Under the pieces are notes generated by a model that saw only the letters and a list, made by a program, of their open reading frames with translations, had not been told where the DNA came from and did not search any database. The position numbers and the translations under genes were made by a program. Below, in pieces: positions 1-23,508 of a stretch of 23,508 nucleotides of DNA. How positions within the stretch are numbered: the stretch's first letter is position 1; each line of letters opens with the position of its first letter. The stretch is from a virus. The DNA is taken from positions 74,353 through 97,860 of IMG/VR virus record IMGVR_UViG_2857776322_000004. The stretch is one strand, 5' to 3'.

Positions 1-2
1 AG

Positions 3-1157
3 TTGGAGGAGATCGCCGAGGCCAACGACCTGTACGACGAGTCGAGCCTGGGGCACACCGACGCGTTCGTGTACGGGCGCGGCTACATCAGCGGTGGTTC
101 GTCGTGCGAGTGCGACGGGCCGGGTAGGTGCGACGACTGCCCACCGTTGCTGACGGTGGAGTCGCCCCTCGACATGACGATGTTGTGGGATCCGCGGCTG
201 CGTATGGGGTTGTCGGCGCTGCGCGAGTGCATCCAGGACGAGGAACGCATGTCTGTCCTGATGCTTCCGAACTCCACCATTTGGACGGTCGAGACGGAGA
301 ACGGGTACGAGATCGTCGACCGTGACGACCACGGTCTGGGCATGCTGCCGGTGCTGCGGTTGGCGAACAGGCAGCGCACCGCGGACAGGATCGGCCGGTC
401 CGAGATCACCCCGGACGTCATGTCCATCACCGACGCCGCCTGCCGGCGCCTGCTCGGCATCGAGGTGGCCGCAGAGTTCTACGGCGCTCCGCAGCGATAC
501 ATCCTGGGCGCGTCCGAGTCCGCGTTCCAGGATGCCGAGGGCAACGCGACCTCGGCGTGGGAAACGTACATCGGCCGCATGCTCGCGTTGGAACGGGACG
601 AGGACGGCAATATCCCCGAGGTCGGCCAGTTCACGGCGCACGACCCGTCCGGCCAGACGAAGATCATCGACCTGTATGCGCGGATCATGGCGACCCAACT
701 CGGCCTACCGCCGCACATGTTGGGCTACACCAGCGACAACCCGGCGTCCGCCGACGCGATCCGCAGCGCCGAGTCCATGCTGGTGAAGAAGGCCGAGCGG
801 CGTATCCGCCGTTTCGGTCGGGTGTGGGCGCAGGCGATGCGCCTGGCGCTGTGGATCCGCGACGGCGAACCCCCGGACAAGTCGCGACGGATCGAGACCG
901 TGTGGCGCAACCCCGCCACGCCGACGGTCGCGGCCTCCACCGACGCCGCCGTGAAGTTGGTCCAGGCCGGGGTGCTCCCGGCCGATTCGGACGTCGTGCT
1001 GGAGATGGTCGGCCTGACTCAGTCCCAGCAACAGCGCGTGCGCGCCGATCGGCGCCGTCGCGGCGCGTCGCTGCTCCTGGAGCAGCTGGGCCGGGACCTT
1101 CCGCCGGCTCCGACCGGTGCGAATCCGGGAGCGGTCGATGGCCCGCCGGATCTCTGA
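3..1157 (+). CDS. Phage portal protein (SPP1 gp6-like, actinophage type), 5'-truncated by the window edge
   Basis: Motifs typical of actinophage portals (GRSEIT, EFYGAPQRYILG, DNPASADAIRSAE, ETVWRNPATPT, DAAVKL); first gene of the head module. The ORF is open at the window start. Confidence 0.9.
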   Translation: MEEIAEANDLYDESSLGHTDAFVYGRGYISGGSSCECDGPGRCDDCPPLLTVESPLDMTMLWDPRLRMGLSALRECIQDEERMSVLMLPNSTIWTVETENGYEIVDRDDHGLGMLPVLRLANRQRTADRIGRSEITPDVMSITDAACRRLLGIEVAAEFYGAPQRYILGASESAFQDAEGNATSAWETYIGRMLALERDEDGNIPEVGQFTAHDPSGQTKIIDLYARIMATQLGLPPHMLGYTSDNPASADAIRSAESMLVKKAERRIRRFGRVWAQAMRLALWIRDGEPPDKSRRIETVWRNPATPTVAASTDAAVKLVQAGVLPADSDVVLEMVGLTQSQQQRVRADRRRRGASLLLEQLGRDLPPAPTGANPGAVDGPPDL

Positions 1158-1983
1158 CGGCTCGTCCGCCGCGCGCCGGCTGCGCACTCAACAGCGCGGC
1201 ATGCTTCGCATGCTGTTCCGCGACATCCGCGCGCGCATGCGCACCCTCGACCCGGCGCGACCCGCGTCCGCGCGGCCGTGGATCGCGGGCATCGCCACCG
1301 AGGTGGACCGCTACGCGCAGATCGCTGCGGAACTGTCGGCCCGCGCCTACGAGGCCGAACGCGAAGCGGCCGGGCTGCGCAGTACGTTCCGGCCGGCGCT
1401 CGCCGACTCGCCGCCCGCCGAGCAGATCGAGGCGACGATGCGGTGGGCGGCACACGACGTGTGGACGCCGCCTGACCCCGAGCCGTCCGGACCCGCCGAC
1501 GGCAGACCCCACTCGGCGCGCATCGCCGAACGGCTGCTCGCCGGTGTGCAGCAGCGCGCCGAGGCGGCGGCGGGACGGCTCGCGCTGGACGCAGGGCGGC
1601 GCACGATCGTCGAGGCCGTCGAGCAGGACCCGGACGCCCGCGGCTGGTACCGCTCCGCCCAACCCACCGCGTGCGCGTTCTGCCGGCTGATGGCGAGCAG
1701 GGGAGCGGTCTACAAGACCCGGGGAACCGCCGGGACGGACGCCAACGAGAACTTCACCGGCGAGGGCCTGTTCAAATTCCACAACGACTGCGCCTGCGTC
1801 GCGCTCCCGGTGCTGCGCGGCGACGTCTTCAGCCTGTCGCCCGAGGCCACCGAATGGGACCGGATCTACTTCGAGTTCGCCTCCGGTCACCCCGGTGACC
1901 AGCTCCGGCGCTACCGCATCGCGATGCGCCTGATCGATCAGGGACGCACCCCCACGCCCGAGGACTTCGGCGACCGTCCCTGA
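1138..1983 (+). CDS. Capsid maturation / MuF-like minor head protein
   Basis: Lies between portal and scaffold; has CAFCRLMASRG and HNDCAC Cys/His motifs typical of this family. ATG 1138 follows GGGAG and overlaps the portal end (track start 1117). Confidence 0.75.
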   Translation: MARRISDGSSAARRLRTQQRGMLRMLFRDIRARMRTLDPARPASARPWIAGIATEVDRYAQIAAELSARAYEAEREAAGLRSTFRPALADSPPAEQIEATMRWAAHDVWTPPDPEPSGPADGRPHSARIAERLLAGVQQRAEAAAGRLALDAGRRTIVEAVEQDPDARGWYRSAQPTACAFCRLMASRGAVYKTRGTAGTDANENFTGEGLFKFHNDCACVALPVLRGDVFSLSPEATEWDRIYFEFASGHPGDQLRRYRIAMRLIDQGRTPTPEDFGDRP

Positions 1984-2024
1984 CCCCACATACCCGCCGT
2001 GCGCGAGCGCGGCGCCGTCCCAAC

Positions 2025-2068
2025 GCCCGCCCAGGTGGCGGGCTTTCGCATGTCCGCCCCAGGAGGGC
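2025..2068 (+). promoter_or_regulatory. Two tandem hairpins with CAGG(T/A) loops in the scaffold leader; the second contains the RBS
   Basis: GCCCGCC-CAGGT-GGCGGGC (2025-2043, then TTT) and GCCC-CAGGA-GGGC (2056-2068). Confidence 0.45.
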
Positions 2069-2075
2069 CAACCGC

Positions 2076-2735
2076 ATGAGCACCCCCATCGAACTGACCC
2101 CTGCCGCCCCCGAGCAGGAGCCGGTCGAGCCCGTCACGCCCGCGCCCGTCGATCCGCAGGCGCCCGAGCCGGAAGAGCCCACCACCGAGCCCCAGGCGGG
2201 CCCGACGGACCCCTGGGCGGATCCGGACGTGGCTCGACGCGAGATCGAGAAGCTGCGTCGTGAGGCCGCGGCCAGCCGAACCAAGGCCAAGGACCGCGAC
2301 ACCCTCGCGGCCAAGGTCGCCGAGTACGAGCGGGCCCAACTCTCCGAGCAGGAACGGCTCCAGGCGGAGCTGGCCGAGGCCCGACAGCAGTCCCAGGCCC
2401 TCCAGACCCGCACGGCCCGCGCCGAACTGCGTGCTGCGGCAGGGGAGTTCAAGGACCCCGAGGACGCGGTCGCGTACCTCAAGGACCGGCTCGGCTCCTA
2501 CGTCGACGCGCAGGGCGAGATCGACGAGGCGCAGATCGCGGTCGACCTGGCGGACCTCGTGGAGCGCAAGCCGCACCTGGCCAAGGCCGCCCCCGCCGCG
2601 CCGCCCGCAGAGCCCGCGTCCCCGCGCCGCCCGGCGCCGGATCGCACGCAGGCCGCGGGCGCCAACCCCACCCGCACCTCCACCCCCGGCGACGAGTTCG
2701 CCGAGTGGTTCACGAACGCGGCCTTCGGCCGCTGA
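2076..2735 (+). CDS. Capsid scaffolding protein
   Basis: Acidic Pro-rich N-terminus, coiled coil (EIEKLRREAAASR, LSEQERLQAEL), directly upstream of the capsid gene; AGGAGG RBS. Confidence 0.85.
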   Translation: MSTPIELTPAAPEQEPVEPVTPAPVDPQAPEPEEPTTEPQAGPTDPWADPDVARREIEKLRREAAASRTKAKDRDTLAAKVAEYERAQLSEQERLQAELAEARQQSQALQTRTARAELRAAAGEFKDPEDAVAYLKDRLGSYVDAQGEIDEAQIAVDLADLVERKPHLAKAAPAAPPAEPASPRRPAPDRTQAAGANPTRTSTPGDEFAEWFTNAAFGR

Positions 2736-2748
2736 AAGCAGGACCCCG

Positions 2749-3708
2749 ATGGCGGCTACGCCCCCGATCAAGCTCTCCAATGTCGACGCCGCACTTTTGC
2801 CCCGCATCCTGACGGGGCCGATCTTCGAAAAGAGCGTCGAGCAGTCCGCGGTCATGCAGCTGTCGAAGCGCATCCCGCTCGCGATCGACACGACGACCAG
2901 CATCCCGGTGCCGCTGGACGTGCCTACGGCCGACTGGGTCGGTGAGGCCCAGCGCAAGCCGATCTCCTCCGGCGCGGTCGCGATCAAGACCATGACCGCG
3001 AAGAAGATCGCGGTCCTGATCCCCGTGTCCGAGGAGGTCGCCAAGACCAACGCGGGCGGGCTGTGGACACAGCTCCAGAACGACCTGCCCACCGCGTTCG
3101 CCAGGGCCTTTGACTTCGCGACCATCCACGGCAAGACCATGCGCGGTGCGACGGGCCCGTTCGCGGACTACCTGACGAAGACCTCGCAGTCCGTCACGCT
3201 CGGTACCGCGACCAAGGCCAACGGCGGCCTGTGGGCCGACTTCGTGACCGGCATGAAGACGATCACGAACAACGACTACGACCTGACCGGGTTCGTCGCG
3301 GACTACCGGCTGAAGCCGGACCTGATGCTCTCGACGGACCTGAACGGGCGGCCGTTCTTCGCCGACACCACGACCTCCCCGGTCACCGACCGGGCGCTGT
3401 CGGGTTCGCTGCTTGCGCAGCCCCTGGCGTACTCCCGGTCGGTGTCCGGGAAGCAGCGCCGCCAGTCCACCTCCACCGACACCGGCCTGCGGGCCGTCGG
3501 CGGCGACTGGTCGCAGACCGCCTACGGCGTCGGCATGGACATCACCGTGCGCATCTCCAACGAGGCGACCTACATCGACGAAGAGGGCGCCGTTCACAGC
3601 GCGTTCCAAGAGAACTTGGTTTTGCTCCTGGCGGAGGCGTACTACGGCTACGTCCAGGGCGACGACGACGCGTTCGTCAAGTACGTCGGCACCCCCAGCG
3701 GTTCGTGA
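2749..3708 (+). CDS. Major capsid protein (HK97 fold), 319 aa
   Basis: ADWVGEAQRKP, KKIAVLIPVSEEV, GGDWSQ, SAFQENLVLLLAEAYYG motifs; ATG 2749 follows AGGA inside track ORF 2260..3708. Confidence 0.93.
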   Translation: MAATPPIKLSNVDAALLPRILTGPIFEKSVEQSAVMQLSKRIPLAIDTTTSIPVPLDVPTADWVGEAQRKPISSGAVAIKTMTAKKIAVLIPVSEEVAKTNAGGLWTQLQNDLPTAFARAFDFATIHGKTMRGATGPFADYLTKTSQSVTLGTATKANGGLWADFVTGMKTITNNDYDLTGFVADYRLKPDLMLSTDLNGRPFFADTTTSPVTDRALSGSLLAQPLAYSRSVSGKQRRQSTSTDTGLRAVGGDWSQTAYGVGMDITVRISNEATYIDEEGAVHSAFQENLVLLLAEAYYGYVQGDDDAFVKYVGTPSGS

Positions 3709-4718
3709 CCACGACGGCGGCGAGGCCGCTGCGCATCGTCGCCCGCATGGGCCAGTACCCGCCCGCGCACAACGCCGGCGGCGAGATCGCGACCCACGCC
3801 ATGCTGCGCGCCCTGGTGGCACGCGGCCACGACGTCTCGGTGTGGCTCGCCCGCTACGGCTCCGCCGCACGGCCCTACGAGGTCGACGGTGTGCGCGTCG
3901 TCCCCTTCGAGACCCAGGCCGACTTCGACACCGCGCTGCGCCGGTCACACGCGGTGCTCGGCCAGTACGAACTGGTCCCGGCGACACGGGCGTTGGCGAA
4001 CGGCTACGGCAAGCCCCTGATCGTGCCGGTGCACACCTCGCGCCCTCCGACACTGCGGAATCTGGTGGCCGGCACCACGGCGCTTGCCGTGCACAACTCC
4101 CAGTGGGTCAGCCGGGAGGCTGAAGCGCTCCTTGCGGAGCAGCCCGACGCGACGCGCCCGAACGCGTCGATCGTGGTGCGGCCCCCGGTGGTCGCCGCGG
4201 AGTACGCGACGACACCGGGGGACCGGGTCACCCTGGTCAACCCGTGCCACGAGAAGGGCGGCACGGTGGTGCGGGAACTCGCCCGACGGATGCCCGACAC
4301 CGCGTTCATGGTGGTGGCCGGCGCCTACGGCGAACAGGTCGACTACACGGGCCTGAACAACGTGAGCGTCGTCGGCCACACCGCCGGCGCCGCCGCCATG
4401 CGGGACCGGGTCTATGCCCGCTCCCGCATCGTGCTCATGCCCTCCACCTACGAGTCGTGGGGCAGAGTCGCCGTCGAGGCCATGGCGTCCGGCATCCCCG
4501 TGATCGCCTCGCCCACACCCGGCCTGCGCGAATGCCTCGGCGACGCCGGGACGTTCGCCGACCCGCGCGACATCGACGCGTGGGAGACGGCGCTGCGCCG
4601 ACTGGAGAAGCCCGCCGCCTGGAAGGCGGCGTCGAGCCGGGCGCTCGCCCGGTCGGCGGAACTCGATCCCACCGACGACCTCGAGGCGTTCGTGAGCGCC
4701 GTCGAGGCTCTGCACTGA
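3705..4718 (+). CDS. Glycosyltransferase family 4 (GT-B fold), 337 aa
   Basis: N-terminal YPP..AGGE..H..LRAL...GHDVSV, a KG motif, and the EX7E motif (PSTYESWGRVAVEAMASGIPVIAS). GTG overlaps the capsid stop codon (GTGA). Confidence 0.88.
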   Translation: MTTTAARPLRIVARMGQYPPAHNAGGEIATHAMLRALVARGHDVSVWLARYGSAARPYEVDGVRVVPFETQADFDTALRRSHAVLGQYELVPATRALANGYGKPLIVPVHTSRPPTLRNLVAGTTALAVHNSQWVSREAEALLAEQPDATRPNASIVVRPPVVAAEYATTPGDRVTLVNPCHEKGGTVVRELARRMPDTAFMVVAGAYGEQVDYTGLNNVSVVGHTAGAAAMRDRVYARSRIVLMPSTYESWGRVAVEAMASGIPVIASPTPGLRECLGDAGTFADPRDIDAWETALRRLEKPAAWKAASSRALARSAELDPTDDLEAFVSAVEALH

Positions 4719-4731
4719 GGGAGGTGCGGTC

Positions 4732-5142
4732 GTGGCGTTCGTGCCCCCCTCCGCCGAGGACCTGGGGCTGTACCTGTCCCTCGGCGAGATCGACGGCGCC
4801 CGCGCCGACCTGATGATCCATCAGGCCGTGCTGCTGTGCGAGTCCGTCGTCACACCCCTGCCCGACGCTGCCTCCGTCGTCGTGCTGTCCGCCGCGGGCC
4901 GCGCCTACGCGAACCCCCAGGGCGTCAGCTACGAGACGATCGGCCCGATCAGCGTGCAACGGCCCCAGGCGGGCTTGTACTTGACCAAGGCCGAACGCAC
5001 CGCGCTGAAGGCGATGGCCGGGCGCGGCGGCGCGTTCACGATCGACCCCACCCCTGCGGACGCGACCCCCGTCCCGACCTATCCGATCGACGACGACGGC
5101 TGGTGGGGCCTCGAGTGGGAACCGGGCTGGGGGTGGATCTGA
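4732..5142 (+). CDS. Head-to-tail adaptor
   Basis: RAYANPQGVSYETIGP...GLYLTKAER motif of actinophage adaptors; GGAGG RBS; synteny. Confidence 0.8.
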   Translation: MAFVPPSAEDLGLYLSLGEIDGARADLMIHQAVLLCESVVTPLPDAASVVVLSAAGRAYANPQGVSYETIGPISVQRPQAGLYLTKAERTALKAMAGRGGAFTIDPTPADATPVPTYPIDDDGWWGLEWEPGWGWI

Positions 5143-5143
5143 C

Positions 5144-5506
5144 GTGGTCTTCCCCGTCCCGTTCGGGGTCACCCTGATCCGACTCCGGTCCGGACCGTCG
5201 CCGGGCCGGGATCCCTACGGCAAACCGATTCCCGGGCCGGTCGTCGAAACCCCCCTGCCCGGCTGTGTGGTCACGCCACGTCAGGCTGCTCCGGCCCCCG
5301 GAGGGTCCGAGCAACAGGCACGCGACACCGTCATCAAGGGCCTGACCGTGTACGCGCCCCCGGGAACGGACGTGCGCACCACCGACCGGTTCCGCCACCG
5401 CGGCCTCGTCTACGAGGTCACCGGCGAGCCGGGGGAGTGGGGGCCGTCGGCGTTCACCGGCACCGCCGGTTGCACGCAGTTCCTCCTCGACCGCATCACC
5501 GGCTGA
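5144..5506 (+). CDS. Head-to-tail stopper / head closure protein
   Basis: DPYG, TVYAPPGTDV..TDRF...G..YEV.GEP..W motifs; synteny. Confidence 0.8.
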   Translation: MVFPVPFGVTLIRLRSGPSPGRDPYGKPIPGPVVETPLPGCVVTPRQAAPAPGGSEQQARDTVIKGLTVYAPPGTDVRTTDRFRHRGLVYEVTGEPGEWGPSAFTGTAGCTQFLLDRITG

Positions 5507-5521
5507 CGAGGGGAGACCGAC

Positions 5522-5860
5522 ATGCCCACCCGGTTCAAGCTCGACAACAAGGGCGTCGGGGAACTCCTGCGCTCGCAGATGCTGCTGCGCGAGATGATCC
5601 GCCGGGCCCAGGCGATCAAGAGCACCGCCGAGGCGCTGGCCCCGGTGAGCCCACGCCCCGACGACTACCACTCGGGCCTGTACAAGACGTCGTTCAAGGT
5701 CATCGTCACCGACCGCGGCGCCCGTCGACACGACCGCGCCCAGGCCACCGTCCACAACTCCGCGTGGTATGCGGCCTGGGTCGAGTACGGCGCCGAGGGC
5801 GGACGCGGCGGCGGACACCACGTCCTGCTGCGCGCGGCAGAGGCAGCAGGCGGCGGCTGA
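5522..5860 (+). CDS. Neck protein (HK97 gp10-like)
   Basis: APV...SG.YK.SF and YAAWVEYG...HHVLLRA motifs; GGGGAG RBS; synteny. Confidence 0.75.
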   Translation: MPTRFKLDNKGVGELLRSQMLLREMIRRAQAIKSTAEALAPVSPRPDDYHSGLYKTSFKVIVTDRGARRHDRAQATVHNSAWYAAWVEYGAEGGRGGGHHVLLRAAEAAGGG

Positions 5861-6252
5861 TGGACGCCTTCGTCGACATCGAGGTCCTGCTCATCGCGTG
5901 GTTGTCGGCCGGCAGGCCCGGTACGACCTGGGCGGCCGAACTCGACAACGACCTCCTGTCCTACCTGCCGTGCGGCCAAGTGGTTCGCGTCGGCGGCGAC
6001 GACGACGGAACCCGGCTGGACCGGGCCCTCGTCGACGTCGACATCTACGCGGCCGGCCGGGCGCAGGCCGCCGACATCGCCGCGTGGACCCGCACCGCCC
6101 TCACCAGGAACCTGCCCGGGAGTTCGCTCCCCGGCGCGGTCGTCGGGCGCGTCTCCACGGTGTCCGCGCCCGCGTGGCGCCCCTACGAGAACACCGCGCT
6201 GCGCCGCATGGGCGCCACCTACGAGGTGTTCCTTCACCCGGCCGTGACCTGA
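5860..6252 (+). CDS. Tail terminator / tail completion protein, 130 aa
   Basis: TGATG coupling to the upstream gene; MDAFVDIE..., VVRVGG.DD, VDVDIYA motifs; position before the major tail gene. Confidence 0.75.
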   Translation: MDAFVDIEVLLIAWLSAGRPGTTWAAELDNDLLSYLPCGQVVRVGGDDDGTRLDRALVDVDIYAAGRAQAADIAAWTRTALTRNLPGSSLPGAVVGRVSTVSAPAWRPYENTALRRMGATYEVFLHPAVT

Positions 6253-6316
6253 CCGGCCCACTTTCCTTTCCGGCCCCGCCGCGCGTGGGGCCTTCGCACG
6301 TCTGGAGACACCCCCG

Positions 6317-6904
6317 ATGTCCCTTGTGATTCCCCGCGATGCCGATGTGACGATGGCAGGTGTGAACGGCGGAGGCTGGGTCGGCCCCCTGGGTACGGCC
6401 AAGCCCGCCAGTCCGCTTGCAACCCCTCCGCCGACCTGGGCCGCCCTGGGCCGCCTCACCGAGGACGGCCTGGTCCGCGGCTGGGACGAGGACTCCACCG
6501 AGTTCCGTTCCTGGGGTCAGACCGCGCCGTTCCGCACGATCATCACCAAGTCCAACAGGACCTTCAAGGTCGCGTGCCAGGAGATCAACCGGCCTGCGGT
6601 GATGAGCCTGTGGAACCGCATCCCCGAGGGCTCGCTGACGCCCGACGTCGACGGATTCGTCAACTTCGCCGAGACCGCGACGCCGGTTCCCGACCGGCGC
6701 GCCTGGTGGTTCATCGTCCTGGACGGCACGACGTTCCGCGGGTTCTACGTCCCCCAGGGCGAGATCAGCAACCGCGAGGACGAGACGTACAAGAACGACG
6801 AGTTGGCGACCTACAACATGACGATCACCGCGTACCCGGACGACGCCGGGAACACCGTCTACCACACCTACAAGGTCGCCACGGTGGACAGCCCCAGCAG
6901 CTGA
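6317..6904 (+). CDS. Major tail (tube) protein
   Basis: W..LG.LTEDG, EFRSWG, YNMTITAYPD motifs of actinophage tail tubes; GGAGA RBS. Confidence 0.88.
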   Translation: MSLVIPRDADVTMAGVNGGGWVGPLGTAKPASPLATPPPTWAALGRLTEDGLVRGWDEDSTEFRSWGQTAPFRTIITKSNRTFKVACQEINRPAVMSLWNRIPEGSLTPDVDGFVNFAETATPVPDRRAWWFIVLDGTTFRGFYVPQGEISNREDETYKNDELATYNMTITAYPDDAGNTVYHTYKVATVDSPSS

Positions 6905-6920
6905 CCCGCCATCACCGACC

Positions 6921-6958
6921 GGTGGGCGGGCGGCACTTCGCGGGACCGCCCGCCCACC
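6921..6958 (+). terminator. GC-rich stem-loop after the major tail gene (terminator or mRNA stabiliser)
   Basis: GGTGGGCGGGCGG-N12-CCGCCCGCCCACC, a 13-bp perfect stem. Confidence 0.65.
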
Positions 6959-7010
6959 ACCTCTCTACATCCCGCGACCCGCGACCCGCGAACCATCAGG
7001 AGTGAAACCC

Positions 7011-7463
7011 ATGAACGACGCCCCCACGCAGCCCTACGTCGACCTCGACCGGCCCCAGGCCGCCACGGCTGCGGAACCGCGGCAGGACATCGCGCGCGAA
7101 CCCGTCGTCGCCCGGGAGGCGAGCCCCGAATTCCGGGCGCAGGAGATCGAGGCCCTTGCCCCGGACGGATACGTGCGCGCGGACCTGGCCGGCGAGATCG
7201 ACGGCGAGACCGTCGTCGCCGAGGTCATGGCACTCATGCCCGGCAAATGGCGGGCATCGGTCATGCGCCTCCTGCGTGCGGGCGACTTCGACGGCTTCAT
7301 GTCCGCCGTCCTCACCGCGGACGGCTACGACGCCTATCTCGAACTCGACCCGAACCAGGACCAGTTCGCGGCCTTCGTCGAGGACCTGTCCACGAAGGGC
7401 GGCGAATCGGTGGGAAAGTCGAGTGGACGACGGGGATCTGCGACGCGTATGCGGAGGAGGTAG
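7011..7463 (+). CDS. Tail assembly chaperone (gpG-like)
   Basis: AGGAG 8 nt upstream of ATG 7011; lies between the major tail and tape measure genes; slippery site near its 3' end. Confidence 0.82.
   Translation: MNDAPTQPYVDLDRPQAATAAEPRQDIAREPVVAREASPEFRAQEIEALAPDGYVRADLAGEIDGETVVAEVMALMPGKWRASVMRLLRAGDFDGFMSAVLTADGYDAYLELDPNQDQFAAFVEDLSTKGGESVGKSSGRRGSATRMRRR
7412..7418 (+). promoter_or_regulatory. Programmed -1 frameshift slippery site G GGA AAG
   Basis: In-frame X XXY YYZ heptamer identical to the lambda G/T site; the -1 frame is open to 7870. Confidence 0.85.
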
Positions 7464-7870
7464 AAGCGGACCTCCGTTCCTACAGCGGCGTGAACTTTCT
7501 CGACGTCCATCGCGGACTCCTGACCTGGCGTCAGGTCCGGGTGATGATCGAGAAACTGCCGCCGGAGTCGGCGACGTGGACGGCGATCCGCAACGACGCC
7601 CCCGAACCCGCCGCCGACGATCCCCCCGGCCGGCCGCCCGAGGAGGGCCGCTGGTCCCAGGTGGAAATGCTCCTGGCCGCCGTATTGGAGGCCATCCGCG
7701 ATCTCCACCACCACGAGATCTGCGTGAACTGGGACACCTCCAAGGCCCCCCGCCCCGCGCCGCCCGACCGCATCCGGCGACCCGGATGGCGGCCTCCGAC
7801 AACGCAACTCGACCCGTCGCCCGCATGGGCGCGGGCACTGTTCGACGCCATCGTCGACGGCCCTACGTGA
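7412..7870 (+). CDS. Tail assembly chaperone -1 frame extension (gpT-like part of the gpGT fusion 7011..7870)
   Basis: Reads ...EVEADLRSYSGV..LD.HRGLLTWRQVRVMIEKLPPESAT..., typical of actinophage gpT; no independent RBS is evident. Confidence 0.82.
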   Translation, partial: GKVEWTTGICDAYAEEVEADLRSYSGVNFLDVHRGLLTWRQVRVMIEKLPPESATWTAIRNDAPEPAADDPPGRPPEEGRWSQVEMLLAAVLEAIRDLHHHEICVNWDTSKAPRPAPPDRIRRPGWRPPTTQLDPSPAWARALFDAIVDGPT

Positions 7871-7906
7871 CCCACGTCTGACACCAGCACGAGGAGGTGA
7901 CTCCTC

Positions 7907-10900
7907 GTGCCGATCACCGTGGGCACCGTCGAGGTGCACGTCATCCCCAACACCCAGGGGATCCTGACCCGGCTGCGCAACGGCATCCTGCCCGCCGCGA
8001 ACACCGTCGGCACCGAAGCCGGTCAGCAGATGGGCAACCGCCTCACCCAGGCACTCCAGGTCCAGGTCGTCGGGGCGGGCATCCGCATCGGGCGCCAGCT
8101 CGGCGAGGAGATCTCGCGGGAACTGCGCCGCGCGGTGCGCGACGCGCTCCCGGACACGATCCGCACGAGCGGCAAGTTGGCGGCCGCGCAGGGCGGGCGC
8201 GCTGGCGCCGAGACCGGCGGCGCATTCTCACGCGAGCTGAAGACCCGCGTCGAGGCCGCGGTTCGATCCCTACCCAACATCAAGGTCGGCGCCAACACCT
8301 CCGAGGCCGAGTCCGACCTCCAGGCGCTGCGGGTGCGGATGGAGTCTTTGCGCGACAAGCGCATCGGCATCGACATCGGCGCCGACGAGGCGCGCATCGA
8401 GGCGGAAGCCCTCGAGGCCGAACTGCGCCGCCTGGGCGCGATCAGCCCGAACGTCCGCGTCCGGGTCGACACCGCCCGTGCGATCGCCGAACTGGAGGCG
8501 ATGCGCGAGCAGATCAGGCTCGCGACCCTCAAGCCCTGGGAAGTCCGCCTCGAGGTGGACGGCGGGTTCGGCGCCCGGCTGCGCGCCGCAGTCCAGGCCG
8601 CGCAGGCGAGCCTGCCGAACATCAACATCGACTCCAACACGTCCCCGGCGCGTGCCCGGATCCAGGGCCTGCGCGCCGAGCTGGAGCAACTGCGCGACGT
8701 CCGCGTCGGCATCGACATCGACGCCGCCGCGGCGCAGGCGAAGATCGACCAGATTCGGGCCGAGCTGGCCAAGCTCGGGATGAACAAGGACGTCGACCTC
8801 GACGTCCGCGTCGACGCCATGAACGCGCGGCGCGAACTGAAGGCCGTCGAGCTCCAGGCCGACATCCTGGACCGCAAGCGGATCGACATTCCGATCCACA
8901 CCAGTTCGGCGATGAGCAACATCCTGCAACTCGCCGCCGCGCTGGGCGCCGTGATTGTGCCACCCGCGATCGGTGTCCTGGCCGCCGGCCTGGGCGCCGT
9001 CACCTCGGCCGCGTTCGCCGCTGCGGCGGGCATCGGCGCGGTCGCGCTCGTCGCCGTGCCCGGGATCATGAAGATCGCCGGCGCGTTGCAGGCACAGAAG
9101 GCCGCCAACGAAGCGGCAGCCACAGCCTCCGGGAAGTCCGGCGCGGCTGCCGCTCAGCAGGCGATCCAGGCCCAGCAGCAGGCCCTTCAGATGGAGGGCG
9201 CGCAGCAGACTCTCACCCAGGCGTACCGGCAGGCCGCCCAGCAGCGCGAACAGTCGCTGCGGCAGGTCTCGGCCGCGCAGCGTGCCGTCGGCGATGCCCA
9301 GGTGCAGGCGGCGGAGCGCGCGAGGCAGGCGGAACAGCAGCTCGTCGACGCCCAGGCCGACGCGCGGCGGGCGCAGATCGCGCTGACCGACGCCCGCAAG
9401 GCGGCGCGCCTGGAGTTGGAGGACATGCGGTCCCGGCTTGCCGGGGCGGCCCTCGACGAGCGCAGCGCGGTGCTGGCGGTCGAGCGCGCCCAGCAGCGGC
9501 TGGCTTCGACGCGCGAGGCCGGTGCGTCGGTGTCGCGGTTGGACCGCGAGGAAGCGCAACTCGCCTACGACGAGGCCGTACAGCGCCTGGAGGACCAGCG
9601 GCGCGAGAACGGCCGCCTCCAGGAGAGCGCGGCGGCTGCCGCGAAGGCGGGGGTGGAGGGCTCCGACCAGGTCGTCAAGGCCAAGGAGGCCGTGACGCAG
9701 GCCGATCGGCGCGCCGTCGAGGCCGCCGCCGGTGTCCGCACGGCGCAGACCGAGGGTGCGCGTGCCGTCGCGGACGCGCAGCAGCAACTCGCCGACGCGC
9801 AGCGCAACGCGGCACAGGCGGCTCAGCAGTCCGCGGACCAGGTCGCCTCCGCGCAGCGCGGTATCCAGTCGGCCCAACTCGCGGCGGCAGCCGCGGCCGA
9901 GCAGTCGGCCGGCGGCATGGATGCGGCGGCGACCGCCGCGCAGAAGTACCAGGACGCGCTCGCGAAGATGAACCCCGCGACGCGCTCCACCTACGACGCG
10001 GTCCTGCGGCTCAAGGACGCGTTCAAGGCGTGGTCCGATGCGGCTTCACCTGCGGTGATGCCGCTTTTCACGCGGTTCGTCGACGGTCTCACCAGGACTC
10101 TGCCGACGCTGACGCCGATGGTCATGGCAGCGGCCGACGGCATCGGGCGGCTGATGGACCGGGCCTCGCGCTCCTTCGCGCGCGACCCGTTCTGGGCCTC
10201 CTTCAAGGCCGACCTGACGATTGCGATGCCGCGTGCGATCGAGGGGATGGGGGTCTCTTTCGGCAATCTCTTCCGGGGGATCGCCGGGATCTTCGATGCC
10301 TTCAACCCTCACATGGACTCGATCGCCGCCCGCATGGAGAAGGCGACGGGCCGGTTCGCGAACTGGGGTACACAGCTCAAGGGTTCCCCCGAGTTCGAAC
10401 GGTTCCTGGACAACGCCTCACGCAACGCCCCCCTGTTGAAAGAGGCGTTCGCCGCGATGGGGCGGGCGATCCTCGAGGTGAGCAACGCGCTGGAACCTCT
10501 GCGCGGGCCGGCACTGGTGATCCTCACCGCCGTCGCGCAGTTCATCGCGCTGCTGGCCGAGCGGCTGCCCGGCGTCATCCAGTTCCTGGTTCTGTACGCG
10601 ATCGCGTGGCGCGCGATCAACACGGCGATGGCCATCAACGCGGCGGTGTCGAAGATGACGCCGATGGGCCAGCTCATCATGATCATCGCCGCCGTGATCG
10701 CGGTGATCGTGCTGTTGGTCCTGCACTGGGACAAGGTCACCGCCGTGTTCCGGTGGGTCTGGGAGCACGTGCTGCGGCCGGTGTTCCTCGCGATCGCCGA
10801 CGCGGCCGGAGTCATGTGGCGCAACGGCATCAAGCCGGTCGTCGACGGCCTGGTGGCCGGCTGGAACGCGGTCGCCGAGGCCGCGAACTGGCTGTGGCGC

Positions 10901-13159
10901 AAAGTGCTTTCGCCCGTGTTCGACGGCATCGGCGTCGGTGCGCGCATCCTCGCGGCGATCGTCCTCGTGATCCTGATCGCGCCGCTGCTGATCGCCTTCC
11001 GCCTTCTCGCGGCCATCGGGCTGTGGCTGTGGCACGACATATTCGAGCCCGTCTGGACCGGCATGTCCATGGCTGCGGACTGGGCCTGGCGGAACATCCT
11101 CAAGCCGACACTGGAGGGCATCGGCGCCGGGCTCGGCTGGGTCGGCGACCGCCTGGGCGACCTGTGGCACGGCGTGTTCGAGCCGGCCTGGTCGGGCATG
11201 TCCGGGGCGGCCGACTGGGCTTGGCGGAACATCCTCAAGCCGACGTTGGACGCCATCGGCGCCGGATGCGGCTGGGTCGGCGACCGCCTGGGCGACCTGT
11301 GGCACGGCGTGTTCGAGCCCGTCTGGTCGGGCATCTCGAGCGCGGTGTCGTTGGCGTGGAGCATGTTCCTGAAGCCGAGCTTCGACTCGATCACCGGCGG
11401 GATGCAGGCGGTCGGCTCCTGGGCCCAGGACCTCTACCAGGTCTGGATCAAGCCCTGGTTCGACAAGATCGGCGCGGTCATCGGCGACACGATGACCAAC
11501 GCCCAGAAAGCGTTCAGGGTTGCGATCGACGGGATCACCCTTCTCTGGGGATTCCTGAAGGAAATCGTCGCCGCGCCCGTGCGGTTCGTCGTCAACCAGG
11601 TCTACGACAAGGGCATCAAAAAGGTATGGAACTGGGTGGCCGACAAGGTCGGTTTGCCCTCCCTGCCGGACGGCGTGGCCGGATTCGCAAGCGGCGGTAT
11701 CTACCCGGGATATACGCCCGGGCGTGACATCGGGCTTGCCGCCGTTTCCGGTGGCGAGGCCATCATGCGTCCGGAATGGACGCGCGCCGTCGGCCCCGGA
11801 TTTGTCAACTCCATGAATGCCGCCGCCCGCAGCGGCGGTGTGGCCGGGGTGCGTTCCGCACTGTCCACGACGCCGATCGTGGGCGCGTATTCGTGGGGCG
11901 GAATCGTCGGCAGTGTCGTCGACACCGTCAAGTCGGGAATCGACGCGATTCCCGGCGCGTCCTGGGTCCTGGACAAGGGTGCCAGTCTCGCCCGGGGTTT
12001 CCTCGCGGGTTCCGTCGAGCTGGCGATGAAGCCTGTGCGGGCCATGATCGGGGAGATCCGAGGCGAGAGTCCCTGGTCGAAGGTCGCGCGCGGCCTGCCG
12101 AACAAGGCGATCGACGGTGTCATCGACTGGATCCGCGAGGACGACCGCAAGCAGGCGCTTTCCGGCGTCGGCGTCGCGGCGTCCGCGCTGCGCGAGGCCA
12201 TGACCTATGCGGGCGTGCCGTACCTGTGGGGCGGCACCTCGAGGTTGGGCATCGACTGTTCCGGCCTGACGCAGGCCGCCTACAAGGCGGTCGGTGTGGA
12301 GATCGGCCGCACGACCTACGACCAGGTCAAACGCGGCCGGCACATCGCGATGCGGGACGCCGTGCCCGGCGACTTGGTCTTCGAGCAGTTCGAAGGTCCC
12401 TCTCCGAGCCACGTCGGCATGTACCTGCGCCCCGGCGTCATCTGGAACGCGCCGCGCCCGGGACTGGGCGTCGGGGAGTCCGGAATCGCGAACGTCGTCG
12501 ACGTGCGCCGTATGGCGTCCGACGTCATGGGCGGCTCCGTGAGCGCCTTCGGCGACGTCGCCGGCTGGCTGCGGGCCGCGCTCGCGGCGACCGGGAAGCC
12601 GGCCGAATGGCTCGCACCGTTGATGACGATCGCGAAATTCGAATCGGGTGGAAATCCGCGTGCGGAAAACCACTGGGACTCGAACCAGCGATACGGCGGG
12701 ACGTTCGGGTTGATGCAGACCATTCCGCCGACTTTCAATGCATACAAGTTGCCCGGCATGGACGACATCCTGAACCCGATCCACAATGCAATTGCGGCGA
12801 TTCGCTACATTGCAGCCCGCTACGGAACTCCCTTCAATACTCCGGGAATTCGGTCGCTGTCGGCGGGCGGCGGTTATCTGGGATACAAGGCCGGCGGCAT
12901 CGTCCCGTTGGCGTTCGACAGCGGCGGCTATCTGCCTCCGGGGTTGAACCTGACGTACAACGGGCTCGGGCGGCCCGAGCCGGTTTTCACCCCGGCGCAG
13001 TCCGCAGCACTGTTCTCCGGGGTGCGCGGCGGCGACGGCGGGGGAGTGTTCACCGGCGAACTCCGCCTCTCGGGCGGGGAATTGCTGGGCGTCGTCGACG
13101 GCCGGATCGATCGCAAACAGGACGAACTCGCGGGTCGGCTCGGCATGGGCAGGGGGTGA
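7907..13159 (+). CDS. Tape measure protein, 1750 aa, with C-terminal NlpC/P60 peptidase and SLT-type lytic transglycosylase domains
   Basis: GAGGAGG RBS; long Ala/Gln coiled coil; Trp-periodic amphipathic repeats; GVPYLWGG..GIDCSG..HVGMY (~12190-12510); ESGGNP..GLMQ..NAIAAIRYI (~12570-12885). Confidence 0.93.
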   Translation: MPITVGTVEVHVIPNTQGILTRLRNGILPAANTVGTEAGQQMGNRLTQALQVQVVGAGIRIGRQLGEEISRELRRAVRDALPDTIRTSGKLAAAQGGRAGAETGGAFSRELKTRVEAAVRSLPNIKVGANTSEAESDLQALRVRMESLRDKRIGIDIGADEARIEAEALEAELRRLGAISPNVRVRVDTARAIAELEAMREQIRLATLKPWEVRLEVDGGFGARLRAAVQAAQASLPNINIDSNTSPARARIQGLRAELEQLRDVRVGIDIDAAAAQAKIDQIRAELAKLGMNKDVDLDVRVDAMNARRELKAVELQADILDRKRIDIPIHTSSAMSNILQLAAALGAVIVPPAIGVLAAGLGAVTSAAFAAAAGIGAVALVAVPGIMKIAGALQAQKAANEAAATASGKSGAAAAQQAIQAQQQALQMEGAQQTLTQAYRQAAQQREQSLRQVSAAQRAVGDAQVQAAERARQAEQQLVDAQADARRAQIALTDARKAARLELEDMRSRLAGAALDERSAVLAVERAQQRLASTREAGASVSRLDREEAQLAYDEAVQRLEDQRRENGRLQESAAAAAKAGVEGSDQVVKAKEAVTQADRRAVEAAAGVRTAQTEGARAVADAQQQLADAQRNAAQAAQQSADQVASAQRGIQSAQLAAAAAAEQSAGGMDAAATAAQKYQDALAKMNPATRSTYDAVLRLKDAFKAWSDAASPAVMPLFTRFVDGLTRTLPTLTPMVMAAADGIGRLMDRASRSFARDPFWASFKADLTIAMPRAIEGMGVSFGNLFRGIAGIFDAFNPHMDSIAARMEKATGRFANWGTQLKGSPEFERFLDNASRNAPLLKEAFAAMGRAILEVSNALEPLRGPALVILTAVAQFIALLAERLPGVIQFLVLYAIAWRAINTAMAINAAVSKMTPMGQLIMIIAAVIAVIVLLVLHWDKVTAVFRWVWEHVLRPVFLAIADAAGVMWRNGIKPVVDGLVAGWNAVAEAANWLWRKVLSPVFDGIGVGARILAAIVLVILIAPLLIAFRLLAAIGLWLWHDIFEPVWTGMSMAADWAWRNILKPTLEGIGAGLGWVGDRLGDLWHGVFEPAWSGMSGAADWAWRNILKPTLDAIGAGCGWVGDRLGDLWHGVFEPVWSGISSAVSLAWSMFLKPSFDSITGGMQAVGSWAQDLYQVWIKPWFDKIGAVIGDTMTNAQKAFRVAIDGITLLWGFLKEIVAAPVRFVVNQVYDKGIKKVWNWVADKVGLPSLPDGVAGFASGGIYPGYTPGRDIGLAAVSGGEAIMRPEWTRAVGPGFVNSMNAAARSGGVAGVRSALSTTPIVGAYSWGGIVGSVVDTVKSGIDAIPGASWVLDKGASLARGFLAGSVELAMKPVRAMIGEIRGESPWSKVARGLPNKAIDGVIDWIREDDRKQALSGVGVAASALREAMTYAGVPYLWGGTSRLGIDCSGLTQAAYKAVGVEIGRTTYDQVKRGRHIAMRDAVPGDLVFEQFEGPSPSHVGMYLRPGVIWNAPRPGLGVGESGIANVVDVRRMASDVMGGSVSAFGDVAGWLRAALAATGKPAEWLAPLMTIAKFESGGNPRAENHWDSNQRYGGTFGLMQTIPPTFNAYKLPGMDDILNPIHNAIAAIRYIAARYGTPFNTPGIRSLSAGGGYLGYKAGGIVPLAFDSGGYLPPGLNLTYNGLGRPEPVFTPAQSAALFSGVRGGDGGGVFTGELRLSGGELLGVVDGRIDRKQDELAGRLGMGRG
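11027..11335 (+). repeat. 135-bp (45-aa) tandem direct repeat, ~2.3 copies, within the tape measure gene
   Basis: TTCGAGCC recurs at 11042, 11177 and 11312; the peptide FEP.W.GMS.AADWAWRNILKPTL..IGAG.GWVGDRLGDLWHGV is repeated. Confidence 0.9.
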
Positions 13160-13162
13160 CCG

Positions 13163-15388
13163 GTGGCGATCAGCACGAACCTCCTCGACGCGAACACGTC
13201 CGGGTTCGAAACCAACATCGGGACCTGGACGGCCGGGAGCAACACCACGGCGGCCCGGGTCACCGGTGTCTGGTACACCGGCGCCGCGTGCATGCGGTTG
13301 ACGGCGACCGCGAACGGGTCGGTGGTCGCGACCACCGGGGCGGTGCCGATCACCGCCCTGTCCGAGTACCTGGCGTTCGCGTTCACCGCGAACACCGCGG
13401 CGGTCGCGGGCCGCACGGTGTCGCTGACCCTGACCTGGCTGAACGCATCCAACGCCACCGTCGGGACCTCGGTCGGCACCACCCCGACGGCCATGCCCGC
13501 GTCCACCGCGTGGGTCACACCCCCGACGTTCGTGGACGCCGTCGCCCCGGCGACCGCGACCCAGGTCAAACTCACCGTCACCGTGACGGGCATGCTCGCC
13601 GGCGGGCAGATCCTCGTCGACGAGGTCGGCCTCGGCCCGCCGCTCCTCCAGAGCGGCAACCTGCTGTTCTACAACGACCAGTCCATCGAGATGGACGCGA
13701 GCGGCTGGACGGCGTCCGTCAACTGCACGGCGGCGCGTTCGTCCGCCCAGTTCGTCGAGGGCTGGTACTCGCTCGCGGTCACCGCGACCGCGTCCGGCGA
13801 CGTCCAGGTCCGCTCGGTGGCGACACCGGCCGTCGCCGCCGGCACCGAGTACTTCGGGTACTTCTGGATCCGCACGCCGATTGCGCTCACGGTCCAGGCG
13901 GACCTGTGGTGGTACGACGCGTCGAACGCGCAGGTCGGGACGACCAGCACCACCACGGTCACCGCGGTGACGACCTGGCAGCGCCTGGGCGTGGCCGCGA
14001 AACCCCCGGCGACCGCGACCAAGGTCCGGCTCGTCGTCCGGCCGCAGGCCACCGCCGCCGCGCAGGTCGTGTACGTCGACCAGATGACGATCCGCACCGC
14101 GCCGTTCAGCGTGGCCGGCAACCTCCTCGCGTTCGGCGTCGAGTCGATGGAGTGCGATCTCACCGGCTGGGCCGCGGGGGCGAACGCGAGCATCGCCCGC
14201 ACCACCGCGCAGGCGTCCGCCGGCTTCTGGTCCATGGAGGTCACGACCCCCGCCGCCGGCCAGGGTCGCGCCCAGACAACCGCGCTCGTGCCGGTCGTCG
14301 CCGGCACCTACTACCTGGCCAAGCAGAGCTATCGGTCTGCGACCGCCGGCGCGATGTGGACCGACATCGACTGGTACGCCTCGGACGGCGTCACCTGGCT
14401 GGGCAACGCCGGCCCCGACCGGGACCTCGGCCTCACGCCCGGCTCTTGGTGGTCGAACACCATCGGCCGCAAGGCCCCGCCCGGCGCGGCGTGGGCCCGG
14501 GTGGTGTCCCTACCGCAGTCCACGCTCGCCGGTCAGGTGTGGTGGGTCGACGCGGTCGGCCTCAGCGTCGGCACTCCGCCCTACGAACTCACCGCCCACC
14601 CGGAAACGGGCTCCGCGACCCTGGTCATCAACAACGCCACCTCGTCCGGCGCCACCTCCATCACCGTGCACCGCGTCGACCCGGACGGCACCCGCTCGCC
14701 CGTCCGCGGCTACGGCGGCGACCTCGAGAACGTGGCCGTCCCGGGCGCGGTCATGGTCGTCACCGACTACGAGGTCCCCCTCGGCGCCGAGATCCACTAC
14801 GAGTACATCCGGCACGCCCCCGGGCCGCCCGCCGTCGACTACAGCACCGGCACCACCGGCATCGTCGTGGCTCCGCCGGCCGACCCGGCGTATGTATGGC
14901 TGTCCGACCCGGGCCAACCCGCCCGATCCATCCGGCTCATGATCGAGAAGCCGCCGGACTGGACGTTCGGCATCGAACGGGCCGTGTATCGGGTGCGGGG
15001 CCGTGCCGACCCGATCGTGCGCTCCGACGTGCGCCGGACCCCGGAAGGCGACCTGGCCGCCTACACCTGGACCACCAGCGACGACACCCAACTGCGGTTC
15101 ACGCTGGAGACCGGCCACGTCCTGCTCCTGCGGGCGCGGCCCGGCTGGGGCCTCGACTACCAGTACGTGTCCGTGGGATCCGTGCAGTCGCCCCGCGTGG
15201 TGCAGATGGGTTCCGAGGCCGGCCGGCGCTGGACCCTGCCGCTCACCGTCGTCGCCCGCCCGACCGGCGGCATGGTCGGGTCCGCGTCCCGTACCTGGCA
15301 GACCGTCAAGGACGACGCGACCGCGACCACCTGGGCTGCGGTCCTCGCGAAGTACTCGACGTGGCTCGACGTCCTCCAGGGGGTGTGA
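13163..15388 (+). CDS. Minor tail protein (distal-tail-like) with three N-terminal carbohydrate-binding-module-like repeats
   Basis: First gene after the tape measure; three ~155-aa repeats starting NLL...E....W at 13178, 13658 and 14120; C-terminal WLSDP...GR.DP region. Confidence 0.72.
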   Translation: MAISTNLLDANTSGFETNIGTWTAGSNTTAARVTGVWYTGAACMRLTATANGSVVATTGAVPITALSEYLAFAFTANTAAVAGRTVSLTLTWLNASNATVGTSVGTTPTAMPASTAWVTPPTFVDAVAPATATQVKLTVTVTGMLAGGQILVDEVGLGPPLLQSGNLLFYNDQSIEMDASGWTASVNCTAARSSAQFVEGWYSLAVTATASGDVQVRSVATPAVAAGTEYFGYFWIRTPIALTVQADLWWYDASNAQVGTTSTTTVTAVTTWQRLGVAAKPPATATKVRLVVRPQATAAAQVVYVDQMTIRTAPFSVAGNLLAFGVESMECDLTGWAAGANASIARTTAQASAGFWSMEVTTPAAGQGRAQTTALVPVVAGTYYLAKQSYRSATAGAMWTDIDWYASDGVTWLGNAGPDRDLGLTPGSWWSNTIGRKAPPGAAWARVVSLPQSTLAGQVWWVDAVGLSVGTPPYELTAHPETGSATLVINNATSSGATSITVHRVDPDGTRSPVRGYGGDLENVAVPGAVMVVTDYEVPLGAEIHYEYIRHAPGPPAVDYSTGTTGIVVAPPADPAYVWLSDPGQPARSIRLMIEKPPDWTFGIERAVYRVRGRADPIVRSDVRRTPEGDLAAYTWTTSDDTQLRFTLETGHVLLLRARPGWGLDYQYVSVGSVQSPRVVQMGSEAGRRWTLPLTVVARPTGGMVGSASRTWQTVKDDATATTWAAVLAKYSTWLDVLQGV

Positions 15389-15389
15389 A

Positions 15390-16499
15390 GTGCTCACCGT
15401 CACCCCACGGTTCCTGCCCGCGCTCACCCTGAGCCACAACCAGGCCGGGAGGGTCGACGTCCTCCAGGGCGTCACCCTCCTGCTGTCCGGCGTCCCCTAC
15501 GAGGACGGCACCGTCACCGCGGACGCCGGATCCGACGTCCGCTATTCGATGACGCTCACCGTCTCCGACCCGTCCCTCCTCCCGTTCGACCCCGCGGACT
15601 TTCTCGCCCCCTACGGCCAGGCACTGCACCCCTACCAGGGCCTGACCTACACCGACGGCACCACCGAGGTCGTGCCCTGCGGCGTCCACGTGATCACCCA
15701 GGTGTCCGGGGACCGCGACACGGGCCCGGTCACCGTCACCGCCAAGGGACGCGAAGTCGTCGTCCAGGCGGCCAGGTTCACCGCCTCGTGGGACACGCGC
15801 GGGTTCGGCTCCCACGTCGACGCGATCTCCGCCGCCGTGATCACGGTCATGCCGGCCGTCGTCGTCGACGACCGCACCACCCACGACCGCACCCCCGCCT
15901 ACCGGGTCTGGAAGGCGGGCGACGACCGATGGTCCGCCTGCCGTGAACTCGCCAAGGCCATCGGCGCGAGTTGCTACTTCGACGCGGTCGGCACACTCGT
16001 GGTCGCCGACCTGCCGCCCGCCCCCGACGGCGCGACCCCCGTGTGGGACGTCGCCGCGGGCCCCGGCGGCGTCCAGGTGTCCGCCGGCTGGGGACTGTCC
16101 TCCGACGGCCTCTACAACGGCGTCCGCGCGTCCGGCCAGAACTCCACCGACAACGTCGCCCCCGTCACCGACCTCGTCGTCGACACCGACCCCACCAGCC
16201 CGACCCGCTGGGGCGGACCCCTCGGTCAGCGCCTGCTCACCTACGAATCGCCGCTCCTGATCACGACCGGGGACTGCACCGTCGCCGCCGAAGGTCTCCT
16301 GCGCACCGGCATCGGCCTCAAGACCACCGTCGACCTGCAATCGGTCCCCAACCCCGCCCTGGAACCGGGGGACTGCGTGCGCACGATCTACACCGACGGC
16401 ACCCGCACCCTCCACATCGTGCGCTCCCTCACCATCCCCCTCGGCGACGGACCCTGCTCCATCAAGACCATGTCGGCGGCCGACGACCCGGAGCCCTGA
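15390..16499 (+). CDS. Minor tail protein (baseplate hub / Tal-like), 369 aa
   Basis: GTG 15390 just after the upstream stop; DRWSAC.ELA, YNGV, SPTRWGGPLG, PNPALEPGD motifs seen in Streptomyces phage hub proteins. Confidence 0.75.
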   Translation: MLTVTPRFLPALTLSHNQAGRVDVLQGVTLLLSGVPYEDGTVTADAGSDVRYSMTLTVSDPSLLPFDPADFLAPYGQALHPYQGLTYTDGTTEVVPCGVHVITQVSGDRDTGPVTVTAKGREVVVQAARFTASWDTRGFGSHVDAISAAVITVMPAVVVDDRTTHDRTPAYRVWKAGDDRWSACRELAKAIGASCYFDAVGTLVVADLPPAPDGATPVWDVAAGPGGVQVSAGWGLSSDGLYNGVRASGQNSTDNVAPVTDLVVDTDPTSPTRWGGPLGQRLLTYESPLLITTGDCTVAAEGLLRTGIGLKTTVDLQSVPNPALEPGDCVRTIYTDGTRTLHIVRSLTIPLGDGPCSIKTMSAADDPEP

Positions 16500-16750
16500 T
16501 GGACCTCGCCGACATCATCCACGACGTCGTGCGCCGCCTGCTGGACGAATCCTCCGCCGACTGGCGCATGGGCACCGTCACCGCCCTCACCCCCGACTCC
16601 ACCGCCGGAACCCTCCTCGTCGACGTCGGCGGCGGCACCGTCGTCAAAGCCCGCCGCGCCGCCACCTACACCAGCCCCGTCGTGGGCGACCGCGTGTGGG
16701 CGGACCGCAACCGGGCCGGCGAATGGCGCGTGACCGGCAAGCTCGCCTGA
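16499..16750 (+). CDS. Small tail-tip protein, 83 aa (possible OB-fold)
   Basis: TGATG coupling; GTVT...YTSPVVGDRVW...W.V.GKL pattern; synteny. Confidence 0.6.
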   Translation: MDLADIIHDVVRRLLDESSADWRMGTVTALTPDSTAGTLLVDVGGGTVVKARRAATYTSPVVGDRVWADRNRAGEWRVTGKLA

Positions 16751-16805
16751 ACCCACGAACCCCCCTGCAACGCCCGGCAATCACGAGTCCGGGTGGAGGT
16801 GACGC

Positions 16806-17387
16806 ATGCCCGCTACCGACAAATACGGCCAGGAGATCCCCTACTCGCTCCTCACCGACTCACCCGACGCCCAAGCCCTCGGCAAGGGCATCGCCGACGC
16901 CGCCGCCGGACGCTCCGTCATGCGGTTCGCATCCGCGGCCAACCGCGGCGCCACCCTCATCGGCGACTCCGCCGCCCAGGAGGGCATGGTCACCTACGTC
17001 AAGGACGCGGACCGCATCGACTACTACGACGGCGCGAACTGGCAGCCCCTGACGCCCGGCCCCTGGATCCCGTTCCCCGTGGCGTCCGGCATCTCCTACA
17101 ACTCCGGCAGCCCCGCCTACCGGCTGGTCAACGGCGTCGTGGAAATGCGCGGCACCCTGCGCCGCACCGACGGCGAAGGCTTCGACGCCGAGAGCGTCAT
17201 CCACCTGGGAACCCTGCCCGGCGGCTACTGGCCCGGCTACTACCGCTACTACATCGTCGCCACCGAGTGGGCCGCGCAGATCCACGCCCGCCTGGAGATC
17301 GACCCCACCAACGGCTGGATCAACGCCCTCATCCTCGAGGGCTCCCCGCACTGGATCGCCGTGGACGGCGTGTCCTCCAGCCTCTGA
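16806..17387 (+). CDS. Minor tail / tail fibre-associated protein, 193 aa
   Basis: GGAGG RBS; MRFASAA.R...EGMVTY...YDGANW N-terminal motif and YR..NG.V..RG...LP.GY.P C-terminal motif. Confidence 0.65.
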   Translation: MPATDKYGQEIPYSLLTDSPDAQALGKGIADAAAGRSVMRFASAANRGATLIGDSAAQEGMVTYVKDADRIDYYDGANWQPLTPGPWIPFPVASGISYNSGSPAYRLVNGVVEMRGTLRRTDGEGFDAESVIHLGTLPGGYWPGYYRYYIVATEWAAQIHARLEIDPTNGWINALILEGSPHWIAVDGVSSSL

Positions 17388-17453
17388 CCCCTCGCCACAC
17401 CCCGGGCCGCAACAGCCCGAGGACCCCCCCTTTTCCCGCGCCCGGAGAACCCC

Positions 17454-17687
17454 ATGCCCCACTACCACGCCGCGATCGTCCACCCCGGCGACGAGACCAC
17501 CTACTGCGGAATCGTCCCCGGCGAGCACGTCGAAGCGGTACTCGCCGCCTGCGAAACCCACCCCGAACGCGAACCCAAAACCGGCCGCGACGGCGGGATC
17601 TACGTGCTCCGCGCCGACGGCGACCTCGACCACTACCTCCCCGTCGACGCCCCCGCGCGCCCGACCGAAACAGCGGTGACCCCATGA
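17454..17687 (+). CDS. Hypothetical protein, 77 aa
   Basis: GGAGA RBS; GC3-rich codons; its stop overlaps the endolysin ATG (ATGA). Confidence 0.65.
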   Translation: MPHYHAAIVHPGDETTYCGIVPGEHVEAVLAACETHPEREPKTGRDGGIYVLRADGDLDHYLPVDAPARPTETAVTP

Positions 17688-18844
17688 CCGGACCGTCCTA
17701 CATCCCCGGCGCCGAACGCCTCGGCCCCGACACCGGCGGCTCCATGGACACCCCGAACCTGCCGCCGCGCGCCGTCTGGCACACCGTCGAATCCCCCTCC
17801 GGCAGCGGCTGGTTCACCTCGATGGCGTCCTACCTCAAGCGCGAATCCGTCTGGCCGCAGGTCCTCTACGACCCCGCCTCCGACCGCCTCGGCCAATTCG
17901 CCGCCCTCGACACCAGCGGCCGAGCCCTGCGCAACGACGGCACCTCACGCACCAACCGCACCGGCCGCGTCTGCATCCAGGTCGAGGTGTGCGGACGCGC
18001 CTCCGAACCGTGGACCGACGGCTTCGACCCGGCCGGCAAACCCAACTTCCTGAAGCTGATCGGCGCGATGCGCGCCTGGGGCATCCCCGACACCTGGCCC
18101 GCCGGCGCCCCCCAGCGCTACCCGGGAGACCACGACGACCGCGACCGCGCCACCTGGCTGGGCCGCGGCGGCCACTACGGGCACAGCCAAATCCCCGGCA
18201 ACGACCACGGCGACCCCGGCGCGATCGACACCTCGAAGGTCCCACCGAACGGCACCACCACCCCCGGCGGCGGATCCCCCGGCGGCGTCTCCCGAGCCCA
18301 GGACTCCATCAACGGACTCCTCTACGGCTACGGCGCGCACGGCGACCACGTCACCGCGGTGGGCCGAGCCCTGGTCGCGGCCGGCTTCGGCAGCCACTAC
18401 ACCACCGGACCCGGACCGGACTGGACCGATGCCGACACCCTCAACTACGCCGACTACCAACGCTCGTTGGGATACCGCGGATCCGACGCCGACGGCGTCC
18501 CCGGCGAGGAATCCCTCATCCGCCTCCTCGGAGCCCTGCCCTCCCGCAACGACACGCCGACCGTGTCCCTGTCCAACCTGATCGCCGCCGCCCGCGCCGA
18601 CGTCCCCGCCGCAACCGGCCACCTCACCCACCCCGACGACGTCCTGACCGTGGAGAACGCCCTCGTCGCCGAGGGCCTGCTGGCCTCCTCCTACGCGGAC
18701 GGCTCCTACGGCACCCGGACCGTCTCCGCCTACGCCGCCTGGCAACGCCGCCTCGGCTACTCGGGATCGGACGCCGACGGCTACCCCGGACGAACCTCGC
18801 TGAGCAGGCTCGGCGACGCACACGGATTCAAGGTGACCCCATGA
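17684..18844 (+). CDS. Endolysin: Zn amidase (Amidase_2-like) plus two peptidoglycan-binding domains, 386 aa
   Basis: AVWHTVES, IQVEVCG, HYGHSQIPGNDHGDPG amidase motifs; two YA.(Y/W)QR.LGY.GSDADG.PG..SL.RL repeats. Confidence 0.88.
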   Translation: MTGPSYIPGAERLGPDTGGSMDTPNLPPRAVWHTVESPSGSGWFTSMASYLKRESVWPQVLYDPASDRLGQFAALDTSGRALRNDGTSRTNRTGRVCIQVEVCGRASEPWTDGFDPAGKPNFLKLIGAMRAWGIPDTWPAGAPQRYPGDHDDRDRATWLGRGGHYGHSQIPGNDHGDPGAIDTSKVPPNGTTTPGGGSPGGVSRAQDSINGLLYGYGAHGDHVTAVGRALVAAGFGSHYTTGPGPDWTDADTLNYADYQRSLGYRGSDADGVPGEESLIRLLGALPSRNDTPTVSLSNLIAAARADVPAATGHLTHPDDVLTVENALVAEGLLASSYADGSYGTRTVSAYAAWQRRLGYSGSDADGYPGRTSLSRLGDAHGFKVTP

Positions 18845-19311
18845 CCACGACCATCCCCGGCAAGTACCTCGCCACCCTGGCCGAACGCACCGCAGCGTCC
18901 TTCGTCGAGGCATTCGCGTCCGCGTGGATGGTCGCGGACGCCTACAACCTGAGCACGGCCGAGACCGCCGCCCTGGCCGGCGTCATGGCCGCGCTGACCG
19001 TCCTGCGCGCGGCCCTCACCTCGTTCCTTGGCCACCGCGCCGCCGACCCCACCATCCGCACCGGATACGCCTACGCCGTCGACGTGTTCGAGCGCGTGGC
19101 CGCAACGTTCGCCGAAGCCGGCATCGCCGCACTCCTCCTGGCCGGCACCCTCGACCTCTCGCATGCCCGAGCGGCCGGCTTCGCGGGCCTGACCGCCGCG
19201 CTCTCCGTACTCAAGGCACTCCTCGCCCGCTTCGTGGGCTCCACAGCGACCGCATCGCTGCTCCCCGCCGCCAAGGACCCGGGCACACCGCCCGGGTCGC
19301 GACCGGCCTGA
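18841..19311 (+). CDS. Holin, r1t-like, internally duplicated, 156 aa
   Basis: ATGA coupling to the endolysin; two ER.AA(S/T)F.EA...AAL(T/S)VL(R/K)A.L hydrophobic units. Confidence 0.75.
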   Translation: MTTTIPGKYLATLAERTAASFVEAFASAWMVADAYNLSTAETAALAGVMAALTVLRAALTSFLGHRAADPTIRTGYAYAVDVFERVAATFAEAGIAALLLAGTLDLSHARAAGFAGLTAALSVLKALLARFVGSTATASLLPAAKDPGTPPGSRPA

Positions 19312-19327
19312 GCGGGCGGGTGCTGCC

Positions 19328-19675
19328 ATGCCCGATGAGCTGACCGTCGGAGAGTTGGGCCGATCGATCGACGCCCTCCGCGGCGAACTCCGCGACGGCA
19401 TGGCGGCCCTGAACGCCCGCCTGGACCGCATGGTGACCACCGAGGTGTACGCGGCGCAGAGCGCCCATACCGAATGGCGGATGGCCGAACTCGCCCGCGA
19501 ACTCGAAAAGTTGCGCAACGAGGCGGCGCGCCTCGAGGACGACTTCGAGGCGTACCAGCGGGCCGAGCAGGAACGCCGGGAACGCGACCGGCAGACCCGC
19601 CTGTACTCGGCGATCATCCCGATCCTCCTGGGGGTGCTGGCGGTGGCGGCGACGATATGGGCGGCGATCCGATGA
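19328..19675 (+). CDS. Lysis-cassette membrane protein (coiled coil plus C-terminal TM helix), 115 aa
   Basis: Charged heptad region followed by the hydrophobic stretch [23 protein letters not shown]. Confidence 0.7.
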
Positions 19676-20295
19676 GCGAACAGGCCCCCACCACGGGCCG
19701 CCGACGCCTTCGCGGCGCCGAATGGCTCGCCGTCGTCACCGTGATCCTCGCCCTCGCCGGCGCGGGATGGCTCGCCGTCCAGGTCGTGCAACTCTCCGCC
19801 GAGCTGCGCGACGCCAACCGAGCACGCGACCAACTCGCCACCCAGGTACAGGGAATGGGCGGCACACCCGTCGCCGGACCACCGGGCAGCCGCGGCGACC
19901 CGGGCAAATCCGGCGAGCAGGGACCGCCCGGGGAACCCGGACGCGACGGAGCCCCCGGAATCGGCGCCACCGGGCCGCCCGGACCACCCGGACCCTCCGG
20001 TCCTCCCGGCTCCCAGGGCGGCGACGGCCGCAACGGCGCCGACGCCACGGGCCCGCCCGGCCCCCCGGGCGCCGACGGCACGACCGGCGCGGCCGGACCC
20101 GCCGGCCCCCAGGGCGAACCCGGGCCTCCGGGGCCGGCAGGCGCAGCGGGGGAGCGGGGCGCCTCCGGCCCGCCGGGCCCGGCCTGCCCGAGCGACTACG
20201 GCCTCGCGACCCCGACCTGGGACCCGAACGCACTCGTGTGCACCCGCACCGCCCCGACCGGCACCCCCACGACCACCGCCGCACGGCGCAGATAG
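19672..20295 (+). CDS. Membrane-anchored collagen-like (Gly-X-Y) protein, 207 aa
   Basis: ATGA coupling; N-terminal TM helix, short coiled coil, interrupted G-X-Y tract, C-terminal Cys pair. Confidence 0.8.
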
Positions 20296-20299
20296 ACAA

Positions 20300-20346
20300 G
20301 GCGGCCCCTCGACACCCGGCCGGGTGTCGAGGGGCCGCCCTTTCTT
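20300..20346. terminator. Probable bidirectional terminator (40-bp perfect palindrome plus T-rich tail)
   Basis: GGCGGCCCCTCGACACCCGG|CCGGGTGTCGAGGGGCCGCC at 20300-20339, followed by CTTTCTT; lies between convergent genes. Confidence 0.8.
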
Positions 20347-20352
20347 GCGTAC

Positions 20353-20598
20353 TCAGGTCGGCGAGGTCCCCACCAGACGTGCGGCAACCGCCACGGCCGC
20401 GATGCGCGCCACGTCCTCCACCGTGCGCTGCCCCTCGCAGGCATCCCGCAGGAGCCCGGGCGCGCCGGTCGGCACCGATCCGTCCCACGCCTCGACGATC
20501 GCCTCCACCAGATCCGTGCGCACGCCGATTCCGTGAGGCCCGTACACGTAGTCGGGGCGCGGAGGCGCGCCGAACGTGTAGTGGAAGAGGCTGCTCAT
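20353..20598 (-). CDS. Hypothetical protein (~81 aa; alternative start 20652)
   Basis: Fills the gap between the lipoprotein gene and the terminator; protein-like composition; start codon uncertain. Confidence 0.5.
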   Translation of the reverse strand: MSSLFHYTFGAPPRPDYVYGPHGIGVRTDLVEAIVEAWDGSVPTGAPGLLRDACEGQRTVEDVARIAAVAVAARLVGTSPT

Positions 20599-20664
20599 GT
20601 CCCCAGATTCGCAGGTGGGATGGGGCCGCGCATCGCGCTTGCGAGTGAACAAGCACGGTCGCGG

Positions 20665-21267
20665 TCACGACGCGGGCAGAGAGCCCGTCACCACCACGTC
20701 TGGGAACGGGCCGCCGAAGCCCGGTTGCATCGCCACCGTGATCCTGAACGCCGAGGCGACCGGGCCCGGAACGACGTAACCCACCGCGCCGGACCCTGTC
20801 GACCCGGGCGCGACCGAACCCGCGAACGGCTCCTCGCGAACGTTGCCCAGGTCCGTGTAGTTCGCCTTCCCACCAGACGTGGTCCCGACCATGTCGCGGA
20901 CGAACACCTTCGACAGGTCGAACGGCGCCTGCCCCGTGTTCGCCACGGCAACGCGAACCATGACCGGACGCGAACCGGCCGGGATGAACTCGGCGTTGAC
21001 CTGTCCCTCGGGCGTCGAGGCGCGGGCGCCGGTGAACACCGGGACCGGCTGCACGGTCGTGGTGACCTCCAACCCCGGTAGGACGAACGGCTGCCCCAGG
21101 CCCACCGGCGAAGCCTGCGCTGCGGGGATCGTCCCCGGCGGTTCCGTCGGCGCGCCCGGAGCCGGCAGGCCGCTCGTCGACGTCTTCGAACCTCCATCCG
21201 ACGAGCAGGACGCGAGCACGAGCGCGAGCAGCGCCGCGCTGCCTGCGGCGACGGTACGTCTGTACAT
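20665..21267 (-). CDS. Lipoprotein with a beta-rich (DUF4352/Ig-like) domain, 200 aa
   Basis: Signal peptide MYRR...LLALVLAS|C lipobox, Pro-rich linker, V.VANTG..PFD and VAPGST..G.VGY motifs. Confidence 0.75.
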   Translation of the reverse strand: MYRRTVAAGSAALLALVLASCSSDGGSKTSTSGLPAPGAPTEPPGTIPAAQASPVGLGQPFVLPGLEVTTTVQPVPVFTGARASTPEGQVNAEFIPAGSRPVMVRVAVANTGQAPFDLSKVFVRDMVGTTSGGKANYTDLGNVREEPFAGSVAPGSTGSGAVGYVVPGPVASAFRITVAMQPGFGGPFPDVVVTGSLPAS

Positions 21268-21438
21268 GAACCCCCCCGGGTCTTCGGTGCGCGCACGCTA
21301 CCGCCGCTACCTCGAGGACGGGAGGAGGATCATCGAATTGCGACACGCCCGTGGCGCAGTGGTGATCCAGGGCGGGGATCGATCCGGAGCCGCCTGATCC
21401 CTTAGTGGAGGAGTACCACCGAACTGGAGTGTGAACGA

Positions 21439-21483
21439 CGAAGCCCCCGCTGCTGCCTTCGGGCTGCGGCGGGGGCGGCTTCG
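21439..21483 (-). terminator. Stem-loop terminator for the leftward three-gene unit
   Basis: CGAAGCCCCCGC...GCGGGGG(CG)GCTTCG long imperfect stem, about 12 nt past the stop codon at 21496. Confidence 0.65.
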
Positions 21484-21495
21484 TGCTGTCCGGGG

Positions 21496-21987
21496 TCAGG
21501 CGCTGTGTTCGCGAGGGGCGACCGCGTCCAGGTCCCGGACGGCGGTCTGAGCCCTGCGCAGGTCGGCTTCGACCCGTTCCCGCCATGCCTCGATGCGCTG
21601 GCGACGCAGCCGGGCGGGGTCGTCGTTCGGTTCGAGCGGGTGGACCTCGGCGTCGAGGTGTTCGCGGCACACGCGGATGGCGGGTTCGGCCTCGTTGTCG
21701 CAGGTGGGGACCCAGCACAGTTCGGCGACGCTGGTGCCCTCGACGGTGTATCGGGCTCCGCCGGTGGTGAAGGTCTCGCCGTCGGCCTCGACGTCGATGT
21801 GGGGGTTGGCGTGGTAGTCGGAGAGGGCGAGGTGTCCGGCGAGGGCGATGATCACGGTGGCGCTGATCTCGGCGGTGCCGCCGTCGGTGGTGGGGACGTC
21901 GATGCGTCCGCCGGTGGCCGCGCGGGCGAGGTAGCCGGTGCTGTTCGCGGTGATGGCTTCGGTCACGAGGTCGTAGAGCTTGGTCAT
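21496..21987 (-). CDS. Hypothetical protein, 163 aa, with a C-x4-C-x10-C-x2-H motif and C-terminal coiled coil
   Basis: AGGAGGA RBS; ATGA overlap with the HTH gene; begins MTKLYDL within track ORF 21496..22203. Confidence 0.75.
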   Translation of the reverse strand: MTKLYDLVTEAITANSTGYLARAATGGRIDVPTTDGGTAEISATVIIALAGHLALSDYHANPHIDVEADGETFTTGGARYTVEGTSVAELCWVPTCDNEAEPAIRVCREHLDAEVHPLEPNDDPARLRRQRIEAWRERVEADLRRAQTAVRDLDAVAPREHSA

Positions 21988-22223
21988 TGCGGGTCCTCCT
22001 GGGGCGTGGTGTGCAGGTCGGTGCGGGCGCCTTGTCCGGGCCGGTTGGCTTTTGCGTCGCGAACGGCTTGGGCGTTGTAGAGGTTCTGGCCGCCACGGCC
22101 GGGCTGTCGGCCTACGGGTTTGACGCCCCAGCGGCGGAGGGTGACGCGGGCGGAGTCGGGGTTGCCGGCGCGGATGTGGGCGGCGGCTTGGGCGAGGGTC
22201 CACGTCTCGGTAGGTTCGGACAT
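21984..22223 (-). CDS. Small HTH DNA-binding protein, 79 aa (Aca-like candidate)
   Basis: WTLAQAAAHI.....SARVTLRRWG HTH pattern, LY.A..V wing and RPGQGARTDL tail; GGAAGGAG RBS. Confidence 0.75.
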   Translation of the reverse strand: MSEPTETWTLAQAAAHIRAGNPDSARVTLRRWGVKPVGRQPGRGGQNLYNAQAVRDAKANRPGQGARTDLHTTPQEDPQ

Positions 22224-22249
22224 GGTTCGGGCTCCTTCCGAGCCACGCT

Positions 22250-22284
22250 CGGCCCGCTCCCGGGATGCCGCCCGGGGCGGGCCG
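22250..22284 (-). terminator. Strong intergenic hairpin between the 109-aa gene and the HTH gene
   Basis: CGGCCCGC(T)CCCGGG-ATGCCG-CCCGGGGCGGGCCG, a 14-bp stem with one bulge. Confidence 0.6.
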
Positions 22285-22297
22285 TTCGTGTCGTGCG

Positions 22298-22627
22298 TCA
22301 GTTGCGGTTCTCGACCTCGTCCTCGACGCCGTCCTGGGGGTAGGTGGCGGCGAAGGCTTCGCGGATGGCCTGTTCGGCGTTGTCGCTGATGGTGATCCAG
22401 GAATAGGTGTCGAGGTCGCTGGGGTTGTCCTCGGCCAAGTCCGGCCGGATGGGGCGCTTGGAGATGATCGTCGCGCCCTCGCCGTCGATCGCGATGATGT
22501 CCGCGAGGAAGCTGTGGATCGCGTCGTGTGCTTCGCGGTCGCTGCCGACGTATTTGCGCATGTCGTCGAGGAGGTCGTAGGGGTGGATGGTGCGGCCGGT
22601 GCGGTGGCTCGCGATTTCGGTGGTCAT
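22298..22627 (-). CDS. Small acidic hypothetical protein, 109 aa (anti-CRISPR candidate)
   Basis: GAAGGAG RBS; about 23 D/E against 10 K/R by hand count; first gene of the leftward unit. Confidence 0.75.
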   Translation of the reverse strand: MTTEIASHRTGRTIHPYDLLDDMRKYVGSDREAHDAIHSFLADIIAIDGEGATIISKRPIRPDLAEDNPSDLDTYSWITISDNAEQAIREAFAATYPQDGVEDEVENRN

Positions 22628-22680
22628 TGGAGGCTCCTTCTCCGTGTGGGCTTCGGGTGGTCCGTCGGCCTCACATCCCT

Positions 22681-22710
22681 AACCTTGCTACACAGTGAAG
22701 CAAAGTTCAA
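22681..22710 (-). promoter_or_regulatory. Leftward promoter overlapped by a 27-bp imperfect palindromic operator
   Basis: Minus strand TTGAAC-N17-CAAGGT; palindrome AACCTTGCTACAC-A-GTGAAGCAAAGTT at 22681-22707; AT-rich island. Confidence 0.6.
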
Positions 22711-22725
22711 GGGCTTCCCGCCGAT

Positions 22726-22741
22726 TCACCCGAACGGGTGA
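22726..22741. promoter_or_regulatory. 16-bp palindrome matching the Streptomyces BldM-box consensus
   Basis: TCACCCGAACGGGTGA compared with the recalled consensus TCACcCgnncGgGTGA. Confidence 0.55.
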
Positions 22742-22820
22742 GTTCGGCGATCCACTGCACACCCGTCGGGACGACCCGATACGGTCTACATACCGGCACC
22801 GCTTCGGCGGGATCGGTAAC

Positions 22821-22995
22821 CTGCTCCCCGCATCTGCGGGGATGGCCCTGATTACAGGGGCGCCAGGCACTGCTCCCCATGCATATGGGGATGGCCCGGA
22901 TTCGATGGGCAAGCTGCATTGCTCCCCGAGCACTCGGGGATGACCCTGATTGCAGGGGTGCCCGACCTTGTTCCCCGCGCATGCGGGGATGCGAA
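22821..22995 (+). CRISPR. Orphan type I-E-like CRISPR mini-array: 4 repeats, 3 short (20-nt) homologous spacers, 49-nt period
   Basis: Repeats start at 22821 CTGCTCCCCGCATCTGCGGGGATGGCCCT, 22870 CTGCTCCCCATGCATATGGGGATGGCCCG, 22919 TTGCTCCCCGAGCACTCGGGGATGACCCT and 22968 TTGTTCCCCGCGCATGCGGGGATG (3'-degenerate). They resemble the I-E repeat GTGTTCCCCGCGCCAGCGGGGATAAACCG. No cas genes are in the window. Confidence 0.88.
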
Positions 22996-23003
22996 GCCCC
23001 ACC

Positions 23004-23025
23004 GCCTCACGGTGGTGAGGCTTTT
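23004..23025 (+). terminator. Intrinsic terminator closing the mini-array transcript
   Basis: GCCTCAC-GGTG-GTGAGGC-TTTT immediately after repeat 4. Confidence 0.7.
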
Positions 23026-23028
23026 GTG

Positions 23029-23056
23029 CTGTCCACACCCGGCCCGGTTGTCCACA
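23029..23056 (+). promoter_or_regulatory. Two direct DnaA-box-like 9-mers
   Basis: CTGTCCACA (23029-23037) and TTGTCCACA (23048-23056; the actinomycete consensus). Confidence 0.4.
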
Positions 23057-23137
23057 GGCCGGCCGCCGCCCACCCGCCCGGGTCCCGCCTCCCGCCACGC
23101 TCTCCCCACGGGCCGCCCGGCCCACGGAGGAGGCGTC

Positions 23138-23335
23138 GTGTGGGATCTGGTGTGCGCGCTGGTCGGCGCGGCGGGCTCGGTGGCGGCGGCCTGGGTGGCT
23201 ACTCGCCCTCGGCCTGTCGTGTCTGGTGGTCGGCGAGCGGTGTGCTGTCGTGGGTGTCGTGCATCCGTGCGACGCTACCCGCCGGTCCGACACTGCCCGG
23301 GTCGGTGCGGCCTTCAGCGAATGCTGTACTCGTAG
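23138..23335 (+). CDS. Possible small membrane peptide, 65 aa, with a Cys/Arg-rich tail
   Basis: GGAGGAGG 4 nt before GTG 23138; hydrophobic N-terminus WDLVCALVGAAGSVAAAWVA. Codon usage is atypical and it overlaps the convergent ORF by 22 nt. Confidence 0.4.
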   Translation: MWDLVCALVGAAGSVAAAWVATRPRPVVSGGRRAVCCRGCRASVRRYPPVRHCPGRCGLQRMLYS

Positions 23336-23508
23336 TACAACCTGCCGTCGCCGGGGTTCTCGCCAGGCTCGTAGTGGTGCACCTGGTCGTCGGTGGCGTC
23401 CGCCTGATGGAGGTAGACGCCGCCGATCCCCTCGTGCTCGGCGACGGTCAGTTCGACCTCCCCGCCGTCGAGCGGCCCACCCACCAGTATTCGCGTCGTA
23501 TCAGCCAT
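23314..23508 (-). CDS. Small acidic hypothetical protein (64 aa) with an LVGGPLDG motif
   Basis: GGPLDG motif common in small actinomycete proteins; ATG is at the window edge so the RBS is not visible. Confidence 0.6.
   Translation of the reverse strand: MADTTRILVGGPLDGGEVELTVAEHEGIGGVYLHQADATDDQVHHYEPGENPGDGRLYYEYSIR

Follow-up and report, generated by a model that had tools for sequence, protein, structure and literature searches.

The question raised by this locus is what a prophage does with four type I-E-like CRISPR repeats separated by spacers of only 20 nt. The locus lies in a stretch of 23,508 nucleotides, here called the window, which is prophage DNA as indicated by its capsid, tape-measure-like, endolysin, holin and tail-fibre matches. 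The answer that we consider fairly probable is that the array is a three-guide mimic of crRNA, which likely loads the I-E Cascade of a host and blocks the gene of a small, probably toxic membrane protein situated in the CRISPR locus.

The array and the prophage that carries it

The repeats at 22821, 22870, 22919 and 22968 and the three 20-nt spacers, claimed by a sequence-only reading of the window, were confirmed by re-reading and by Tandem Repeats Finder (period 49, 3.5 copies, score 156). The array and its surroundings comprise the following features.

21984..22223, minus strand: small basic protein of 79 amino acids, behind the 109-aa gene; phrog_34233 (a PHROG of unknown function)
22298..22627, minus strand: orphan gene of 109 amino acids, divergent from the array; anti-CRISPR candidate by position only
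22685..22703, no strand assigned: imperfect palindrome, likely an operator, in the promoter region of the divergent operon
22755..22785, plus strand: predicted array promoter, with a -35-like element at 22755-22760 and a -10-like TACGGT at 22780-22785
22792..22816, plus strand: predicted 5' leader hairpin with a UUCG loop (core 22799-22810), from conservation and folding
22821..22849, plus strand: repeat 1, I-E-like, 29 nt, with a predicted Cas6e hairpin; its last 8 nt are the predicted 5' handle of guide 1
22850..22869, plus strand: spacer 1, 20 nt, matching an AAC-flanked target of a same-genus I-E locus over a 15-nt run at the PAM-proximal end, with position 12 free
22870..22898, plus strand: repeat 2, its stem preserved through double changes
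22899..22918, plus strand: spacer 2, 20 nt, of the same guide family, with a related variant in the same-genus prophage L316
22919..22947, plus strand: repeat 3, its stem in competition with spacer 2 in equilibrium folds
22948..22967, plus strand: spacer 3, 20 nt, agreeing with the same-genus host guide at 17/20 positions, with a mismatch to the known targets at seed position 5
22968..22991, plus strand: repeat 4, terminal, with an intact hairpin and a terminator in place of the 3' handle
22994..23025, plus strand: intrinsic-terminator-like hairpin and T run (fold z -4.55, 0 of 200 shuffles)

The canonical I-E layout, with a period of 61 nt, near-identical repeats and unrelated 32-nt spacers, is absent here, and arrays of 61-nt period occur in relatives. 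The three window spacers share a length of exactly 20 nt and show kinship with each other as well as with host guides. A six-pair CCCC/GGGG stem held in 36 of 36 cells with three double changes (four window and two host repeats, a small set); conservation as good as this was reached by 2 of 500 shuffles, and slid controls fell short. The array is real and under selection. The window repeats retain the Cas6 hairpin and the 8-nt handle, and the stem of repeat 1 has a probability of 1.00 in local folds; repeat 3 may misfold in the precursor, where spacer 2 can pair with it and the probability of its stem was 0.00-0.58 by span in equilibrium folds. Owing to this competition, three equal 49-nt products are not assured. 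The match to repeat 4 ends at about 22991 and the terminator-like hairpin follows. The promoter was placed by the occurrence of the same hexamer at the equivalent position in L316 and L317 and also leans on what we take to be the streptomycete consensus; a scan with the sigma-70 consensus gave no match for the array. Rfam returned five weak matches in the window, none of them over the array.

The window was described earlier as free of cas genes. This holds, and G000, the genome to which the window belongs (10.96 Mb, 98.6% complete), likewise gave no match in profile searches for Cas7, Cas6e and Cas8e. A comparison of the repeats with the host's I-E cas locus, proposed as a check, could be made with a same-genus locus, G000 itself being without an I-E system; Cas8e was found in seven of ten same-genus genomes. 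The strict I-E repeat pattern matched G000 ten times, four matches being the array and the other six isolated, and no second I-E array was detected with this pattern. No AAC-flanked target for the window spacers was found in G000, and its self-target scan gave three non-self 12-nt runs, fewer than a rough chance estimate. The array is probably idle in this lysogen, as Cascade and target are both missing from G000. The prophage belongs to a soil actinomycete, and the array likely acts in streptomycete hosts.

Some further observations concern the same genome. A 12-nt run of spacer 2 occurs behind GAG at G000:C1:1847717 (minus strand), where it overlaps the start and the ribosome-binding site of what we take to be a terD-like gene; the match is within chance. 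No att duplication of the nearby tRNA-Pro was found. Directly behind the capsid gene lies a family-4 glycosyltransferase (window 3231-4718, a weak GT4-conflict match), and further glycosyltransferase-like ORFs are present upstream in the prophage.

The divergent 109-aa gene recurs with such arrays. Homologues were found in 7 of 400 family genomes, six of which face an I-E mini-array across a palindrome-bearing promoter region (L316-L322); the palindromes at the equivalent place in six related loci were read by eye. The protein gave a confident model (pLDDT 83) and had no Pfam, PHROG or PDB-sequence match, and no viral fold at E≤0.001; viral contigs gave no relative, and none of the known Acrs was seen next to the array. 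In L318 and L322 the 109-aa homologue is followed by an ORF resembling the 79-aa protein; in L075 such an ORF is one gene farther away. The 109-aa gene and the array together look like an anti-CRISPR cassette, although none of these searches linked the protein to a known Acr. A DNA-binding (Aca-like) role of the 79-aa protein is a guess from its sequence.

Host guides and their targets in type I-E loci

Regions of 13-18 kb around 20 of 28 cas8e matches, 349 kb in total, were fetched blind to the spacers. One of them, L036, from the same genus, contains a degenerate unit of repeat, 20-nt spacer and repeat at the far end of a normal 61-nt array, with 80% identity to window 22821-22893. The guide spacer of this unit has positions 1-11 and 13-15 in common with window spacer 1 and 17 of 20 letters in common with window spacer 3. 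On the opposite strand, at a distance of about 215 nt, AAC is followed by a 15-nt run to spacer 1 with position 12 free. It is the sole site with the PAM and a 15-nt run for any window spacer in the 349 kb (1 of 20 regions), and in this blind test 2 of 3000 shuffled spacers equalled it. L036 and the Embleya record L056 are one element and were counted once.

The L056 target is located about 70 nt upstream of a 40-aa ORF with one helix, in the I-E locus; the promoter and the toxin identity of this ORF are predicted. The ORF is on the opposite strand relative to the target, has a weak -10 match, falls outside the 72-aa family described below and gave no homologues. A cas promoter is excluded at this site, which is situated past both cas2 and the array. 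Such a guide-target module was present in one of ten same-genus genomes, and no targets were found within 1.5 kb of cas8e in the 28 loci. Two of the three matches to AAC and seed among 11 genomes of the genus (L081 and L082) are within coding regions, lack a guide and were discounted as chance, and G119 from the family scan was also judged a chance match.

The three window spacers differ in their fit to known targets. The run of 15 between spacer 1 and the L056 target was reached by none of 100,000 shuffles against eight targets, a figure that is not blind, four of these targets having been found through the seed. Spacer 2 has a run of 7 and matches three Streptomyces GATTC targets at 10-11 of 15 positions, with a mismatch at position 8; spacer 3 matches at 12-13 of 15 positions, with a mismatch at seed position 5 against every known target. 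No perfect-seed target for spacers 2 and 3 was found among the eight host targets. At least nine PAM-proximal nucleotides are shared with one of the eight known host guides by spacer 1 and not by spacers 2 and 3, and plasmid blastn with units 2 and 3 gave no match over 80% of the query. A guide variant close to spacer 2 is carried by L316, a same-genus prophage cut by the contig end. Spacers 2 and 3 look like versions for unsampled strains. Judged by their letters, the window spacers are variants of one guide family that is also found in streptomycete I-E cas loci.

A scan of all GTDB species genomes for the handle and seed gave 16 loci, of which 12 without a flanking hairpin were dropped. The four retained, L056, L059 (Streptomyces olivochromogenes), L069 (S. 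adustus) and L070 (Streptomyces sp.), are all in I-E loci and all have an AAC-flanked target within 230-355 nt, a property that the scan pattern did not require; Cas6e is encoded in all four genomes. In L059, L069 and L070 guide and target match along 12-14 nt except at position 6 (and 12), and a 72-aa ORF has its ribosome-binding region within the target. That Cascade does not pair positions 6 and 12 is established (see also PMC8501985). Two membrane helices were predicted for the 72-aa protein by hydropathy and by a two-helix model (mean pLDDT 69). It has 11 relatives at E≤0.001, those named to species all being Streptomyces, and could not be assigned to a family in Pfam, PHROG or Atlas.

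The 72-aa neighbour protein, used alone as the query, led to four more modules. Each lies between casA and cas3 and is followed by a two-repeat guide. The search of 401 genomes with this protein gave nine matches and two true modules; five of the nine were examined, and the three weaker ones had no guide in the stretch examined. Both plasmid matches proved to be modules, and the 72-aa-type ORF is missing from both plasmid gene tables. The Streptomyces modules with this type of ORF and a guide are L059:3673-3891, L069, L070, L160, L161, L169 (NZ_CP109386.1) and L170 (NZ_CP108603.1).

Each of the eight host modules contains a partial target for its guide, preceded by an AAC PAM. Six different seeds occur across the eight, each fitting its own target and not those of the others, and the guide-target runs are 7-15 nt, the weakest being in L161 (7) and L170 (9). 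For the seven Streptomyces modules the best guide match was sought in the 300 nt upstream of the ORF; AAC stood before every one of these matches, with a -10-like hexamer 15-19 nt ahead of the PAM and the 72-aa-type ORF 16-54 nt after the PAM or at it. The modules with this ORF adjoin cas3 or sit between cas3 and casA. The layout of CreTA and CrePA, that is, a crRNA-like guide, a PAM-flanked partial target and the promoter of a neighbouring ORF, recurs in eight of eight modules, the promoter being predicted. By analogy with these systems the presumably repressed 72-aa ORF probably encodes a toxic membrane protein; as the protein has no family assignment, the label 'toxin' rests on position and analogy. 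The ORF and its guide together make up a candidate CRISPR-repressed toxin family.

As regards the surroundings of the modules, those of L160, L169 and L170 are flanked by a 37-71-nt duplication of the cas3 3' end, as if inserted between cas3 and casA; no duplication of such length was seen in L161 or L070.

Guide length and the handle-spacer hairpin

The host guides are 20, 21, 20, 20, 21, 21, 32 and 33 nt long. As six of the eight are of 20-21 nt, the length of the window spacers is not a phage design: it is common to the host guide and not an invention of the phage. Spacer-blind scans over 16-29 nt gave a similar picture for viruses, 49 of 65 distinct viral units having 20-21 nt and one having 26 nt (close relatives unmerged). 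The Cas7 count follows the stoichiometry of the E. coli Cascade, and the dominance of 20-21 nt fits a Cascade shorter by two Cas7; the earlier suggestion of four Cas7 subunits is reasonable.

The same guide family occurs at 20 nt in L001, L003, L075 and L087, often as the last unit before a terminator, and versions with other seeds are present in L097, L108, L115, L127, L140, L156 and L158. Among 88 short spacer candidates from viral and metagenome contigs, 13 agree with a host target in at least nine of 15 positions, in part by chance. The proposed search for I-E arrays of 49-nt period elsewhere showed that the viral class is recurrent (L094, L098, L104, L123, L126 and L155, at 49-51 nt). Tandem arrays with short spacers had been thought unusual; this did not hold, 30 Cracr arrays, four of them three-spacer I-E arrays, being described in the available text of Liu et al. 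(10.1101/2024.10.29.618823).

Several observations were made on viral and cas loci during these scans. The arrays of L094, L098, L104, L123, L126 and L155 are viral I-E arrays with two to four short, often mutually related spacers. Widespread, too, is a single guide of 20-21 nt that has a handle hairpin and a terminator of its own (L100, L101, L105, L111, L113, L134, L137, L138, L145 and L159), the contigs being viral and of 52-58% GC. Streptomyces phage Vondra (MT451981.1; L035:2880-3190) and five related phages have an unannotated, cas-less, degenerate I-E mini-array with spacers of about 31-33 nt between genes 52 and 53. A second viral guide family, starting with GATGC, occurs in L001 and L003, as the spacer before the GATT-family guide, and in L103 and L115; it gave one 12-nt run in the cas region L051, without the usual PAM. 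Cas8e matches in L036:8040-9496, L008, L018 and L028 lie in open frames of 1,611-1,856 codons, which suggests cas3-cas8e fusions or overlapping frames.

Each predicted mature guide of the window pairs its 5' handle with its spacer, around nucleotides 7-12. This fold was found in 22 of 22 family members of host and viral origin, including all eight host guides, with a mean energy of -8.7 kcal/mol compared with -3.9 kcal/mol for 142 ordinary crRNAs. Among the 22, pairing with the guide's own handle was better than with the array consensus handle in 16, equal in four and worse in two, and position 12, which is free of target pairing, was C or T in every case. Because the family was picked by the CC of the handle and the G run of the spacer, part of this 22-member signal is built in. 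A set of 33 dereplicated viral short guides chosen blind to the spacer gave a handle-spacer energy of -4.74, compared with -3.18 with swapped handles (0 of 2000) and -3.00 with shuffled spacers (0 of 300); 384 ordinary crRNAs had no excess over their own shuffles. These folding comparisons point to a handle-spacer hairpin that is selected and apparently new. It may keep the G run off the stem of the next repeat, protect the RNA or tune loading. As host guides carry it too, the hairpin is no mark of a decoy.

Mode of action and relation to known systems

From what can be read in the DNA, namely repeats, spacers, terminator, kinship with host guides, co-varying AAC targets and their position at small membrane ORFs, we infer the following course. 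The array would be transcribed up to its terminator and the transcript cut by host Cas6e to 49-nt guides, which would load a Cascade with about four Cas7. This complex would bind AAC and the seed at the start of the safeguard ORF via positions 1-5 and 7-11(15), without triggering Cas3, and would repress the ORF, presumed toxic, while the guides compete with the immune crRNAs; with three spacers, target versions that differ between host strains would be covered. In this manner the phage would weaken CRISPR immunity without setting off a suicide back-up of the host. Of the two functions suggested at the outset, that of non-cutting guides for repression is supported by the PAM-flanked 15-nt target of spacer 1, the near-identical host guide adjacent to it and the co-variation in the family. 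That of multi-copy decoys does not appear to be the main one; competition for Cascade probably accompanies repression.

The target specificity of the guides could also mean that repression of the divergent cas3/casA promoter is what matters, as in a mimic of CreR such as the Salmonella CracrIE array, the small ORF being a bystander. In the seven Streptomyces modules cas3 or casA does start, on the opposite strand, at a distance of about 145-285 nt from the target, and the available text of 10.1101/2023.03.10.532045 places the target of the Salmonella CreR some 140 bp upstream of casA and has a single CreA of Haloarcula repressing both promoters. The spacing of the target is, however, fixed (15-19 nt) to the -10 hexamer of the ORF and not to the cas start, and the same-genus target lies downstream of the entire cas operon and array, which makes this explanation rather unlikely. 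Still less probable is that the units are plain Racr-like decoys that soak up Cas6e, Cas7 or Cascade, their spacer likeness being a relic of the capture of a host guide. Spacers 2 and 3, having no perfect-seed target, would fit such decoys, and a handle folded onto spacer nucleotides 7-12 could hinder the loading of Cas5 and Cas8; moreover, spacer-mutated Cracrs still compete for Cas (10.1101/2024.10.29.618823) and I-E Racrs exist (PMC10651486), according to the parts of these sources available. Decoys would not account for seeds kept across unrelated phages, nor for the same handle hairpin in all eight co-varying host guides. An inter-viral mini-array directed against competing phages, or an ordinary array in decay, is very improbable and already largely refuted by the guide-target co-variation and the double changes that keep the stems: the spacers are uniform in length and mutually related, the one family of seven viral contigs with AAG and all 17 non-flipped positions of spacer 2 consists of contigs 88-100% alike and of 43-47% GC, thus one event and unlike streptomycete phages, and the 15-base viral scans gave 18, 55 and 22 matches, at or below a rough chance estimate of about 100.

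With repression of the small membrane-protein gene as the preferred reading, the window array belongs, on the features that can be tested in its sequence, to the Cracr arrays. Liu et al. (10.1101/2024.10.29.618823), in the available text, list 219 Cracr candidates, with repression of casA by an I-E array and silencing of CreT by I-F Cracrs among the cases described, and demonstrate the mechanism experimentally; CracrIF, a 49-nt I-F guide, was seen by cryo-EM with four Csy3 subunits. Like the Cracrs, the window array is found on a mobile element outside any cas locus, and its guide family may be included in Table S2 of that preprint. The CracrIE array of the Salmonella prophage described there represses the casA promoter, whereas the predicted target of the window array is the start of a small membrane ORF. 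The length in common with the host guide and the handle hairpin are further differences from the known Cracr arrays. Also related is CracrIF1/2 with AcrIF24, where, in the same text, a viral mimic of the CreA antitoxin silences a toxin that guards CRISPR; that system differs in being of type I-F, in having an RNA toxin and in a viral guide shorter than that of the host, by which it escapes AcrIF24.

On the host side the likeness is to CreTA (PMC12055562) and CrePA (10.1101/2024.01.05.574328), which, in the parts available, share the crRNA-like guide, the short ORF and the PAM-flanked partial target at a promoter. The I-E CreTA of Citrobacter rodentium has a toxic peptide and CreA between cas3 and casA, the ORF being of 96 bp and its toxicity shown (PMC12055562). 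In contrast, the Streptomyces ORFs here form a two-helix family of 72 aa and the Embleya ORF has 40 aa and one helix, with toxicity predicted, and the target in the Streptomyces modules is downstream of the -10, unlike that of C. rodentium as given in the available text. Racrs (Camara-Wilpert et al., PMC10651486) are likewise phage-encoded repeat mimics without cas genes, including I-E ones, but according to the accessible text are solitary repeats without a target that form an aberrant Cas6-Cas7 subcomplex without Cas5 and Cas8; the window array has four repeats, three spacers, full units and a target for spacer 1. Further literature on the topic, likewise available in part, includes 10.1101/2023.03.03.530964 and 10.1101/2024.12.27.630466. 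No streptomycete I-E module of guide and membrane ORF was found in the literature covered, subscription papers being mostly outside it, nor was a handle-spacer hairpin found in a blunt search of the same coverage. The array class itself is known, and what is apparently new is the toxin-like predicted target and the handle-spacer hairpin.

It is tempting to speculate further that streptomycete I-E loci hold a family of CRISPR-repressed membrane toxins, that the actinophage answer to it consists of the 109-aa protein as an Acr together with guides in several versions, and that the handle-spacer fold is a selected switch for competition; this more extended view is tentative and we hold it to be possible. 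For most comparable mini-arrays of phages no target is known, while here a host module, guide, PAM and target are in hand; with the co-variation of guide and target over six seeds, this makes both sides directly testable in laboratory Streptomyces. If the interpretation is correct, toxin-silencing Cracrs would be extended from type I-F to type I-E and a candidate actinophage Acr would be indicated. A handle-spacer folding rule for natural short guides would follow, which could aid in finding them and in the design of CRISPRi guides, and antibiotic-producing streptomycetes would possess a candidate membrane-protein safeguard of their CRISPR systems.

Follow-up and report, generated by a model that had tools for sequence, protein, structure and literature searches.

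The window, which is the whole 23,508-nucleotide stretch of viral DNA analyzed here, carries a block of structural and lysis genes from a tailed prophage at 1..20295 on the plus strand, those for the portal, head protease, scaffold, major capsid, head-tail, tail, tape measure, and endolysin proteins. PHROG matches were obtained for 16 of the 25 window ORFs scanned, and no att repeat pair was identified. The ORF at 3231-4718 (plus strand), between the capsid and head-tail genes, has a glycosyltransferase-like PHROG hit. A leftward operon contains a 79-aa ORF (21984-22223, minus strand) that matches a PHROG family, with a weak DNA-binding-protein hit, and is possibly a regulator of the operon. 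An acidic protein of 109 aa, with 23 D/E and 10 K/R residues, is encoded at 22298..22627 on the minus strand, divergently from the array described below. An imperfect palindrome lies between the divergent units, upstream of the leftward genes, at 22685..22703, and is predicted to be an operator. The orthologous prophage locus of a second genome, G002, has a different palindrome at the equivalent position, as would be predicted for the operator of a changing repressor.

The array consists of four 29-nt type I-E-like repeats in 22821-22996 on the plus strand, with a period of 49 and three 20-nt spacers, compared with 32 nt for canonical spacers. R1 (22821..22849) has the common GC/GC inner stem and the loop ATCT, R2 (22870..22898) has two compensated inner pairs (AT/AT) and the loop GCAT, R3 (22919..22947) has one compensated transversion pair (GA/TC) and the loop GCAC, and the terminal repeat, R4 (22968..22996), has the common stem and a degenerate 3' handle. 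Between them are the 20-nt guides S1 (22850..22869), S2 (22899..22918), and S3 (22948..22967). The 8-nt handle is intact in R1-R3, while its 3' end is lost in R4, as in a terminal repeat. R1-R4 differ from the type I-E repeat of a genome of the same genus, G005, at 6, 7, 6, and 8 of 29 positions, respectively, and they are identical to each other at 19-21 of 29. The longest exact match between array units is 7-11 nt.

The hairpins start at 22825, 22874, 22923, and 22972, with exactly the sequences given in the original prediction. It had also been claimed that every stem change is matched on the opposite arm, and this is what we find. All 6 stem changes fall within the two pairs next to the loop and make 3 Watson-Crick pairs, two in R2 and one in R3, and the 7-bp stem and 4-nt loop are perfect in all four repeats despite these three double substitutions. 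If 6 changes fell at random on 16 inner-stem sites, the chance of three complete Watson-Crick pairs would be 2.6e-4, a value that is post hoc. Folding of the transcript gives the R3 hairpin a predicted probability of just 0.26-0.55 (37 °C), and with no limit on the pair span, R1 is paired to R4. When the arms of unlike stems are combined, the duplexes are 0.6-4.3 kcal/mol weaker than the cognate ones.

A promoter for the array is predicted at 22756..22785 (plus strand), with a -35-like TGCACA, 18 nt, and a -10-like TACGGT. The two hexamers and their spacing are conserved in the G002 orthologue, where the upstream gene and the -35/-10-like pair are followed by a first repeat with canonical stem and loop and then by the contig end. 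A sigma-70 promoter scan returned 0 sites and did not call the predicted promoter. At 23000..23029 (plus strand) there is an intrinsic-terminator-like hairpin and T run, with 2 overlapping sites, compared with 0.8 ± 1.1 in shuffles. From this arrangement, the array is likely one transcription unit with three different short spacers. The ORF directly past the terminator (64 aa, 23140-23335, plus strand) has a hydrophobic N-terminus, a strong ribosome-binding site, and no family match.

What kind of element is this? Rfam gave no match at gathering level, only three weak chance hits, none of them on the array. A canonical type I-E array was rejected because the repeats diverge and the spacers are 20 nt; the canonical arrays of relatives have a period of 61. 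REP/BIME-like repeats are GGATC/GTCA-flanked hairpins in many scattered copies, often as inverted pairs. Hits of this type turned up in the pattern scans and were removed from the sets, and the label was rejected for the window, whose repeats are direct, have CRISPR-type handles, and form a single cluster in the genome.

The array sits among prophage genes, outside any CRISPR-cas locus. Profiles for cas6e, cas1, and cse1 had zero matches in the 10.96-Mb, 98.6% complete genome, and no other I-E hairpin cluster or array was found elsewhere in it; cse1 is present in 7 of 10 genomes of the same genus. Since its genome has no Cascade gene match, the array would be idle in this lysogen. The spacers have no PAM-plus-seed site in their own genome, where only three weak S2 matches without a PAM were seen, and no record in the phage collection matches the array.

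A cognate host locus for S1 and S3 was found in only one of the 10 same-genus genomes, G005. Its I-E locus has cas3-cse1, cas1, and cas2, and it terminates in a 20-nt guide preceded by a repeat and followed by a degenerate one. Some 200 bp beyond this unit, the opposite strand has AAC followed by 15 bases identical to the guide. S1 is identical to both this guide and this target at positions 1-11 and 13-15, and its AAC-PAM target is located at 17497-17519 of L073, on the minus strand. Across the 450 kb of cas loci covered by the search, such a combination of PAM and match would arise by chance with a probability of about 1e-4. Every sixth guide position does not pair in type I-E, and position 12, where S1 is mismatched, is presumably one of these. 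For type I-F1 Cascade, unpaired every-sixth positions are stated in 10.1101/2023.03.03.530964 (statements on cited papers, here and below, refer to the passages covered). S1 shares 11 consecutive PAM-proximal bases with the G005 guide, and S3, a paralogue of S1 (15/20 identical), shares 10 of the first 11. Over its first 15 positions, S3 agrees with the G005 target at 14, the exception being seed position 5. The array end in G005 is a regulatory-type unit with two further degenerate repeats, and a 40-aa hydrophobic ORF follows the target (L073 17271-17420 and 17583-17705).

S2 and the first spacer of the G002 orthologue have a common ATGGGCA core at positions 7-13. No target or host guide for S2 was found in the 450 kb of 48 cas-locus stretches. 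Three PAM-seed pattern hits for S2 in same-genus genomes were rejected, none being in a repeat or an evident cas context, as were six further hits (2 viral, 4 in the family) at a non-repeat site or in ordinary 32-nt spacers. An S3-like site in G003 has neither the AAC PAM nor a repeat, and two further GATT-pattern hits in 400 genomes are due to chance.

A scan of the genome collection for the repeat together with the guide motif gave 17 loci. Eight are host I-E units, one at L112 (the same stretch as L073) and seven in records titled Streptomyces. An AAC-PAM target lies nearby in all eight, and its first five bases vary in step with the guide; the seeds agree at 10/10 positions in seven and at 9/10 in one, with 0 matches in 300 shuffles each. 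For another seven loci, neither a target nor a cas hit within 4 kb was found, and three of these seven match window prophage proteins. The remaining two are chance hits in canonical arrays. No local AAC target was found at 8 viral loci examined, and several prophage-type seeds equal host target seeds. In many prophage arrays, the guide family keeps seed positions 1-5 and 7-11, while the PAM-distal bases vary freely, and AGGGG at positions 7-11 is common to S1, S3, and several actinomycete-type arrays. A two-repeat pattern allowing periods of 38-56 matched 52 viral loci, of which 11 were set aside for lack of a CRISPR-type handle or a REP-like appearance. The period is 49-50 in 34 of the 41 viral loci with a CRISPR-type handle, a redundant set.

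What does the host target control? In the seven Streptomyces loci, it lies just past a -10-like hexamer and spans the 5' leader of a conserved ORF together with its ribosome-binding site, which is rich in purines. The ORF encodes 72-76 aa, including two hydrophobic stretches, and the host guide comes next. In six of the seven, the other strand has cse1 or cas3 reading away from this ORF. Genes for the two-helix membrane peptide are found in L111 (4163-4390, minus strand), L118 (3685-3900, plus strand), L113, L117, L123, L125, L127, L296, and L297. The peptide has 22 database homologues and no Pfam family over the cut-off, and the family is unmatched in the 10 same-genus genomes. A search of 400 family genomes gave two strong matches, each with a guide and an AAC target and thus two more host units, and 16 weaker matches with no repeat nearby. 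The layout resembles CreTA/CrePA, and by this analogy the peptide is a candidate CRISPR-repressed toxin. In G005, the target does not lie before this peptide gene: it is downstream of the cas operon, on the strand opposite the 40-aa hydrophobic ORF and some 65 bp upstream of it; no convincing promoter could be placed there. The gene repressed by the window array may be this small hydrophobic ORF, possibly a CreT-like toxin, or the cas genes.

Is the stem compensation special to the window? Repeats were collected by their outer five pairs only, and the test covers the two inner pairs and the loop. Removing arrays with spacers at least 75% alike reduced the short-spacer arrays with CRISPR-type handles from 104 to 56 and the canonical arrays from 62 to 47 (766 repeats). 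The window, L023, and L209 (the latter two in the wrong orientation) were left out of the short set, giving 53 arrays with 130 repeats. Within these 53 arrays there are 27 inner-stem changes, comprising 12 Watson-Crick doubles, 11 G-U pairs, and 4 mismatches, whereas the 13 changes in the canonical arrays comprise 0 doubles, 3 G-U pairs, 8 mismatches, and 2 that are unclassified. Fisher tests gave p = 0.0035 for doubles and p = 0.0011 for paired versus broken, with related arrays not being independent. Pairing was thus kept in 23 of 27 changes in short arrays versus 3 of 13 in canonical arrays, which supports the selection on the hairpin that the original prediction had proposed. That prediction would have been contradicted by frequent unpaired stem substitutions in homologues, and these account for only 4 of the 27 changes.

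With pairs counted directly on a gap-free alignment of 132 repeats, both-side changes occupied 43 cells, versus 11.4 ± 2.4 in shuffles, a difference inflated by relatedness and two common repeat types. Loop sites show 0.42-0.51 differences per site between neighboring repeats, while stem pairing is kept. Among single transitions, G-U outnumbers A-C by 11 to 4 (one-sided p = 0.059, not significant), which leans toward selection at the RNA level. Some compensated difference between repeats is present in 12 of 54 short arrays, and the window, with 3 events, is the extreme. The AT/AT stem variant of R2 recurs in the host guide repeats of L118 and L297, and the GA/TC variant of R3 in L011 and the G002 prophage arrays. 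Host guide repeats also have half-way or broken stems, with a wobble in L125 and one broken pair in L123 and L111. Since the same variants and the half-way and broken forms are found in host guide repeats, some stems may have been imported, not changed in place. The compensation is genuine and typical of the short-spacer class, not special to the window locus. Taken by themselves, compensatory changes are unsurprising, being expected of any constrained RNA stem. The hairpin selection across the class supports the arrays being processed RNAs, and it means that searches by repeat identity will miss many such arrays.

The original prediction missed the main feature, the mimicry of host regulatory crRNA-like RNAs by the short guides. 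We propose, with a probability of roughly 80%, that the prophage array, with its four I-E-like repeats and the 20-nt guides S1-S3, functions as a Cracr array. The repeats resemble the host CRISPR repeat, being identical to that of G005 at 21-23 of 29 positions with perfect stems and, in R1-R3, an intact handle. Liu et al. (10.1101/2024.10.29.618823) use a criterion of at least 9 PAM-proximal bases, and the 11 consecutive bases of S1 exceed this for the host CreA/CreR-like guide. Furthermore, the CRISPR-cas locus of G005 supplies S1 with a PAM-flanked host target.

In the proposed mechanism, the array would be transcribed from about 22790, the predicted start. In a type I-E host, cleavage of the transcript by Cas6e at the base of every stem would leave the 8-nt handle and release three 49-nt RNAs; cleavage at the stem base with an 8-nt handle is the E. 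coli rule (PMC4288178). The 49-nt RNAs would load a shortened Cascade, with a guide 12 nt shorter, which would bind AAC-PAM sites in the host CRISPR-cas locus without cutting and likely repress a nearby promoter. The S. thermophilus I-E Cascade with a shortened spacer forms R-loops, with no locking and no Cas3 triggering (PMC6859484). Such a Cascade is expected to repress its target instead of cutting it. The array-loaded Cascade would also compete with the true immune crRNAs. We infer transcription, processing, Cascade loading, repression, and the identity of the repressed gene. The stem changes would be drift under purifying selection: freed from Cas1-Cas2 copying, the loop and loop-proximal pairs vary, and the surviving repeats keep a hairpin that Cas6e can cut. 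Some stem variants probably came in with host guide units. The inference of the original prediction that Cas1-Cas2 no longer copies the array is in keeping with the divergence of the repeats, the spacer length of 20 nt, and the absent cas1 match.

The array is similar to the Cracr arrays of Liu et al. in being prophage-borne, away from cas genes, and made of degenerate I-E repeats with several guides per unit. The spacers are short in both (21 and 24 nt there, 20 nt in the window), and the guides resemble host CreR/CreA, with a PAM-flanked match in a CRISPR-cas locus. That work validated a Salmonella prophage I-E Cracr array, and it lists 20 I-E arrays, four of them with three spacers, and Actinomycetota targets. 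However, the I-E Cracr tested there represses the casA promoter, whereas the S1 target in G005 adjoins a small hydrophobic ORF and the related targets in Streptomyces lie over the ribosome-binding site of a gene for a membrane peptide. As for CreR/CreA in CreTA and CrePA, the G005 and Streptomyces loci have a repeat-short guide-repeat unit, an AAC/AAG-type PAM, and partial complementarity, with the same guide motif as the window. In contrast, these host units are inside CRISPR-cas loci beside their target, and the window array has no cas gene or target in its own genome. As CreT/CreP toxins, RNAs or a KilAC protein have been described (10.1101/2024.01.05.574328), not a two-helix membrane peptide. 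Shmakov et al. (10.1101/2023.03.03.530964) describe phage copies of host mini-arrays with conserved seeds and with stem-loops conserved while the nucleotide identity varied, all as in the window. Their examples are I-B and I-F1, and the passages covered hold no compensation count. The Racrs of Camara-Wilpert et al. (PMC10651486) are also phage-borne RNA mimics of CRISPR repeats, whose Cas6 binding needs the stem-loop. They are single repeats acting by sequestration, unlike the four repeats, guides, and PAM-flanked target found here.

Other readings of the array can be set against a Cracr function. In a pure decoy, or Racr-like sponge, the RNAs would soak up Cas6e, Cas7, and Cas5, and the guides would be relics of captured host units without DNA targeting. 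The missing target of S2 and the seed mismatch of S3 favor this, as does the inhibition of a type I-E system by two I-E Racrs (PMC10651486), and competition for Cas proteins is also a Cracr property (10.1101/2024.10.29.618823). We consider it improbable, since the seed of the guides is kept in many prophage arrays and in several equals host target seeds while the PAM-distal bases vary, and since Racrs are solitary repeats and the window has four repeats and S1 with its PAM-flanked target. Even less credible is a decaying ordinary CRISPR array, or a defense mini-array targeting other mobile elements, although virus-borne mini-arrays for inter-viral conflict are known (PMC6858448). Three spacers of 20 nt are below the length that triggers Cas3, two of them are paralogues that match a host regulatory guide, the phage collection holds no match to the array, and the stems are intact. 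The match of S1 to the G005 locus already contradicts this reading.

The origin of the stem changes is a separate question. Template-switch correction of imperfect palindromes is a DNA-level mechanism that could have produced the doubles in a Cracr array without RNA selection. The R3 pair, also in L011, is a double transversion without a G-U intermediate, as such a mechanism would allow, and the excess of G-U over A-C is not significant. However, none of the 13 events in canonical arrays, which are equally palindromic, is a double, G-U intermediates are frequent, at 11 of the 27 short-array events, and the loops differ between neighbors while the stems stay paired, so this origin seems unlikely to us. 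The divergence of the repeats could instead be adaptive, stopping recombinational loss of units or mispairing of neighboring hairpins, or fitting different Cas6e variants, which we regard as conceivable but doubtful. The short exact matches between units point in this direction, as do the weaker cross-arm duplexes of unlike stems and the mispairing of the two identical stems in the unconstrained fold. In haloarchaea, degenerate CreA repeats resist recombination and set Cas6 specificity (Cheng et al., PMC9458426). Thus, the suggestion in the original prediction that divergence guards against recombinational collapse is plausible. On the other hand, few short arrays have a compensated difference, and neutral drift under a pairing constraint explains the data. 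The local folding of unique-stem repeats exceeds that of the others by a small margin that is not significant (0.63 vs 0.50; n = 37 vs 97; p = 0.08). Nothing here favors the Cas6e-variant version, the changes being confined to the loop and loop-proximal pairs.

The 109-aa protein beside the array is a candidate anti-CRISPR by linkage. It has no Pfam or PHROG match, no usable Atlas hit, and no relative on viral contigs, and two database proteins were found. Homologues occur in 7 of 400 family genomes (L334-L339 and L120 are among the loci noted). I-E repeat-like units are within 1.5 kb of the homologue in six of the seven, five with several units and one with a single clear repeat, the gene and the mini-array being divergent, and the seventh has none; at L120, the protein is likewise linked to an array. 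One might tentatively picture an undescribed streptomycete I-E toxin module, in which a CreA-like guide directs Cascade to the leader and ribosome-binding site of a gene for a small membrane-peptide toxin, prophage Cracr arrays with variant seeds silence the toxin in several hosts, and the linked 109-aa protein disables Cascade immunity, as the I-E counterpart of AcrIF24-CracrIF.

The compensation itself is anticipated in print, by conserved stem-loops with varied sequence and by recombination-resistant degenerate repeats. The host guides over the ribosome-binding site of the uncharacterized 72-76-aa membrane-peptide gene are possibly new, as is perhaps the presence of an uncharacterized 109-aa protein adjoining such arrays. 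The main text of Liu et al., in the portions covered, makes no mention of Streptomyces or of compensatory changes, and its Table S2 may hold the family of the window. There are 0 mentions of Streptomyces in the covered parts of the main texts of 10.1101/2024.10.29.618823, 10.1101/2023.03.03.530964, 10.1101/2024.01.05.574328, 10.1101/2023.03.10.532045, and PMC10651486. The literature searched, with few subscription papers, held no streptomycete I-E CreTA membrane peptide and no compensation count for such arrays. The window provides a three-guide Cracr candidate in actinomycetes with a PAM-flanked target named. If the linked leads are true, type I-E would gain a CreT-like toxin that is a membrane peptide, and there would be a new family of anti-CRISPR proteins.

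Other arrays were seen in the scans. A two-repeat I-E mini-array with a conserved 21-nt guide and a terminator is widespread on other viral contigs (L007, L008, L012, L019, L022, L037-L039, L044, and L052), and L003, L015, and L049 have short-spacer arrays of 4-5 repeats. These mini-arrays and arrays are likely further Cracr families. The motif GTGCCATAGT is found closely upstream of the prophage-type arrays L017, L026, L029, L033, L121, L122, L126, L133, and L135, and is probably an extended -10 promoter element. In G002, three contigs have related short-spacer arrays built on another I-E repeat type (GTCGGCCCC...), at L080 (1934-1700, minus strand) and at the contig starts of L323 and L324, and GA/TC compensated stems are seen in these arrays as well. 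One contig of G002 holds both array types, about 1.7 kb apart.

Follow-up and report, generated by a model that had tools for sequence, protein, structure and literature searches.

A prophage mini-array of three short crRNA-like units that resemble regulatory guides of streptomycete CRISPR-Cas loci of type I-E

A mini-array behind the structural and lysis genes of a prophage

The stretch of viral DNA analysed here (referred to as the window, 23,508 nucleotides) carries siphovirus genes for head, tail and lysis, after which come small ORFs without assigned function and then a mini-array of type I-E-like repeats (Table 1). The array thus lies on a mobile element and outside any CRISPR-cas locus, as do the Cracr arrays discussed below, and its units have the Cas6 stem and the 8-nt handle that belong to the host subtype, a further Cracr feature. 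The window repeats are only 19-21/29 identical to each other; all four stems are nonetheless intact, and across 19 units the repeat stem is 98% paired. Rfam has no match within the window. A consensus scan of 22300-23508 returned 0 sigma-70-like promoters, and, by eye, the leaders of L091, L092, L115 and L138 resemble that of the window.

Table 1. Coordinates of the features of the window
Feature	Position	Strand	Remarks
Prophage head, tail and lysis genes (portal, protease, capsid, connectors, major tail, tape measure, endolysin, holin)	1..19675	+	PHROGs
Candidate -10 hexamer TACGGT of a putative array promoter	22780..22785	+	chosen by eye
Predicted leader hairpin before repeat 1	22792..22817	+	-14.6 kcal/mol
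Four-repeat type I-E-like mini-array	22821..22991	+	49-nt period, three 20-nt spacers, then predicted terminator
Repeat 1, type I-E-like, Cas6e-type stem and 8-nt handle	22821..22849	+	resembles canonical repeat in relatives' arrays
Predicted handle-spacer hairpin, unit 1	22845..22861	+	units 2 and 3 at +49 and +98
Spacer S1, 20 nt	22850..22869	+	agrees at nt 1-11 and 13-15 with an AAC-flanked site of host locus L031
Repeat 2	22870..22898	+	
Spacer S2, 20 nt	22899..22918	+	9/10 seed positions match targets in L080, L088, L089
Repeat 3	22919..22947	+	
Spacer S3, 20 nt	22948..22967	+	17/20 to L031 host regulatory spacer; 9/10 seed positions to L031 target
Repeat 4, intact stem, terminator in place of handle	22968..22991	+	
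Predicted intrinsic terminator	22993..23028	+	2 overlapping sites, shuffles mean 0.5; -20.9 kcal/mol

The small ORFs at 21496-22627 read leftward (-), away from the array, and are candidate acr or aca genes; none has a Pfam, PADLOC or named PHROG match, one gives a weak match to phrog_34233, which is also found near the mobile-element array L085, and for the ORF at 22298-22627 no viral relative was found. Just 3' of the terminator, at 23138-23335, is an ORF of 65 aa that has a ribosome-binding site and codes for a hydrophobic segment at its N-terminal end.

The genome to which the prophage belongs (98.6% complete) contains no cas7e and no further I-E repeat. It has a single cas3g-like gene (L245:6477-9428, G000:C3), with no recognised cas neighbours or array in the region checked, and no seed-perfect PAM-flanked site for the window spacers. 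We note that cas7e is present in 31/61 genomes of our search of relatives, so that the likely host range of the phage takes in I-E carriers. We also note that a related 32-kb contig retains the locus, and that its repeat-spacer-repeat unit is equally long.

The three spacers resemble one another. An earlier note on this DNA had reported pairwise identities of 15 (S1/S3), 12 (S1/S2) and 10 (S2/S3) of 20 and a shared motif, GATTnnA(G/T)GGG(C/T); recomputation gives the same identities, and all three spacers fit the motif, with the likeness concentrated in nt 1-12. Nine columns (1-4, 7, 9-11 and 19) are common to all three spacers, which has a P of about 2.5e-5 when compared with triples drawn from 1364 canonical spacers. 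Eight of the nine fall within nt 1-11, and conservation is concentrated in the seed and lost toward the 3' end. The likeness is far greater than chance would give. The note took the spacers for duplicated paralogues. S2 is 14/20 identical to the L089 host guide and S3 17/20 to that of L031 (see below). Since for every window spacer there is a host guide no more distant from it than the other spacers of the array are, the apparent paralogues may, besides duplications, be alleles that were captured separately or that converged.

Host guides, their targets and the phage spacers

We have found units of the same kind in the CRISPR-cas loci of possible hosts. Among all 40 cas7e loci of the relatives search (620 kb), locus L031, from a genome of the same genus (G005), has a unit with a 20-nt spacer at the end of a CRISPR array. 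This spacer is identical to S1 at 15/20 positions, 11 of them contiguous, and to S3 at 17/20, and it matches over 15 nt an AAC-flanked target that lies 216 bp from the guide. A pattern scan of GTDB with one genome per species returned 19 loci, namely 13 ordinary array spacers, one non-CRISPR locus, L073, L080, L088, L089 and L085; in a family sample the unit pattern occurred in 2/401 genomes. L073 is the same unit as L031 and is counted once, L080, L088 and L089 are Streptomyces host units, and L085 is an array on a mobile element. In L080, L088 and L089 an AAC-flanked target is situated 354-365 bp upstream of the guide, with cas3 or cas8e on one side of it and, on the other, a divergent ORF for a hydrophobic protein of 72 aa. 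A search with the 72-aa protein gave three more strong hits (L238, L243 and L244), each accompanied by a guide and a target, as well as four weak hits (L239-L242). L238, L243 and L244 were thus found via the protein rather than the spacer, and they carry new seed alleles that are altered in both guide and target.

In all seven host loci the guide matches a local AAC-flanked target at 9-10/10 seed positions, the next best site reaching 6-7, and five seed alleles vary jointly in guide and target; the seven are not independent, L080, L088 and L089 being close homologues. Counted over the seven loci, the guide is identical to its own target at positions 1-19 in 7, 7, 7, 7, 7, 3, 7, 7, 7, 6, 7, 1, 6, 5, 3, 2, 1, 0 and 3 cases. 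Identity therefore falls at positions 6, 12 and 18 (3, 1 and 0 of 7), which is the signature of Cascade, free sixth positions being its known pattern (10.1101/2023.03.03.530964). The host guides are 20-21 nt long except that of L243, which is 33 nt. The PAM at all of the targets here is AAC, whereas the available part of PMC11560957 gives AAG as the PAM used in Streptomyces. A further regularity, the identity of handle nt 8 with the final base of the PAM, holds for the hosts and was dropped, there being no target evidence for the phage units.

The 72-aa protein belongs to a family of hydrophobic ORFs of 69-76 aa, encoded between cas3 or cas8e and the host guide (L080:3686-3901), with six homologues, in L080, L088, L089, L238, L243 and L244. 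The guide's target is at or near the start of this gene in six of the seven host loci. The protein, in which one or two segments are hydrophobic, falls into no Pfam or PADLOC family and is absent from plasmid gene tables; judged from its sequence and position, it is a candidate CreTA-type membrane toxin that would guard CRISPR. The spacer G-run is matched by the target in 6/7 host loci, and in five loci the target's AGGGG run, at a distance of 16-24 nt from where the small ORF starts, is likely to be the ribosome-binding site of this downstream gene; the L244 target lies further upstream. In L080, L088 and L089 the target site also contains TTGAAT, which could be the -35 box of a promoter directed toward cas3 or cas8e. 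The site is not always a cas -35 box, the hexamer being confined to these three loci and absent in L238 and L243. The targets are thus PAM-flanked sites in CRISPR-cas loci, and their reading as promoter or 5'-region sites is suggested by sequence features and is least clear at L031. There, no cas gene is downstream of the S1 site, and a 40-aa ORF (L031:14583-14705) with one hydrophobic segment and a ribosome-binding site is found about 65 bp beyond the S1 target on the opposite strand; it has no family and no homology to the 72-aa protein. We also observe that L031:3920-8695 encodes Cas3 and Cas8e (Cse1) in one 1591-aa frame.

The window spacers match these same host targets. S1 matches the L031 target at 10/10 seed positions, and S2 and S3 match host targets at 9/10, the mismatch of S3 with the L031 target being at seed position 5; an exact cognate target for S2 or S3 was not found among the loci and genomes searched. 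A hit for all three spacers at ≤1 mismatch in 652 kb has a shuffle P of 0.053. Matches of 9/10 are weak alone and count mainly because they fall on the host guides' own sites. Twelve further units on mobile elements share the motif, and 10/12 of these match a host target at 9-10/10 positions. The whole set of 94 viral short units had no excess of matches in the cas loci searched (3 versus a shuffled mean of 2.0, and 37 versus 38-52). Two other sets of matches were taken as chance, one of S3 to antisense cas5e codons in L044 and L049, with CAC or CAG flanks, and one of five other AAN-flanked hits in 11 genomes of the genus (among them an 11-nt match to S2), with no CRISPR repeat nearby. The earlier note had offered, as an alternative to its own preference, that the three spacers are aimed at variants of one conserved site in a cas locus, and the host guide-target pairs support this alternative.

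A predicted hairpin between handle and spacer

The earlier note had favoured a second hairpin, in which nt 4-8 of the handle pair with nt 8-12 of the spacer around a 7-nt loop, as the mark of a structured decoy. The complementarity is present in all three window units (5/5 pairs each), and the handle-spacer energies of S1, S2 and S3 (-9.6, -7.8 and -6.5 kcal/mol) place them among the strongest 0.7, 3.6 and 8.9% of canonical units. The proposed register is predicted for S2 (probability 1.00) but not for S1 (0.05) or S3 (0.10), which are predicted to prefer a shifted register with a 4-nt loop; when the whole 49-nt S3 unit is folded, its handle and spacer are predicted to pair with repeat 4 instead. 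As to the covariation that was claimed, the window units contain one change from one Watson-Crick pair to another, G-C to A-U, and no others. Handle swaps among the three units reveal no unit-specific fit: the S1 handle on S3 gives -8.0 kcal/mol, better than S3's own handle, and the canonical host handle pairs nearly as well with S1 and S3. Part of the hairpin arises because a CCC handle meets a G-run that is dictated by the target.

We consider it possible, at somewhat worse than even odds, that the hairpin is a selected feature of the guide family, a proposal compatible with the Cracr reading set out below; a selected hairpin would tune Cascade loading or shield the 5' end left by the cut, and would do so in host guides as well as in those of phages. 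In 22 units (7 host, 12 other mobile-element and 3 window units) 103/110 cells are paired, and RNAalifold predicts the helix unprompted. Spacer nt 12 matches the target in only 1/7 host loci, yet is a pyrimidine in 22/22 units versus 44/85 other short units. L085 has both sides changed in three pairs, L244 retains G10 against its own target, and in 6/7 host loci the spacer pairs better with the handle than the target sequence would. Moreover, a GCCC handle is found in 0/1364 canonical units. Against this, the units are kin and were selected by a motif that itself contains GG, and two of the five pairs are fixed by the CC of the handle and the GG of the target. Permutation of handles among the 22 units gives a p of 0.007, which becomes 0.12 without L085 and 0.30 without L085 and S3, and for the window and host units alone the result is 10/500 shuffles. 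L200, which fits the family motif, was left out of this set (best seed 6/10, 2/5 pairs); with it included, the permutation p is 0.004, or 0.10 without L085. GCCC handles also occur in 16/85 other short units, some of them without pairing, and in L220, even though the spacer there follows cas7e codons, handle and spacer match perfectly over 5 bp. When the handle is blocked, the predicted downstream repeat stem is on average no lower (0.69 versus 0.68), and the idea that the hairpin shields the stem of the next repeat was set aside for want of an average effect (19/21 units scored). The impression, gained by eye, that phage short-spacer arrays generally show handle-spacer pairing was not upheld in the 94 viral short units (40 families), which were collected with handle and spacer free, 8/102 short units having been dropped as their handle did not fit RTGNNYCN; here there was a weak trend at most, p being 0.32 against long spacers and 0.29 against canonical ones, with a permutation p of 0.059 and a shuffle p of 0.06. 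The hairpin is thus conserved in the guide family and may be selected, on modest evidence.

It is a different matter whether the hairpin marks the units as structured decoys, which, in the manner of Racrs, would absorb Cas6e and Cas7 without guiding anything to DNA. The hairpin energies, in the top 1-9% of canonical units, would suit such decoys, RacrIF1 acts via a product without a usable handle according to the part of PMC10651486 available, and the accessible text of 10.1101/2024.10.29.618823 has Cracrs also competing for Cas proteins, so that some decoy effect is expected in any case. The same hairpin is, however, predicted in 7/7 host homologues that have PAM-flanked cognate targets, with 4-5/5 pairs; selected or not, it occurs in guides with targets of their own and so does not identify a decoy. 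Moreover, the seed of the phage units is conserved and the 3' end is not, and a pure decoy would have no reason to track host seed alleles. We therefore regard a pure decoy as unlikely.

Possible function and relation to known anti-CRISPR guides

We suggest, with a probability of roughly 0.8 and from sequence comparisons, that this prophage array specifies three crRNA-like RNAs that match host I-E regulatory guides and likely act as anti-CRISPR guides of the Cracr type. The array would be transcribed from its own promoter through to the terminator, and host Cas6e would cut the transcript into 49-nt units. Each 20-nt spacer (32 minus 12) could then load a Cascade with four Cas7 subunits and, by pairing over 11-15 nt beside an AAC PAM, bind without locking and without cutting. 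The bound complex would repress the site that the host's own guide controls, that is, the start of the small membrane-protein gene and/or a cas promoter, and the phage units would also compete with host crRNAs. According to structural work, Cas5 holds the handle unpaired in Cascade. The handle-spacer hairpin would be possible in the free RNA only and would have to open on Cascade loading; the available text of PMC9458426 states the role of Cas5. For shortened guides, the portions available of PMC5159557 and PMC6859484 report, respectively, that -12 crRNAs assemble a four-Cas7 Cascade and that shortened complexes form R-loops and do not lock. The former also describes some interference by -12 complexes on fully matching targets, which counts against the non-cutting part of our proposal.

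In the parts of the Cracr preprint available to us (bioRxiv 10.1101/2024.10.29.618823), I-E Cracr arrays with 21-24-nt spacers silence casA, and 20 I-E arrays are counted, with Actinomycetota among the hosts. As far as those parts go, the window array is like the Cracrs in being prophage-borne and cas-less, in having degenerate I-E repeats and short spacers that resemble a host regulatory guide, in having a PAM-flanked partial target in a CRISPR-cas locus, and in having two or three spacers aimed at variants. Under the strict filter of at least 9 PAM-proximal nt matching a host CreA or CreR spacer, only S1 passes, S3 having a mismatch to the L031 guide at nt 5. The window differs in belonging to a streptomycete system, in the AAC PAM, in a common target that is the start of a small membrane-protein gene, and in the handle-spacer hairpin, which goes unmentioned in the portion of the preprint text available. 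On the host side, L089, L243 and L244 share the layout of CreR/CreA, for which the accessible parts of 10.1101/2023.03.10.532045 and 10.1101/2023.03.03.530964 describe a mini-array between cas3 and casA and a partial PAM-flanked match near a promoter; the I-E CreTA of Citrobacter rodentium has, in the text available of PMC12055562, a small toxic ORF in the cas3-casA gap; here the 72-aa protein, with no Pfam or PADLOC match, is a candidate toxin. CreR, CreA and CreTA are encoded by hosts, whereas the window units are carried by a prophage, and the genome that contains it lacks Cascade. Racrs, as the available part of PMC10651486 describes them, are likewise repeat mimics on mobile elements that compete for Cas6 and Cas7, but they are solitary repeats without target pairing; the window array comprises four repeats, its handles are intact, and its spacers show extended seed matches to host guides or targets. 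What is available of 10.1101/2024.12.27.630466 and PMC11560957 adds little to the comparison.

The Cracr class is already known, and the candidate membrane toxin and the possible function of the hairpin are the additions made here. In a literature search that covered mainly open-access papers and the text of preprints, we found neither the streptomycete module described nor any account, for guides of this kind, of a hairpin between handle and spacer, and the family may already be listed in the supplementary tables of the Cracr preprint. It is nevertheless useful that a vague 'decoy' becomes a testable guide-target system, with seven pairs of guide and target in hosts, fifteen mimics on mobile elements and a possible membrane toxin. 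Endogenous I-E systems of streptomycetes are in use for genome engineering, and if the hairpin is functional it would provide a design rule for short type I guides that we have not found in print. A more ambitious proposal, which we offer as speculative and would expect to fail in at least some of its parts, is that a small membrane toxin of streptomycete I-E loci is repressed by a guide, that allele-matched actinophage mimics keep both the toxin and the cas promoter shut, and that the handle fold is a selected switch for Cascade competition.

Two explanations remain that would give the array no such regulatory role. A host regulatory unit might have been acquired by the phage and duplicated by slippage, leaving a non-functional remnant; the present host has no I-E Cascade and the repeats have diverged from one another, as a remnant would lead one to expect, but the four stems and the terminator are intact, the spacer is exactly 20 nt three times over, and the locus persists, its unit no shorter or longer, in the related 32-kb contig, and we judge a remnant marginally less probable even than a pure decoy. 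That this is an ordinary viral mini-array for cutting competing phages or plasmids is very improbable, since, despite the 32-33-nt spacers that other viral arrays in our set also contain, the window array holds no full-length 32-nt unique spacers with full protospacers, all three of its spacers are 20 nt long and mutually related, their best matches are in CRISPR-cas loci and end at nt 11-15, and in a blastn comparison of the array region with 50,697 phage records the repeat alone was matched (12 records) and no spacer was.

Lastly, three observations were made on other phage arrays. In L220 (IMGVR_UViG_3300028532_000002, unit at ~601-665) a 20-nt viral spacer matches the cas7e codons for NLNRDDT, and the match stands behind an AAC or AAT PAM in 20/40 host loci, with 13-15/15 positions identical, as though this phage guide were aimed inside a cas gene. 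Among 84 viral loci with short-period I-E-like units (L143-L226), several other spacer families, for example one starting with GATGC, recur across phages, and 32-nt spacers frequently stand among them. Cultured phages, too, have a degenerate I-E mini-array that is unannotated; it occupies an intergenic gap and would be within easy reach as a test system (L236:1880-2175, Streptomyces phage Vondra; 12 related-phage records).
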